Assembly: GCA_949296705.1 (NCBI GenBank)
Contig: CASFOW010000035.1
Coordinates: forward strand, 1 to 63,918
Length of the DNA: 63,918 nt
Direction: 5' to 3'
From: an uncultured bacterium
GTDB lineage: Bacteria; Bacillota_I; Bacilli_A; RF39; UBA660
Shown: in pieces, positions 1 through 63,918 of the stretch
How the letters are laid out: every line of letters begins with the position of its first letter
Numbering within the stretch: position 1 is the stretch's first letter
The notes under the pieces: generated by a model
Told to the model about the DNA's origin: nothing
What the model saw: only the letters and a program-made list of their open reading frames with translations
Databases searched by the model: none
Made by a program: the position numbers and the translations under genes

Positions 1-107
1 AAATTACTATAACATTTTTTTATTTTTTCTGCTATAATCATATTAACAACTTCTTTACTGTATTTTTTTTTATCTTAACAACAGTTTACGAAGTTGTTTT
101 TATTTTG

Positions 108-581
108 TCAAATTGGTAATTTTATTTTTGGAAAGTCCCTATAACCACCAGCTACACTAAAATTAGTATCATCATATTTACCATTAGCTATAGTCGCATG
201 ATTATGACTAAGCATTTCATTAATCGTTAAAGTATGATTGGTTTCGCCACCTATAGACCCATTTAAATAAGCATCACCACAAGCCAGTAAAAACCGATCC
301 TTAATTTGTTCCCAAGTACCACCAAAGGTAACTTGTGGATTAATCAAATTCGTAGTTAAGTAAATAGAACCAACTGGATAAATAAAATCCAAAATATCTT
401 GAAAGGAAGTAATTCCCTCTACAGCATGAATACTATTTACCGTTAAGTTCCCATCACTATCTAACTCAAAATTATTATTTGGGGAAGTAATACAAGTAAC
501 ATTTAAATTATTTACCTCTAAATTTGTATTTTCCCCTTCCTTCGTAAAAGCATTTACGATATATTCATATTCATCATTCAT
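108..581 (-). CDS. Orphan phage baseplate/tail-fibre-like domain protein, possibly C-terminally truncated
   Basis: Motif FIYPVGSIY...P...FGGTWEQIKDRFLL...GGE..HTLT..EM.SH.H is typical of phage tail/baseplate structural domains. The usual closing PPY...W.R motif is absent. Confidence 0.55.
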   Translation of the reverse strand: MNDEYEYIVNAFTKEGENTNLEVNNLNVTCITSPNNNFELDSDGNLTVNSIHAVEGITSFQDILDFIYPVGSIYLTTNLINPQVTFGGTWEQIKDRFLLACGDAYLNGSIGGETNHTLTINEMLSHNHATIANGKYDDTNFSVAGGYRDFPKIKLPI

Positions 582-759
582 TCTCTATTTCATCCTTTCT
601 ATTCATTTTTTATAATATTTTTATTATTTAAATTTTTTTGTTCAATTCCCCCCTTCACACTAATAATTTATTAATATTTTTTCATTAGAACTATAGCAAA
701 TGCCTAATTTTGCCAAAAAAAACGATAGTATACAAACTATCGCAAAAAAATTTAATATT

Positions 760-1551
760 CTAAGCTAACGCATTACTTAACTCCACAAAAATTTCTAAAG
801 GAAGTGCTTCAGCGCGTACAGATAAATCTAAAGAATAACGAGAAAGTATCTGTTCAATAATATTCAAATTATATTTCTTTAAATTATTTTTTAGTGTTTT
901 TCTTTTATATTGAAACGCATCACGTACTAGTTGAAAGAAAAGTTCTTGATTCTTAAGCGGTAACTGTTCTTCTTTCTTCGTAAATGATAAAACTACACTA
1001 TCGACATTGGGTTTAGGAACAAAACAATTTTTACTGACATCAAAGAGCTTCTTTAACTGAAAATAATAATGGAAAAATACAGTAATTGAACTATAATCAC
1101 GGCTTCCAGGTTCTGCGCTAAACCTTATTCCAACCTCTTTTTGTACCATAACAACAATTTTATCTACCGAAATATGTTCTTCGATCAATTTAAGTAAAAT
1201 CGGCGTCGTAATATAATAAGGAAGATTCGCAATGACATACAGATGAGAATAAGAATATTTTTTCAAATCCTCCTTAACATTTCGAGTCAAAAAATCTCCG
1301 TAAATAATATCAATATTAGAGTAATCCTTTAAATTATTTCTTAAAATAGAAGATAGGGAATCATCGATTTCATAAGCTAACACTTGTTTACAACAAGGAG
1401 CTAATTCCCTCGTCAATGCCCCGCCACCAGGTCCTATTTCTATCACTAAAGTATCCTCAGGAATCTCACTATAAAGAACTATTTTCTTAGGAATAGAATC
1501 ATCTTTTAAAAAATTTTGACCATATTTCTTCTTAAATTTAATCTTCTCCAT
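760..1551 (-). CDS. rsmA: 16S rRNA m6,6A1518/1519 dimethyltransferase
   Basis: KKKYGQNFL, EIGPGGG and ANLPYYITTP motifs. Start moved to the ATG at 1551, behind a GAGGTG RBS. Confidence 0.97.
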   Translation of the reverse strand: MEKIKFKKKYGQNFLKDDSIPKKIVLYSEIPEDTLVIEIGPGGGALTRELAPCCKQVLAYEIDDSLSSILRNNLKDYSNIDIIYGDFLTRNVKEDLKKYSYSHLYVIANLPYYITTPILLKLIEEHISVDKIVVMVQKEVGIRFSAEPGSRDYSSITVFFHYYFQLKKLFDVSKNCFVPKPNVDSVVLSFTKKEEQLPLKNQELFFQLVRDAFQYKRKTLKNNLKKYNLNIIEQILSRYSLDLSVRAEALPLEIFVELSNALA

Positions 1552-1600
1552 TTTTTTCACCTCTTCAAAAGTACTCATATTGTATCACAAAAAAGAGAAA

Positions 1601-2206
1601 TTAAATTATATTTTCCTTCTCGTTATCATCAGACTTAGCTTTGGAATTATTAATTATACCGACTAATTTTCCGATATCATAAATAATCACCCCAACACAA
1701 GGTAAAACAACAATTAACAGCCACCCAAGCTTACTAGTAATAAAACTACGTACATACCCAATCATTGGAATACGAAATAAGACTTTACCAATTACTTCAT
1801 CTTCCATAATCAAGGCATTATCCTCAGCATTATTATTATCTCCTTTAGTACGATAGCCAATCTTTCCATCCTCGGTTTCCACAATTCCCACTACACGATG
1901 AGTAATAGGAGTTCCATGCGTATCAATGTCTTTCGATAAAAAAGTGATTATGTCATACATTTCAATCTTCTCGGTCGGAACACGCATACTCACAACCGCA
2001 TCATAAACATTGATATTTGGTACCATACTAGGACTAATAATCACATAAACCCCAAATAAAGGAGAGCGATCCTCATGATTTTTCATTCCAATCATTTGAT
2101 CAACAACATAAGCGCCAAAAAAAACAACAATAATTAAAACAATAATCAAAAGGGAATACAAAAGTACAGTAGATAAAAAATGTAAAATCTTACGGACCGT
2201 ATCCAT
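1601..2206 (-). CDS. Signal peptidase I, SipW/ER-type (S26B)
   Basis: N-terminal TM helix, catalytic SPSMVP, ITHRV (Ser/His dyad), TKGDNN, C-terminal TM helix. Confidence 0.88.
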   Translation of the reverse strand: MDTVRKILHFLSTVLLYSLLIIVLIIVVFFGAYVVDQMIGMKNHEDRSPLFGVYVIISPSMVPNINVYDAVVSMRVPTEKIEMYDIITFLSKDIDTHGTPITHRVVGIVETEDGKIGYRTKGDNNNAEDNALIMEDEVIGKVLFRIPMIGYVRSFITSKLGWLLIVVLPCVGVIIYDIGKLVGIINNSKAKSDDNEKENII

Positions 2207-2323
2207 ATAATCACCGCGCCATTCTAATATACTTTAATCATACCACAGGAAAACTAGACAAACAATAAAAATAGTATAATCTTTTTAATCCTTGACAAAG
2301 AAAAAGAAGTAGGTTTCTACTCC

Positions 2324-2911
2324 TTACCAACCCCAACGTAAAATTTCATATTGAACATTCTTTTGTCTACCCACTACATTAGGGTCATCCGTCTCCGCAA
2401 TAAGAAAATCCATAATATTTCCTTTAATTGCACCACCTCTATCTAAGACTATTCCAACAATTGGTTCAGTTGAAAAACTAACATTACTAATTCTTACAAT
2501 ACTACCACATGGAATCGCCATATCAGCAGCTAAAATACGAACTGTACCATAAGTAACATCTTCAAAATAAATATTATTATTTCGTACATCTTGGCGAGGT
2601 GGGCAACCAACTTTTCCTGAACAACCTGCACAGTTAGCTTGATAAGCCGTCATTTCTCCTACAAAAGAAATAGGATTAGTAGGACCATATTGAAGTGCTT
2701 CACTCATATTAGAAACCGGAATAACTTTTAACTGATTATTTCGATTATCATATTTACTAACAATGTGAATAGCTTCAATTGAACGAACACCATTAATATT
2801 ATTGACAAAATTATTCGTTTTATGATTACCACTCGCAACAACAACTAACAAAAGCAAAAAGAATAAAACGAAAAACGCCCGATTTAAAATTACTTTATAA
2901 AATTTTTTCAT
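2324..2911 (-). CDS. Secreted 3D-domain protein (YabE/Sps-like cell-wall enzyme)
   Basis: Signal-like N-terminus; MTAY, AAD..IP.GS and DRGGAIKGN.MD (3D domain). Sits in the yabE position next to tatD. Confidence 0.8.
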   Translation of the reverse strand: MKKFYKVILNRAFFVLFFLLLLVVVASGNHKTNNFVNNINGVRSIEAIHIVSKYDNRNNQLKVIPVSNMSEALQYGPTNPISFVGEMTAYQANCAGCSGKVGCPPRQDVRNNNIYFEDVTYGTVRILAADMAIPCGSIVRISNVSFSTEPIVGIVLDRGGAIKGNIMDFLIAETDDPNVVGRQKNVQYEILRWGW

Positions 2912-2963
2912 AACCCACCTATTACGCTTTCGACTTTTCTATTCTGTTTTTACTATAACACAA

Positions 2964-3722
2964 TTAAATCGGTAAGTCAAATACCCTTTTCGCATTATCT
3001 GTCGTTATTTTTTCAACCTCTGAAAGAGAAACACCTTTAATCTGAGCAATCTTTTCGGCAATTAAAGGAATATACTTTGATTCATTCATTTCACCGCGAT
3101 GAGGTTCTGGGGTAAGATAAGGACTATCTGTCTCTAAAACAATACTAGAAAGAGGAATTTTTTCAACAACTTGATATAACTTACTATTTTTAAAAGTAAG
3201 AACACCACCTATTCCAAGCACAAAACCAAGCTCAATAAAAGCACGAGCCATCTCATAACTACCGCTAAAACAATGAATTACTCCCTTTACTTTACCTTTA
3301 TATTGAGACAAAATATCATAAAGTTCTTGAATCGCATCCCGACAATGAATAACAACAGGCATCTGGTGTTTAACCGCCAAATCTAATTGCTTTTGAAACA
3401 AATCACGCTGTTTTTCTTTATTATCCTTTCGCCAATAATAATCCAATCCTATCTCACCAATCGCAACAATTCTAGAAGAAGAAAGAAGCACTTCATCTAA
3501 ACACTGTAAATCTTTATCCGTAATGATATCCGCATCTTCCGGATGAAAACCAAGAGATACAAAAACATCTTTATATTTAGCTAAAAATTCTTTCCCTACT
3601 TGATAACAATCATGATTACAAAAAGAAAAAATAAGACCTTTTACATTAGCCGAATAAGCATTTTCTAGATATACATCACCTGATACAGTCGAATCGATAT
3701 GACAATGGGTATCAATAAACAT
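2964..3722 (-). CDS. tatD: TatD family DNase
   Basis: IDTHCH, GEIGLDYY, IHCFSG and LETDSPYL motifs. Confidence 0.96.
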   Translation of the reverse strand: MFIDTHCHIDSTVSGDVYLENAYSANVKGLIFSFCNHDCYQVGKEFLAKYKDVFVSLGFHPEDADIITDKDLQCLDEVLLSSSRIVAIGEIGLDYYWRKDNKEKQRDLFQKQLDLAVKHQMPVVIHCRDAIQELYDILSQYKGKVKGVIHCFSGSYEMARAFIELGFVLGIGGVLTFKNSKLYQVVEKIPLSSIVLETDSPYLTPEPHRGEMNESKYIPLIAEKIAQIKGVSLSEVEKITTDNAKRVFDLPI

Positions 3723-3781
3723 ATTTTCACCTCTTAACTACTATTCTATCATAGAAAAAATCCTACAAAATAGGATTTTGA

Positions 3782-5332
3782 TTAAGAATGACTAGATTGT
3801 CCAAGTTCTTGTAGCTTTTTTTCTTTATCCATTCTTAAAAATAATGGCTCTGGTTTAGAAACCGTATAAACTAAATTGTCAACAAATTTTCTAGAATCAC
3901 ACGTTGTATTTAATTGTTTTTGAATATTTAATGCCGTATCTGGTAAGAATGGCGCTAAAAATAAACTAGAAACACGGATTGATTCTAATAAATGATATAA
4001 AACCGTAGCTAAGCGAGTCTTTTTCGTCTCATCTTTAGCTAAAGCCCAAGGCAAAGTTTCATCAATATATTTATTACTACGACGAAGTAAATTAAATATT
4101 TCATCAAGAGCTGACCCAATCTCTAACTTTGCCATCTTCTCCTCTACTTTATCCTCTAATTGATCAATCATTCCTAATAACTCTTGATCAATTTCTTCGC
4201 TAACTTGTAGATTGCTTACTTCACCATCAAAATATTTCTGTACCATCGAAATCGTCCGATTAACCAAATTACCTAAGATATTCGCTAAATCACTATTGGT
4301 TCTTTCAATTAATAAATCATAAGTAAATACACCATCACTACTAAAAGGAATCTCATGTAATAAATAATAGCGGACAGCATCAACACCGAAATGTTCAACT
4401 AAATCATCAGCATAAACAACATTCCCTTTTGATTTACTCATCTTTCCATCTCCCACAATTAACCATGGGTGACCAAATACTTGTTTAGGAAGTGGTAAAT
4501 CTAAACTCATTAAAAAGCAAGGCCAATAAATCGTATGAAAACGAATAATATCTTTACCGATTAAATGTAAATCAGCTGGCCAATATTTATTAAACTCATC
4601 AGTACTGCCATCAGGATCATAACCAATATTAGTAATATAATTCGTAAGCGCATCTAACCACACATAAACAACATGCTTAGGATCAAAATCTACTGGAATT
4701 CCCCAATCAAAAGAAGTTCTAGATACACATAAATCTTGTAAGCCTGGCTTCAAAAAGTTATTCAACATTTCATTTTTTCTAGATTCTGGTTGAATAAAAT
4801 CAGGATGAGTTTCGATATACTCAATTAAACGATCTTGATACTTAGAAAGTCTAAAGAAATAAGCTTCCTCGCTCTTCCTATTTACTTCTCTACCACAATC
4901 AGGACACTTACCATCCACTAATTGACTTTCTGTAAAGAAAGACTCACAAGGTGTACAATACCACCCTTCATATTTTCCAAGATAAATATCCCCTTGATCC
5001 ATCATTTTCTTAAATATCTTTTGAACGATTCTTTCATGATGTGGATTAGTAGTTCGTACAAAGCGATCATAACTAGTATTCATAACATCCCAGATTCTTT
5101 TAATTTCAGTTGCGACTTCATCAACAAACTGTTTCGGTGTAGTACCAGCTAGCTCTGCTTTCTGTTGAATTTTTTCCCCGTGTTCATCAGTACCAGTCTG
5201 AAAATAAACTTCATACCCTTTAAATCTTTTATAGCGTGCAATCGCATCAGCTAAAACAATCTCATAAGTATTTCCAATATGAGGTTTTCCAGAAGTATAA
5301 GCAATTGCGGTTGAAATATAATATTTTTCCAT
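3782..5332 (-). CDS. metG: Methionyl-tRNA synthetase, short form without the C-terminal tRNA-binding domain
   Basis: HIGN and KMSKS motifs, Zn knuckle CTPC..CPDC, YVWLDAL. Start moved to 5332 (MEKYY). Confidence 0.97.
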   Translation of the reverse strand: MEKYYISTAIAYTSGKPHIGNTYEIVLADAIARYKRFKGYEVYFQTGTDEHGEKIQQKAELAGTTPKQFVDEVATEIKRIWDVMNTSYDRFVRTTNPHHERIVQKIFKKMMDQGDIYLGKYEGWYCTPCESFFTESQLVDGKCPDCGREVNRKSEEAYFFRLSKYQDRLIEYIETHPDFIQPESRKNEMLNNFLKPGLQDLCVSRTSFDWGIPVDFDPKHVVYVWLDALTNYITNIGYDPDGSTDEFNKYWPADLHLIGKDIIRFHTIYWPCFLMSLDLPLPKQVFGHPWLIVGDGKMSKSKGNVVYADDLVEHFGVDAVRYYLLHEIPFSSDGVFTYDLLIERTNSDLANILGNLVNRTISMVQKYFDGEVSNLQVSEEIDQELLGMIDQLEDKVEEKMAKLEIGSALDEIFNLLRRSNKYIDETLPWALAKDETKKTRLATVLYHLLESIRVSSLFLAPFLPDTALNIQKQLNTTCDSRKFVDNLVYTVSKPEPLFLRMDKEKKLQELGQSSHS

Positions 5333-5336
5333 TTTT

Positions 5337-5825
5337 TTACCCTTCTTTCCTATCGGTAGAGCCAAACCCATTCACTCTTTTTCGAGTAACTTCTTCTTCA
5401 CCATCTACCGTTAAATATTTAATAAATATCATTTGACAAATCTTATCTTTACGATGTACTACATAGTCAGTATCTCCACAATTCTGTAAACATATCCAGA
5501 TATGTCCTTCATTTTCTATATTATTATAATAATCAGAATCAATGACACCAACTTGGTTACACATTCGTACCTGCGAACGAATTCCTTGACTACTACGAAT
5601 CATCATCAATAGTACTTCATCAGGATTCATACAAGCCTTAATACCTAAGGGAATCTTCTTTATCTCGCCTGGAGCTAAAACAAAATCAATTACTGATTCT
5701 CCATCATAACCAGCACTTTTCTTGGTTGCTCTTTGTGGTAAAGAGTATTCTTGATATAAAGAACTATCATCATTTATATCTCGTTTAAATTGTTCATAAC
5801 TAATCTTTTCAAAATATCGCGCCAT
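5337..5825 (-). CDS. dut: Trimeric dUTP diphosphatase
   Basis: All five dUTPase motifs are present (SAGYD, RSS.G, GVIDSDY, ICQ, R..GFGST). The true start is 5825; the longer ORF runs into the T-box. Confidence 0.93.
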   Translation of the reverse strand: MARYFEKISYEQFKRDINDDSSLYQEYSLPQRATKKSAGYDGESVIDFVLAPGEIKKIPLGIKACMNPDEVLLMMIRSSQGIRSQVRMCNQVGVIDSDYYNNIENEGHIWICLQNCGDTDYVVHRKDKICQMIFIKYLTVDGEEEVTRKRVNGFGSTDRKEG

Positions 5826-5844
5826 GCTCTTCATCACCCTCCAT

Positions 5845-6060
5845 AAAAAAACGACTTTCTCGCCTATAAGGACGAAAAAATCGCGGTACCACCTTACTTT
5901 ATGAATCAATATCCATACTCTTAACTTCTTAACGCGAATAACGAATAAACCTACCTATCGATCTATCAGTTCCAGAACCATCTATCATACTTCCTTTATA
6001 TCTCCTTTCACCACCCGAGACTCTCTTATCATAAATTCCATATGACTCTTTCTTTCAAAA
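5845..6060 (-). promoter_or_regulatory. T-box riboswitch, probably Met-specific
   Basis: The minus strand has Stem I motifs AGAGAG and GGTGGTGAA, a candidate ATG specifier at 5979-5981, the T-box AAGGTGGTACCGCG, and a terminator CGATTTTTTCGTC..GGCGAGAAAGTCG-T7. It lies upstream of dut-metG. Confidence 0.92.
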
Positions 6061-6093
6061 CTTTTATATCTAGAAATTATATCATAAAAATTT

Positions 6094-6621
6094 CTACTCT
6101 TCAATATTTTTTGTCAAAAATGCATTAAACATCTTTACGGTCAATCTCTCTTGTTCCGACAACGGATTATCATCAAATAAAATTACCGCTCCTAACACAT
6201 CGCTATCCACAATAACAGGACTAATCATATAGTAGCCATTCTCATTCTTATCATCAACCAAAGAAAAAGAAGACTCCTGATTTTCTAAATAATCCATACG
6301 ATCCATACACTTATCCTGCACAAAAGAAGTAATTTCCTTATTTAAATAGTATTTTTCTAACTCCTTAGAACAAGCAATTACCTTATCATGGTCAGTAATT
6401 AATAACTTTTTCTTTAATAAATAATCACTAATTTCCACCAATTTAATTGCCATATCACTAAATTCATTAATTAAAGAAAATTTCTTTAAAATAATTTCAT
6501 TACCACTAATATAAAACTCTAACGTATCTCCTTCCCTAATTTTCAAATTCTTTCTTATTTCCTTAGGAATAACAATACGTCCTAAATCATCAATCCTACG
6601 AATAACTCCAGTAGATTTCAT
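6094..6621 (-). CDS. spoVT: Stage V sporulation protein T (AbrB-type DNA-binding domain plus GAF domain)
   Basis: MKSTGVIRRIDDLGRIVIPKEIR N-terminus with a GAF-like C-terminus. Lies downstream of mfd as in Bacillus. Confidence 0.9.
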   Translation of the reverse strand: MKSTGVIRRIDDLGRIVIPKEIRKNLKIREGDTLEFYISGNEIILKKFSLINEFSDMAIKLVEISDYLLKKKLLITDHDKVIACSKELEKYYLNKEITSFVQDKCMDRMDYLENQESSFSLVDDKNENGYYMISPVIVDSDVLGAVILFDDNPLSEQERLTVKMFNAFLTKNIEE

Positions 6622-6687
6622 ATATAACCTTCTTTCTATCATTAGTCTTACTAAGATTAAAAAAGATTATACTAAAATAAATAAAAT

Positions 6688-7320
6688 TTATAATTTTTCT
6701 TCAGTCTTGGCACAAATCTCTTGATAACGTAAATAGCCTTCTTTAGCTTTATTAATCAAATTATTATCCCGAAGCATAATCTCCATATGAAGTTTAGTCT
6801 CTAATTTACCATAAAGCCGATTTTGTAAATAATCTTGAATACGTTTTAACGTAATTTCTTGTTTTTCTGGTAATATATTTTTTTTCACATTGCGTTCAAA
6901 TAAACACATAGCTTCTTCTTTAACTGAACAAAATGCTTTTTCAATAAATGGATCCTTTAATTGTTTAGTTGTCTCTAATACAAAATCATAATATTCCTTC
7001 ATCATATCCTCAGTAAATTCTAATTGACTAACCTTTTCTTCTAAAGAAAGCTTTTTCTTCTCTAATTGAACCTCTATTTCACGATAACTATCCATCTTCA
7101 TTTGATTAATGGTATCGATAACAAAGCGATAACGTCCCGTATACTCTCCATCTTCATAAATAGATCGAATATTTTTTATTCCAACATCAAATTCATGATT
7201 AAAAATATTAATTATCGTTTCTAAAAGAGAAGTAATATTCTTTTCAATATCGTATTTTAAGCTATTAATGAGGATGTTTTTATTTTTTTCTTTAAACATA
7301 TTTAAAATATCATGATCCAT
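6688..7320 (-). CDS. Hypothetical helical protein
   Basis: 210-aa ORF with RBS and an upstream TTGACT-N17-TATGAT promoter. No recognisable motif. Confidence 0.7.
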   Translation of the reverse strand: MDHDILNMFKEKNKNILINSLKYDIEKNITSLLETIINIFNHEFDVGIKNIRSIYEDGEYTGRYRFVIDTINQMKMDSYREIEVQLEKKKLSLEEKVSQLEFTEDMMKEYYDFVLETTKQLKDPFIEKAFCSVKEEAMCLFERNVKKNILPEKQEITLKRIQDYLQNRLYGKLETKLHMEIMLRDNNLINKAKEGYLRYQEICAKTEEKL

Positions 7321-7408
7321 TTTTCTTCACCCTTATTGTATTCATCATAACAGGTTCTAAAAAAATAGTCAATTCATGACAAAAGAAAAATCGAACAAAA
7401 AAATACCC

Positions 7409-7816
7409 TTATACTAAAGGATATTTGTTTGAATACATATACAAACGTTTCTTTTTTTGATAATCGCAAGCTGAATTTTCTGGTAAATGATACATAGAAG
7501 CAAAAGTCGTCGAATAGGCAAGTAAATCTTCTTCTATTAAAGTATCAAAAATAGTTGGATCGATATATATACTAGAAACCATATTAGCTCTAGTTAAATC
7601 TTCTTGATTTCTAAAATGAACTACTTGGAAAGTATCTTTTAATTGTAATAAACAATCTGGTTGTAGAAATATTTTCTTAACATCTAAATGAAGAGATTCA
7701 GAATATAAGTAAAATTCTTCATTATCTTGATCTCTTTTTAATTCAAAAATATAAGGAACCATATTAAAATCAAATAAAATCAACAGCGAAGTATCTTTTA
7801 AACTATTATTTAACAA
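7409..7816 (-). CDS. Hypothetical protein
   Basis: 135-aa ORF with a TTG start behind an AAAGGAG RBS. Confidence 0.65.
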   Translation of the reverse strand: MLNNSLKDTSLLILFDFNMVPYIFELKRDQDNEEFYLYSESLHLDVKKIFLQPDCLLQLKDTFQVVHFRNQEDLTRANMVSSIYIDPTIFDTLIEEDLLAYSTTFASMYHLPENSACDYQKKKRLYMYSNKYPLV

Positions 7817-7854
7817 TGTACTTCTCCTTTCTTTATTATTTTGTGGCTTCCTGC

Positions 7855-7984
7855 AAACAAAAACACAGAAACCACCACTCTAGTGACTCCGTGTTATAAC
7901 GTGTAGGTTTCCCCTGTGCAGCTTTTCAGACTTTTCAGTATTTCTTTTTTCTTCATTACCTGAATATGCACACTCACTTGGCAA
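7855..7984 (-). ncRNA. Candidate structured leader RNA / sRNA ending in an intrinsic terminator
   Basis: Locally GC-rich island after a sigma-A promoter. Nested stems GTGCA/TGCAC, TTCAG/CTGAA and AGG-GGAAA-CCT, then terminator ACACGGAGTCACTA-GAG-TGGTGGTTTCTGTGT-TTTTG. Confidence 0.55.
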
Positions 7985-7990
7985 GTAATA

Positions 7991-8019
7991 ATACTACTAT
8001 AAAATGGACATTATGTCAA
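7991..8019 (-). promoter_or_regulatory. Sigma-A-type promoter
   Basis: TTGACA (8019-8014), 17 bp, TAGTAT (7996-7991). Confidence 0.7.
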
Positions 8020-8385
8020 CTACTAACAAAGTGATTCCTGAAAAAATTTAAATAATGTTAATTAAAATAGTAAACACTCGATTTTAAATAAAAAACATCA
8101 GATACTATTAATTTTTTATATCAAGTTAATCTTTTTTAGATAAATATTCTATCCTATTTTTTATTTTCAAAATATATCTTTATTAATCTCTAAAGTTTAG
8201 GAATAATAGTATGTAAATTATCTTTATCTTAATGAAACTAAAATTTCTAAATTTTTCTATATTCTAGCATATCAAATGTTTCAAAAAAAGTAGTTAAAAC
8301 GAACTAACCATATAGCCATTTTAACTACTATAAATTTTTTAATTTTTCCCTAATAATTTTTATATCTCTCTACAAGCAAAAGTCT

Positions 8386-11300
8386 CTACACCATCTGTTT
8401 CAATAAATCAATTAAATAATATATATAATGTTTCTCTAGTTTAATAAGATCTAAAATAACAATTAAATGATCAGATAATAATTTGAATCTAAACATTGGA
8501 CTGATTTTAAAACTTTCACGAAAGAGCTTTTCACCATCAATTTTTTTCGTCATATCTTTGCTAAATACCAATTCAACAGAGTTCAGTGTCTTATTTACTT
8601 TCTCAATTTCCAATTTTTTAGCTAATTTTTCAAACCATTCCTCATACATATAGATTAATATATCTTCATTTACTTTTCCAAAACGATCTTCAAGTTCAGT
8701 CTTAATCTCTTCTAATTTCTCATAAGAATCGATCTGATTAATCATACGATGAATTTCAATTTTTAAATTATCATCGTCTGTATATTGATCAGAAATATGA
8801 GTAGAAACGTCCAATAAAGGTTTATCATTTTTTACACTAGAAGAATTCTCATCAGACTCTTCTTCTACCGCATTTCCTTTTAAACGAGCTATCTCTTCAT
8901 TTAGAATTTTCAAATAAAGATCAATCCCTACACTATCAATAAAACCGGCCTGTTCACTGCCTAGGATATCACCGGCTCCTCGAATAGAAAGATCCCTTGT
9001 TGCGATTGAAAAACCACTACCTAATTCGGTAAAATCTTGAATAGCATGCAACCTCTTAACCGCAGATTCAGTTAAAACTTTACTAGGTTGATACATAAGA
9101 TAAGCATAAGCTATTTTATTACTTCTGCCAACTCTGCCTCTAATTTGATACAACTGACTAAGACCAAACCGATCAGCATCCAAAATAATTAAAGTATTAA
9201 CATTAGGAATATCAATTCCTGTTTCAATAATTGTCGTACATAAAAGAATATCATACTCTTGATTGATAAAATCAAACATTCTAGACTCCAACTCTTCTTT
9301 TGAAAGTTGACCATGAGCACAAACAATTCGAGCTTCTGGAACTAGTTTTTGAATTTCATAGGCCTTTTCTTCAATAGATTCTACGCGATTATAAAGAAGA
9401 AAAACTTGGCCATCACGAGATAATTCTTTATAAATCGCATCCTGAATTATTTGACTACTCTCTTCAATCACATAAGTTTGAATAGGGTAACGATCAACAG
9501 GAGGAGTTTCAATCAAGGAAAGACTTCTAATTCCTATCATTGACATCTGTAACGTTCTAGGAATAGGTGTAGCAGTAAGCGTTAATACGTCAATATTGCT
9601 CTTATATTCCTTTATCTTCTCTTTATGAGTAACCCCAAAACGTTGTTCTTCATCAATAATCAATAAACCTAAATCTCTCGGTTGTATATCATGACTAAGT
9701 AGTCGATGAGTACCAAACACAACATCAATCGTACCGTTTCTTAATCCAATCAATATTTCATTTTTCTCTTTAGTCGTCGTAAAACGATTAAGTAAAGCAA
9801 TATTAACTGGAAAACCGTGAAATCTCTTTATTGCATTCTGATATTGTTGATTAGAAAGAATCGTCGTTGGACAAAGATATAAAACTTGCTTTGAATCCAT
9901 TACAGCCTTAAAAATAGCCCGAAAAGCCACTTCTGTTTTACCATAGCCAACATCTCCACATAACAACCGATCCATTGGGTGATTAGACTCCATATCCTTC
10001 TTAATCTGATCTACTGCAAATAACTGATCCCTTGTCTCAACATATTCAAAAGCATCTTCAAATTTTACTTGTAAATCAGTATCAGGATGAAAAGCGTATC
10101 CTTGTTTCATTTCTCGAAGAGCATATAACTTAATTAATTGATCTGCAATATCATGAACTTTATTTCTAACACGATTTTTAACCCGATTCCAATCTGAGCC
10201 TCCTAATTTATTTATCTTAGGAGCAATTCCCTCTTTTCCAGAATACTTACTAATCAAGTCAATTTTTTCAACAGGAATGTAAAGCTTATCACCATCAGCA
10301 TACAATACCTCAAGATAATCCTTTAGTAAATCGCCTACTTTTAAAGTCCGTATACCATGATAAATACCAATACCATGTGCGTGATGAACAACATAGTCAC
10401 CAACCAATAACTTATTAATATCCTTAATCTTAGAGGCATACTTAAAATGCGTCTTATATTTTTTCTTCGAAGTGGTAGCGATAAATAAATCTTGATCAGA
10501 TAAAACAACATAATTAGCATAAATAAAACCTTTACCAATTATTTTAACAATAATATTCACTTTATCTGGAAAAATATTTTCTTCATCTGTTAGTACATAA
10601 GGAACAGTCAATTCTTTAACAAAGTTTTTAATTTGAAAATCTTTTAAACAAAGAACAATAGTTTTATTCAAATACAACTGTTCTTTAAGAAAAGCATTAA
10701 TTGCTTCAATATTTTCGCGGAAAGGAATTACTTCCTTGCTTTCAAAATAATGAATTTTAATGGAATGATCCTCTAAAAGATTATCAATTGTTAGATAATG
10801 AATCAAATGTTTTGGCACTAAAGAACTAAGAGAAAACATATATTCATCATGAAAAGATTGATCTTTCTCAGTTCGGTATTGAAAAATCTCTTTTTCTGTC
10901 ATTTCATAACTTATTTTAAGTTGTGGATAATCTTTATAAATAGTAATTGGTTGATGAAGATAAGAGAGAATAGAAACTACTTTATTTGAATACTGTTTTA
11001 AATACTTCTGCTTAAAAATAGTATCTTCAGGATAAGACTCCAACAAAAAGTCTGTATAAGGATAAAGTTGACAAGAAGAGATAGAGGAAATCGACTTTTG
11101 AGTCTCTTCATCAAAATAACGAATAGAATCAATCATATCTCCAAAGAACTCTAAACGAACTGGATGATTTTCACCTAGAGGAAAAATATCGATAACAAAA
11201 CCACGAACAGCAAATTCCCCAGTCCTAGTTACAATAGATTCACGATGGTATCCCATATTCGTTAATCGATTAGCTAACTTGCGAGGTTCAATTTCTAAAT

Positions 11301-11706
11301 TTGGTTTTAAAGATAAAATATGTGACTGATAAACTTCTACAGTTGGTAAATAACGTAGATATCCCATTAAATTGGTAACTACAACACTTGGTCTAGAATC
11401 ATCGAGCAAACTATTTATCGTCTCCAACCTAGTAACCATCAAATCAGGACTAACCGCAATAGCTTCACTCGTTAAGAAATCATCCATAGGAAATAGAAAT
11501 GTTCTCTCATAATAATTACTAATTACGTTATATAATTGATTAGCTTCATACAAAGAAGAAGCAACTACTAAAATAGAATTTTCCTTTTTCTGATAAATCA
11601 AATCATTAACATAAACGCCAAAAAGCTCATCTGTTAATCCAGATAAGCCAATCCGATCAATCTCTGACAAATGGATAATGGAATCAAAAAATCGCAAAGT
11701 AATCAC
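8386..11706 (-). CDS. mfd: Transcription-repair coupling factor
   Basis: UvrB-like N-terminus, CarD/RID domain, GDVGYGKT, DEEQRFG, QIRGRVGR, TRG motif. Confidence 0.98.
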   Translation of the reverse strand: MITLRFFDSIIHLSEIDRIGLSGLTDELFGVYVNDLIYQKKENSILVVASSLYEANQLYNVISNYYERTFLFPMDDFLTSEAIAVSPDLMVTRLETINSLLDDSRPSVVVTNLMGYLRYLPTVEVYQSHILSLKPNLEIEPRKLANRLTNMGYHRESIVTRTGEFAVRGFVIDIFPLGENHPVRLEFFGDMIDSIRYFDEETQKSISSISSCQLYPYTDFLLESYPEDTIFKQKYLKQYSNKVVSILSYLHQPITIYKDYPQLKISYEMTEKEIFQYRTEKDQSFHDEYMFSLSSLVPKHLIHYLTIDNLLEDHSIKIHYFESKEVIPFRENIEAINAFLKEQLYLNKTIVLCLKDFQIKNFVKELTVPYVLTDEENIFPDKVNIIVKIIGKGFIYANYVVLSDQDLFIATTSKKKYKTHFKYASKIKDINKLLVGDYVVHHAHGIGIYHGIRTLKVGDLLKDYLEVLYADGDKLYIPVEKIDLISKYSGKEGIAPKINKLGGSDWNRVKNRVRNKVHDIADQLIKLYALREMKQGYAFHPDTDLQVKFEDAFEYVETRDQLFAVDQIKKDMESNHPMDRLLCGDVGYGKTEVAFRAIFKAVMDSKQVLYLCPTTILSNQQYQNAIKRFHGFPVNIALLNRFTTTKEKNEILIGLRNGTIDVVFGTHRLLSHDIQPRDLGLLIIDEEQRFGVTHKEKIKEYKSNIDVLTLTATPIPRTLQMSMIGIRSLSLIETPPVDRYPIQTYVIEESSQIIQDAIYKELSRDGQVFLLYNRVESIEEKAYEIQKLVPEARIVCAHGQLSKEELESRMFDFINQEYDILLCTTIIETGIDIPNVNTLIILDADRFGLSQLYQIRGRVGRSNKIAYAYLMYQPSKVLTESAVKRLHAIQDFTELGSGFSIATRDLSIRGAGDILGSEQAGFIDSVGIDLYLKILNEEIARLKGNAVEEESDENSSSVKNDKPLLDVSTHISDQYTDDDNLKIEIHRMINQIDSYEKLEEIKTELEDRFGKVNEDILIYMYEEWFEKLAKKLEIEKVNKTLNSVELVFSKDMTKKIDGEKLFRESFKISPMFRFKLLSDHLIVILDLIKLEKHYIYYLIDLLKQMV

Positions 11707-12276
11707 CTATTTCTTATTTTTCGTATTATATTTAGACATTAACGAATCAAAGGGTAAAATAAAATAATCATCTAAAACTAACATAACAGTATCAATTACA
11801 GTTTCTAAACGTTGACTATCTTCCTTTGATAAGCGTCCCAAAACATAATCTTTAGTATCTATAGATTTATCATTAGAAATACCAATTTTAATTCGTTTAT
11901 ATTCCTGCGTTTTTAAATGTAATTCAATATTTTTTAAACCATTATGACCAGCTGGGGAACCTTTTTTCTTGATTCTAAAATTTCCTAATGGTAAATCTAA
12001 ATCATCATGAATAATTAAAATATCGCAGGTAGAAATATCAAAAAAATCTACATATCGACGAATAACTTCGCCACTTAAATTAATATAAGATTGAGGTTTA
12101 AGTAAAATTACTTTTTCTCCATGAATAAAACATTCGCCATATAAACCAGAAAACTTAGATTTACAAATAGAACAACCAACCTTTTTAGCGAAAGTATCTA
12201 AAGTCATAAAGCCAACATTATGACGAGTATGTTCGTACTCTTTACCAGGATTGCCTAATCCAACAATTAGTTTCAT
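11707..12276 (-). CDS. pth: Peptidyl-tRNA hydrolase
   Basis: LIVGLGNPG..Y..TRHNVGF, HDDLD and GHNGLK motifs. Confidence 0.98.
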   Translation of the reverse strand: MKLIVGLGNPGKEYEHTRHNVGFMTLDTFAKKVGCSICKSKFSGLYGECFIHGEKVILLKPQSYINLSGEVIRRYVDFFDISTCDILIIHDDLDLPLGNFRIKKKGSPAGHNGLKNIELHLKTQEYKRIKIGISNDKSIDTKDYVLGRLSKEDSQRLETVIDTVMLVLDDYFILPFDSLMSKYNTKNKK

Positions 12277-12315
12277 TTAGAATCACTCCTACCTACTTTT
12301 TTACAAAAACAAGTA

Positions 12316-12341
12316 AAAATTATTTCCCGGGAAATAATTTT
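12316..12341. promoter_or_regulatory. Noc-binding site (NBS) within a perfect 26-bp palindrome
   Basis: AAAATTATTTCCCGGGAAATAATTTT. The core matches the B. subtilis NBS TATTTCCCGGGAAATA. Confidence 0.85.
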
Positions 12342-12352
12342 CAACTATAAAC

Positions 12353-13195
12353 CTACTTTTGAATATGATATTCGCGGTAAACAACAGATTTAGGTAAATC
12401 ACGTTCAAGAGCTACTTTTTTTATAGCTTCTTTCTCCGTAAATCCATCCTCTATATATAAATTAACATGTTCTAATATAGATAACATGGAAAAATCCTCT
12501 TGTTCATGATTACCATCTATCACTAAAACCATCTCACCTTTTAAATCAGAAACAACAGTTAAAACTTCGGTAATCGTACCACGAATAACTTCCTCATATT
12601 TTTTACTTATCTCACGACATAAAGCCACTTTTCGATCACCTAGTATTTCAAGTAAAGAATGAAGAGTATCTTCTATTCGATGAGGAGATTCGTAAAAAAT
12701 CAGTGTACAAGGATAATTCTTTAAAGTAGTTAATTCTTGCTCTCTTTTTCCCTTTTTACTGTTTAGAAAACCATAAAACAAAAAGGGAGCGGGCGATAAC
12801 CCAGACATTGTAAGGGCCGGAACAAAAGCTGTCGCCCCAGGTAAACTAACAACAGGAAAACCTGATTCAATTACATATCGACTAACCCGATACCCAGGAT
12901 CACTAATAATAGGTGTTCCCCGATCAGTAACTAAACCAATTATCGCCTTATCTTTTAAACGCTCTACTACCATCTGTTTAACCTGCTCTTCATTATGATC
13001 GTCACAGTGAATTAACCTTTTCTTTATATGTAAATAATTTAATAACTCTCTAGTTACTCTAGTATCTTCACAGAGAATAAAATCAACTTGCTCTAATAAG
13101 TGAACAGCTCGCAAAGTAATATCTTCCATATTTCCAATTGGCGTAGGAATTAGATACAAAATAGATTCTTCTTGCGCATAACTTTTCTGTCTCAT
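12353..13195 (-). CDS. rsmI: 16S rRNA C1402 2'-O-methyltransferase
   Basis: LYLIPTPIGNMEDIT.RA, CEDTR, GTPIISDPG, FYESPHR motifs. Confidence 0.97.
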   Translation of the reverse strand: MRQKSYAQEESILYLIPTPIGNMEDITLRAVHLLEQVDFILCEDTRVTRELLNYLHIKKRLIHCDDHNEEQVKQMVVERLKDKAIIGLVTDRGTPIISDPGYRVSRYVIESGFPVVSLPGATAFVPALTMSGLSPAPFLFYGFLNSKKGKREQELTTLKNYPCTLIFYESPHRIEDTLHSLLEILGDRKVALCREISKKYEEVIRGTITEVLTVVSDLKGEMVLVIDGNHEQEDFSMLSILEHVNLYIEDGFTEKEAIKKVALERDLPKSVVYREYHIQK

Positions 13196-13205
13196 GATAT
13201 TCCTC

Positions 13206-13526
13206 TTATTTTAATTGCTTCAATTCCTTAATTAACCCACGCTTACTGGCATAAGGATATAAATTAAAATCAAATAAATGAGAACTTTCTCTTTGTTCAC
13301 TAGTTAAATTACCATAATAAGCATTTCGTAGTTGTTTAAGATATTCATTATGTAAGCCATCATATACTATATAATGCTCAGGTAGTAACGTCTTTTTTAA
13401 ACGATATAAAACAGATACCGTATCTTTAGAACTTAATCCAAAAAAATCTTCTGTTACTTGTACTTTACCCGCCATACATGGAAAAGCATACTTCCTAATT
13501 AATTGTTTTTCTTCATTTCGATCCAT
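13206..13526 (-). CDS. Hypothetical protein
   Basis: ORF translationally coupled within the operon, with a GAGGAG RBS before the ATG at 13526. No GIY-YIG motif, although it occupies the yazA slot. Confidence 0.65.
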   Translation of the reverse strand: MDRNEEKQLIRKYAFPCMAGKVQVTEDFFGLSSKDTVSVLYRLKKTLLPEHYIVYDGLHNEYLKQLRNAYYGNLTSEQRESSHLFDFNLYPYASKRGLIKELKQLK

Positions 13527-14256
13527 TATGTTCACTCTCCTCAAACATAGTCAAAACTTCATTAGTATAAGTTCCATCTGAATGATGTACATATAGTGGA
13601 GGTAATATTTTTAATCCCGTTTTCCCATTTTTACGAAACTCAATCAATACTAAATTAGAATCCGTATTTTCCTTTGGATAAACCAAACGAAGTCTTTTCA
13701 CTTCTAAACGATACTGATTAGCTAAATGAATGATTTCAATTAAACGATCAGTTCTGTGAACCATTCCTAGTACACCCTGATTCTTCAAAAGATAAAAACT
13801 TAAAGAAAAAATATCTTCCAGCGTAATACACTTTTCATGACGAGCAATCACTTTATGCTCATCATCATTCAAATGACTATTTTCCTGATACTTAAAATAT
13901 GGAGGATTACATGTAATCACATCAAAGGTATCAGGGCCATAAATTTTTCTTAATTTTTTCATGTCCAAATGAAGTAACTCTATTCTATCACATAAATGAT
14001 TATAATCAATATTTTTCCGAGCTAATTGATATAAATCGTCTTGAAGCTCCACCGCAACAATTTTAGCCTTTGTTTTTAACGATAAAATCATCGGAATAGG
14101 TGCATTACCCGTTCCTAAGTCTAAAACTCGTTCGATATTATGATTCAATGTAACAAAATTAGGTAACAATACAGAATCTAAGGAAAAAGAAAACCAATCC
14201 GTATTTTGAAAGATTTTTAAACCCTGAAATCCAACTAAGTCATGCAATACTTCCAT
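13513..14256 (-). CDS. tRNA1(Val) adenine-N6 methyltransferase (YabB/TrmN6)
   Basis: FSFSLDSVLL, LDLGTGNA, NPPYF and ARHE motifs; yabB synteny. Confidence 0.9.
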   Translation of the reverse strand: MEVLHDLVGFQGLKIFQNTDWFSFSLDSVLLPNFVTLNHNIERVLDLGTGNAPIPMILSLKTKAKIVAVELQDDLYQLARKNIDYNHLCDRIELLHLDMKKLRKIYGPDTFDVITCNPPYFKYQENSHLNDDEHKVIARHEKCITLEDIFSLSFYLLKNQGVLGMVHRTDRLIEIIHLANQYRLEVKRLRLVYPKENTDSNLVLIEFRKNGKTGLKILPPLYVHHSDGTYTNEVLTMFEESEHNGSK

Positions 14257-14257
14257 G

Positions 14258-15037
14258 TTATTTTACCTCTACCTCTATTTGACTATGATCCTTTTGTTCA
14301 ACATTAATCGTACGTTTCCAAACATTAACACCAACAACCTTGCCTTTTACTTCCTCGTTTTCGTATGATTCACCAATTTTAGGTAATCCCTCTTTCATTT
14401 CCGAATAAAGTTGATCTTCATAATTTAAACAACACATCAACCGACCACAGACTCCATTTATTTTACTAGGATTTAGAGCAAGCATTTGATTTTTGGCCAT
14501 ATTAATAGAAACACTATTAAAATCCGTTAAAAAAGTACTACAACACAAAAAACGACCACAAGGTCCTAAACCACCAATTTCTTTAGCCTTATCACGAACG
14601 CCAATCTGCCTTAACTCTATTCTAGTTTTATAAATTTGAGCCAACTTCTTAGCAAGTTCTCGAAAATCAACACGATCATCAGCTAAAAAATTGAATAACA
14701 ATTGATTTCGATCAAAAGTAAAATTAGCATCGATCACACGCATTGGTAATTGGAGGCGACTAACCAACCTCTTAGCATCCTCCAAAGCCTTCTTTGCGTC
14801 TTTAATATTTTTAGTATGCTTCTTCTTATCTTCTTCTGTTGCTACTCTAAGAATTTTTTTCAAAGAAAAACCTAAATCCTGTTCTTCAACTTCCCTAAAA
14901 TACGAAATCACCCCATATTGTAAACCTTTTTCAGTCTCGACAATTACCTCATCTCCAACGAAAAGTTCAATATCTTCAACTAAAAATAAATAAGCTTTAC
15001 TATTCTTTTTGAAAGATACACCCGCTACTTTATACAT
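14258..15037 (-). CDS. ricT: PSP1-domain protein RicT (YaaT)
   Basis: RVDFRELAK.LA....TRIELRQIGVRD, GGLGPCGR..CC, CGRLMCCL.YE motifs. Confidence 0.94.
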   Translation of the reverse strand: MYKVAGVSFKKNSKAYLFLVEDIELFVGDEVIVETEKGLQYGVISYFREVEEQDLGFSLKKILRVATEEDKKKHTKNIKDAKKALEDAKRLVSRLQLPMRVIDANFTFDRNQLLFNFLADDRVDFRELAKKLAQIYKTRIELRQIGVRDKAKEIGGLGPCGRFLCCSTFLTDFNSVSINMAKNQMLALNPSKINGVCGRLMCCLNYEDQLYSEMKEGLPKIGESYENEEVKGKVVGVNVWKRTINVEQKDHSQIEVEVK

Positions 15038-15917
15038 GACTATATTCACCACCAGAAAAATCTATAATAAACGAATCAAGCATCAAAGAAACATTTAAAT
15101 TAAAGGTTAACTTTTGAATATAAGAATGAATCACTTCTAATTTTCGTAAACAATCTTTAGCCGTATTATATTTTAATACTTGATCTACTAATTCAGAAAA
15201 AGGACTAGAAAAATCAATTAATACGCTTTTTCTTAATGCTTGATCATAAATTACTGCCAATTGTTCAAAAATGGCACTCCATTCATCTTTTGACCAATAT
15301 TCATTAGCAAGAAGACTTGGAATAAATGCAATTGCCGATTCTTTTTTTGTTTCAATTACCTCAATCAACTTAGAAAGAAAAGCTTCATTTTCTATACTTA
15401 CAGGAACAAGTTTCTCACCTGATAAAGAAAGTAACTGACAACGACTTTGTAATGTTTCTAAAACCTGATAACGATTACGACAAACCAAAATTCCAATTAA
15501 TTGATTATCTGGTTCTTCTAAGAATTTTAACAAAGCATTGGCTGCCTGTTTATTGAGCTTGTCCGCTTCTTTAATTATATATATTCTAACATTATTTTCT
15601 AGTGATGTCGTCATAAATTTATCTTTAATTTCTTGAACTTGATCTTTTTTTATCCAAGAACCGTCAGGAGAAATAACCAAAATATCACTATTCGTAGATA
15701 AATCGATTAAATGACAGCGATTACAATCTCCACAATTTGAAGAATTAGTATAATGATAAGGACAATACAAAAATTTAACAAAAGCGAAAATAAGATTATC
15801 GGAATCCAAATAATCTTTTGTTTCAATTAAATAAGCATGACTAAATTTCTGATGAAGACCAAATTGAATAACTTCATGATAAAAATTTTCTTGAGAAAGT
15901 TTAAAATCTTCTAACAT
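15030..15917 (-). CDS. holB: DNA polymerase III delta' subunit
   Basis: SHAYL, Zn-binding Cys cluster, AANALLKFLEEP, SRC motif, degenerate Walker A. Confidence 0.92.
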   Translation of the reverse strand: MLEDFKLSQENFYHEVIQFGLHQKFSHAYLIETKDYLDSDNLIFAFVKFLYCPYHYTNSSNCGDCNRCHLIDLSTNSDILVISPDGSWIKKDQVQEIKDKFMTTSLENNVRIYIIKEADKLNKQAANALLKFLEEPDNQLIGILVCRNRYQVLETLQSRCQLLSLSGEKLVPVSIENEAFLSKLIEVIETKKESAIAFIPSLLANEYWSKDEWSAIFEQLAVIYDQALRKSVLIDFSSPFSELVDQVLKYNTAKDCLRKLEVIHSYIQKLTFNLNVSLMLDSFIIDFSGGEYSHV

Positions 15918-15930
15918 AAGTCCCCTCCTC

Positions 15931-16116
15931 TCAATAAACTAATACAAATAATAAAACTAATGAAAAAAGAGCGGGAAAGCCAAGAAAAGAAACTAAAGAA
16001 ATCGTAATTACATTAATAGGGATAATAATGTTAAAATCACTCGCTATCATATTAAACCCATATAAAATAAAGAAACTAAAGATTACCTTACGTAATAAAG
16101 ATAATAATTTTTTCAT
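15931..16116 (-). CDS. bofA: Pro-sigmaK processing inhibitor BofA family protein
   Basis: Small two-TM protein with the IPIN.IT......LG.P signature, located after recR as in Bacillus. Confidence 0.8.
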   Translation of the reverse strand: MKKLLSLLRKVIFSFFILYGFNMIASDFNIIIPINVITISLVSFLGFPALFSLVLLFVLVY

Positions 16117-16155
16117 ATTCCATCACCTAATAAAAATTATGGTACTAGAAAAAAT

Positions 16156-16752
16156 TTATTCTACATTTTTACGATCTCTAAGTGCCCTCTCTAAGGTCAT
16201 AGCATCTATATATTCCATATCTGCTCCAATTGGAACACCACTAGCAATTTTTGATATTTTAATATCTAAGTCGCTAAAGATTCTCTTAATATATAAAGCC
16301 GTAGTTTCCCCTTCTATACTAGGACGAAAGGCCAAAATTATCTCTTTTGGTTGAACTTCTCTAACCCTATCGACTAATTTTTCTAATTCTATATCTTCCG
16401 GATTAATTCCCATAGCAGGAGAAATTAGTCCTTTTAATACATGATATTTTCCTTTAAATAGTCCTAAACTTTCAAATAGAAAAACAGAACGTGGATCTTC
16501 TACTACACATAATATCGTATTATCACGAAGTTCATTCGAACATATGTTACATATTTTGGAGTCTGTAAACGAATTACAAATTGAACAAAGATGAATATTC
16601 TTTTTCACATTCTCAATACTAGAAGCTAATAATTCAACTCGCTCATCTGACATATTCATAACAGAAAAAGCCATTCTCTCAGCTGTTTTTCTACCAATTC
16701 CCGGAAAGAATTGTAAAGACTCAATCAAGTTTTCTAAATCCGCAGGATACAT
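16156..16752 (-). CDS. recR: Recombination mediator RecR
   Basis: PGIGRKTAERMA HhH, C4 zinc finger, CVVE, EGETTA TOPRIM. Confidence 0.98.
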   Translation of the reverse strand: MYPADLENLIESLQFFPGIGRKTAERMAFSVMNMSDERVELLASSIENVKKNIHLCSICNSFTDSKICNICSNELRDNTILCVVEDPRSVFLFESLGLFKGKYHVLKGLISPAMGINPEDIELEKLVDRVREVQPKEIILAFRPSIEGETTALYIKRIFSDLDIKISKIASGVPIGADMEYIDAMTLERALRDRKNVE

Positions 16753-16754
16753 GA

Positions 16755-17048
16755 CTAAAATACACCCGGTAATGCATTAGCATAACGTCCAAGTTTCTTT
16801 TCCATCATCTTATCCACTTTTTTAAATGCATCGTTAATCGCAATCATCACCATATCAGCTAACATATCTTTATCAATGTCAGATAAATCCTCTTCAATAG
16901 TAATCTTTGTAATTTCTTTTGTTCCTTTTACTTCTACTTTAACAAAAGAACTTTCACCAGTAAAAGTAGTATTATCTACCTCATCTTTTGCTTTCATCAT
17001 ATCTTTTTGCATTGCTTGTGCTTGTTTCATAATAGCTTGTAAATTCAT
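16755..17048 (-). CDS. YbaB/EbfC nucleoid-associated protein
   Basis: MKQAQAMQ..M N-terminus and ML.D.V..AINDA; lies between dnaX and recR. Confidence 0.93.
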   Translation of the reverse strand: MNLQAIMKQAQAMQKDMMKAKDEVDNTTFTGESSFVKVEVKGTKEITKITIEEDLSDIDKDMLADMVMIAINDAFKKVDKMMEKKLGRYANALPGVF

Positions 17049-17068
17049 ATAACTCATCCTTTCTAATT

Positions 17069-18796
17069 TTAATCTATACTCACTATATTTTCACCAAACA
17101 GCTTAATAGCCTCTTCTACACTGCTCGCACTCTCATCCGTATTATCTATTATTGAAGAAGGCTGAGATAACTGTTCACTTAATAAGGGAACTTCTTGATA
17201 CAGATAAGAAATTCCATTATTCTTTTTATCAACATATTCTTTCTTTTCTCTTTCCCAATCAGTGCTTGTAAGTAAAGCAATTCGAACTTTGTGTCCTAAA
17301 ATAATTCCAAATAACTCTTCGATTTTTGGTAATAATCGATATCCTCTATTAACCATAGATTCATAATCAAAAGTAATAATAATAGAATCTGAACTAGCAG
17401 CCCTTACTGTTCCATCAAAAATATAACAGGCAACCGCACCATAATAATTATCTAAAGCATAGTCATTTAACTTATCCCAATGATTCTTAAGTTCAAGGAG
17501 TTCACGCTTACTAGCTCCCGCAAAACAATTATTAATGATAACAGCATTAATTTTAAGATACTCTGTAAAATCATTATATATTTTATTCATATTATCCCCA
17601 TTATTATCTAATTTAAGTGTTCTCTCTACTTGTTTGGAAGGATTAGATAATTCAGTAGAAACTTTATTAAATGATGTTACAGATTTAATTTCTTTTCTTC
17701 TCTCAATTGGTTCATTTTCTTTACTCTTAACCTCTTTCGAAATAGATGCTGAGTGCGTGCTATAATGATAGATAAAAGAAAGAATTTTCATCTCAAAAAT
17801 CGTCTTCGTATTACTAGACTGTTTTACTTCATTTAACGTTTCATTCAACGATTCAGCAAAATCAAGTAAAAAATCAATATCAAATTCTATTTCTTTTGAT
17901 GAATAATAGTCAACAACTAAATCTCTACATAAAGTAAGTAAATCTTGATTAAAAATAATTAAGTCTTTACCTGCATCGTATATGGTGTCAATAAATAAAA
18001 TAACTTCAGAAATGTTTTGCTCGAAAATCATCGATAAAAATTTTTTCTTTTCAGTTTTAGAAACAATTCCATTTAGCATTTCAAAATCAGTTAAAGAAAC
18101 TTTAGAATCTGAAGAATAAGAAATAGCTTTATCTAACATTCCGATAGCATCTCTCATACCACCATCGACAAGTTCCGCAATTCGATTTAAAACCTCATCG
18201 TCAACTTGTACATTTTCTTGATCAGCAATATATCGAAGTCTTGAACTAATCTCTTTTTCAGTCAATCTTTGAAATTCGAAGCATTGGCACCTAGAAATTA
18301 CTGTAGTAGGAACTTTATGCAAATCAGTAGTAGCAAGAATGAAAATAATATGTTCAGGGGGTTCTTCCAACGTTTTTAACAATGCATTAAAAGCTCCAAT
18401 TGATAACATATGTACTTCGTCTATTATATATACTTTATACTTTAACTCCGAAGGAACTAAATTTATCTTGTTCTTTATTTCCCGAATCTCATCCACCCCA
18501 TTATTGGATGCAGCATCAATTTCAATGATATCTGAACACTCATTATTCATAATGGAAAGACAATTCTTACAAGTACCACATGCTTCTCCATTAACTGGAT
18601 TTAAGCAATTAACATCCTTAGCAAAAATTTTTGCCATCGTTGTTTTCCCTGTACCACGTGGACCAGAAAAAAGATACGCATGATTAATTTTATTATACTG
18701 AATAGCATTGCGAACAATTTTTACAACTGAACTCTGTCCAACAACATCTTCTAATCTAGAAGGTCTATATTTTCTGTATAATGCTTGATACGACAT
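17069..18796 (-). CDS. dnaX: DNA polymerase III gamma/tau subunit
   Basis: YQALYRKYRP, GPRGTGKT, EIDAASN, IIDEVHML, SRC motifs. Confidence 0.98.
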   Translation of the reverse strand: MSYQALYRKYRPSRLEDVVGQSSVVKIVRNAIQYNKINHAYLFSGPRGTGKTTMAKIFAKDVNCLNPVNGEACGTCKNCLSIMNNECSDIIEIDAASNNGVDEIREIKNKINLVPSELKYKVYIIDEVHMLSIGAFNALLKTLEEPPEHIIFILATTDLHKVPTTVISRCQCFEFQRLTEKEISSRLRYIADQENVQVDDEVLNRIAELVDGGMRDAIGMLDKAISYSSDSKVSLTDFEMLNGIVSKTEKKKFLSMIFEQNISEVILFIDTIYDAGKDLIIFNQDLLTLCRDLVVDYYSSKEIEFDIDFLLDFAESLNETLNEVKQSSNTKTIFEMKILSFIYHYSTHSASISKEVKSKENEPIERRKEIKSVTSFNKVSTELSNPSKQVERTLKLDNNGDNMNKIYNDFTEYLKINAVIINNCFAGASKRELLELKNHWDKLNDYALDNYYGAVACYIFDGTVRAASSDSIIITFDYESMVNRGYRLLPKIEELFGIILGHKVRIALLTSTDWEREKKEYVDKKNNGISYLYQEVPLLSEQLSQPSSIIDNTDESASSVEEAIKLFGENIVSID

Positions 18797-18852
18797 AACT
18801 CACCTCCTATAACTATACTAATTATACCATAAAATAAGTTAGAAATACGTAA

Positions 18853-19299
18853 TTAAGAACGTTTTTCACGAAAAAAATCTTTTACTATATTTGAGGCTTC
18901 TTTCTCTAGAATACCACCAATAAGTTCAACTGTATTTCCATACGACTTTGTTGCAAATATTCTTTCAACCAATTCAACATCATTTGTATTAGCAACTGTC
19001 CCATAAATAACTTTTACTATTCTAGACTGAGCAATAGCACTAGCACACATTGGACATGGTAACATAGTTACATACAAAGTGCAATCAATCAAGCGCCAAT
19101 TTTCTAATTTTTTAGAAGCTTCCATAATACAACAAATTTCGGCATGAAAAATTGCACAATTTTTCGAATCTTTCTGATTATGAGAAGAAGCAATCACTTG
19201 ATTATCCTTAACTAAAACAGCTCCTACAGGTACTTCACCATTCTGATAAGCTATTTTAGCTTCTTTCAAAGCTAAAGTCATAAATTCTATATCATTCAT
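18853..19299 (-). CDS. tadA: tRNA adenosine(34) deaminase
   Basis: EVPVGAV, HAE and PCPMC motifs. True start is 19299; the longer ORF overlaps the SRP RNA. Confidence 0.9.
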   Translation of the reverse strand: MNDIEFMTLALKEAKIAYQNGEVPVGAVLVKDNQVIASSHNQKDSKNCAIFHAEICCIMEASKKLENWRLIDCTLYVTMLPCPMCASAIAQSRIVKVIYGTVANTNDVELVERIFATKSYGNTVELIGGILEKEASNIVKDFFREKRS

Positions 19300-19319
19300 A
19301 TATATTCTCCCAAAAAAAA

Positions 19320-19394
19320 GTGCACATAAATATAAAATGTTAAGGCTGCTATCTTCCGATCCTGACCTGGTTCCATCCATATTTATTGCACATC
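19320..19394 (-). ncRNA. ffs: Signal recognition particle RNA (small 4.5S-type)
   Basis: Domain IV CAGGTCAGGATCGGAAGATAGCAGCC within a long hairpin closed by GTGCA/TGCAC and followed by a T-run. Confidence 0.9.
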
Positions 19395-19410
19395 AATATT
19401 TTAATATATT

Positions 19411-19463
19411 TTATCCACAATTTCAATAAAAATACAAAATTTTCTATTATTTTTTTATCCACA
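19411..19463 (+). promoter_or_regulatory. Two perfect DnaA boxes at the left edge of the array
   Basis: TTATCCACA at 19411-19419 and 19455-19463; a third at 20692-20700 near the right edge. Confidence 0.75.
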
Positions 19464-19473
19464 ATTTAATTAG

Positions 19474-20744
19474 AATGTTTCACGTGAAACATTGGGTATA
19501 AAATTATTTCCCGGGAAATAATTTATATCTATTTAATCAATAAACATCTCTAAATGTAGTCACAATTATATTCTTTTAAACTTTATGCAATAGATCAACA
19601 TTTATCTATAAATATTAATCATCTATAAAGCATTATTAAAAAGGAATAAAGAAAGTTAACATTAATTTTTCAATGTTTCACGTGAAACATTGGGTATAAA
19701 ATTATTTCCCGGGAAATAATTTTGTGAAATATATCAAAGTACAAACAAATAATTTGAATACTTAAACAAAGAATTTAGGCTAATTATACAATCTTTTGGT
19801 ATTAATAGAACCAAATGTATTATCTGTAAGAACATAAGCTAATACAAATTTAAATATTTCAAAAAATTAAACACAAATAAATAACATTTTTCAATGTTTC
19901 ACGTGAAACATTGTGCATAAAATTATTTCCCGGGAAATAATTTATAGCTATTTTATTCAATAGATATCTTTAAATTCAGTCACAATTATATTCCTTTAAA
20001 CTTTATACGATAGATTAACATATATCTATAAAGTAAATAACATATTAATCATCCATAGACTTTCTTAAAAAGAAAATAAAGAAAGTCAATAATGGTTTTT
20101 CAATGTTTCACGAGAAACATTGTGTACAAAATTATATACCGGGAAATAATTAATAGCCATTTTATTAAATAGATATCTATAATTCAGTCACAATTATATT
20201 CTTTTAAACTTTATACGATAGTTCAACATTTATCTATAAATATTATTCATCTATAAGACATTATTAAAAAGGAATAAAGAAAATCAAGAATAATTTTTCA
20301 ATGTTTCACGTGGAACATTGGGTATAAAATTATTTCCCGGGAAATAATTTTGTGAAATAAATCAAAGTACAAACAGATAATTTGAATACTTAAACAAAGA
20401 ATTTAGGCTAATTATACAATCTTTTGGTATTAATAGAGCCAAAAGTATTATCTATAAGAACATAACTAATACAAATTTAAATATTTTAGAAAAAAATTAA
20501 ACATAAATAAATATACTTTTTCAATGTTTCACGTGAAACATTGTGCACAAAATTATTTCCCGGGAAATAATTTATATCCATTTAATCAATAAACATCTTT
20601 AAATTCAGCACAATTAAATTCCTTTAAACTTTATGCGATAGATCAACAATTATCTATAAAATAAGTAATAGTTATCAATACAAATAAAGTTTTATCCACA
20701 AAAAAACATAGATCAATTATGACCTATGTTTCACGTGAAACATT
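19474..20744. repeat. Tandem array of parS/NBS modules with 198-223 bp period and ~628-bp higher-order unit
   Basis: parS TGTTTCACGTGAAACA at 19476, 19674, 19895, 20104 (variant), 20302 (variant), 20525 and 20727. NBS TATTTCCCGGGAAATA at 19505, 19703, 19924, 20133 (variant), 20331 and 20554. Spacers are homologous. Confidence 0.95.
20701..20733 (-). terminator. gyrA intrinsic terminator overlapping the last parS
   Basis: AAACATAGATC-AATTAT-GACCTATGTTT hairpin, followed by a T-run on the minus strand. Confidence 0.7.
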
Positions 20745-20750
20745 AAAATT

Positions 20751-23195
20751 TTATTCCACATTTTCTACTTCTTCCACTTCCGATTCAGGGGCACTATCAA
20801 TTACGGATACAGTCGCGACTCGCTGATCCTCCTTCAAATGAATTAATCTCACTCCTTGTGTAGCTCGTTTAAGTGTAGAAATCTGATCCATTGGCATCCT
20901 CATGATTATACCGTTGTCAGTAATAATAATTAAATCATCAGCATCTGTAACAGCTTTCAAAGAAACCATATTTCCATTCTTTTCAGTTATATGCAAAGCC
21001 ATAACTCCCTTGCTACCACGATGAGTTAATCGATATTCATCAACCTCAGTTTTCTTACCATAACCATTAACAGTAACAACTAAAATCTTTTGAGAATTAT
21101 CCACAACTTCGCCACCAACAGTAATCGCACCATCTAATTCCATTCCTTTAACACCAGAAGCAGTTCTTCCCATTACCCGAATTTCTTTTTCACTAAATCT
21201 AACCATACGTCCGTTCGATGCACCTATCAATACTTCGTTCTCACCTGTCGTTTTACGAACTGAAATTAATTCGTCATCTTCTTTTAACGTTATAGCCAGC
21301 TTACCACTTGATCTAATATTATCAAATTCAGATAAATTCGTCCTTTTTACCAATCCATTCTTAGTAATAAACAACAAATAATTAAACGAATGTTCGCTAG
21401 CTTCCAGAGTAACAACAGAACTTATATATTCTTCTTTCTCAAGAGGAAGTAAATTAATAATCGGTAATCCCTTGCTCTGACGACTGTATTCAGGAATTTC
21501 ATAACCTTTCATCCGATATACTTTGCCCTTATTCGTAAAGAATAAAATATAATCATGAGTACTCATATTGATCATCTTTTCTACAAAATCCTCTTCATTA
21601 GTTGTCATACCTTTTATTCCTACACCACCGCGATTTTGTGTACGATAAGCATCAACTGGCATACGTTTAATGTATCCTTTATTCGTTAAAGTAATCAAAG
21701 TCTGTTCTACCGGAATTAAAGACTCATCTTCAATATATTCAATAGCAGTCATATCAATTGTTGTTCTACGTTCATCAGCATATTTATCTTTAATTTCCAA
21801 TAATTCGTTCTTAATAACTTCCAAAATCTTTTCGTCACTACTCAAAATTAACCTTAGCTCCCCTATCAACTTTAATAAGTCAGCCAATTCATTTTCAATT
21901 TTTTCTCGCTCTAATCCAGTTAACCTTCTTAATTTCATCTCTAAAATCGCATTAGCTTGAACCTCTGATAAACCAAATTTCGACATTAAACCAGACCGAG
22001 CTTCATCATCAGAATTAGCTGCTTTAATTAGCTGAATAATTTCATCAATATTATCAAGAGCTATCTTCAACCCTTCTAAAATATGAACACGTTTCTCTGC
22101 ATTTTCCAAATCAAAACGAGTTCTACGAATAATTACTTCGCGTTGAAAATCAATATATTTAGCGATAATATCCTTTAATCCTAATGTTTTAGGAACACCT
22201 TGATCAAGCATAAGGAAAATAATACCATAACTAACTTGGAGACTAGTATGCTTATACAATTTATTCAAAACAACCTGGGCATTAGCATCCTTCTTCAAGG
22301 TAATCGTAATCTTAATGCCATCTTTTAAATCTGAATGATAATCTGAAATTCCCTCAATTGTCTTATTATGAACAAGTTCAGCAACTTTATTTTTTAAATC
22401 TAAAGTATTAATTCCATAAGGTACTTCTTCAATAATAATATAGTGTTTGCCATTCTTTTCCTCAATATGAGCCTTACTGCGTATAGTAATAGAGCCTCTA
22501 CCTGTTTCATATGCTTTTCTAATACCACTATTTCCTAAAATAGTAGCACCAGTAGGAAAATCAGGTCCTTTTACATACTGCATTAATTCATTTAACTCAA
22601 TGTCTGGATTATCAATATAAGCAACACAACCATCAATAACTTCACCCAAATTATGAGGCGGGATATTTGTAGCCATCCCAACAGCAATACCTGTAGTACC
22701 ATTTACTAAAATATTAGGAAATCTAGAAGGTAAAACAACGGGCTCCTTTGTAGATTCATCAAAGTTTGGAATAAAATCAACCGTATTTTTATTGATATTT
22801 CTAAGTAACTCCAAAGAAATCTTCGAAAGTCTAGATTCTGTGTATCGCATAGCAGCAGCGCCATAACCTTCAATATTTCCGAAGTTACCATGACCATCTA
22901 TCAACATGTAACGATAAGAAAAATCTTGAGCCATTCTTACCATAGCTTCATAAATAGAAGAATCACCGTGTGGGTGATAATTACCCATAACTTCACCGAC
23001 AGTTTTCGCACTTTTTTTATGAGGCTTATCTGGCGTATAACCAGACTCATACATAGAATATAAAATTCGACGATGAACAGGTTTTAAACCGTCACGAAGA
23101 TCAGGAATAGCACGTGCAGTTATAACACTCATCGAATAATCCAAAAAAGAATCTTGTACTTCTTTTACAATATTATTGTGTTCTAATCTATCCAT
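20751..23195 (-). CDS. gyrA: DNA gyrase subunit A
   Basis: [22 protein letters not shown] (catalytic Tyr), GyrA-box QNRGGVG. Confidence 0.99.
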
Positions 23196-23207
23196 TTAAT
23201 AAACCTC

Positions 23208-26262
<3,055 letters not shown>

Positions 26263-26377
26263 AAATTACACCCTAAAATCATCGATAATCACCTTTTTTC
26301 AAAACTAGTACTCCCATACTTGCATATACATTATACCACGAGTAATCGACTAAAACTACAAAAAAAAGGAAAAAGCC

Positions 26378-26830
26378 TTAACTTTTTTCCACTTTTCTAG
26401 AATCTAATAAACACTGTAAACGACTTGCTCGTAAGATTTGATTTTCTAAAGAAAGTTTAGAGATAGGAATCATTAGTTCTTTACCATTTTTAAAAATAAC
26501 TTTTGTTCCCTTAGAATCTCCTAGTACTCGTTCAATAGAATGCAATGAAAGCCAAATACAATCATATGAACTAGGCGATGTAGTTGGAAAAAAGATGATC
26601 CCTCTTGTTTCTTCCACAATAATTGGTAACTTATAATTAAAGCCTAACATCCTTTTGCTTCCTTCTGCTCTACCTTGATAACTACTTCCAAAATAACAAC
26701 AACTATAATCCATTACCTCATAAGCATTTTCTTCTAAAATACTATCCATCTGATATTCCATAATTTTTGTTTTATTTGGTTCTATCCCAATAACTGCCAT
26801 TGTCTCATTATTTACCTCATATTTATTCAT
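26378..26830 (-). CDS. comK: ComK-family competence transcription factor
   Basis: YEVN..TMA, SC.YFGSSY.GR, KLPI, FFPT.SP....CIW..LH signature of the ComK family. Confidence 0.82.
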   Translation of the reverse strand: MNKYEVNNETMAVIGIEPNKTKIMEYQMDSILEENAYEVMDYSCCYFGSSYQGRAEGSKRMLGFNYKLPIIVEETRGIIFFPTTSPSSYDCIWLSLHSIERVLGDSKGTKVIFKNGKELMIPISKLSLENQILRASRLQCLLDSRKVEKS

Positions 26831-26944
26831 AAATCTTCCCCCTATCACTTGTCCATCAACCGATGAATGTCCACTACTTTAACAGCTTGGATGGGCGAAA
26901 AAAGTCGAAAAAAAGAAAAATAGCTAAAAAAACTATTTTCTTTT

Positions 26945-28066
26945 CTAATAAGTACGAATTGGTAATACTAATTGTACTAATCCTTCATCTTTAGAAGATT
27001 TCAAAATAATTGGTTTAATTTCCCCTACAAAGGAAATTTCTACTTCATCATCTTCAAATGACTTTAAAGCATCCATCATATATTTAGCAACAAAAGAAAT
27101 TTTCAAGTTTTCTTCATTGTTCTTTTCAATAAACATTTTTTCCTCTACTCTACCAATTTCAGCACTACTACTTTTTACAAACAATTTATTTCCATCAATT
27201 TCAAACGTAACAATATTTTTCTCTTTATCACTTGTTAAAATACTAGCACGATCAATTACATTATATAAATCATTTATTCTAGTTTTAATAGATAATAAGA
27301 ATTCATCAGGTAATAAATTAGCTGTATTTGGATAAGTACCACTAATTAGCCGAGATTGAAATAATAGATTCTGATATTGAATTAATATTTTATTACTAAA
27401 TACATGTAATGAAATATTTTCTTCACTATCATCCATAATTTTAATGAACTCTAATAAATTTTTACTAGGAATAACAATATTATAGTTTTCTTCTACTACA
27501 TCGTTTAATGGAATTACTTTTCTAGCTAAACGATAAGAATCTGTAGAATTACATTCTAATAAATTACCCATAATTTTAAAATTGATACCTGTTAAAATTG
27601 GTCTAGATTCATCATTGCTAGAGGCAAAAGAAGTTTGATTAATAATACTTGCAAATACTTTAGAAGAAATAAGAATAGGATTTTTACTCTTTTCTAAATT
27701 AATATTAGGATACTCATTTTTACTAATTCCATTTAAATTAAATTCACTATTCTCTGTATAAATAATAATCTTTAATTCATCGACTACCTCAATATTAATA
27801 TACTCATCAGGTAATTTTCTTACAATATCTAATATATATTTACCTTGAATAATAATACTTCCTGTTGATTCAATTACCATATCATCATTTTTCTCTAAAA
27901 ATACTTGAATAGTAATATCATTATCACTAGCTGTTAAAGTTAATCCCTTGTCTTCTAGTTCAAATTTAATACCTGCTAAAACAGGGACTAAATTTTTGGT
28001 AGATATTGCTTTAGACACTTTACTTAGTCCATCCAATAATAGTTCTTTTTTGATTTTTAATTTCAT
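26945..28066 (-). CDS. dnaN: DNA polymerase III beta sliding clamp
   Basis: SRPILTG, TDSYRLA, SRLI.G.YP motifs; C-terminal LVLPIRTY. Confidence 0.98.
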   Translation of the reverse strand: MKLKIKKELLLDGLSKVSKAISTKNLVPVLAGIKFELEDKGLTLTASDNDITIQVFLEKNDDMVIESTGSIIIQGKYILDIVRKLPDEYINIEVVDELKIIIYTENSEFNLNGISKNEYPNINLEKSKNPILISSKVFASIINQTSFASSNDESRPILTGINFKIMGNLLECNSTDSYRLARKVIPLNDVVEENYNIVIPSKNLLEFIKIMDDSEENISLHVFSNKILIQYQNLLFQSRLISGTYPNTANLLPDEFLLSIKTRINDLYNVIDRASILTSDKEKNIVTFEIDGNKLFVKSSSAEIGRVEEKMFIEKNNEENLKISFVAKYMMDALKSFEDDEVEISFVGEIKPIILKSSKDEGLVQLVLPIRTY

Positions 28067-28084
28067 ATATATTCCTTCTTTCTT

Positions 28085-28207
28085 ATATAATTATTATTAT
28101 TATTACTGTGGAAACTGTGGATAACTTGTTTTTTTCTATATTATATCATGTTTTTTTTCGTTTTCCACCTGTGGATAATCATGTTGATAAAAAATAGTTT
28201 TCAACAA
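28085..28207. other. oriC: oriC, dnaA-dnaN part (unwinding region)
   Basis: The minus strand reads TTATCCACA-GTTTCCACA-G-(TAA)5-TTATATA: tandem DnaA boxes (28107-28124) followed by DnaA-trio-like repeats and an AT-rich tract. A further box lies at 28170-28178. Confidence 0.9.
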
Positions 28208-29581
28208 TTATACAATTTCCTTCTTTAATTTTTCGATAATATTCGCAAGTTCTTGGTTGGTTTGCATCTCTTTTTCTACTTTTTCGACAGAATGCATAAC
28301 AGTGGAATGATCTTTTCCACCAAATTCTATTCCTATTTTAGGAAAAGATTCGTTAGTAAGTTTTCTACAAAGATACATGGCAACCTGTCTTGGAAAGGCT
28401 AGATTAGCACTTCTTTTTTTACTTTTCATATCATCGACTGATATTTGGAAATGTTCTGCGACTATTCGCTGTATCCGATTGATATTGTTTTTTTCACTAT
28501 ATCCTTTATTTACATAGTCTTTTAATACTTCTATGGCTAAGTCGAGTGTAATATCGGCTCCTCCCATAATTGTCGAATACGCTAGTAATCTGGTAATAGA
28601 CCCCTCTAAATGTCGAACATCACTACCAACATTGGAGGCAATATAGTCAATAACATCGTCTGGAATATTCTTATCGATAGAATCACCAATGATTTTTTTC
28701 TTGATGATCGCCACTCTAAGCTCGAAGTCAGGGGGATAAATATCCGCTGTTAGTCCCCAACAAAATCTTGTTCTGAGCCTATCTTCTAGTAGTTTTAAAT
28801 CATCCGGAGATCGATCTGAGGAAATAATAATTTGCTTATTCTCATTATATAAGGTAGTAAACGTGTGAAAAAACTCATTCTGTGTTTGAGTAGCTCCTTG
28901 AAAAAACTGAATATCATCGATGATTAGCACATCAATATTTCGATACTTATCTTTAAAATAACTGACATAATCGAAATTTTGACCAAATTCATCTTTTTTA
29001 TTTATTCCAAGAAAATCGTTAATAAATTGATCACTCGGTACATATAATACCTTTTTATTAGAATGTTGTTCAATATAATTTCCGATGGCATGCATTAAAT
29101 GAGTCTTACCTAGCCCACTATTTCCATAGATAAATAAAGGATTATAAATATTGCCTGGATTTTCTGCTACATCCATTGCAGCGGCTTGTGCAAATTTATT
29201 GCTATTTCCAACAATGAAGTTATCAAAGGTATAGTTAGGATTCAGATTGGATTGATGGCGTCTTTCTAGCTTCGGCTCCCCTACTACTTCTTTTGGTTCA
29301 AAAGCCTTTGGTTCAGGTGTTTTTTCCACTTCTAACTCTTCTTTCAGGTAAAACTGAATATCGACGTTGTCTCCAACAATATCACTAAGTGTATTCACAA
29401 TTAAGTCGTAGTATTTTGTAGCTAAATGCCGTTTGAACATCCCCATAGGAACAATAATTTTGGCTACTCCATCTTTATACTCGTAAAGTTCAGTATCTTT
29501 AAACCAAGTATTATAAGAAAGAGGAGTCATTTCGTTTTGAATACTGTTTAAAAAGTTTGCCCAAATCATTTTGACGTTCAT
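28208..29581 (-). CDS. dnaA: Chromosomal replication initiator DnaA
   Basis: YNPLFIYG.SGLGKTHL, LIIDDIQF, GGKDHSTV motifs. Start moved to 29581, behind an AGGAGG RBS. Confidence 0.99.
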   Translation of the reverse strand: MNVKMIWANFLNSIQNEMTPLSYNTWFKDTELYEYKDGVAKIIVPMGMFKRHLATKYYDLIVNTLSDIVGDNVDIQFYLKEELEVEKTPEPKAFEPKEVVGEPKLERRHQSNLNPNYTFDNFIVGNSNKFAQAAAMDVAENPGNIYNPLFIYGNSGLGKTHLMHAIGNYIEQHSNKKVLYVPSDQFINDFLGINKKDEFGQNFDYVSYFKDKYRNIDVLIIDDIQFFQGATQTQNEFFHTFTTLYNENKQIIISSDRSPDDLKLLEDRLRTRFCWGLTADIYPPDFELRVAIIKKKIIGDSIDKNIPDDVIDYIASNVGSDVRHLEGSITRLLAYSTIMGGADITLDLAIEVLKDYVNKGYSEKNNINRIQRIVAEHFQISVDDMKSKKRSANLAFPRQVAMYLCRKLTNESFPKIGIEFGGKDHSTVMHSVEKVEKEMQTNQELANIIEKLKKEIV

Positions 29582-29629
29582 ACTACTCCTCCTACTTCTA
29601 ACAAATTGCAAGAATTATTGTAACGTAAA

Positions 29630-29820
29630 ACTGTGGAAAAATAAACTCTAAATTTCAAAAAAAATTAAATCCACAGCTAATCCACAAGTAATTCACAGAT
29701 TTATCCACAACTTTTTCTTAGAAAATAAAAAAGAAATCACTTCTTATCCACAATTTTGAAAAATTTTTAATTCACATAGTGGAAAAAGTTTTCAACAGCC
29801 TGTGGAAACTGTGGATAATT
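29630..29820. other. oriC: oriC, DnaA-box cluster upstream of dnaA
   Basis: TTATCCACA at 29701 and 29743, TGTGGAAAC-TGTGGATAA at 29801-29818, and several 1-mismatch boxes. Gene orientation switches here. Confidence 0.9.
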
Positions 29821-29848
29821 AAAAAGCAAATTTAATTTTTGATATTTG

Positions 29849-29877
29849 TTGACAAAGTGATTTAATTTTATTATACT
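29849..29877 (+). promoter_or_regulatory. Sigma-A promoter of rpmH
   Basis: TTGACA-N17-TATACT. Confidence 0.8.
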
Positions 29878-29907
29878 AATGTAGATTTTATGTCTGGAGG
29901 TGGAAAT

Positions 29908-30030
29908 ATGAAAAGAACTTATCAACCTAATAATAGAAAAATGAAAAAGAAACACGGATTTTTTGCTCGTGTAAAATCTAAAGTTTTAAATAGTCGTAGA
30001 GCGAAAGGTCGTAAAAGATTATCGAAGTAA
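29908..30030 (+). CDS. rpmH: 50S ribosomal protein L34 (40 aa, not in the ORF track)
   Basis: [40 protein letters not shown], with a GGAGG RBS, upstream of rnpA. Confidence 0.96.
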
Positions 30031-30083
30031 TGCCACTGTCTCCAGTGGTTTTTTATTCTTATCTATAGTAAGTAGGGGTAAAG

Positions 30084-30422
30084 ATGAAAAAATACGAAGT
30101 TGTGAAAGAAAATAGGGATTTTCAAAAAATAATCGAGCAGGGGATATACAAGAAAAATCAACAGTTAATTATATATTATCTCGAAAATTCGCTTAATCAT
30201 AATCGTTTTGGTATTTCGGTAGGAAAAAAAATAGGGAACGCAGTTACAAGGAATAAATGGAAGCGCAGATTACGTAGTATTATCGATAAAAATAAAAAAC
30301 TATACCAAAATCATCGAGATTATATTATAATATTAAGAAAGAACTGTCATAATTTAGAATTTAACGAATTAGAAGATAGTTTTTTGCATTTATTTGAAAA
30401 AGTAAATAAAGAATCCAGATAA
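30084..30422 (+). CDS. rnpA: Ribonuclease P protein component
   Basis: RFGISVGKKIGNAVTRNKWKRRLR (RNR motif). Confidence 0.97.
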   Translation: MKKYEVVKENRDFQKIIEQGIYKKNQQLIIYYLENSLNHNRFGISVGKKIGNAVTRNKWKRRLRSIIDKNKKLYQNHRDYIIILRKNCHNLEFNELEDSFLHLFEKVNKESR

Positions 30423-30431
30423 GGAGTGTCT

Positions 30432-31352
30432 ATGAAATATAAAAATAAATTTATCATTTTACTTGTTGTCGTTCTTTTGCTTACTGGTTGTACCACTACG
30501 CTGAAAACAGAGGATAAGAAAGTAGTAAAGAATCCAGAAACCGGTCAAAGTTTAACCGCAAATATATTATGTAAACCAACCAATGAAGAAACCATTAAAG
30601 CGTATGAAGAAAATGGGGTCGATCTCGCTGCATTGCCAAAGTGTACAGAGTTTAGTGTAACGAGTGGGGGATACGAAGGATTATGGACATCACTATTTGT
30701 TAAACCGCTAGCATTTATTATTTTGTTCATTATGAAATTTGTAAAGAGTGCCGGTTTTGCTTTAATCTTAACTAGTATTGCTTTAAGATTAATTTTATAT
30801 CCTGTAACGAAGAAAACTGCAATGCAATCAGAATTAATCAAGAAAGCAAAACCTGATCTTGACCGTCTAGAAAAGAAATATAAAGATAAAACTGATCAAG
30901 ATTCTCTAATGAGAAAGAGTCAAGAAATGACAATGATCTATAAGAAATATAATATTAATCCAATATCAGGATGCTTATATTCTTTCATACAACTTCCATT
31001 ATTTATTGCTTTCTTAGAGGCGATTAATAGAGTACCAGCTTTGTTTGAAGAGACATTCTTAACTCTTCAATTAGGAACAACTCCATCTGTTGGATTGTTT
31101 ACCAATGGTAATTTTTCTTATGTTATATTAATTGTACTCGTCGGTATAACAACTTATTTCTCCTTTAATTTAAATAAAACAACTGCGCAAACGCAAGACG
31201 ATCCAATGAAAAATATGACAAATATTATGACAGGTATGATTGTCGTAATGGGAATTTTTATGCCAGCTGCCTTATGTATTTACTGGATTACGACAAATGC
31301 CTTTACTATAGCACAGAATTTAATTGTAAAAAGGAGTAAGGAAGTATGCTAG
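30432..31352 (+). CDS. yidC: Membrane protein insertase YidC/SpoIIIJ
   Basis: Lipobox LLTGC, INPISGC...IQLP, LCIYWIT.N.F...Q; synteny. Confidence 0.95.
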   Translation: MKYKNKFIILLVVVLLLTGCTTTLKTEDKKVVKNPETGQSLTANILCKPTNEETIKAYEENGVDLAALPKCTEFSVTSGGYEGLWTSLFVKPLAFIILFIMKFVKSAGFALILTSIALRLILYPVTKKTAMQSELIKKAKPDLDRLEKKYKDKTDQDSLMRKSQEMTMIYKKYNINPISGCLYSFIQLPLFIAFLEAINRVPALFEETFLTLQLGTTPSVGLFTNGNFSYVILIVLVGITTYFSFNLNKTTAQTQDDPMKNMTNIMTGMIVVMGIFMPAALCIYWITTNAFTIAQNLIVKRSKEVC

Positions 31353-31966
31353 AAATGATCGTAAAAAGTAAATATACTGGAAAAACAAAGGAAGAGGCTA
31401 TTAATCAAGCAAAGTTATCTCTCCAAGAAACGGAAAATAATCTCTATATTCGTGAATTAGAAACGAAGGGTGGCCTTTTCGGTAAAAAAGTAGAAATAGA
31501 AGTTATCTGTCGTGATGATTTAATCACGTACGTAAAAGATTTTTTAAAACAATTAATCGAGAATATGGGTTTAAATGCGGATCTTGAAGTAAAAAAGAGA
31601 GAGGATACAGTATTATTTACGATTTATTCCGATCATAATTCGATTTTAATAGGAAAAAATGGTAGAACGTTAGATGCTATAACCATAATTACTAAACAAA
31701 TGGTTCAAACCCTAGTCAATCGCCCGTTTCACTTTACGATTGATATCGGGGAATATAAAAAACAACATGAAGAACGCCTAATTCGTTTAGCAAAAAAGAT
31801 AGCGAAAGAGGTGGCTACTTCAAAAATAGAAGCAAAGTTAGACCCAATGAATTCTTATGAGAGAAGGATTATCCATACTACCTTAGCAGAAGATAATAGA
31901 GTGAGAACAGAGAGTGAAGGAGAAGAACCTAACCGTTATGTTGTCATCAAACCTAAAGAAGACTAG
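31346..31966 (+). CDS. jag: Jag/KhpB (EloR) RNA-binding protein
   Basis: Jag_N domain, KH (LIGKNGRTL), R3H (ERRIIH). Confidence 0.95.
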   Translation: MLEMIVKSKYTGKTKEEAINQAKLSLQETENNLYIRELETKGGLFGKKVEIEVICRDDLITYVKDFLKQLIENMGLNADLEVKKREDTVLFTIYSDHNSILIGKNGRTLDAITIITKQMVQTLVNRPFHFTIDIGEYKKQHEERLIRLAKKIAKEVATSKIEAKLDPMNSYERRIIHTTLAEDNRVRTESEGEEPNRYVVIKPKED

Positions 31967-32035
31967 ACTAGTTTAGACTAGTTTTTTCATTTGAAAAAAT
32001 GTACGTAGAAAACATAAATTGGCTTTTTAATAGCT

Positions 32036-32060
32036 AAAATTATTTCCCGGGAAATAATTT
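32036..32060. promoter_or_regulatory. Noc-binding site, extended palindrome
   Basis: AAAATTATTTCCCGGGAAATAATTT in the jag-mnmE intergenic region (core 32041-32056). Confidence 0.85.
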
Positions 32061-32161
32061 CTAGTTCAAAATTAGGGTTTTTAATTAAAAATAAGGAATA
32101 AAAGTTTTGTGATATAATAGATACACATAAGCAAATAAGCAAAAGAAAAGAGGAGTAGAAT

Positions 32162-33517
32162 ATGAATGATACGATAGCTGCTATTTCCACCGCTCAAGGA
32201 GTAGGGGCAATATCGATTATTAGAGTAAGTGGATCATCCGCCATTTCAATAGTCAATAAAGTGTTTACTGGAAAAGATTTGACCAATGTAGCTAGTCATA
32301 CTATTCATTATGGAAAAATAGTTGATCAAAACAGTCCCATCGATGAAGTATTAGTAACTGTAATGAGGACGCCTAAAACTTTTACGCGCGAAGATATTGT
32401 CGAAATCAATTGTCACGGAGGAATAGCTCCTACCAATAAAGTATTAGAATTAATATTAAGAAATGGAGCAAGATTAGCGGAAGCTGGTGAATTTACTAAA
32501 CGAGCTTTCCTAAATGGTCGTATTGATTTAACTGAGGCTGAGTCAATTATGGATTTAATTTCTGCTAAGACAGAAGCCAGTAGAAAAGTTGCCATCAAAG
32601 GCTTAACAGGGCATATTAGTCATTTGATTCGCAACCTAAGACAAGAGATATTAGAATTATTAGCTTCCATTGAAGTAAATATTGATTACCCTGAATATGA
32701 AGATGCTGTAGAGATGACTAACGAAAAAGTGAAGCCAGCTATTAAGAAAATTCAAGATAAACTTGCCCATATTATCGAAGAATCAGAAAACGGAAGAATT
32801 TTAACTAGCGGAATTAAAACGGTAATTATAGGTAAACCAAATGTAGGAAAAAGTAGTATTTTAAATCGTCTATTAGACGAAGAAAAAGCAATTGTTACTG
32901 CCATTGAAGGAACTACTAGGGATACAGTAGAAGGAAATATTACCATTAAAGGGGTAGCTTTAAATCTAATTGATACAGCTGGTATTCATGAAACTGAAGA
33001 CTTAGTAGAAAAAATAGGTGTGAATAAAAGTTTACGTTTAATCGAAGAAGCTGACTTAGTAATCCTAGTATTGAATCAAAATGAAAAACTAAGCGCAGAA
33101 GACCGTCAAATCCTAAAAGTTTGTCAAGATAAAAAGACAATTGTCGTATTGAACAAAAGTGACTTAGAAAAAAGAATCGAAGAAGAAGAAATCCCATATA
33201 CAGATATTATTCATACCAATACCTTGGATGAATCTGGAATAGAACCATTAAAAAATAAAATCAGTGAACTTTTTCATCTCGAACAACTACAGAATCAAGA
33301 TGATTCCTATTTAAGTAATATTCGTCAGATTTCTCTAGCTAAAGAAGCGCTTTCGATTTTAAATGAAGCAGTAATAGCTATTCAACAAGAAGTTCCAGTT
33401 GATATGATCGAAATCGATATTAAACGTGCTTGGGAAAAATTAGGCGAAATCATTGGAGAGACGTATAGTGAAGAACTAATCGATCAATTATTTAGTCAAT
33501 TTTGTCTAGGAAAATAG
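32162..33517 (+). CDS. mnmE: tRNA modification GTPase MnmE
   Basis: DTIAAIST, GKPNVGKSS, GTTRD, DTAG, NKSD; C-terminal FCLGK. Confidence 0.98.
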   Translation: MNDTIAAISTAQGVGAISIIRVSGSSAISIVNKVFTGKDLTNVASHTIHYGKIVDQNSPIDEVLVTVMRTPKTFTREDIVEINCHGGIAPTNKVLELILRNGARLAEAGEFTKRAFLNGRIDLTEAESIMDLISAKTEASRKVAIKGLTGHISHLIRNLRQEILELLASIEVNIDYPEYEDAVEMTNEKVKPAIKKIQDKLAHIIEESENGRILTSGIKTVIIGKPNVGKSSILNRLLDEEKAIVTAIEGTTRDTVEGNITIKGVALNLIDTAGIHETEDLVEKIGVNKSLRLIEEADLVILVLNQNEKLSAEDRQILKVCQDKKTIVVLNKSDLEKRIEEEEIPYTDIIHTNTLDESGIEPLKNKISELFHLEQLQNQDDSYLSNIRQISLAKEALSILNEAVIAIQQEVPVDMIEIDIKRAWEKLGEIIGETYSEELIDQLFSQFCLGK

Positions 33518-33571
33518 AACTATTTGTATCAAAAAATGTTTTCATAACTCATTTTTTATTATTTAAAAACA

Positions 33572-33597
33572 AAAATTATTTCCCGGGAAATAATTTT
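33572..33597. promoter_or_regulatory. Noc-binding site, perfect 26-bp palindrome
   Basis: AAAATTATTTCCCGGGAAATAATTTT immediately upstream of the mnmG promoter (TATAAT at ~33622). Confidence 0.85.
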
Positions 33598-33645
33598 CTT
33601 CTGTCTATAAAAAAATTATAGTATAATATGAAGCGGTAAAAGGAA

Positions 33646-35514
33646 GTGATTTTGGTGAAATACGAAATTATTGTTGTTGGTGGTGGACATGCTGGATGTG
33701 AAGCTGCTTTAGCTTCTGCTCGACTTGGTCACGAAACTTTACTCATCACCGGAAATAAAAAGAATATAGCAGATATGCCTTGTAATCCTTCGATAGGTGG
33801 TCCCGCCAAAGGAATTATTGTAAGGGAAATTGATGCCTTAGGTGGAGAAATGGCTAATACCATAGATCATTCCTGCTTACAAGTAAAAATGTTAAATACT
33901 AAAAAAGGTCCAGCTGTAAGAGCCTTAAGAGCTCAGGCAGATAAAATAACTTATCCTAAAGTAATGCTAGCTACTTTGGAAAATCAAGATAAGTTAACAA
34001 TTTTAGAAGCTATGGTAGAAGATTTACTTGTTGAAGAGAAAAAAATAAAAGGGGTTATTCTTTCAAATGGAGAAAAGATTTTTTCTCAAGCTGTTATTTT
34101 GACAACGGGAACTTATTTAAAAGCAACGGTTTTAAGAGGTTCATCAAAAACAGTCAGCGGTCCTCATGGAGAAACACCGTCCAAACATTTAAGCGACAAC
34201 CTAAAAAAATTAGGTTTTACTATACAACGCTTAAAAACAGGTACCCCACCTAGAATTGAAAAAAGTAGTATCGATTATTCTAAAGCAACTCTAGAGCCGG
34301 GCGATAATACTAGTTATACTTTTTCATTTGATAATGAGCCATTATACCAAGTAGAAGAGCAAGTTCCTTGTCACTTGATTTATACAACCCCAGAAACTCA
34401 CCAGATAATTTTAGATAACTTAGAAAAGTCTAGTATGTATGGAGGATACGTTGAAGGAATTGGTCCAAGATACTGTCCATCTATAGAGGATAAAATTGTT
34501 CGTTTTAAAGACAAAGAACGCCATCAATTATTTTTAGAGCCAGAAAGTATTTATTACGATGATATTTATATTCAAGGCTTTTCAACAAGTATGCCAGAAG
34601 AAATTCAAGAAAAAATGGTACATAGTTTGCCAGGTATGGAACACGCCAAAATATTAAAGTATGCTTATGCGATAGAATATGACGCAATTGATCCACTTCA
34701 GCTAAAACAATCTTTAGAAACAAAGATAATTGAAAACTTATATACAGCAGGACAGATTAATGGAACGAGTGGTTATGAAGAAGCCGCAGGACAAGGACTA
34801 ATTGCCGGAATCAACGCATCATTAAAATTACAAGGAAAAGAGCCACTTATTTTAAAAAGAAATGAAGCCTATATTGGCGTTCTTATTGATGATTTAGTCA
34901 CAAAAGGAACCAAAGAGCCATACCGGATGTTAACCTCTCGTGCCGAATATCGATTACTTTTACGCCATGATAATGCTGATTTACGACTTCGTGATTATGG
35001 AAGAAAAATAGGGTTAATCAATGAGGAAAAATATCAAAAATTCAGTGCTAAAAAAGAAGCTATCTATGAGTTAAAAAATACACTACAACAAATAAAATTA
35101 ACCCCAACAGAAGAAATTAATCGTGAACTTATTTCTTTAAACTCAGCCCCACTATCCGATGGAATAACTTTGTACGACTTGTTAAAAAGAACAGAAATCA
35201 CCATTGAAAAAATTCAAAAATACCTTCCAAAATCCTATTCAAAAGAAGTAACAGAACAAGTAGAAATTCAAATTAAATATGAAGGATATATCAAAAAAGC
35301 AAACAAGGAAGCAGAAAAAATGCTAGATCTAGAAAAATTAAAAATACCTGAAGATATTAATTACCACCAAGTCCACAATTTAGCGAGCGAAGCCTTGCAA
35401 AAATTATCTACAGTTCGCCCATCTACCATTGCACAGGCATCTCGAATTAGTGGGGTAAATCCAGCTGATATTTCGATATTAATGATCTATTTAAAAAAGG
35501 AACATAAGTTATGA
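33646..35514 (+). CDS. mnmG: tRNA uridine 5-carboxymethylaminomethyl modification enzyme MnmG (GidA)
   Basis: GGGHAGCEAA, CNPSIGG, GPRYCPSIEDK, AGQINGTSGYEEAA motifs. Confidence 0.99.
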   Translation: MILVKYEIIVVGGGHAGCEAALASARLGHETLLITGNKKNIADMPCNPSIGGPAKGIIVREIDALGGEMANTIDHSCLQVKMLNTKKGPAVRALRAQADKITYPKVMLATLENQDKLTILEAMVEDLLVEEKKIKGVILSNGEKIFSQAVILTTGTYLKATVLRGSSKTVSGPHGETPSKHLSDNLKKLGFTIQRLKTGTPPRIEKSSIDYSKATLEPGDNTSYTFSFDNEPLYQVEEQVPCHLIYTTPETHQIILDNLEKSSMYGGYVEGIGPRYCPSIEDKIVRFKDKERHQLFLEPESIYYDDIYIQGFSTSMPEEIQEKMVHSLPGMEHAKILKYAYAIEYDAIDPLQLKQSLETKIIENLYTAGQINGTSGYEEAAGQGLIAGINASLKLQGKEPLILKRNEAYIGVLIDDLVTKGTKEPYRMLTSRAEYRLLLRHDNADLRLRDYGRKIGLINEEKYQKFSAKKEAIYELKNTLQQIKLTPTEEINRELISLNSAPLSDGITLYDLLKRTEITIEKIQKYLPKSYSKEVTEQVEIQIKYEGYIKKANKEAEKMLDLEKLKIPEDINYHQVHNLASEALQKLSTVRPSTIAQASRISGVNPADISILMIYLKKEHKL

Positions 35515-36197
35515 ATATAGAAATTTTTAAAGAAGAAGTAGAAAAGTTAGGAATTTTATTAACTGATGAGCAATTAAATCAACTAGCGCTATTTTATCAG
35601 TTATTATTATCATGGAATGAGAAAATGAATCTAACTAGAATTACAAATCAAGAAGAAGTATATCTTAAACATTTCTATGACAGCCTAACTATATATAAAG
35701 AAGTAAAATTAGAAACCATAGCTACTTTATGTGATGTAGGAAGTGGAGCTGGTTTTCCTGGTATTGTTTTAAAAATCGCTTTTCCTAACCTCAATATCAC
35801 CTTGATTGATTCTCTTCAAAAGCGAGTAAATTATCTCAATGAAGTGATTAAAGAATTAAAACTAACTAATATTAGAGCTATTCACACAAGATGTGAAGAT
35901 TATGCGCGAGTAAATAGAGAAAAATACGAAGTGGTAACCGCAAGAGCAGTAGCTAATTTGAAAGTATTATCAGAATTATGCCTTCCTCTTGTTAAAGAAC
36001 ACGGTTACTTCATTGCGATGAAAGGAAAAATAGCCGAAGAATTAGCAGAAGCCAAAGCGATGATTGGTACTTTAGGCGGAAAAATAGAACATATTAATGA
36101 ATTCAATTTACCCCTAGAAGAAAGTAGCCGTACATTGATAAAAATAAAAAAAGAGAAGAAAACCGATAAAATTTATCCTAGAAAAAAAATAAAATAA
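35511..36197 (+). CDS. rsmG: 16S rRNA m7G527 methyltransferase (GidB)
   Basis: WNEKMNLT, KHFYDSL, DVGSGAGFPG, ARAVA motifs. Confidence 0.97.
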   Translation: MNIEIFKEEVEKLGILLTDEQLNQLALFYQLLLSWNEKMNLTRITNQEEVYLKHFYDSLTIYKEVKLETIATLCDVGSGAGFPGIVLKIAFPNLNITLIDSLQKRVNYLNEVIKELKLTNIRAIHTRCEDYARVNREKYEVVTARAVANLKVLSELCLPLVKEHGYFIAMKGKIAEELAEAKAMIGTLGGKIEHINEFNLPLEESSRTLIKIKKEKKTDKIYPRKKIK

Positions 36198-36216
36198 TAC
36201 AAAAAAGAGAGGTAAC

Positions 36217-37641
36217 ATGCTAAAATACTATAAAAATGTGGTAAAGTATAATGAAAATGTCCAGTATGGACTAGGTATCATTACCGGCTGGAAATCAACG
36301 GATATGATTTTAAATCATCTAAGTGAAGAAGCTAAGAGAAAAATTGTAACCTGTGGTAATTTATACACTAAAAATGGTATTAATTATATAATAGCTAACT
36401 TGTTTTTAAATCCACAGATCACAGAATTAATTGTTTTGGAAGATTCTTCATTACAAAATGAAATGGCAGAAGGTATAACTGCTTTTTTACAATTTCTAAA
36501 CACTAACGTGTTAACTTTTGAACCAAAATTTCAATTTACAGAAGAAAACTTATTAGAATTTAGTTCCTATTTTAAAAATCATATCAGAGTAGTAAAGAGA
36601 AAAGACTTAGAAAAGGAATTAAAAGAAATAAAAATATTGGAAAAAGACTGGTGTAAAATTACCGAGATTGAAGAAAATCCTTTAGAACTCCAGCATCAAA
36701 TTCCAAGTGAAAAGGTAGGTTTTACGGTACGAGCCAATACTGTCTATGAAGCGTGGAATCGTGCCTTAAAATTAATTCACACCTATGGATACTTAAAACC
36801 ATCTGATTATGATGAAAATCAATTAGAACTAATTAATTTATCTATGATTATCAGAAATGAAGATTTGAGTGATCCAAGTATGGCTGGAATAATTGACATT
36901 ACTAAAGAAGAATTAGAAGAATATGAGAAAAGTATTCTTTCTAAAGCTGTGCCTGATGGAGTAAAATACACTTATGGAAATCGTTATCGGGATCAATTTG
37001 GGAAAGATCAATTTCAATATATGGTAGATACATTAAGAGAAAAGCCCTTTTCTAGAAGAGCGGTTGCTACTCTTTGGATTCCCGCTATCGATATTGAAGC
37101 CAAAGAGGGACCATGCCTTGACCTGTATCAAGCTATAATTGAAGGAGAATATCTTCATCTTCTTACTTATATCAGAGCTAATGATGTCTATAACGGTTGG
37201 CCTAGAAATATTTATGGGATTTTAAAAATTCAACAAGAACTATGCCAATCTCTTGGCTATCAAAAAGGCTATGTCAATACCATTGCAGGAAGTGCTCATA
37301 TTTACGAGAGGAATTTTGCAGATTTAGAAAAACGCTTGAATGAAAAAAACATTTCTTTTTGTGAAGAAGATGAAAGAGGATATTTTACCGTAACAATAGA
37401 AAATCAAGAGATTCAAGTTACTTTCTATAGTGTATCAGGTAAAGAATTACGTAAATTTACAGGAAAAAGTGCTCTTGAATTGAGAAATCAATGCACTTTT
37501 TACATCAGTAATATCGATCATGCTTTCTATTTAGGACAAGAGTTAATAAAAGCAGAATTAGCACTTAAAAATCAACTTTCCTATGTACAAGATACACAAT
37601 TAGACATAAGTTCAAAGAAAAAAATTTTAAAACTCAAGTAA
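36217..37641 (+). CDS. Thymidylate synthase-family protein with MtrA-like N-terminal and DUF4346-like C-terminal domains
   Basis: TS core: YTYG.R, SRRA, PC (catalytic Cys), RAND...GWP.N, SAHIY. N-terminal GNLYT..GINYII.NL..NP.I; C-terminal HA.YLG.EL.KAE...YVQD. Confidence 0.8.
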   Translation: MLKYYKNVVKYNENVQYGLGIITGWKSTDMILNHLSEEAKRKIVTCGNLYTKNGINYIIANLFLNPQITELIVLEDSSLQNEMAEGITAFLQFLNTNVLTFEPKFQFTEENLLEFSSYFKNHIRVVKRKDLEKELKEIKILEKDWCKITEIEENPLELQHQIPSEKVGFTVRANTVYEAWNRALKLIHTYGYLKPSDYDENQLELINLSMIIRNEDLSDPSMAGIIDITKEELEEYEKSILSKAVPDGVKYTYGNRYRDQFGKDQFQYMVDTLREKPFSRRAVATLWIPAIDIEAKEGPCLDLYQAIIEGEYLHLLTYIRANDVYNGWPRNIYGILKIQQELCQSLGYQKGYVNTIAGSAHIYERNFADLEKRLNEKNISFCEEDERGYFTVTIENQEIQVTFYSVSGKELRKFTGKSALELRNQCTFYISNIDHAFYLGQELIKAELALKNQLSYVQDTQLDISSKKKILKLK

Positions 37642-37772
37642 AAACTAATAAATAAAATATAAAAAATTCTATGTAGTCAAAGTAAAATTTGGCTTTTTTC
37701 TTGTCTAGTAAAAAAAATATGATATAATGAATATGATAAAGAATAACAGAAGAATGAAAAGAGGGTTAATTT

Positions 37773-38900
37773 ATGGATAGAGAAGTAGTGGATTTGTATT
37801 TAGATGACATTATCCCTAACCGTTTTCAACCACGTGAAGTATTTAATGAACAGGCTTTACGAGAATTAGCTGATTCCATCCGAGCGCATGGAGTAATTCA
37901 ACCAATCATTGTCCGTAAAATAGGAGATAAATACGAAATAATTGCTGGAGAGAGAAGATATAAAGCATCAGCGATGGCAGGCCTAACTAAGATTCCGGCT
38001 ATTATTAGAAATTTAGATGATAAAGAAACTTCAAAAGTAGCTTTACTAGAAAACTTACAACGAAAAGATCTAACACCAATAGAAGAAGCGAGAACTTATC
38101 AAAAAATCCTAGAGCTAGATTCGATGACTCAAGAAGAACTTGGACGTACTATGGGAAAATCTCAAGCTTCAATTGCCAATAAAATGCGTTTGTTATCTTT
38201 ACCAGATGAAGTTCAAGAAGCACTACTTCATGACCAGATATCAGAAAGGCATGCCAGAAGTTTATTAAATTTAGATTCAAGAGAAGATCAAATCAATATG
38301 CTTCATGATATTATTGAAAAAAGAATGACAGTTAGAGAACTAGATAATGCAATTAGAAAATTAAAAGGAATAGAAGAACCGATTTCTAATGAAACTAATT
38401 CAGGAAATGTGAATTTGGAAACCAACCCAATAACTAATACTCCATCACCAATAGAAATTCCAAGTCCAGTTACTCCGTCTAATCCCACAATAAACTTGGA
38501 TAACGATATTCCTCATCCTCCAATAGACTTGCTTGCTTCATCGAATCAGGCTAGTTCTAAAGTAGAGACGGTAGAAAAAACTCCACAAGTTAATACAAAA
38601 TCGCCATCAACACCAGTAAAGAATATCTTTGTTTTAAATGATGATGAAGATGACTCATCTATGACCATAGAACCACATCAATCAACTCCAACTTCTGGAG
38701 TAAGTAACAAAAAGATTGTCCATACTGATCCAGTTGAGGAATTATTGGATGATGAAGAATTGTATTCATTAAAAGATGCAGTAAAAGAACTAAGAAGAAC
38801 AGTAAGTAATCTAGAAAATAAAGGATTTGTTATTAAAGTCGAAGAATTAGATTTCGAAAATACTTATCAAGTAGTAGTAAAAATCAATAAAGATATCTAA
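37773..38900 (+). CDS. noc: Noc-type ParB paralogue (nucleoid occlusion protein-like)
   Basis: PNRFQPR, CTP-binding GERR, HTH GKSQASIANKMRLL and ERHAR (Noc-type Q/K/R specificity residues), Noc-like C-terminal domain. Lies between rsmG and parA. Confidence 0.88.
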   Translation: MDREVVDLYLDDIIPNRFQPREVFNEQALRELADSIRAHGVIQPIIVRKIGDKYEIIAGERRYKASAMAGLTKIPAIIRNLDDKETSKVALLENLQRKDLTPIEEARTYQKILELDSMTQEELGRTMGKSQASIANKMRLLSLPDEVQEALLHDQISERHARSLLNLDSREDQINMLHDIIEKRMTVRELDNAIRKLKGIEEPISNETNSGNVNLETNPITNTPSPIEIPSPVTPSNPTINLDNDIPHPPIDLLASSNQASSKVETVEKTPQVNTKSPSTPVKNIFVLNDDEDDSSMTIEPHQSTPTSGVSNKKIVHTDPVEELLDDEELYSLKDAVKELRRTVSNLENKGFVIKVEELDFENTYQVVVKINKDI

Positions 38901-38996
38901 AAGTAGAGAGTTCTACTTTTTTTTAACAAGAGGTTTCCTATTTTAATGTTTTCTGTTAAAATAGAATAGTAGAAAAACAAAAAAGGTGGTAAAAGC

Positions 38997-39806
38997 ATGG
39001 GAAAGATAATATCATTAGTAAATCAAAAAGGTGGAGTAGGAAAAACGACAACGAGTATCAATCTTTCTGCGTCTTTAGCTTACTTAGGAAAAAGAGTATT
39101 GTTAATCGATTTGGATCCTCAAGGAAATGCAACAACAGGCGTGGGTATCAATAAAGGAGATATTAGTAAAAGTGTTCACGATGTTATGACAGAAAAATGT
39201 AATGTAATCGAAGCAATTATTAAAACAAAATATAAAAATCTTTATCTTCTGCCGGCAACAATTAATTTAGCTGGTATTGATATTGAGCTTATGGAAAAAA
39301 GTAAACTGGATCAAAACTTTTCAAAGAATGTTCAATTAAAAAAAGCATTAGATCCTATTAAGGAGTCATTTGACTATATCATTATTGATTGCCCACCATC
39401 ACTCGGTTTAATTACAACTAATGCCCTAACGGCATCTAATTCTGTAATTATTCCCGTTCAGTGTGAATTTTTTGCCCTTGAAGGAATTACCCAGCTACTA
39501 AATACAATCATGTTAGCACAAAAGAATTTAAATCCTAACCTAGATATTGAAGGGGTTCTTCTTACTATGCTCGATTCACGAGCAATTCTATGCTTAGAAG
39601 TAGTAGAAGATATTAGAAGATTCTTTAAAGAGCGAGTATATAATACCATCATCCCAAGACTTGTTAGGATTGCTGAAGCTCCATCACATGGCACACCGAT
39701 CATCGCCTATGATTCCAAACACCGTGGATCGATTGCTTATTTAAATTTAGCAAAGGAAGTGATTGAAAGAAATGGAAACACAAACACAACTACAAACACA
39801 AAGTAG
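38997..39806 (+). CDS. parA: ParA/Soj ATPase
   Basis: NQKGGVGKTT, DLDPQGN, IDCPPSLG, EAPSHG motifs. Confidence 0.98.
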   Translation: MGKIISLVNQKGGVGKTTTSINLSASLAYLGKRVLLIDLDPQGNATTGVGINKGDISKSVHDVMTEKCNVIEAIIKTKYKNLYLLPATINLAGIDIELMEKSKLDQNFSKNVQLKKALDPIKESFDYIIIDCPPSLGLITTNALTASNSVIIPVQCEFFALEGITQLLNTIMLAQKNLNPNLDIEGVLLTMLDSRAILCLEVVEDIRRFFKERVYNTIIPRLVRIAEAPSHGTPIIAYDSKHRGSIAYLNLAKEVIERNGNTNTTTNTK

Positions 39807-40683
39807 AAGAAAAGCCTTAGGAAGAGGCTTAGAAGAATTATTCAATAATGAACCAATGAATTATGAAACAATCGAGGAAAAAATCATTACATCAACTCCA
39901 AAAGAAGAAATTGTAGAGTTAAATTTATCAGAATTACGTAGTAATCCTTATCAACCTCGTAAAAATTTTGATGAAAGAGCTCTTCAAGAATTAGCGAATT
40001 CTATTAAAGAATATGGTGTATTTCAACCAATAATTGCCAAAAAAAGTATAAAGGGCTACGAAATTATAGCCGGTGAAAGACGAGTAAAAGCATCAATTTT
40101 AGCGGGAAAGGAAACAATTCCAGCTATTCTTCGTGACTTTAGCGACCAAGAGATGATGGAAATCGCCCTATTAGAGAATCTACAACGTGAAAATCTAAAT
40201 GCCTTAGAGGAAGCACTTGCTTATAAAAAATTGATTGAAGAACTATCCCTAACCCAAGAAGCATTAGCCAAAAGAATTGGTAAAAGTAGAAGTCATATTA
40301 CCAATATGTTGGGAATTTTGACATTACCAGAAGAAGTAAAAGACCTAATCATGGAGAATAAATTGACAATGGGGCATGCCCGTGCATTAAGTAAATTAGA
40401 AAATCCAACAAAAATTAAAGATCTAGCTCAAAAAGTAGTAATGGAGAATTTAAGTGTTCGTCAAGTAGAAAATTTAGCTTTTGAACCAACAGAAGAAAAA
40501 AATCATAAAACGAAGAAAGTAAATATTTCTACAGAATATCGAAATATTGAGGAAAGTTTATCCGAAAAGTTAGGAACTAAAGTAAAAATTAATCATAATA
40601 AATTAGAAATTTCTTTCGTCAATCGTAATGATTTAAATCGCCTATTAGAAATAATAGGGATTGATCAAGAGAAAACCATCTGA
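39763..40683 (+). CDS. parB: ParB/Spo0J CTPase
   Basis: ParA-activating ALGRGL, NPYQPR, GERR, HTH GKSRSHI, MGHARAL. Confidence 0.97.
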   Translation: MKEMETQTQLQTQSRRKALGRGLEELFNNEPMNYETIEEKIITSTPKEEIVELNLSELRSNPYQPRKNFDERALQELANSIKEYGVFQPIIAKKSIKGYEIIAGERRVKASILAGKETIPAILRDFSDQEMMEIALLENLQRENLNALEEALAYKKLIEELSLTQEALAKRIGKSRSHITNMLGILTLPEEVKDLIMENKLTMGHARALSKLENPTKIKDLAQKVVMENLSVRQVENLAFEPTEEKNHKTKKVNISTEYRNIEESLSEKLGTKVKINHNKLEISFVNRNDLNRLLEIIGIDQEKTI

Positions 40684-40698
40684 TGAGGAAGTGAAGAA

Positions 40699-41508
40699 AT
40701 GCTAGAAAAAATAATGATTCCAGAAATCTATTTACCAATCATTTATATATGTATAGCTATTATTTTAAATGGAATTTGTAAAAAGCTAATTGGAACAATT
40801 ATAAAAAGTAAACAAAAAAGTTTAAATAAAAATAGTTATAACTATAAAAAAACAGAAACCTTTCGGGTATTAATGAATAATATTATCAAATATGTCATTA
40901 TTTTATTCTTAGTTTTAGCTATACTAACCGTATATGGAGTAAATGTAACTTCTATTTTAGCTGGATTAGGAATTGCTGGTGTTGTTGCTAGTTTAGCTCT
41001 TCAAGATTTAGCTAAAGATATTATTGCTGGAATGGGAATCATTTTAGAAAATCAATACGCTATGGGAGATACAATCTCAATAAATGGGTTTAAAGGTGAA
41101 GTCGTTTTTTTAGGACTTAAAACAACTAGAATTAAAAGTTGGGAAGGTGAAGTAAAAATCCTTGCTAATCGTAATATTACAGAAGTAATTAATTATAGTA
41201 TTTCTAGTTCCCTTGCGATTGTAGATGTTGGGGTAGGCTATAATGAAGATTTAGATAAAGTAGAAGAAGTTTTGAATACTTTAGCTAAAGATTTAACAAA
41301 AAAACTTCCTAAATTAAAAGGGGATGTTGAAGTATTAGGGATTGATAAATTTTCTGATTCTGCTTTAATCTATCGTTTAATTGTACCAACCGTGAGTATG
41401 GAACACTATGGAATTGCTCGTCAAATTAGAAAAGAAATCATTCTTTGTTTTGAGAAAAATAATATCAACATTCCATATAATCAAATTGAGGTGCATCATG
41501 GAAAATAA
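40699..41508 (+). CDS. MscS-family mechanosensitive channel
   Basis: LAGLGIAGV...LALQ...KD..AG..I..E.Q...GD, G.V...GLKTT motifs. Confidence 0.92.
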   Translation: MLEKIMIPEIYLPIIYICIAIILNGICKKLIGTIIKSKQKSLNKNSYNYKKTETFRVLMNNIIKYVIILFLVLAILTVYGVNVTSILAGLGIAGVVASLALQDLAKDIIAGMGIILENQYAMGDTISINGFKGEVVFLGLKTTRIKSWEGEVKILANRNITEVINYSISSSLAIVDVGVGYNEDLDKVEEVLNTLAKDLTKKLPKLKGDVEVLGIDKFSDSALIYRLIVPTVSMEHYGIARQIRKEIILCFEKNNINIPYNQIEVHHGK

Positions 41509-41698
41509 AGAATATACTTTAAATAGTAAAGTAGTGATGAAAAAGCAACATCCTTGTGGTAGTAATGAATGGGAAATTATAAGACTCGGTGCTGACATTA
41601 AGATAAAGTGTTGCAACTGCGGTAGAACAATCATGATGCCAAGAATCGAATTTAACAAAAAAATAAAAAAAGTACTCACTAACGAGGAGTGTAAATGA
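41498..41698 (+). CDS. DUF951 (YyzM-like) protein
   Basis: MKKQHPCGSNEWEIIRLGADIKIKC..C. True start is 41498. Confidence 0.9.
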   Translation: MENKEYTLNSKVVMKKQHPCGSNEWEIIRLGADIKIKCCNCGRTIMMPRIEFNKKIKKVLTNEECK

Positions 41699-43290
41699 TG
41701 AAAAATAAGAAAAAATTAAAACTAAAACGGTTCCATTTTCATCCCGTTACAGCTTTTATCTTAATGACCGCTATCGTTATTATTTTAAGCGGAATATTTT
41801 CTGTTTTAGAAATTCAAGCAACCTATAGTAATTTAAACTTGGCCACTTACGAACTTGAAAATACTCTAGTAACTGTAAAGAATTTATTTAATTATGATGG
41901 ATTAAAATATGTGATTAGTAATGCTGCTAGAAACTTCATCAGTTTTACGACCCTAAGTACTTTATTGATTTCTCTAATTGGTCTATCTGTTGCTCAAGCA
42001 ACTGGATTTTTAGATACCTTTATTAAACGAGTATTAGTAAAAATTGATAATAAAAAAATCACATTTATATTGCTTTTCATCTCTATTATTTCTAGTCTAA
42101 TTAACGAAATCGGTTATGTTATTCTAATTCCATTATCTGCAATCATATTTCTAAAAAATAAACGTAACCCATTAGCGGGAATTATTACTGCTTTTTGTGG
42201 GGTAGCATTTGGATATGGTGTCACCTTATTCGTTGGTTCGATGGAAGTAAATCTTAACCCGATTACAGAAGCTGCAGCTAGAATGATTGACACTAATTAC
42301 CATATTGCATTAAGCTCAAATCTAATTATTATTATCCTGTCTTCGATAATTTTATCAATAGTAGGTACAATCGTTATTGAAAAAATAGTGATTCCTAAAT
42401 TAGGAAAATATAAAGATCCAAATGAAGTAACTGTCGAATTAGAAGTAATTGAAGATGTCGAAGAAGCTGAACAGAGAAAATTAGAAGAAGAATCTCGTGA
42501 GAAAAAAGGATTAAATAATGCCTTCTTCGCTACAATAGCTTTTTTTGTTTTCTTCGTTTACTCGTTATTACCAAATTTACCATTCTCTGGAATGTTACTG
42601 GATATGGAAGAGACAACATATCTCGGCCAAGTATTCGGAAGTAACTCTTATTTTCAAGATGGATTTACTTTTCTAATCGCCCTATATTTCTTAGTGGTTG
42701 GCATCGCCTATGGAATTGGTGCTAAGACAATCAAAAACGACAAGCAATTAATTACGGATTCTGGAAAATATATAGCAGATATTGGTAGCCTAGTAATTTT
42801 AATCTTTTTTGCCTCTCAATTCATAGCTGTATTTAAAGAATCAAATATTGGAACGGTAATTACGGCATGGGGAGCCAATATGATTAATAGTTTAAACTTT
42901 ACTGGAGTCCCACTAATCCTATTAGTAATTTTAGTTATTGCCATTGTTAACCTTTTCACAACGACACCAGTCGCAAAATGGACTATTCTTGCACCAGTAG
43001 TAGTACCAAAATTGATGCAAGCCAATATTACCCCAGAGTTTTCTCAATTTATCTTACGGGCAGCTGATTCAATGACAAAAGGGATTACACCGTTACTGGC
43101 TTACTTTGTAATTTTTATCGGATATTTAAACATGTATAATCCAAATAAAAAGAAACCGATTACGATAACAGATGCTTTAAAATTAGTAACTCCTTTTTGT
43201 TTAATTATTAGTTTGACTTGGATTACAATCATTATATTATGGTATATCTCAGGTTTACCAATTGGTCCTGAAGTATATCCAACTTTATAA
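41695..43290 (+). CDS. AbgT-family transporter
   Basis: HPVT.F, R.PLAG...AF.GV..G, AKW...APV.VP, R.ADS.T..ITP, C-terminal GLPIGP. Confidence 0.88.
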   Translation: MMKNKKKLKLKRFHFHPVTAFILMTAIVIILSGIFSVLEIQATYSNLNLATYELENTLVTVKNLFNYDGLKYVISNAARNFISFTTLSTLLISLIGLSVAQATGFLDTFIKRVLVKIDNKKITFILLFISIISSLINEIGYVILIPLSAIIFLKNKRNPLAGIITAFCGVAFGYGVTLFVGSMEVNLNPITEAAARMIDTNYHIALSSNLIIIILSSIILSIVGTIVIEKIVIPKLGKYKDPNEVTVELEVIEDVEEAEQRKLEEESREKKGLNNAFFATIAFFVFFVYSLLPNLPFSGMLLDMEETTYLGQVFGSNSYFQDGFTFLIALYFLVVGIAYGIGAKTIKNDKQLITDSGKYIADIGSLVILIFFASQFIAVFKESNIGTVITAWGANMINSLNFTGVPLILLVILVIAIVNLFTTTPVAKWTILAPVVVPKLMQANITPEFSQFILRAADSMTKGITPLLAYFVIFIGYLNMYNPNKKKPITITDALKLVTPFCLIISLTWITIIILWYISGLPIGPEVYPTL

Positions 43291-43368
43291 GCAACTTAAC
43301 ATAAGTTAAAGTTGTTTTCTTTTTTCTTTAAGTTATGATATACTAATACTGGAAATGAGGTAATATTT

Positions 43369-44469
43369 ATGGGTTTAACAGCAGGAATAGTAGGGCTTCC
43401 TAATGTAGGAAAGAGTACCTTATTCAATGCAATCACAAAAAATAGTATTTTAGCAGCAAATTATCCATTTGCAACCATTGATCCTAATGTTGGTGTAGTT
43501 ACAGTACCCGATGAACGATTAGAAAAATTGAATGCCATGTATGAGCCAAAACAAAAAATTCCTACCGCTTTTGAATTTACGGACATAGCTGGTTTAGTAA
43601 AAGGTGCTAGTCAAGGAGAAGGATTAGGCAACAAGTTTCTATCTCATATTCGGGAAACTGATGCGATTGTTGAAGTAGTAAGATGTTTTGAAAATAAAGA
43701 TATTATTCATGTCGAAGGAAAAGTTGATCCTATTCGTGACATCGAAATTATCAGTCTAGAACTAATTCTAGCTGATTTAGAAAGTATTGGAAATCGTATT
43801 GAAAAAATGGAAAAGAAAGTACGTACTTCTAAAGTTAAAGAAGAATTAATTGAATTAGAGGCACTAGAAAAAGCTAAGAAAGCACTAGAAGAAAATCACC
43901 CTTTACGAACTGTTGATTTTACCGCTGAAGAAAAGAGAGCCCTAAAATCATATAATTTTTTGACAATGAAACCAATTATCTATTTAGCGAATATTGATGA
44001 AGAAGAATTAACAGAGCCAGATAATCTTTATATCCAACAAGTAGAAGAATATGCCGGTAAAGAAGGATCAAAAGTTATTAAAGTTTGCGCCAAAATTGAA
44101 GAAGAATTAAGTCAATTAGAAGAACAAGATAAACAAGAAATGCTTCAGGCATTAGGAATTCCTATGAGTGGTCTAGATCAATTAATTAAAGCAACTTATG
44201 ATTTACTAGGACTTGCGACTTATTTTACGGTTGGAAAAGATGAAGTAAGAGCTTGGACGTTCCGTAAAGGAATGAATGCGAAAGAATGTGCCGGAATTAT
44301 TCATACAGATTTTGAAAAAGGATTCATCCGTGCCGAAGTAATTTCCTATACAGATTTAGTTGAATTAGGAAGCGAACAAAAAGTAAAAGAAGCCGGTAAA
44401 GCTAGACTAGAAGGTAAAGAGTATCTAATGCAAGATGGAGATATCTGTCATTTTAGATTTAACGTATAG
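43369..44469 (+). CDS. ychF: Ribosome-binding ATPase YchF
   Basis: GIVGLPNVGKSTLFN, ANYPFATIDPN, DIAGLV, C-terminal FRFNV. Confidence 0.98.
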   Translation: MGLTAGIVGLPNVGKSTLFNAITKNSILAANYPFATIDPNVGVVTVPDERLEKLNAMYEPKQKIPTAFEFTDIAGLVKGASQGEGLGNKFLSHIRETDAIVEVVRCFENKDIIHVEGKVDPIRDIEIISLELILADLESIGNRIEKMEKKVRTSKVKEELIELEALEKAKKALEENHPLRTVDFTAEEKRALKSYNFLTMKPIIYLANIDEEELTEPDNLYIQQVEEYAGKEGSKVIKVCAKIEEELSQLEEQDKQEMLQALGIPMSGLDQLIKATYDLLGLATYFTVGKDEVRAWTFRKGMNAKECAGIIHTDFEKGFIRAEVISYTDLVELGSEQKVKEAGKARLEGKEYLMQDGDICHFRFNV

Positions 44470-44478
44470 GAAAAATTT

Positions 44479-44925
44479 ATGAGTAAAATAGACGATGAAG
44501 CTCTAAAACTAATCAATCAAGATAGAAAAAAATACAGCTATGAATCGTTGGCAAATAAAAAGAAAAACGAAAATAGTCCATTACTCTCTATTTTTCTACT
44601 AGCTATTGTTGGCTTTGCGATATTTTCAGTGATCCAAACAATTTTCTTCGATAAAGAATCAGAACCAAGATTGACAGAAGAAGAAATTCTAAAAGCGGCT
44701 ACCGACTATTTAAAAGAAGAAACCGTCTATACTGAAGCCATTTGCGATAAATCCGAAGAACAAACTTGTACAGACGATAACTGTGGGCTTAGAAAATATC
44801 AAGTAACATGTCATACTGAAGATGTTGAATTCGAAATGACAGCAATTTTAACAATACAGTCAAAAGGTATCAATCAGTTTAATTTTTCGGTTTTAACAGA
44901 TACTATTCATAGTTATACTCCATAA
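44479..44925 (+). CDS. Hypothetical single-pass membrane protein
   Basis: One TM segment, then an acidic domain with 4 Cys. Confidence 0.7.
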   Translation: MSKIDDEALKLINQDRKKYSYESLANKKKNENSPLLSIFLLAIVGFAIFSVIQTIFFDKESEPRLTEEEILKAATDYLKEETVYTEAICDKSEEQTCTDDNCGLRKYQVTCHTEDVEFEMTAILTIQSKGINQFNFSVLTDTIHSYTP

Positions 44926-44976
44926 ATAATACTTGAGAAAAGGCATAAAATAAAAATAAGAAAGAAGGTTTTAAAA

Positions 44977-45618
44977 GTGAATAATAAAATATATTCTAAA
45001 GTGTTTATGTGGATGTTTATAGGTTTACTAGTAACATTCTTAACAGGAATCTATACTTCAACTAATGTTGATGCGCTAGAAGTAATTTTTAATAAAAGTG
45101 GTTATTGGATTTTACTAATTGTAGAACTTGGTTTAGCCATTTTCTTATCCGCAAGAATATATAAAATGAGTCCAATAACAGCGAAAATTTGTTACTTATT
45201 GTATACATTCTTTACTGGCTTAACATTCTCCTCGATATTTATTGTCTATAAAATAGAATCAATCATGCTAGTATTTTTAGTTACCGCAATCTTATTCTTG
45301 ATATTTGCTATTATTGGTAAGACAACTAAAGTAGATTTAACAAAAATAGGTACAATATTATTAATGGCCTTATTTGGTATTATCATCTGTACAATCATCA
45401 ATATCTTCTTACAGAATAGTACTTTTGATATGATTCTATCTGGTATTAGTGTACTAATCTTCTTAGGATTTATTGCTTATGACATTCAAAAAATAAAACG
45501 TTTAGATGGTTGGGTAAATGAAGAAAATTTGGCCGTAATTGGCGCCTTTGAACTTTACTTAGACTTCATTAACATATTCCTTGATTTATTAAATCTATTT
45601 GGAAATAGTAAAGATTAA
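44977..45618 (+). CDS. Bax inhibitor-1/YccA family membrane protein
   Basis: Seven TM segments, AYDIQKIK, A..LYLDFINIFL. Confidence 0.92.
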   Translation: MNNKIYSKVFMWMFIGLLVTFLTGIYTSTNVDALEVIFNKSGYWILLIVELGLAIFLSARIYKMSPITAKICYLLYTFFTGLTFSSIFIVYKIESIMLVFLVTAILFLIFAIIGKTTKVDLTKIGTILLMALFGIIICTIINIFLQNSTFDMILSGISVLIFLGFIAYDIQKIKRLDGWVNEENLAVIGAFELYLDFINIFLDLLNLFGNSKD

Positions 45619-45670
45619 AGAAAAATGAACAAAAGCATTTACAAGAATGCTTTTTTTTGGTATATTACTA

Positions 45671-45731
45671 GCGAGTATTTAATACTCCTTGCCAAAGTAT
45701 TGGCCTTAAGTCCAGAAGGAGGTGTAAAGAT
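45671..45731 (+). promoter_or_regulatory. Probable rpsF leader (S6:S18 autoregulatory RNA)
   Basis: CTCCTT anti-SD can pair with the AAGGAG RBS, enclosing a GCCAA/TTGGC hairpin. Position matches the known leader. Confidence 0.6.
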
Positions 45732-46022
45732 ATGAAAAAATATGAAATTATGTTCATCGTAAAACCTGATTTAGAGGAAGAAAACATCAAGAAAGTAGCT
45801 AATTCCATGAAAGAAACTTTAGAGAAAAATGAAGCTAAAGTATTAGACGTAAAAGAAATGGGACAAAGAGAACTTGCCTATGAAATTAATAAGTATAAGA
45901 CAGGTTACTACTTCTTATTTGTAATCGAAACGGAAAATACAACAGCTACAAAAGAATTTGATCGTTTAGCTCTTATCAACGAAAATATTATTCGTCATTT
46001 AATCGTAAGAGTAGAAGATTAA
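45732..46022 (+). CDS. rpsF: 30S ribosomal protein S6
   Basis: KYEIMFIVKPDL, G.RELAYEI, IIRHLIV motifs. Confidence 0.98.
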   Translation: MKKYEIMFIVKPDLEEENIKKVANSMKETLEKNEAKVLDVKEMGQRELAYEINKYKTGYYFLFVIETENTTATKEFDRLALINENIIRHLIVRVED

Positions 46023-46034
46023 GAGAGGTATAAA

Positions 46035-46535
46035 ATGAATAAAGTTTTTTTAATCGGAAGATTAACAAAAGATCCTGAATTACGTTATACAAGTACAAAT
46101 ACAGCTGCTGCCTCATTTACTGTTGCGGTAAATAGAAATTTCACTAATCAAAATGGTGAACGTGAAGCAGATTTTATTAATGTTGTTGTATGGCGTAAAC
46201 AAGCGGAAAATGTAAAACAATACTTAACCAAAGGTAGCCAAGTAGCAATCGACGGAAGAATTCAAACAAGAAGCTATGATGCCCAAGATGGAAGTAAACG
46301 TTATGTGACAGAAGTTGTTGCCGATAATGTTCAATTCTTAGATAGTAGATCAGCTTCATCATCAGGTATGACAAGTACTGTAAGTCCTATGCCATCTGCT
46401 AACACCAATCCGTCTCCATATGATTTTGCTACTCCAACAGAAACTGTTTCAAATAGTACAACTGATGTTTCTTCAGATCCTTTTGCAGATTTTGGTTCTA
46501 GTATTGAAATTAATGATGATGAATTACCATTCTAA
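46035..46535 (+). CDS. ssb: Single-stranded DNA-binding protein
   Basis: MNKVFLIGRLTKDPELR; acidic tail DDELPF. Confidence 0.98.
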   Translation: MNKVFLIGRLTKDPELRYTSTNTAAASFTVAVNRNFTNQNGEREADFINVVVWRKQAENVKQYLTKGSQVAIDGRIQTRSYDAQDGSKRYVTEVVADNVQFLDSRSASSSGMTSTVSPMPSANTNPSPYDFATPTETVSNSTTDVSSDPFADFGSSIEINDDELPF

Positions 46536-46550
46536 AGAAGGAGGGAAAGT

Positions 46551-46766
46551 ATGGCAGAATTTTATAGAAAAAAGAAAAAAGTATGTTACATGTGTACAGG
46601 TAAAAATGTTGATTATAAAGATGTAGATACTTTAAAAAAATATATTAATGATCGTGGTAAAATCTTACCAAGAAGAATTACTGGTAATTGTGCAAAACAT
46701 CAAAGATATATCGCTGAGCAAATTAAACGTGCTCGTGCTATTGCTTTATTACCATATACGAAATAG
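46551..46766 (+). CDS. rpsR: 30S ribosomal protein S18 (Cys-containing form)
   Basis: [24 protein letters not shown]. Confidence 0.98.
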
Positions 46767-46769
46767 TAA

Positions 46770-46803
46770 AAAGACTACCAACTATCCCGTTGATAGTCTT
46801 TTT
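46770..46803 (+). terminator. Intrinsic terminator after rpsR
   Basis: AAAGACTACCAAC-loop-GTTGATAGTCTTT followed by Ts. Confidence 0.75.
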
Positions 46804-46874
46804 CAACTAGTAGAAGAGATGACAGAGCGTTAAATTTGTAGTATAATGAAAATGGGGTTTTCTAAGGAGGCAAG

Positions 46875-47840
46875 ATGAATATACAAAACTATGCCAAAGA
46901 AATAAAAAGAAAAATTAAGTCCCATCAGACGATTTTTATCGTTGGTCATCAAAATTTAGACTTAGATGCGATTGGAAGTGCCTTAGGCTTACACAATATT
47001 ATAAAAAAGTATCGTAAGGAATCTTACATTATCGTAGATGATAAAGTTCATGAATTAGGGGTTGAAAAAGTAATTAGTGAACAACCTAAAAGGATTTTCA
47101 TTACCAGTCAAGAACTTAAAGAAAAGAAATCAAAGAAAAACTTGTTAATTATCGTTGATACCAATAAAATAAATTTATTATCTAATCCAGAAATATTAAA
47201 TGAATTTGAAGATATTATTGTAATTGATCATCATCAAACTAATGAATATACCATTAATCGAGGATTATTAATTATCGATAAAGAGTCCTCATCAACTTGC
47301 GAAATGATCACTCAATTACTAAGTCATTACCGAATCAAAGTATCCCCAGAAATTGCCACAATTATTCTAGCTGGAATTGTCTTAGATACCAATAATTTTG
47401 TATTAAAGACACAAGCTAAGACTTATTTCACTGCTTATTATCTCGCATCTTTTGGGGCTGATCCAAAAAAAGTTCAATATTATTTAAAACAAAATATTAA
47501 AGAGTATATAGCTAGGCAAAAAGTAATTACGAATATTGAAATAGTTAAAGAAAAATATGCCGTTACGACTGGAGTGGAGAAAATTAAATATAAACGAGAA
47601 GAACTTGCGAAAATTGCTTCCACTCTCATTCAGTTCAATGATATTGAAGCAAGTTTTGTTATCGGTTGGAATCAAGAAAATAAAATTGGAATTAGTGCTC
47701 GTAGTGAAGGACGATTGAATGTAGGAAAAATCATGGAGAAATTAGGTGGTGGTGGAGATAAACACGATGCCGCAACCCAAATAGAAGCAAATTCCATTCG
47801 CGAAGTAAAAGAAAAATTACTGACAATTCTAAACGAATAG
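46875..47840 (+). CDS. DHH/DHHA1 phosphodiesterase (GdpP catalytic part only)
   Basis: GH...D.DA.GS, VDT, IDHH, GIVLDT, ISARS, GGGG motifs; rpsR-rplI (gdpP) position. Confidence 0.88.
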   Translation: MNIQNYAKEIKRKIKSHQTIFIVGHQNLDLDAIGSALGLHNIIKKYRKESYIIVDDKVHELGVEKVISEQPKRIFITSQELKEKKSKKNLLIIVDTNKINLLSNPEILNEFEDIIVIDHHQTNEYTINRGLLIIDKESSSTCEMITQLLSHYRIKVSPEIATIILAGIVLDTNNFVLKTQAKTYFTAYYLASFGADPKKVQYYLKQNIKEYIARQKVITNIEIVKEKYAVTTGVEKIKYKREELAKIASTLIQFNDIEASFVIGWNQENKIGISARSEGRLNVGKIMEKLGGGGDKHDAATQIEANSIREVKEKLLTILNE

Positions 47841-47852
47841 GGGGAAGAATAT

Positions 47853-48293
47853 ATGAAAGTAATATTTGTTAAAGATTTAAAAAAAATTGCGAAAAAAGGG
47901 GATATTAAAGAAGTAAAAGATGGGTATGCCAAAAATTATTTAATCAAAAACGGTTATGCTGTTCAAGTAACAGGAAAAAATTTAGAAGTATACGAAGAAG
48001 AAAAGCAAAAGCACCAACAAGAAGAAGATAAAAAACGCCAAGAAGCGCTAATAGAAAAAGAAAAATTAGAAAAGTTAACCCTATTATTTAAAGTAAAAAC
48101 CGGAGAACAAGATAAAGTTTTTGGTAGTGTAAGCCCTAAACAAATTAAAGATGAGCTTCATAAAAGAGGACATAAAATCGAAAAAAGACAAATCGAGTTA
48201 ATTGGAAACTTAACCACTTTAGGCTATCACCAAGTAAAGGTGAATCTCTTTAAAGAGGTTGTTGCGAACCTTAAAGTACAATTAGTAAAATAA
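47853..48293 (+). CDS. rplI: 50S ribosomal protein L9
   Basis: MKVIF.KD, VKDGYAKNYL, FGSV motifs. Confidence 0.98.
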   Translation: MKVIFVKDLKKIAKKGDIKEVKDGYAKNYLIKNGYAVQVTGKNLEVYEEEKQKHQQEEDKKRQEALIEKEKLEKLTLLFKVKTGEQDKVFGSVSPKQIKDELHKRGHKIEKRQIELIGNLTTLGYHQVKVNLFKEVVANLKVQLVK

Positions 48294-48311
48294 CACCCGG
48301 AGGTGAAACAA

Positions 48312-49673
48312 ATGGCAACCAAAACAATACCTAATGATGTGGTCGCTGAACAGTCAGTTTTAGGAGCGATGTTCTTATCGAAACTAGCTATCGAAAAAGC
48401 AACAGAAAAACTATCGAAAAGAAGTTTTTATAATGAGAAAAACGGTATCATTTTCTCTGTACTCGCTGAATTGTATGATAAAAAAGTACCTATTGATTTA
48501 ACAACAGTAACTGCTGAACTCAATCAAACAAGCAAACTAAATGAAGTAGGGGGAGTAGAGTACTTAACAGAAATTATCGATACTGTTCCAACAGCCGCAA
48601 ATATTGATTATTATATCCAAATCGTAGAAGATAATGCGATGCTTCGAGATGTAATTGATACATCAACAGAAATTGCAACCCTTGCTTATGAACATGAAGG
48701 AGAAGTTACAGATGTATTAGACCAAGTAGAACGTAAAATTGTAGGTATTATTAAAAATCGTCGTAGTAGTGAATTTAGAAAAATCCAAGAAGTACTCAAT
48801 GATGTTCAATTAAATTTAGAAAAATTAGCTCAATCAAAAGGAGAAATAACAGGAATTCCAACAGGCTGGTATGAATTAGATAAATTAACTTCTGGTCTCC
48901 AAGAAAATCAATTGATTATCTTGGCAGCGCGTCCGGCAATGGGAAAAACAGCCTTTGCTTTGAACTTAGCGACTAATGTTGCAATCAACACCAATAAAAG
49001 CGTTGCGATTTTTTCCCTTGAAATGGGTGCCGAGCAATTAGCCAGTCGTATTATCTCTTCGTTAGGACAAATCGAAGGTCAAAAACTAACGAATGGTAAT
49101 TTACTAAATAATGATTGGAAAAGAATTACTGAAGCTAAAAGTCAGTTAGCAGGTGCTAAGCTTTATATTTCAGATGATGCTGGTGTAACTGTCGGAGAAC
49201 TAAAAACTAAATGTCGCCGTTTGGCTACTAGTGAAGATGGCCTAGATTTAGTCATTATTGATCACTTACAACTTCTAACTATGGGGGGAAATTATGGTAA
49301 TAACCGTCAAGCAGAGATTACCGATATCTCTAGAAGTTTAAAAAAGATGGCTATGGAGTTAAACATTCCAGTTATTGCTTTAGCTCAGCTTTCCCGTGGC
49401 GTAGAAAGTAGAGAGGACAAACGTCCTAAAATGAGTGATTTGAGAGAATCTGGCTCGATTGAACAAGATGCCGACATCGTTGCCTTACTATATCGTGATG
49501 ACTATTATCAAACGATTAAAGATAGCAGTGAAGCTCCCGATCCTAGCTTAAGTGAACTAATTATTGGTAAACATCGTAATGGCCCAACCGGAAAAATTGA
49601 TTTATTATTTCGAAAAAGTACCAGTACCTTTTTAAATTTTATCAAAGATAGTAGAGGTGAAGAAAGTGGATAA
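48312..49673 (+). CDS. dnaB: Replicative DNA helicase (DnaB family; DnaC in Bacillus nomenclature)
   Basis: AEQSVLGA, AARPAMGKT, IDHLQL, LAQLSR, DLRESGSIEQDAD, KHRNGP motifs. Confidence 0.98.
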   Translation: MATKTIPNDVVAEQSVLGAMFLSKLAIEKATEKLSKRSFYNEKNGIIFSVLAELYDKKVPIDLTTVTAELNQTSKLNEVGGVEYLTEIIDTVPTAANIDYYIQIVEDNAMLRDVIDTSTEIATLAYEHEGEVTDVLDQVERKIVGIIKNRRSSEFRKIQEVLNDVQLNLEKLAQSKGEITGIPTGWYELDKLTSGLQENQLIILAARPAMGKTAFALNLATNVAINTNKSVAIFSLEMGAEQLASRIISSLGQIEGQKLTNGNLLNNDWKRITEAKSQLAGAKLYISDDAGVTVGELKTKCRRLATSEDGLDLVIIDHLQLLTMGGNYGNNRQAEITDISRSLKKMAMELNIPVIALAQLSRGVESREDKRPKMSDLRESGSIEQDADIVALLYRDDYYQTIKDSSEAPDPSLSELIIGKHRNGPTGKIDLLFRKSTSTFLNFIKDSRGEESG

Positions 49674-51207
49674 AAAGACTACCATTTTAACGGTAATTGC
49701 TTTAATGATTACTGGAATTGTCGTTTATTTAGGAAGCAATCCAACAACTACATATGCCAAAATATTAGGAATAAAGAATAAGAATGAACCAAACCAACTA
49801 TACCATGTTTATCTTGGTGGTGAATCCCTTGGTCTGATTGAATCCCAAGAAGATCTAGAAAACTTCATCGATGAAAAACAAAGTGAAATAAAAAAGAAAT
49901 ATCAAGTAAATAAAGTTTATGTACCTAATGACTTAGACATTGTTCAAGAGATTACTTATGATCAAAAAATTTCTACCGTTGATGAAATATATCAAAAAAT
50001 TCAAGAAAAAAGAGGTAGTGAATCATTTACTATTGATGGCTATAAAATTGTTATTGAAGGAATTGAAAAGGAAACCGAAGGAGGAGAGGCTACAACCACT
50101 CCTGACATTGTTTTATATGTTTTGGATAAAGAAGTATTTACCAATTCAGTAGAAAAAACAATTACTTCCTTTATCAATGAAGATAGTTACCATGACTTTT
50201 TAAACGATACTCAAGCAGAAATTCAAGAAACAGGAACAATTATCGAAGATTTATATATTCAAAACAATATCAGTATTCATAAAGGTAGAATTCCAACCGG
50301 AGAAAAAATTTATTTAACTGAGGATGAATTAAGTAGATTTCTATTATTTGGTACCATTGAAGATCAAGCCACTTATATTGTACAAGAAGGAGATACGATT
50401 GAAGATATTGCTTTCAATAACAAATTATCTCCAGAAGAATTTCTCATTGCCAATACTGAATATACATCACCTAATGATTTATTATATCCTGGAAAAGAAG
50501 TCGTTCTAGGCGTTATTCAACCCCAATTCGACACTGTAGAAGAAACTCACGTTGTATCAAAGAAAACGGTTGAGATTCAAACAGTATATGAAGATGACCC
50601 TAATCAATATATTGGCTATGAAAAAGTAAAAGAAGAAGGGTCAGAAGGATTAAGTTTAGTAACAGAGAAGCATCAAATAATCAATGGGGAAATTACCAAT
50701 GTTATCCCTGTTTCTGAAGAAAAAATTATTCCTGTTGTCAATAAAGTGGTTGTTCGTGGTACTAAGAAAAGACAAAATACTTCTTCTTCAATTACTAATC
50801 AAGAAGTACCAGTAGGAGTCGGCAGTTGGGTATGGCCAACAATAGCTCCATATACGATTTCTAGTAGCTTTGGTTGGCGATGGGGAAAACTTCATGAAGG
50901 AATAGATATTAGTGGTATTGGTCGTGGTTCACCAATCAAAGCAGCCAATAATGGACTTGTAGTTCAATCAGGATATACAAGTACAAATGGTAACTATATT
51001 GTAATTGCACATAGTAATGGATATTATACGATGTACGCGCATATGAATTCCCGGATTCGTAAAGCAGGAGATGTTGTCATGGCAGGAGATCAAATTGGAA
51101 CAGCTGGAGATAGTGGTTTTGCGACAGGTGTTCACCTTCATTTTGCTATTTATCGAGGAATGCCATATCGTGGTGGGGTAGCTGTTAGCCCATTCAACTT
51201 TTTCTAA
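49657..51207 (+). CDS. Membrane-anchored LysM-G5-M23 peptidoglycan endopeptidase
   Basis: N-terminal TM, LysM (YIVQEGDTIEDIA), G5, M23 HEGID...YAHM...HLHF. Confidence 0.92.
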   Translation: MKKVDKKTTILTVIALMITGIVVYLGSNPTTTYAKILGIKNKNEPNQLYHVYLGGESLGLIESQEDLENFIDEKQSEIKKKYQVNKVYVPNDLDIVQEITYDQKISTVDEIYQKIQEKRGSESFTIDGYKIVIEGIEKETEGGEATTTPDIVLYVLDKEVFTNSVEKTITSFINEDSYHDFLNDTQAEIQETGTIIEDLYIQNNISIHKGRIPTGEKIYLTEDELSRFLLFGTIEDQATYIVQEGDTIEDIAFNNKLSPEEFLIANTEYTSPNDLLYPGKEVVLGVIQPQFDTVEETHVVSKKTVEIQTVYEDDPNQYIGYEKVKEEGSEGLSLVTEKHQIINGEITNVIPVSEEKIIPVVNKVVVRGTKKRQNTSSSITNQEVPVGVGSWVWPTIAPYTISSSFGWRWGKLHEGIDISGIGRGSPIKAANNGLVVQSGYTSTNGNYIVIAHSNGYYTMYAHMNSRIRKAGDVVMAGDQIGTAGDSGFATGVHLHFAIYRGMPYRGGVAVSPFNFF

Positions 51208-51209
51208 TC

Positions 51210-51968
51210 ATGAAACTAAAAGTATTAGCAAGTGGTTCTAAAGGTAACTCCACTTATGTTGAGACTAAGAAAAGCAAAATCCTAATTGATATTGGCATTA
51301 CTTATCCGCATCTTTTATCAGAACTATCAACCATAAATAAAACCCCACAAGATTTAGATGCAATCCTACTTACACATACTCATTCTGATCACATCAAAGG
51401 TTTACAAACTCTGGTAAAAAAGACCAATATTCCCGTTTATGCTAGTTTAGAAATGATCAAAGAGTTAAAAGAAAAAATACCGCTTACGTCGTGTCGCTAC
51501 TTAGAGGAGCATTTCTTCTTAAATGATATCGAAATAGAACTTATGCATACTTCTCATGATGTAGATTCTGTAGGGTATATACTATCTAATGATGAGAAAA
51601 GTATCGTTTATGTAACCGATACAGGCTACATTAATCGCCGCTATTTAAAGAAAATGAAAAATAAAGACTTATATGTGATTGAAAGTAATCACGATGAAAA
51701 AATGGTAATGGAAGGTCCCTACCCTTACATCCTTAAGCAACGAGTACTAAGTGATAAAGGCCACTTATCCAATCACACTACTGCTAGATATCTACAAGAA
51801 ATTGTTGGGGATAAAACAAAATATATTATTTTAGCACATATCAGTGAGAACAATAATACTGAAGAATTAGCTTATCAAACGACGAAAGAAGTTTTAGAAG
51901 AACATCATATCGATAAAGAAATCATCATTGCCAAACAATATGAATCACTAGAAACGATCGAGGTATAA
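51210..51968 (+). CDS. yycJ: YycJ/WalJ metallo-beta-lactamase-fold nuclease
   Basis: LASGSKGN, THTHSDH, SHD, TDTG, ESNHD, GHLSN motifs. Confidence 0.9.
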   Translation: MKLKVLASGSKGNSTYVETKKSKILIDIGITYPHLLSELSTINKTPQDLDAILLTHTHSDHIKGLQTLVKKTNIPVYASLEMIKELKEKIPLTSCRYLEEHFFLNDIEIELMHTSHDVDSVGYILSNDEKSIVYVTDTGYINRRYLKKMKNKDLYVIESNHDEKMVMEGPYPYILKQRVLSDKGHLSNHTTARYLQEIVGDKTKYIILAHISENNNTEELAYQTTKEVLEEHHIDKEIIIAKQYESLETIEV

Positions 51969-51970
51969 AA

Positions 51971-52426
51971 ATGATTAAGATAATTTGTATTGGAAAACTA
52001 AAAGAAAAATATTTTCAAGATGCCTGTTATGAATATCAAAAAAGATTAGAAAAATATACAAAATTAGAAATTATCGAACTAGCGGATGAAAAAAGTGATG
52101 ACGAGAAAATTTGTCTACTTAAAGAAAAAGAGCGAATAGAAAAAGTATTAAATCCTAAAGATTATTTGATTACTTTAGAAATCGATGCTCCCCAAGTGGA
52201 TTCCCCTAACCTTTCAGAAAAGATTGATCGTCTTCAAATGCAAAATAGTACAGTTACTTTTCTAATTGGAGGATCCCACGGAATTCATCAAGACTTGAAA
52301 AATTTAGCTAATGAACATCTTTCTTTTTCTAAATTGACTTTTCCTCATCAACTATTTCGCCTTCTTCTTCTAGAACAACTTTATCGAAGCTATAAGATTA
52401 TCCATAATGAAAAATATCATAAATAA
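51971..52426 (+). CDS. rlmH: 23S rRNA m3-pseudouridine1915 methyltransferase
   Basis: IGKLKE, FLIGGSHG, LTFPHQL.R..LLEQLYR, YHK. Confidence 0.97.
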   Translation: MIKIICIGKLKEKYFQDACYEYQKRLEKYTKLEIIELADEKSDDEKICLLKEKERIEKVLNPKDYLITLEIDAPQVDSPNLSEKIDRLQMQNSTVTFLIGGSHGIHQDLKNLANEHLSFSKLTFPHQLFRLLLLEQLYRSYKIIHNEKYHK

Positions 52427-52427
52427 T

Positions 52428-52459
52428 AGAGTACGGTTAAAGAATCGTATTCTTTTTTT
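52428..52459 (+). terminator. Intrinsic terminator after rlmH
   Basis: AGAGTACGGTT-AAAG-AATCGTATTCT followed by a T-run. Confidence 0.75.
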
Positions 52460-52660
52460 AACGAAAGTTAACTATAAGTAAATATTGTCCCCCTTGTTTC
52501 ACTTTTTTCATATAGAAAAAGCCAATTCCCTCATCCATTTAATATACACAAAACTTAAAAAGTCAAATCGAACAGATAAAAAAACAGATACCTATAAAAC
52601 AAAGCTAATTAAGTTTTAATAAATAGAGTCAATATTTCATAGAATAGTACGGGTGATCCT

Positions 52661-53950
52661 ATGGAAATAGTAACCGATATTCTATGGAGTATAGCTACCG
52701 TTTGTCTATTGGGCGGAGGACTTTATTTTTCTTATCGTCTAAATTTTCCTCAGCTTCATTTATTCAAATTATTTAAAACCTGTAAAGGAAAAAGCAAAAA
52801 CACCATTTCTCCATTAGCTAGTTTGAGTATGTCCCTAGCCGCAAGGATCGGTGTAGGCTCACTTGCAGGAATCGCTATCGCTATTTATATAGGTGGTCCG
52901 GGTTCTATTTTTTGGATGTGGATTATCACTATATTTACTTCCATTAATGCTTACTGTGAAAGTTATTTAGGCGCTAAATATCAAGAAAAAGATGGCGATG
53001 AATATAAAGGAGGACCGGCTTATTATATAGATAAAGGATTAAATAAGAAAAAATTAGCTAAAACTTATGCCATTTTGATTATTATTGCCTATATCTTTGG
53101 TTTTATGACTATCCAAGCCAATACAATCACTAAATCTATCAGTGAATATCTACCTATCCCACATATTCTTATTGGCTTTTTTATCGCATTTTTATCCGGT
53201 ATAATCATAGTTAAAGGATTAAACGGAATTGTTCATATAACAAGTAAAATGGTACCGATTATGGGTGTTGGTTACCTTTCGGTGTCGCTTCTAGTGATTT
53301 TTAAAAATTTCAGCCAATTACCAGACATTTTTCAATTAATCGTTACATCAGCATTTGATATCAAAGCAGCATCAACTGGTATTCTAACTACCTTTATTAT
53401 CGGATTACAACGAGGAATATTTTCTACCGAAGCCGGCTTAGGAAGTGGTTCGATAGCATCTTCTACTTCTTTAGTAACTGATAAGGTAGGCCTTGGCTTA
53501 CTACAAATTTTAGGTATTTATTTCACCACTTTTATCATCTGCACCTCAACCGCTATTTTAATTCTGCTTTCTGACTATCAAAACCTTGTCTTTACCAATC
53601 TTAATGGTATCGAAATCACTCAATATGCCTTAACTAAAGAATTAGGCCAATTGGGAAATATCTTTCTAATACTTTCTATTTTCTTCTTTGCTTTTTCTAC
53701 CATTATTGCCGGTTATTATTATGGAGAAAGTAATATCAAATATCTATTTAAAAACAACAGTCATAAACTAGTTCATCTATTAAAAATAGTAACTATATTA
53801 CTCTTAATTATTGGCAGTATAATAAGCCCAACTATTCTATGGAAAACAATTGATACTTTAGTTTCCTTACTTGCAATAATTAATATGTATTGCATGATAA
53901 AAATGCGTAAAGAAATTGTCTTTGATTATCAAAAATCTCTATCCAAATAA
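52661..53950 (+). CDS. Alanine/glycine:cation symporter (AGCS family)
   Basis: LAARIGVG..AG.A.AI..GGPGSIFWMW, GGPAYYI, RGIFSTEAGLGS motifs. Confidence 0.93.
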   Translation: MEIVTDILWSIATVCLLGGGLYFSYRLNFPQLHLFKLFKTCKGKSKNTISPLASLSMSLAARIGVGSLAGIAIAIYIGGPGSIFWMWIITIFTSINAYCESYLGAKYQEKDGDEYKGGPAYYIDKGLNKKKLAKTYAILIIIAYIFGFMTIQANTITKSISEYLPIPHILIGFFIAFLSGIIIVKGLNGIVHITSKMVPIMGVGYLSVSLLVIFKNFSQLPDIFQLIVTSAFDIKAASTGILTTFIIGLQRGIFSTEAGLGSGSIASSTSLVTDKVGLGLLQILGIYFTTFIICTSTAILILLSDYQNLVFTNLNGIEITQYALTKELGQLGNIFLILSIFFFAFSTIIAGYYYGESNIKYLFKNNSHKLVHLLKIVTILLLIIGSIISPTILWKTIDTLVSLLAIINMYCMIKMRKEIVFDYQKSLSK

Positions 53951-53992
53951 ATAAGTTTATATTATAATAAAGACTAGAAGTTAGGTGATAAA

Positions 53993-54658
53993 ATGATAGG
54001 TAATGATTGGGATATAGTATTAAAAGAAGAAATGGAAAAAGACTATTTTGAAGAATTAATTATCAAAGTAAAACAAGAATATCATCAACATACCATTTAT
54101 CCACAACAAGCAGAAATCTTTAAAGCTTTCCGTAATACTAGTTTTTCTGATACTAAAGTCGTTATCTTAGGACAAGATCCTTATCACGGAGAAAATCAAG
54201 CTGAAGGATTATCGTTTTCTGTAAAAAAAGGAATTCAAAAGCCTCCATCACTTCAAAATATTTTTAAAGAATTACATGATGATTTAGGCTGTTGTATTCC
54301 GCAAAATGGTAGTCTTGTTGCTTGGTCTAATGAAGGAGTATTACTGTTAAACAGTGTATTAACCGTTCAAGCACATCACCCAATGTCTCATAAAAACTTT
54401 GGCTGGGAAACGTTTACTGATGCAGTAATCGAAAAGTTAAATCAAAAAGAAAAGCCAGTTGTTTTTATTCTCTGGGGAAGTTACGCAAGAAGTAAAAAGA
54501 AACTAATTACTAACCCTAATCACTGTATTATTGAATCTGCCCACCCTTCACCACTATCTGCTTATAACGGTTTCTTTGGTAGTCATCCTTTCTCTAAAAC
54601 AAATAATTTTTTAGTAAGTAAAGGAGAAAAACCAATTAACTGGGAAATAACTAATTAA
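53993..54658 (+). CDS. ung: Uracil-DNA glycosylase
   Basis: GQDPYH, GLSFS, PPSL.NI, GVLLLN, HPSPLS motifs. Confidence 0.98.
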   Translation: MIGNDWDIVLKEEMEKDYFEELIIKVKQEYHQHTIYPQQAEIFKAFRNTSFSDTKVVILGQDPYHGENQAEGLSFSVKKGIQKPPSLQNIFKELHDDLGCCIPQNGSLVAWSNEGVLLLNSVLTVQAHHPMSHKNFGWETFTDAVIEKLNQKEKPVVFILWGSYARSKKKLITNPNHCIIESAHPSPLSAYNGFFGSHPFSKTNNFLVSKGEKPINWEITN

Positions 54659-54662
54659 TCAG

Positions 54663-54706
54663 AAAAAAAGAATAAGTATCAAAAATTAGAAGTACTTATT
54701 CTTTTT
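54663..54706. terminator. Bidirectional terminator between convergent ung and lemA-like gene
   Basis: AAAAAAAGAATAAGTA...TACTTATTCTTTTT inverted repeat. Confidence 0.75.
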
Positions 54707-55247
54707 ATTTTTCTTTCAAAATCTCAAAAATTTCTACTTTTTCATCCGCATAAAATTCTTTCCGTGGATAATGAAAAATAAGTGCCACAAAATTAGAAGG
54801 GAAACACTTTACTAATTTATTATAAGAAATAATCGTATCGTTATAATATTTCTTTGCCGCAATCAAATCATTATCAATATCGATTAAATCAAAATTAATC
54901 GTATTTAGAGCATCAACTTCTTTTAACCTAGACTCTAAATCTAATAATCCCTTATATTCAGCCATTTGTTTTTCTAATTCTTTATTTAATTCGAAATTAT
55001 TTAATTTCTTATTTTTGATTTTTAATAATCCAGATAAAATCTGATCTTCTTGATATTTAGGATCAAAATCTTCGATAATTTTGACAGTTCTTTCTAATAA
55101 AGTTAATTTTTTTTGTAGAAGAATATCAATATTATTTTCTGCTTCACTGATTCTGATTCTGGCCATTTGAAATTTATTATAATAAATAACCTCGATTAAA
55201 AGTATAATCAATACTAAAATAAGTATTCCGACGATAATATAGTACAT
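54705..55247 (-). CDS. LemA family protein
   Basis: N-terminal TM, YN...........A..NID..LQ, A...YND....YN.....FPSN.VA. Confidence 0.85.
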   Translation of the reverse strand: MYYIIVGILILVLIILLIEVIYYNKFQMARIRISEAENNIDILLQKKLTLLERTVKIIEDFDPKYQEDQILSGLLKIKNKKLNNFELNKELEKQMAEYKGLLDLESRLKEVDALNTINFDLIDIDNDLIAAKKYYNDTIISYNKLVKCFPSNFVALIFHYPRKEFYADEKVEIFEILKEK

Positions 55248-55347
55248 AACATCCCCTCGTATCCTATACCATCATTTTAGCATTGTTTTTTCATTTAGTA
55301 AATTAATTTGTGTAAGGAAAGAAAGAAAATCGCCAGAAAAATTCCTT

Positions 55348-55698
55348 TTAGAAATTAATATCTTCATCAAAGATAGCATAGTTAATATAAACTAACCATA
55401 ATAGAATGGTTTTTCCTTCACTATCTTTTAATAACAAGTAATCTCTACCATCCGCTATGATAATCCCTTTAAAAATGCGATCTCGCCACTCTACAGAGTC
55501 AGGGTAGGAAAGATAAACAGAAACTTGTTTTCCATGGTTCTTAGAAAAAATGGTTTCTGCGTATTGAGGATTAGCCGCCTGTTGTTGCACAATATTTTGA
55601 TAACCTGGGAAATCTGTATAGGGTGGATATGTACTTTGATTGGAAATAAGATTAGGATTAGTTGTAGTTACTCGATTAGAAAAATCTGGATTCATCAA
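55348..55698 (-). CDS. gerQ: Spore coat protein GerQ
   Basis: P/Q-rich N-terminus, then Y.E.I...N.GK, F.G.I...GRD...L.D, L..Y..Y..FDE.I. A sigE-like -10 CATATAGT lies upstream. Confidence 0.85.
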   Translation of the reverse strand: MMNPDFSNRVTTTNPNLISNQSTYPPYTDFPGYQNIVQQQAANPQYAETIFSKNHGKQVSVYLSYPDSVEWRDRIFKGIIIADGRDYLLLKDSEGKTILLWLVYINYAIFDEDINF

Positions 55699-55749
55699 AT
55701 CACCTTCCTATAAAACTATATGAAAGGATTAAAAAAATAGTACATAAAC

Positions 55750-57726
55750 CTAATTTTGTTCTAATATTTGCTCATCCTGCTCTAATAGTTCATCAAAAAC
55801 GGTATCGGTAGTAGAGGGTTCTGTTCCTTTGACATAATACATAATTTTTTTCTTTTCATCCGCATCGGTTGCCGGTTTTCCTGTAATAGGATTCACTAGG
55901 ACACCAACCACATTATTTGGTTGCTTATACCACGCATCCTCTTGGTCTTGCAAGTAACCCTCAGTTGCTTCTACCCAAATATTTCGAGAGTATTTATAGT
56001 CAGATGCCTCAATATCACGGTTATCATCATAGCCAATCCAAACCGCAGTAACAATGTTATGATTGTAGCCAATCGACCAATGATCGGTATTAGTAGTTCC
56101 ACTTTTTAAAGCTAATTTATGCTTAATTTTAGGTGCTATTCCAATTGCTGTAGGGTAATTGTAATCAATAAAAGTGGAATCATAAGTAGAAGTTAATAGT
56201 TCACTTAAAATATAAGTTAAACTTTTATTTAAAATGTTTTCTTTTTCTTCTTTATGTTCATAGAGAACATTTCCCTTTAAATCTTCTACCCTAGAAATTA
56301 AGTATCCTTCTACTTTATATCCTTCATTCGCAAATGCCGAATAAGCAGCAGCCATCTCAATAATATTGATACTAGCTGTACCTAAAGGAAGAGAAGGAAT
56401 TTCTTCTAATTCAGCAGTTATTCCTAAGCGTTTAGAAATATTGACCAAAGCATCTTCGCCTAGAAACATATGAGTTTTAACCGCATAAATATTATCAGAG
56501 TAAGAAATTGCTGTAGCTAAAGAAATTGGTTTATTCCCATATTGATCCCCATAGTTTTGTGGTGAATATGTCTGATTGTTAGAAAAAGTAAATGTAGTTT
56601 GTTCACTAGTAAACGTTGTACTTGAAGTAAAACCATTCTCTAAGGCAGCATAGTAAAGGAAAGGTTTCATCGTTGAACCAACTTGTCTTGCTGATTGATA
56701 AGCTCGATTATATTGACTTTTATTGTAATCTTTTCCTCCTACCAAAGCGAGAATTTTCCCGGTATTTGGATCCATCATGACACTAGCGACTTGTAACTCA
56801 CTATCACCCGTTAAATTATTCTTAATGCTGTTTTCTAAAATACTTTGAGCATTCATATCTAAATTAGTGTAGATTTTAATTCCCCCGGTTTCTAACAAAG
56901 ATTCTGGAATTTCTTCCAAAGAGTTCAACTCTCGCATAACCGCATCTTGATAATACATGATATTGGCTAGTTCTTGAGAATTCTTTTCTCCTACAATAGT
57001 CAATTCTTCTTCCTTTGCTTGATTGTACTCCTCTTCTGTAATTATCTTATTTTTATATAAATTATATAGAATATTTACCTGTCTTTGTTTAGCTAAATCA
57101 AAATTCACAATGGGAGAATAATTAGAAGGAGATTTAGGAATACCTGTAAGCATCGCTGCTTCTGCCCAGTCTAGTTCCGATGCATTTTTATCAAAATAAA
57201 ATTTAGCTGCATTTTGAATACCATACATTCCGTGTCCATAATTAATAGTATTTAAATACCCTTCTAAGATTTCATCTTTATCATAGTGTACTTCTAATTG
57301 TAAAGTAATCCACATTTCCTTTAACTTTCGTTCCCAAGTTTTATCAAAATCAAGAAACAAGTTTTTAGCATATTGTTGAGAAATAGTACTTGCACCTTGA
57401 CTTTTACTTCCGGAAGTAATATTCACAACCATCGCTTTCGCAATTCGTAAAAAGTCAAATCCAAAATGTTGATAAAAGTGCTTATCTTCAGTATAAATCG
57501 TCGCTTGTATTAATTTATCTGAAATATCTTCTAAATTCACCCATTCCTGTGAACCACTTCCTTGAAAAAATAGTTCATTTTGACTGTCATACATTAAAAA
57601 AGCATTTGCGTTTTTGATTTCTAATTTAGGAGACATTTTAATATAAAGAATAACACCCCCAAAAGCTAAAAGGGCAACAATCATCAATAAAACAAAAACT
57701 TTGATGACTTTTTTTAACTTCTTCAT
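55750..57726 (-). CDS. Class A penicillin-binding protein (transglycosylase/transpeptidase, PbpG/YwhE-like)
   Basis: EDKHFYQH.GFD, GASTISQQ, RKLKE; transpeptidase motifs STMK, SDN, KSG. Confidence 0.93.
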   Translation of the reverse strand: MKKLKKVIKVFVLLMIVALLAFGGVILYIKMSPKLEIKNANAFLMYDSQNELFFQGSGSQEWVNLEDISDKLIQATIYTEDKHFYQHFGFDFLRIAKAMVVNITSGSKSQGASTISQQYAKNLFLDFDKTWERKLKEMWITLQLEVHYDKDEILEGYLNTINYGHGMYGIQNAAKFYFDKNASELDWAEAAMLTGIPKSPSNYSPIVNFDLAKQRQVNILYNLYKNKIITEEEYNQAKEEELTIVGEKNSQELANIMYYQDAVMRELNSLEEIPESLLETGGIKIYTNLDMNAQSILENSIKNNLTGDSELQVASVMMDPNTGKILALVGGKDYNKSQYNRAYQSARQVGSTMKPFLYYAALENGFTSSTTFTSEQTTFTFSNNQTYSPQNYGDQYGNKPISLATAISYSDNIYAVKTHMFLGEDALVNISKRLGITAELEEIPSLPLGTASINIIEMAAAYSAFANEGYKVEGYLISRVEDLKGNVLYEHKEEKENILNKSLTYILSELLTSTYDSTFIDYNYPTAIGIAPKIKHKLALKSGTTNTDHWSIGYNHNIVTAVWIGYDDNRDIEASDYKYSRNIWVEATEGYLQDQEDAWYKQPNNVVGVLVNPITGKPATDADEKKKIMYYVKGTEPSTTDTVFDELLEQDEQILEQN

Positions 57727-57905
57727 AAAATCCCTCCAATACTATTTTTAATATGGATTACTTTAAAAAAAATATGTATAAAAACAATAGACTAAAAGTA
57801 AGTAAGAGTAAAAGTTTTTAAAAGGGAAATAAATAAAATAATGGAAAAAAGTAGGAAAATTACATGAGGTATGCTATAATGATGCTTAGATTTCTGGGTG
57901 ATAAA

Positions 57906-58274
57906 ATGAAAAAAGTAAATTTAAGTATTTCACTGATAACACAATCTGAACACGAAGAATATAATTTAACAGGCGAGATAGATGAAAAATTTAATCGTTT
58001 AACTTATGTAGAACCTTCTACCAATATCCATATAGTAATCGATAAAAATGCTAATCAGATGATTAGAGAAAGTGATCATTACCGAATGGTTCTATATTTT
58101 AAAGAAGATGAACGAATTGAAATTTTGTTAAAAGAAGAATCAAAAAAAGGAACAGTAGAAATTAAAACAAAGATATATGAGATTAGTGAAAGTCACTTTC
58201 ATGTCAAGTATCGATTACTCCCATCTAATGAAGAAGTAGAATATATAGTCAATAGTGAAGAGGTGAAAGAATGA
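57906..58274 (+). CDS. DUF1934/YwiB-like beta-barrel protein
   Basis: Beta-rich 122-aa protein coupled to argS, in the ywiB position. Family assignment rests mainly on synteny. Confidence 0.6.
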   Translation: MKKVNLSISLITQSEHEEYNLTGEIDEKFNRLTYVEPSTNIHIVIDKNANQMIRESDHYRMVLYFKEDERIEILLKEESKKGTVEIKTKIYEISESHFHVKYRLLPSNEEVEYIVNSEEVKE

Positions 58275-60016
58275 GTATAATTAGAAATTTAGAACAAGAT
58301 ATTTTAAAAATTATAAAATCATTAGGTTACGATTTAGATAAAGTAAATTTAATTCCTAGTAGTAGAAAAGAATTTGGTGAATATCAAATAAATAATGCCT
58401 TTAGTTTAGCTAAACAGTATCAACAAAATCCCAAAGCAATTGCGGAAAATATCTTAAAGGAATTAGAGAAAGATACAAGGTTTTGTAGCTTAAATATAGC
58501 AGGGGCTGGCTTTATCAATCTCAGTCTAAGTGATGAATTTTATATCGAAGCAATGAATACGATTAAACAAGATATCTATTCTAATATCGATAAGCAAGAA
58601 AAAAAGAAAATCATTATCGATTATGGTGGAGCTAATATTGCGAAAACTCTACATGTTGGTCATCTACGTAGTGCTGATATAGGGGAGGCATTAAAACGTT
58701 TGACCAAATTATTAGGTCATGAAGTAATTGCGGATGTTCACTTTGGTGATATTGGTAGACAATCTGGTATGGTAATTTATGAAATCAAGAGTCGCTATCC
58801 TAATTTGTGCTATTTTAAAGAGAATTATCAAGGCGAAGAGGAAGAACTTCCTATTAAAGTAGAAGATCTTCAAGAAATTTACCCTCTTGCCTCCCAAAAG
58901 GCCAAAGATGATGAAGCAGTAATGGAAGAAGTAAGAACCATCACAATGCAAATAGAACAAGGACATCCAGGATACTCACGCCTTTGGGAAAAAATTAAAG
59001 AATTATCTAAACAAGATATCAAAGGAATTTACAAACGATTAAATGTTGATTTCGACTTATGGGAGGGAGAAAGTGATTGCTACCCTTATATTCCTAAAGT
59101 AATCTCTTTATTAAAAGAGAAAAACTTACTTAGAGAAAGTGAAGGCGCGCTTGTCGTTGATGTCAAACAAGAAACGGATAAAGAACCGATGCCACCATTA
59201 GTAGTCTTAAAGACAAACGGTGGAACCGTATACCAAACAAGAGAACTCGCTACTCTTATTTCTCGTGAAGAACGTTTTAATCCTGATGAGATATGGTATT
59301 TGACCGATAACCGTCAAGAGCTATATTTCAAACAAGTATTTCGTGCTGCCAAACTATCTGGGATTAGTAAAACTACCACAAACTTAGAGTTTTTTGGTTT
59401 TGGAACGATGAACGGTATAGATGGAAAACCATTCAAAACCCGTGCTGGTGGTGTCATGAATCTTACTGATTTATTGGATATGGTTAAACAAGAAATCGAA
59501 AAACGAATTAACATCGATATGGTAGCTGAAGATAAAAAAGAAGAAACAGCGGAAAAAATTACAATTGCGACAATTAAATATGCTGATTTCTTACCATTTA
59601 GAAGTAAGGACTTTATCTTTGATGTTAATAAATTCTCTGATTTAGAAGGAAAGACTGGTCCATATCTACTTTATTCTACTGTTAGAATGAATTCTCTACT
59701 TACTAAGGCCAATTGTGATATTGAAAACTTATATATTAGTAAAATTAAAACTCAAGAAGAAAAAGAAATCTTTCAACTTCTACTTAGAATGCCAATTATC
59801 TTAGAAAATGCTTTCCAAGAAAAATCTTTAAATGATATCAGTGAGTATTTATATAAATTGACAAGTAGTTATAATAAATTCTACGCTGAAAATCATATTT
59901 TAACTTGCGAAGATAACGCCCTAAAAACGAGTTGGCTAGCACTAACTAAGATTGTTTACGATACAAATATTTTATTGCTTGATACATTAGGAATTATGGT
60001 TCCAGAAAAAATGTAA
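58271..60016 (+). CDS. argS: Arginyl-tRNA synthetase
   Basis: GAGFIN, ANIAKTLHVGHLRS, KPFKTRAG, G.TGPYLLY, C-terminal PEKM. Confidence 0.97.
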   Translation: MSIIRNLEQDILKIIKSLGYDLDKVNLIPSSRKEFGEYQINNAFSLAKQYQQNPKAIAENILKELEKDTRFCSLNIAGAGFINLSLSDEFYIEAMNTIKQDIYSNIDKQEKKKIIIDYGGANIAKTLHVGHLRSADIGEALKRLTKLLGHEVIADVHFGDIGRQSGMVIYEIKSRYPNLCYFKENYQGEEEELPIKVEDLQEIYPLASQKAKDDEAVMEEVRTITMQIEQGHPGYSRLWEKIKELSKQDIKGIYKRLNVDFDLWEGESDCYPYIPKVISLLKEKNLLRESEGALVVDVKQETDKEPMPPLVVLKTNGGTVYQTRELATLISREERFNPDEIWYLTDNRQELYFKQVFRAAKLSGISKTTTNLEFFGFGTMNGIDGKPFKTRAGGVMNLTDLLDMVKQEIEKRINIDMVAEDKKEETAEKITIATIKYADFLPFRSKDFIFDVNKFSDLEGKTGPYLLYSTVRMNSLLTKANCDIENLYISKIKTQEEKEIFQLLLRMPIILENAFQEKSLNDISEYLYKLTSSYNKFYAENHILTCEDNALKTSWLALTKIVYDTNILLLDTLGIMVPEKM

Positions 60017-60114
60017 AAAAATAGGTTGCTTTTCTATAGAAATAATGGTATAAGTTTAGATGATAATTTTAAAATGAAAAATAATTTTGTTTTAGATAAA
60101 TAGGAGGACAAAAT

Positions 60115-60552
60115 ATGAGTTTAAAAGATATGAAAAAAGAAGATTTAGAACTTTTATCATATAAAGACATTACGAATTTGTTACTAGAAGAAAAAGGCGA
60201 ACAAAATACCGCTAATCTATTTAAGAAAATCATTAAATTATTGGAATTACCTGATGCTGTTTTCGATCAAAAAATAGGAGATTATTATACTTCACTAACG
60301 ACAGATAAACGTTTTATTCTATTGGAAGATGGAAAATGGGATCTTAGAAGTAGACATACTTCTGATAAGATTATCAAAATTGTCGATGAAGAAGATGATG
60401 AAGACTTAGAAGCAATCAACGAAGAAGAAGAGGAAGAAGAAGCTGAAGAGTTCGACAGTATGGATAGTGATGATGATATCGATAACTCAGATGATGAAGA
60501 TTTAAAAGATTTAGTCGTATTGGATGAAGATGAACTAGAATTAGATCAATAA
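60115..60552 (+). CDS. rpoE: RNA polymerase delta subunit
   Basis: YT.L..D.RF......WDLRS followed by a highly acidic tail. Confidence 0.93.
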   Translation: MSLKDMKKEDLELLSYKDITNLLLEEKGEQNTANLFKKIIKLLELPDAVFDQKIGDYYTSLTTDKRFILLEDGKWDLRSRHTSDKIIKIVDEEDDEDLEAINEEEEEEEAEEFDSMDSDDDIDNSDDEDLKDLVVLDEDELELDQ

Positions 60553-60602
60553 TTCTAGTTTTCTTTTCTAAGTATGATATAATGTTTGTAGGTGAATTAG
60601 AT

Positions 60603-61604
60603 ATGAATTTTATTGAAAAAATAAAGATGCGAGCTAAAACTAAAAAAATGAAAATAATTCTTCCTGAAACTATGGATGAAAGAGTACTAGAAGCCGCATC
60701 TATCGCACTTAAAGAAGAGTTGGCGGATATTATTTTAATTGGCAATAAAACGGAAGTAGAAAAAAAATCGCCACATTTAGACTTAAGTAAAGCAGATTTT
60801 ATTGATCCAAAAACCTCGAATTTAACTGAACAATATACTAAACAATTAGCCGAGTTAAGAAAAAATAAGGGAATGACACTAGAAGAAGCCAACCGTTTAT
60901 TAACAGAAGATTACGTGTACTTTGCTTGCATGTTAGTGTATAATCATCAAGCAGATGGCGTTGTTTCTGGAGCATGTCATTCGACCGCCAATACGTTGAG
61001 ACCATCTCTTCAAATTATAAAAACCAAACCAGGTTGTGAACTTGTATCAGCATTCTTTTTAATGGTGGTACCAGATTGTCCTTATGGAGAGAAGGGAACC
61101 TTTATTTTCGCCGATTCTGGCTTGGAACAAAATCCCGATTCTGAAAAGTTGGCTTCTATTGCGAAATCAAGTGCCGAAAGTTTTGAACTATTAGTCGAAG
61201 CAGAACCAATTGTGGCCTTTTTATCCCATTCCACTAAAGGTAGTGCCAAACATGCTGATGTTGATAAAGTAGTAAAAGCAGTAGAAATTGCTAAGAGTAA
61301 ATATAAAGAATATAAAATGGATGGTGAACTTCAACTAGATGCTGCCATTATAGAAGAAGTTGCTAAATCTAAGGCACCAAATAGCGAAGTGGCCGGTCAT
61401 GCTAATGTCTTGATTTTCCCTGATTTAGATGCAGGAAATATTGGTTATAAACTAGTACAACGCTTAGCTAAAGCCGAAGCATATGGACCAATTACACAAG
61501 GAATCAATGCGCCAATTAACGATTTATCTCGTGGGTGTTCAAGTGAAGACATTGTAGGTGTCATCGCCATTACTGCAGTTCAAGCTCAAGCAACGAAAAA
61601 GTAA
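60603..61604 (+). CDS. pta: Phosphate acetyltransferase
   Basis: IILPE..DERVL.AA, DGELQLDAA, FPDLDAGNIGYK, DLSRGC motifs. Confidence 0.97.
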   Translation: MNFIEKIKMRAKTKKMKIILPETMDERVLEAASIALKEELADIILIGNKTEVEKKSPHLDLSKADFIDPKTSNLTEQYTKQLAELRKNKGMTLEEANRLLTEDYVYFACMLVYNHQADGVVSGACHSTANTLRPSLQIIKTKPGCELVSAFFLMVVPDCPYGEKGTFIFADSGLEQNPDSEKLASIAKSSAESFELLVEAEPIVAFLSHSTKGSAKHADVDKVVKAVEIAKSKYKEYKMDGELQLDAAIIEEVAKSKAPNSEVAGHANVLIFPDLDAGNIGYKLVQRLAKAEAYGPITQGINAPINDLSRGCSSEDIVGVIAITAVQAQATKK

Positions 61605-61662
61605 GAAAAATCTTGCTTTTTTTCTTTTCTCTATTATAATAATAACCATTAAGGAGGATAAA

Positions 61663-62031
61663 ATGGAACAAGAAATTAAGAAGAAAATTAGTCGTTTAAT
61701 GATCACACCAGGACTGATTATCATTAGTGGAATTATTGGCTACAATATTGGGCTAAACAAAGCAAAGGATGAAACAACGTTATTAGAAGGAAGTCTCCAA
61801 AAAACCTTTTATACAGAGATAAATAACGCTCCTGCTATCGTTAGATCTCAAAGTATTTTTGGAGGTTATCAAGATATTCTAACCAATGCCCCTGTAAATT
61901 ATCAGGATACAGAAAATCTAATTCCGATATATCAAGAAATTCCAGCAGATATTTTATTTTTACCTGATAATCAAGAAGGAAAGAAAGAATTGGTCAAATA
62001 TTTACAAGAAAAAAATTTGGATACTGAATAG
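61663..62031 (+). CDS. Hypothetical membrane-anchored protein
   Basis: AAGGAGG RBS before the ATG at 61663; one N-terminal TM segment. Confidence 0.7.
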   Translation: MEQEIKKKISRLMITPGLIIISGIIGYNIGLNKAKDETTLLEGSLQKTFYTEINNAPAIVRSQSIFGGYQDILTNAPVNYQDTENLIPIYQEIPADILFLPDNQEGKKELVKYLQEKNLDTE

Positions 62032-62124
62032 AAGCTTCTTTGTACATAAAGTGATATTAAAATTTGCGATTATCTATAATTTATTGTAAAATAACGCCAT
62101 CTATAAAAGAAGGGGAGATAATTT

Positions 62125-63504
62125 ATGAATTATGATAAAATTTTTGAGAACTTTTTAGATCAAGTTCAAAAAGAAGGAACCTATGCAACTCGTGAAGAAT
62201 TAGCTGAAGCAACCAAGAAGATGTTAGAAATTATTAAGGCTAATAAAGATGCTACTCCAGAGGAATTAGTTGAAGCAGTTATTAAAGACAATGTAAAATT
62301 CTTAGAAGAAATGAGAAACACTTATCCTGTTCCTGGATATACAGTAGGCATGAAGGTTGGAAATATTAATGTAAAATTATACGGTGGTTACATGGATGAA
62401 ACCAGTCGCCAAATGTCAGAAAACGCTTTATTTGATATCGCATCTGTAACGAAGTTATATACCCAAATTATTGCCTATAACTTAATTAAAGAAGGATGTT
62501 TTTCTTACCAAGACAAAATTAAAGATTTAGATTCTCGTTTTACTCAAGTAGGTGATTTAACAGTAGGTGATGTTCTAACTTTCACAACAGAATTTAAAAC
62601 GAATGGCCGACTTTCTGATAAACAAACAATTAGTGAAGCTAAGGATTGTCTATACAACATGAATGTAGTCGCAACAGGAAAATACAATTACAATGATATG
62701 GGTATGATGCTGATGAAAGAAGTCATGGAAAAGGTAACTGGAAAAAGTTATGAAACTTTACTAAAAGAATATATTACAGATAAATTATCATTAAAAAATA
62801 CCCATTTAGTTTTACCATCATCTAAAATAGAATATTTAACGGGTACACCAAATGCCCAATACGGAATGGTTAATGATCCTAGCGCCTTATCTGTAGGTGG
62901 GTATAGTGGACATGCCGGAATTAAAGTAACAAGCGATGATTTGATTAGTCTTGGAGAAGGCTTCTTAACTGGGACAATATTTCCAAAAGAAAATCAAAAA
63001 GATGCCTATACCCCAGGAATAACCATTAATCCTGAAGGAGGAAAAGTCAACAGAGGGATTATGGGGAATACTTATACCTCACACGAAAAAGGCTTAGCCA
63101 TTACTTACGTGGATAAATTAAGCCCTATTCAAAGCTTCGTTTCTCAAGGTAGTACTAGAACCCAGATTACAGTTGGGCCAGATGCTATTAGTACGATTTT
63201 ACTTAACCCAAGTTCAATGGGAATAGAAAGAGCTAAGGAAGAAGAAGCAAAGATTAATCTAGCTCGTCAGGAAAAAGGTCAAGCTCCATTATCCCTAGTT
63301 AAAGAATTCACCTTTGAACGAAATGGAAATAAAGTAAAATACCAATTAATTGATGCTAGACAGATGGCACCAGATAGTAAAACAATGGAACCTATTATCA
63401 CAATGAACGCTATTACAAGTTTACGTCTTAGATTCCTAAATGAAGTAATTAAAGAATACGATCATAATTATCAAAAAGAAATCAATATCAATTATCATAA
63501 ATAA
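62125..63504 (+). CDS. Serine hydrolase, beta-lactamase/class C-like family
   Basis: FDIASVTK (SxxK), YNYND (variant YxN), G.VNDP.A...GG.SGHAG. No signal peptide. Confidence 0.8.
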   Translation: MNYDKIFENFLDQVQKEGTYATREELAEATKKMLEIIKANKDATPEELVEAVIKDNVKFLEEMRNTYPVPGYTVGMKVGNINVKLYGGYMDETSRQMSENALFDIASVTKLYTQIIAYNLIKEGCFSYQDKIKDLDSRFTQVGDLTVGDVLTFTTEFKTNGRLSDKQTISEAKDCLYNMNVVATGKYNYNDMGMMLMKEVMEKVTGKSYETLLKEYITDKLSLKNTHLVLPSSKIEYLTGTPNAQYGMVNDPSALSVGGYSGHAGIKVTSDDLISLGEGFLTGTIFPKENQKDAYTPGITINPEGGKVNRGIMGNTYTSHEKGLAITYVDKLSPIQSFVSQGSTRTQITVGPDAISTILLNPSSMGIERAKEEEAKINLARQEKGQAPLSLVKEFTFERNGNKVKYQLIDARQMAPDSKTMEPIITMNAITSLRLRFLNEVIKEYDHNYQKEININYHK

Positions 63505-63512
63505 AATAGAAA

Positions 63513-63553
63513 AAGAAAATACCATTCTTCAATAATGAGGTTGGTATTTTTTT
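63513..63553 (+). terminator. Intrinsic terminator
   Basis: AAAATACCA...TGGTATTTT followed by a T-run. Confidence 0.7.
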
Positions 63554-63918
63554 AAATTTTTCCATAATTAGTTTTAATAACCAAAGAATATGATATACTA
63601 AACTGAGAAATTATATGAGGTGATAAAAGTGAAGTGCCTTTTTTATATAATAAGAAAGTCATACCTGAATTGTTATCACAAACAACTGTACGTATTATGT
63701 AGTATGTAACCACAAAAACCGAGATAATATATCTCGTTTCAATTAAATAACAAATTAATTTTAACCTTTATAAATGAGATGATATCCTCTTTTAGAATGA
63801 TAATCTAAAGGAACACATTTATCATATTTACACTTTCCACAGATAATATATGGAGGAGTAGAAATAGGCAATCCATTCCATTCATCCTCTTGTTCAAATT
63901 CTAAAACGGCTTCAATAG

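Follow-up and report, generated by a model that had tools for sequence, protein, structure and literature searches.

A putative composite origin centromere of interleaved parS and Noc-type binding sites in an uncultured bacterium of the family UBA660

Background

ParB and Noc form the textbook pair for a change of specificity after gene duplication and are the best-studied CTP-dependent DNA clamps, and in model organisms each has its own separate sites and a distinct job. Tandem or clustered centromeres are known from the sopC repeats of the F plasmid and from the parS clusters of Caulobacter, Corynebacterium, and Myxococcus. In Caulobacter, which has no MinCD, MipZ is a second factor at the ParB-parS origin complex, and its activity tracks segregating origins. 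The preference of a ParB-family protein for parS or for the Noc-binding site (NBS) is set by four residue positions, with a lysine at 179 or 184 being sufficient (Jalal 2020). Canonical Noc sites are many and are dispersed across one-half to two-thirds of the chromosome on its origin-proximal side (Adams 2015, Pang 2017), and the N-terminal amphipathic helix of Noc (amino acids 1-14) is necessary for its function (Adams 2015).

Here we examined a stretch of 63,918 nucleotides (contig CASFOW010000035.1 of assembly GCA_949296705.1; hereafter the window) from an uncultured gut bacterium of the order RF39, in which a previous sequence-only reading had pointed out an array of parS and NBS at a constant distance from each other.

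Results and discussion

Structure of the array

The source assembly is a 1.58-Mb draft in 83 contigs (95% complete, 31% G+C), in which the array has gyrA on one side and the SRP RNA-tadA-dnaX genes on the other (Table 1). A search of the window with the parS consensus TGTTNCACGTGAAACA, allowing up to two mismatches, returned seven palindromic parS, equal to 14 strand-matches, compared with a mean of 0.06 and a maximum of 2 in 100 shuffles. Five of these seven were perfect and the other two had one deviation each, namely a CGAG centre (one mismatch) at 20104 and GGAACA in one arm at 20302, where the N position of the other strand is still satisfied. The NBS palindrome TATTTCCCGGGAAATA (shuffle mean 0.06) was found in perfect form at five positions in the array and with two mismatches at a sixth (20133), and the NBS started 29 bp after the start of its parS in 6/6 pairs. 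The motif search recovered every one of the seven parS and six NBS positions of the sequence-only reading, at about 0.06 chance matches per motif, and the unit periods along the array, measured as 198, 221, 209, 198, 223, and 202 bp, agreed with the 198-223 bp that it had given.

The units are of two types, A (n = 4, 198-209 bp) and B (n = 2, 221-223 bp). Between units, the 45-nt modules were 87-100% identical, and the remainder of the unit was 69-86% identical for A versus A, 93% for B versus B, and ~56% for A versus B. No terminators were found in the array units, promoter-like sites numbered 23 (15.6 ± 4.5 in shuffles), and an Rfam search returned no RNA within the array.

Table 1. Features of the array, the origin region, and the partition genes, in window coordinates
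Feature	Coordinates	Strand	Remarks
Isolated perfect NBS	12321..12336		Between minus-strand ORFs 11707-12276 and 12353-13195; position kept in congeners
Small SRP RNA gene	19311..19397	-	RF00169, 57.8 bits; left boundary of the array's spacer
Two perfect DnaA boxes	19411..19463	+	TTATCCACA at 19411 and 19455; SRP-RNA side of the array
Whole array	19476..20742		Six units and a terminal parS; unit order A B A A B A
Module 1	19476..19520		parS 19476-19491, 13-nt spacer, NBS 19505-19520
Module 2	19674..19718		parS 19674-19689, NBS 19703-19718
Module 3	19895..19939		parS 19895-19910, NBS 19924-19939
Module 4, decaying copy	20104..20148		parS with 1 mismatch, NBS with 2 mismatches
Module 5	20302..20346		parS 20302-20317 (GGAACA arm), NBS 20331-20346
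Module 6	20525..20569		parS 20525-20540, NBS 20554-20569
Perfect DnaA box	20692..20700	+	Between module 6 and the last parS
Seventh parS	20727..20742		Without NBS; gyrA stop codon 9 bp away
gyrA	20751..23195	-	Right boundary of the array's spacer
oriC region	28116..29818		dnaA (28208-29611, minus strand); perfect DnaA boxes, 2 + 3 flanking
Isolated perfect NBS	32041..32056		jag-mnmE spacer
Isolated perfect NBS	33577..33592		mnmE-mnmG spacer; TATAAT ~30 bp downstream
P0001, Noc-like ParB paralogue, 375 aa	37773..38900	+	ParB N-terminal domain, HTH, small C-terminal domain
parA (ParA/Soj-type ATPase)	38997..39806	+	Immediately upstream of parB
parB P0002, 306 aa as listed	39763..40683	+	LGRGL motif, ParB_C dimerisation domain

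Confinement of both site types to the origin region

All seven of the draft genome's parS (up to one mismatch) lie in the array, and all nine of its NBS (up to two mismatches) lie on the array contig, where they span 12321-33592 around oriC (~21.3 kb). Perfect NBS 16-mers number eight in the window, including three outside the array (Table 1) that were absent from the sequence-only reading. Some congeners have an NBS inside the dnaX coding sequence. Perfect DnaA boxes stand on one side of dnaA at 28116 and 28170 and on the other at 29701, 29744, and 29810, so that the array is 7.4-9 kb from the oriC boxes, which bore out the earlier estimate of ~8 kb. FtsZ is encoded, and a search of the genome gave no MinD above the score cut-off.

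Two ParB paralogues with different recognition residues

The genome contains only two ParB-fold genes, encoding P0001 and P0002, at 17-20 kb from the array. Both had been placed in the window by the sequence-only reading, with recognition residues of the types that we also read, R..G in P0002 and Q,K,..R in P0001. In full, P0002 has R, M, T, and G (with the equivalents of R173 and G201), together with an LGRGL ParA-binding motif (defined in PMC12704722) at its N-terminus. P0001 has Q, K, S, and R, three of which match the Noc-type Q173, K179, K184, and R201 (Caulobacter ParB numbering), and QKSR was present in 116 of 120 sequences (a 121-sequence homologue set minus the window's ParB). The CTP motifs of P0001, GERRYKA (K for the last R of GERRxRA) and ENLQR, aligned with those of Noc structures, and GERRYKA was shared by 119 members of the full 121-sequence set, the ParB of the window included in the total. 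The best solved relatives of P0001 were Noc structures (7ng0, E 5e-64). Its match to the NCBIfam model TIGR04285 reached 287.5 bits, below the cut-off of 315, over model positions 1-199, and the C-terminal 41 residues weakly matched positions 215-255 (E 0.024); a disordered linker of roughly 120 residues (~206-327) was also present.

The N-terminal membrane-targeting amphipathic helix is absent from P0001, which starts 14 residues before PNRFQPR at a codon with a good ribosome-binding site and no in-frame start upstream. In the alignment with chain 7nfu (Geobacillus Noc), P0001 residue 4 pairs with residue 27, and alignments with Noc chains begin at 27-28; the start thus corresponds to that of G. 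thermoleovorans NocNdelta26, an engineered variant without helices alpha1 and alpha2 (Jalal 2021). At most 20 residues precede PNRFQPR in 114 of 121 close homologues and in 142 of the best 150 distant representatives, which are of the same helix-less, long-linker type. The label "Noc" given to P0001 by the sequence-only reading suits its Q,K,..R recognition residues but neither its N-terminus, where the membrane helix is absent, nor its sites, which are confined to the origin.

Distribution of parS-NBS pairs among relatives

Public genomes were scanned with the pattern parS-N{0,30}-NBS, which yielded at least 119 loci; because these loci were chosen by the pattern, they cannot provide an unbiased rate. 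Among the matches listed, gyrA, tadA, or dnaX homologues lay beside the match in 119/119 loci, so the co-cluster occupies the same gyrA/tadA slot well beyond a single genome, and the spacer of the 82 loci with both gyrA and tadA (again among the matches listed) had medians of 4 parS, 2 NBS, and 682 bp. Pairing was detected in 36/201 genomes and 26/98 genera of the order sample, in 12/49 family genomes versus 0/351 genomes from 29 other families in the class sample, and in 5/16 family genomes versus 0/384 others in the phylum sample, where all sampled genomes were small and of the same class. Within the samples searched, parS-NBS pairing is restricted to the family. Literature searches returned no published description of such pairing, just as the sequence-only reading had known of none.

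Both motifs are present, confined to the origin, and co-clustered at the same locus in many relatives, with arrays of the same kind in eight congeners and many other genera. The exact NBS core was found in 86 of 100 family genera sampled, mostly at 1-5 per genome, and all 18 congener genomes had NBS (1-8 sites, clustered in 20-25 kb). When ten family genomes without an exact NBS were chosen, nine had kept a Noc-like gene (a long ORF), and hence no signal of co-loss was seen; a regular expression read Q-K-x-R in six of them, and near-NBS variants were present in 5/5 of the ten genomes that were tested for such variants. In all arrays of the genus, parS is the site nearer to tadA. A family-wide polarity toward oriC was considered and rejected, as the NBS lay toward tadA in 55 loci and toward gyrA in 50, the two sides being tied in 14 (among the matches listed).

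The inter-module spacers had no real similarity to those in the arrays of four congeners, even where GyrA was 99% identical, and the module itself was kept in congeners, at 27-29 bp spacing, despite this turnover. The parS-NBS spacing differed among relatives: the nearest species have 27-29 bp, other congeners 22-82 bp, and the family at large 16-60 bp. The sequence-only reading had held that the distance never varies, which is right for the array and wrong for relatives, and had taken this invariance as a sign of selection, which does not stand: the modules are duplicates, and the 29 bp are constant because recent tandem duplication copied one 45-nt module. A selected spacing of 29 bp was also rejected by the pair-distance histogram in which a peak at that value had been sought, since in the de-duplicated family data, which were uneven with modes at 26-27, 35-36, and 45 bp, 29 bp falls in a trough. 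The ~10-bp periodicity of this histogram was reached by 5 of 5000 uniform permutations, a test that ignores relatedness and uses loci preselected for gaps of 0-30 bp, and since related genomes are non-independent the signal is overstated; it gives a hint of helical phasing between paired sites.

A candidate two-clamp centromere

From these sequence features, we consider it fairly probable that the array is a composite origin centromere, a variant of known systems that loads two paralogous CTP clamps. The array would then be the single centromere region of the chromosome, ~8 kb from oriC, and would hold the ParB loading sites. Tandem duplication of roughly 200-bp units would have enlarged the parS cluster, and nearly every parS would bring with it an NBS, the predicted loading site of a Noc-derived paralogue. 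Going by what is known of the protein family, P0002 would load at parS as a CTP clamp, spread, and cooperate with ParA and SMC, and P0001 would nucleate at NBS via its Q/K/R residues and spread as a clamp via GERRxxA and ENLQR. As both clamps are expected to spread over kilobases, they would share one origin domain of ~20 kb. The missing membrane-targeting helix of P0001, together with its few sites, would exclude a tethering of most of the chromosome to the membrane, of the kind performed by B. subtilis Noc, and the role of P0001 may be restricted to the origin, where it could organise or delimit the partition complex or couple this complex to initiation or division. The recurrent feature is the proximity of the two site types and not the exact 29 bp, and the crowding of both in one short spacer could by itself yield close pairs. 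We infer that the array may serve as a platform for co-loading or competition of ParB and Noc-type clamps, as the sequence-only reading had proposed.

Alternative explanations

The proximity might instead be a historical by-product, such that NBS arose from parS copies after duplication of parB, shared tandem duplications alone keep the sites together, and the two proteins act independently of each other with no function for the proximity. A parS half-site and an NBS half-site differ at only two positions (Jalal 2020), the units have clearly been duplicated, and site number, spacing, and polarity differ freely among species, all of which would be expected from such a history, as would the many parS that have no NBS: congener L125 has 9 parS and 1 NBS, a ratio from which many parS must function without an NBS partner, and an exact pair with a gap of up to 30 bp occurred in 18% of sampled family genomes. 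However, the module persists even between close congeners whose neighbouring spacer DNA is unrecognisable, and arrays with periods from ~64 to 500 bp and varied spacings all have both sites, so that co-amplification would have been needed repeatedly. The uneven spacing histogram with its ~10-bp periodicity adds to this, though kinship inflates the signal, and on balance we regard a mere by-product as unlikely. It is less probable still that the locus is mainly a DnaA-box cluster for the control of initiation, in whose service parS and NBS would stand, as Soj/Spo0J does in B. subtilis and Noc in S. aureus, the latter controlling initiation (Pang 2017). The array is flanked by three perfect TTATCCACA boxes and has six near-boxes inside its modules, a set that is kept in the genus; the flank with two boxes (19411/19455) is 94.6% identical over 74 nt in congener L120, and in congener L123 two of the modules contain perfect boxes. 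The 13-nt spacer fits TGTGNATAA with at most one mismatch in 6/6 modules, that of module 3 contains a 9-mer (start 19912, minus strand) with an exact fit to the DnaA-box consensus TTATNCACA, and the spacer motif TTGTG[GTC]A[TA]AAAT is common to six species. Yet the six modules are copies and hence not independent observations, part of the motif is accounted for by the outward extension of the parS and NBS palindromes (AA..TT and AAT..ATT, respectively), congeners with 45-82 bp spacing have AT-rich spacers with no box, and a perfect box was present in the gyrA-tadA spacer of 10 of 82 family loci (among the matches listed).

The CCCGGG palindrome could in principle be bound by another factor, such as a transcription regulator or a restriction-modification protein, with the Noc-like protein binding elsewhere, and mnmE, mnmG, and a 189-aa ORF each have one of the three isolated sites in a promoter-proximal spacer, while all perfect sites share an extended AAT-16mer-ATT that is longer than the 16 bp known for NBS. 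We think this very improbable, given that the 16-mer includes the 14-bp NBS core, ATTTCCCGGGAAAT, which appears once in Jalal 2021, and that one of the proteins encoded here carries the Q/K/R residues by which NBS is specified. At 31% G+C, ~0.06 matches are expected per 64 kb and the motif was found near oriC only; in the phylum samples it occurred solely in the family whose searched genomes encode the paralogue, and the NBS in the dnaX coding sequence of some congeners is not in a promoter position. An assembly artefact, in which one parS-NBS unit was multiplied or put out of order during short-read assembly, is scarcely credible. The source is a draft in 83 contigs, and in Logan contigs of four public runs none extended across the whole array and many pieces ended at the shared modules, but the units differ in sequence (~56% for A versus B, 69-86% for A versus A) and are therefore not collapsible duplicates. 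The contigs, whose runs come from four studies, also contain the unit-specific spacers with 0-1 differences, and among them a 319-nt piece (X2 record 21) reaches across module 5 and a second piece (X2 record 20) across module 4, which amounts to partial read support for the array; the same kind of array is assembled in eight congeners and many genera on contigs of up to 388 kb.

Implications

ParB and Noc-type sites are here interleaved in what would be the chromosome's only centromere, and the Noc-type protein lacks the Noc-defining helix. Such a locus would offer a natural test bed in which two clamps load a few helix turns apart, with roadblock, mixing, or cooperation as possible outcomes, and it could be reconstituted from two proteins and the 45-bp module. 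It would also provide a lead on the organisation of the origin in gut bacteria that form a large group, uncultured and small in genome size, and a candidate intermediate of the transition from parB to noc. It is possible, if rather doubtful, that the family represents an early stage or a parallel branch of Noc evolution, in which a helix-less duplicate of parB has switched to NBS recognition but still acts at the centromere, loads beside ParB, and acts as an origin-centred regulator. If so, each origin would have a two-clamp partition complex, and the second clamp would couple segregation to initiation or division in small, walled, FtsZ-containing cells in which MinD was not found, i.e., a ParB-MipZ-like function built from a ParB paralogue. 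The disordered linker of P0001 might then be an effector or condensing arm, and the spacing modes near 26, 36, and 45 bp might reflect two dimers on opposite faces of the helix.

Comparison with known systems

The closest counterparts are Spo0J(ParB)-parS and Noc-NBS of B. subtilis, with which the locus shares the 16-bp parS consensus and the 14-bp NBS core, the gene order rsmG ... noc-parA-parB beside oriC, the logic of the recognition residues (R..G versus Q,K,..R), and the residues of the CTP motifs. In contrast to B. subtilis, the nine NBS here lie within 21 kb and six of them are paired with parS, and P0001 differs from B. subtilis Noc in having no amphipathic helix, S rather than K at 184, and the ~120-residue disordered linker. 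Its truncation is natural and kept in hundreds of homologues, unlike that of NocNdelta26, which is a laboratory construct. In the manner of F sopC and the clustered chromosomal parS, the array consists of ParB loading sites repeated head to tail within a short stretch of non-coding DNA close to the origin or partition genes; those earlier arrays hold the sites of one ParB, whereas the present array alternates the sites of two paralogues. The likeness to ParB-MipZ of Caulobacter is one of functional analogy only, in that a second factor would be placed at the origin in a genome with no MinD above the cut-off; MipZ, a ParA-like ATPase, is brought in through protein contact, while P0001 is a ParB paralogue that would be recruited by its own DNA site. 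S. aureus Noc has a role at the origin in addition to nucleoid occlusion (Pang 2017), to which the DnaA boxes in and beside the array in this genus may be compared, but it differs from P0001 in retaining membrane association and dispersed sites.

The array and its setting near the origin

The non-coding stretch between gyrA and the small SRP RNA gene is filled by an array of parS and Noc-binding site (NBS) palindromes, in which all six NBS start exactly 29 bp after their own parS (window motif scan). The seven parS and six NBS listed in the sequence-only reading were recovered at the same coordinates, and dinucleotide-preserving shuffles of the window gave a mean of 0.06 matches per motif. One module (20104/20133) is degenerate, with one mismatch in parS and two in the NBS. 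Past the SRP RNA gene, the gene order is tadA, dnaX, ybaB, and recR. The position of dnaA, flanked by 2 and 3 perfect DnaA boxes, places the array 7.4-9 kb from oriC, consistent with the earlier estimate of ~8 kb. Across oriC from the array lie rnpA, yidC, jag, mnmE, mnmG, rsmG, a thymidylate-synthase-like gene, and then the Noc-like gene, parA, and parB. A 474-aa ORF between rsmG and the Noc-like gene, with a partial thymidylate-synthase domain and a PterinBD-DUF4346 domain, is an unusual member of this conserved gene row. Elsewhere in the window, a T-box leader (RF00230, 97 bits) upstream of 190-aa and 529-aa ORFs (3782-5909) appears ordinary.

The window scan also revealed three perfect NBS outside the array that were absent from the earlier list; they share with the array copies a longer palindrome (AAT + 16-mer + ATT). 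By analogy with KorB, the Noc-like protein (P0001) might conceivably act as a regulator. Both motifs are restricted to the origin region of the window's own genome (G000; a draft of 1.58 Mb in 83 contigs, 31% G+C, 95% completeness, with the window as one whole contig), which belongs to the RF39 group. In a scan of the whole draft, 7/7 parS (≤1 mismatch) and 9/9 NBS (≤2 mismatches) were on the window contig, the sole other match being a 2-mismatch parS on contig C37. If the array is taken as a single locus, the 1579-kb genome has four independent NBS loci, all inside 21.3 kb.

Coordinates of features in the window and, where indicated, in related genomes
Feature	Position	Strand	Remark
parS palindromes (n=7)	starts 19476, 19674, 19895, 20104, 20302, 20525, 20727		sequence reading of 19300-20950 and window motif scan
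NBS palindromes in array (n=6)	starts 19505, 19703, 19924, 20133, 20331, 20554		window motif scan
Isolated NBS	12321-12336		short intergenic spacer just upstream of 189-aa ORF
Isolated NBS	32041-32056		short intergenic spacer just upstream of mnmE
Isolated NBS	33577-33592		short intergenic spacer just upstream of mnmG; TATAAT ~30 bp downstream of NBS
Perfect TTATCCACA DnaA boxes flanking array	19411, 19455, 20692		
Small SRP RNA gene	19311-19397	minus	Rfam RF00169
gyrA	20751-23195	minus	
dnaA	28208-29611		
474-aa ORF	36217-37641	plus	
Noc-like gene (P0001)	37773-38900	plus	375 aa
parB (P0002)	39763-40683	plus	306 aa
T-box leader	5865-6067	minus	
Perfect NBS inside dnaX, congener loci	L122 1986; L123 2577; L124 10285; L125 9387; L127 11040		
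Perfect DnaA boxes inside two modules, congener locus L123	4757-4765, 5011-5019		
Near-NBS, family genome G710, contig C4	56256		Noc-like gene at 56349
Near-NBS, family genome G077, contig C4	28671		Noc-like gene at 28611
Near-NBS, family genome G051, contig C1	45465		Noc-like gene at 45758
NBS-core array, another family genus (G719, contig C1)	89140-90102		

Duplication history and support from other assemblies

The array consists of four A-type (198-209 bp) and two B-type (221-223 bp) units arranged as A B A A B A, and units 1-3 are 86.5% identical to units 4-6. A 45-nt module (parS, 13 nt, NBS) is present in every unit at 87-100% identity, and outside the module identity is 69-86% between A units, 93% between B units, and ~56% between A and B. 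Since the units are duplicates sharing one ancestral module, the constant 29 bp was inherited and does not represent six independent observations. The units showed no enrichment of promoter-like sites, and no terminator-like sites were found in them.

Part of the array stretch was present in 20 run rows from 8 studies, mostly chicken-gut metagenomes according to their run records. Contig pieces with 0-1 differences covered unit-specific spacers in 4 runs (from 4 studies); one of the 4 runs may be the source sample. Pieces from one run (X1) covered 19520-19630, 19693-19806, 19808-19913, 19917-20125, 20408-20545, and 20569-20660, and in another (X2) a 225-nt piece (19964-20182) bridged module 4 and a 319-nt piece (20229-20547) bridged module 5; no piece among the 4 runs compared spanned the whole array.

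Two ParB-fold proteins with cognate recognition residues

Only two ParB-fold genes were found in G000. The ParB protein (P0002) has ParB N-terminal, HTH, and C-terminal dimerisation domains, and its N-terminal LGRGL is the ParA-binding motif as defined in PMC12704722. According to Jalal et al. 2020, four positions decide between parS and NBS, with Q173 and R201 reading the NBS-specific bases and one lysine (179 or 184) sufficing. At these positions, P0002 has R, M, T, G and P0001 has Q, K, S, R, residue types cognate to the two sites, and the previous assignment of ParB-type (R...G) and Noc-type (Q, K, R) residues thus held. The nearest solved structures to P0001 are Noc (7ng0, E 5e-64; 7nfu; 7ol9), with Spo0J ranking behind, and GERRYKA and ENLQR are retained.

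P0001 has no N-terminal membrane helix: it starts 14 residues ahead of PNRFQPR, preceded by a good ribosome-binding site, and its alignment to Noc chains begins at Noc residue 27-28. Adams 2015 describes this helix as needed for Noc membrane binding and function and as conserved in all Noc homologues examined there, and P0001 amounts to a naturally occurring equivalent of NocNdelta26, the variant engineered by Jalal et al. 2021. An AlphaFold2 model of P0001 (37-sequence alignment) was confident for residues 1-200 and for a small helix-strand-strand C-terminal domain, with residues 206-327 disordered. The C-terminal end weakly matched the last 41 positions of the NCBI Noc model (E 0.024), against which the full-length score was 287.5 bits, under the cut-off of 315.

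The same architecture is widespread among homologues. In the first search set, 114/121 sequences (query and the window's ParB included) share this kind of start, and 116/120 (the window's ParB set aside) have QKSR. Among the best 150 representatives from a 1.84-billion-protein library, 142 have ≤20 residues before PNRFQPR, and Q occupies position 173 in all 112 that were parseable by pattern. These helix-less representatives (P0122-P0270) form a large family of 221-798 aa with a highly variable linker and a conserved C-terminal end (EExDFxxxYQIxIKI), and have S, N, T, or A at position 184, whereas canonical Noc has K.

A conserved position across a large uncultured family

A scan for parS-N{0,30}-NBS, with one genome per species, returned at least 119 loci, with record titles such as uncultured Bacilli, 'Clostridium sp. 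CAG:710/417/1000', Candidatus Scybalousia, and other bins of this kind, along with labels that look like binning errors (for example Muribaculaceae and Bacteroides). By tblastn with the window's proteins, gyrA, tadA, or dnaX lies beside the match in 119/119 loci listed (gyrA in 106, tadA in 95, dnaX in 89; GyrA 55-83% identical to the window's), and the co-cluster is therefore homologous by position throughout a broad group. For the 82 listed loci with both flanking genes, the median spacer is 682 bp with 4 parS and 2 NBS; within these 8-kb loci, 332 parS are in the spacer versus 47 outside, and 170 NBS versus 69. Near one-to-one interleaving occurs in 19/82, and the window's array (7 parS, 6 NBS) is at the upper end of the range.

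The exact pair was found in 36/201 genomes and 26/98 genera of the order sample (genus 5/5), in 12/49 UBA660 family genomes versus 0/351 from 29 other families in the class sample, and in 5/16 versus 0/384 others in the phylum sample, which covered genomes of this one class. The NBS core alone was present in 86/100 UBA660 family genera (mostly 1-5 copies; outliers of 9 and 20, the 20 in a 79-bp-period array) and in 18/18 congeners, where the 1-8 copies lie close together inside 20-25 kb; 0/12 genomes of other families had it. In G719 the array repeats a perfect NBS core 12 or more times with a period of 79-80 bp, and the whole genome has 20.

In eight congener maps, the spacer has 3-13 parS and 1-5 NBS, and isolated NBS recur at conserved places (before the 189-aa ORF, jag-mnmE, mnmE-mnmG). 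More distant congeners have a perfect NBS at a conserved place inside dnaX; none was found in the window's own dnaX. In three genomes of the family that lack an exact NBS, a near-NBS variant precedes the Noc-like gene by ~60-300 bp, which hints at autoregulation in these three; no NBS-type site was found upstream of the window's Noc-like gene.

Constraint on the module

The nearest species keep the compact module, with 11-13 nt between 16-mers (centre distance 27-29 bp), and distances in other congeners are 22, 45, 76, or 82 bp. With each distance counted once per locus, the histogram over the 119 loci listed peaks at 26-27, 35-36, and 45 bp and dips at 29-30 and 41 bp; 29 bp, where a peak across species would have supported selection, lies in a trough and is not a preferred distance. 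The ~10-bp periodicity was matched by 5/5000 uniform permutations, a mere hint of helical-type phasing because the loci are related and were chosen for 0-30 bp gaps. No family-wide parS/NBS polarity was seen (55 vs 50 loci, 14 ties, among the 119 listed).

The module is kept amid changing spacers. Blastn of the six inter-module spacers against the arrays of four congeners, one with a GyrA 99% identical to the window's, gave no meaningful match (five of 21-48 nt at 78-90% identity, one of 16 nt). Identity reaches 94.6% over 74 nt in the left flank, which carries two DnaA boxes, and congeners also keep the module. Spacer DNA is replaced or re-amplified with parS and NBS persisting, which points to constraint on the module.

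The 13-nt intra-module spacer (19492-19504 and equivalents) resembles a DnaA box, matching TGTGNATAA with ≤1 mismatch in 6/6 modules, congener L123 has perfect DnaA boxes inside two modules, and TTGTG[GTC]A[TA]AAAT is common to six species. As a perfect box occurs in just 10/82 spacers family-wide (loci listed with both flanking genes), we treat the DnaA boxes as a likely genus-level addition rather than the system's core.

Possible function and comparison with known systems

G000 encodes FtsZ (420.7 bits), SMC (1010.6 bits), a DivIVA-domain protein, and five penicillin-binding-type transpeptidase-domain proteins; no MinD scored over the family cut-off in this 95%-complete genome, the sole match being ParA (94.3 bits). 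From what is known of their family, P0001 and P0002 would both load as CTP clamps at their own sites and then spread. Pang 2017 gives 8-10 kb for Noc spreading in S. aureus and B. subtilis. If both clamps load and spread, the ParB and Noc-like assemblies would overlap on a single origin domain, where they might cooperate, obstruct one another's sliding, or just coexist. Given the missing membrane helix and so few sites, classical nucleoid occlusion by P0001 is unlikely.

A first literature search listed known Noc and ParB papers alone, and full-text searches gave no description of an interleaved parS/NBS centromere, in agreement with the initial remark that no description of such a coupled array was known. 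The parts (parS, NBS, ParB, and a Noc-type paralogue) are already known; their combination is not. It consists of a centromere that interleaves sites of two specificities and a Noc-type protein that lacks the helix and is restricted to the origin, and it is conserved in a large family of uncultured bacteria.
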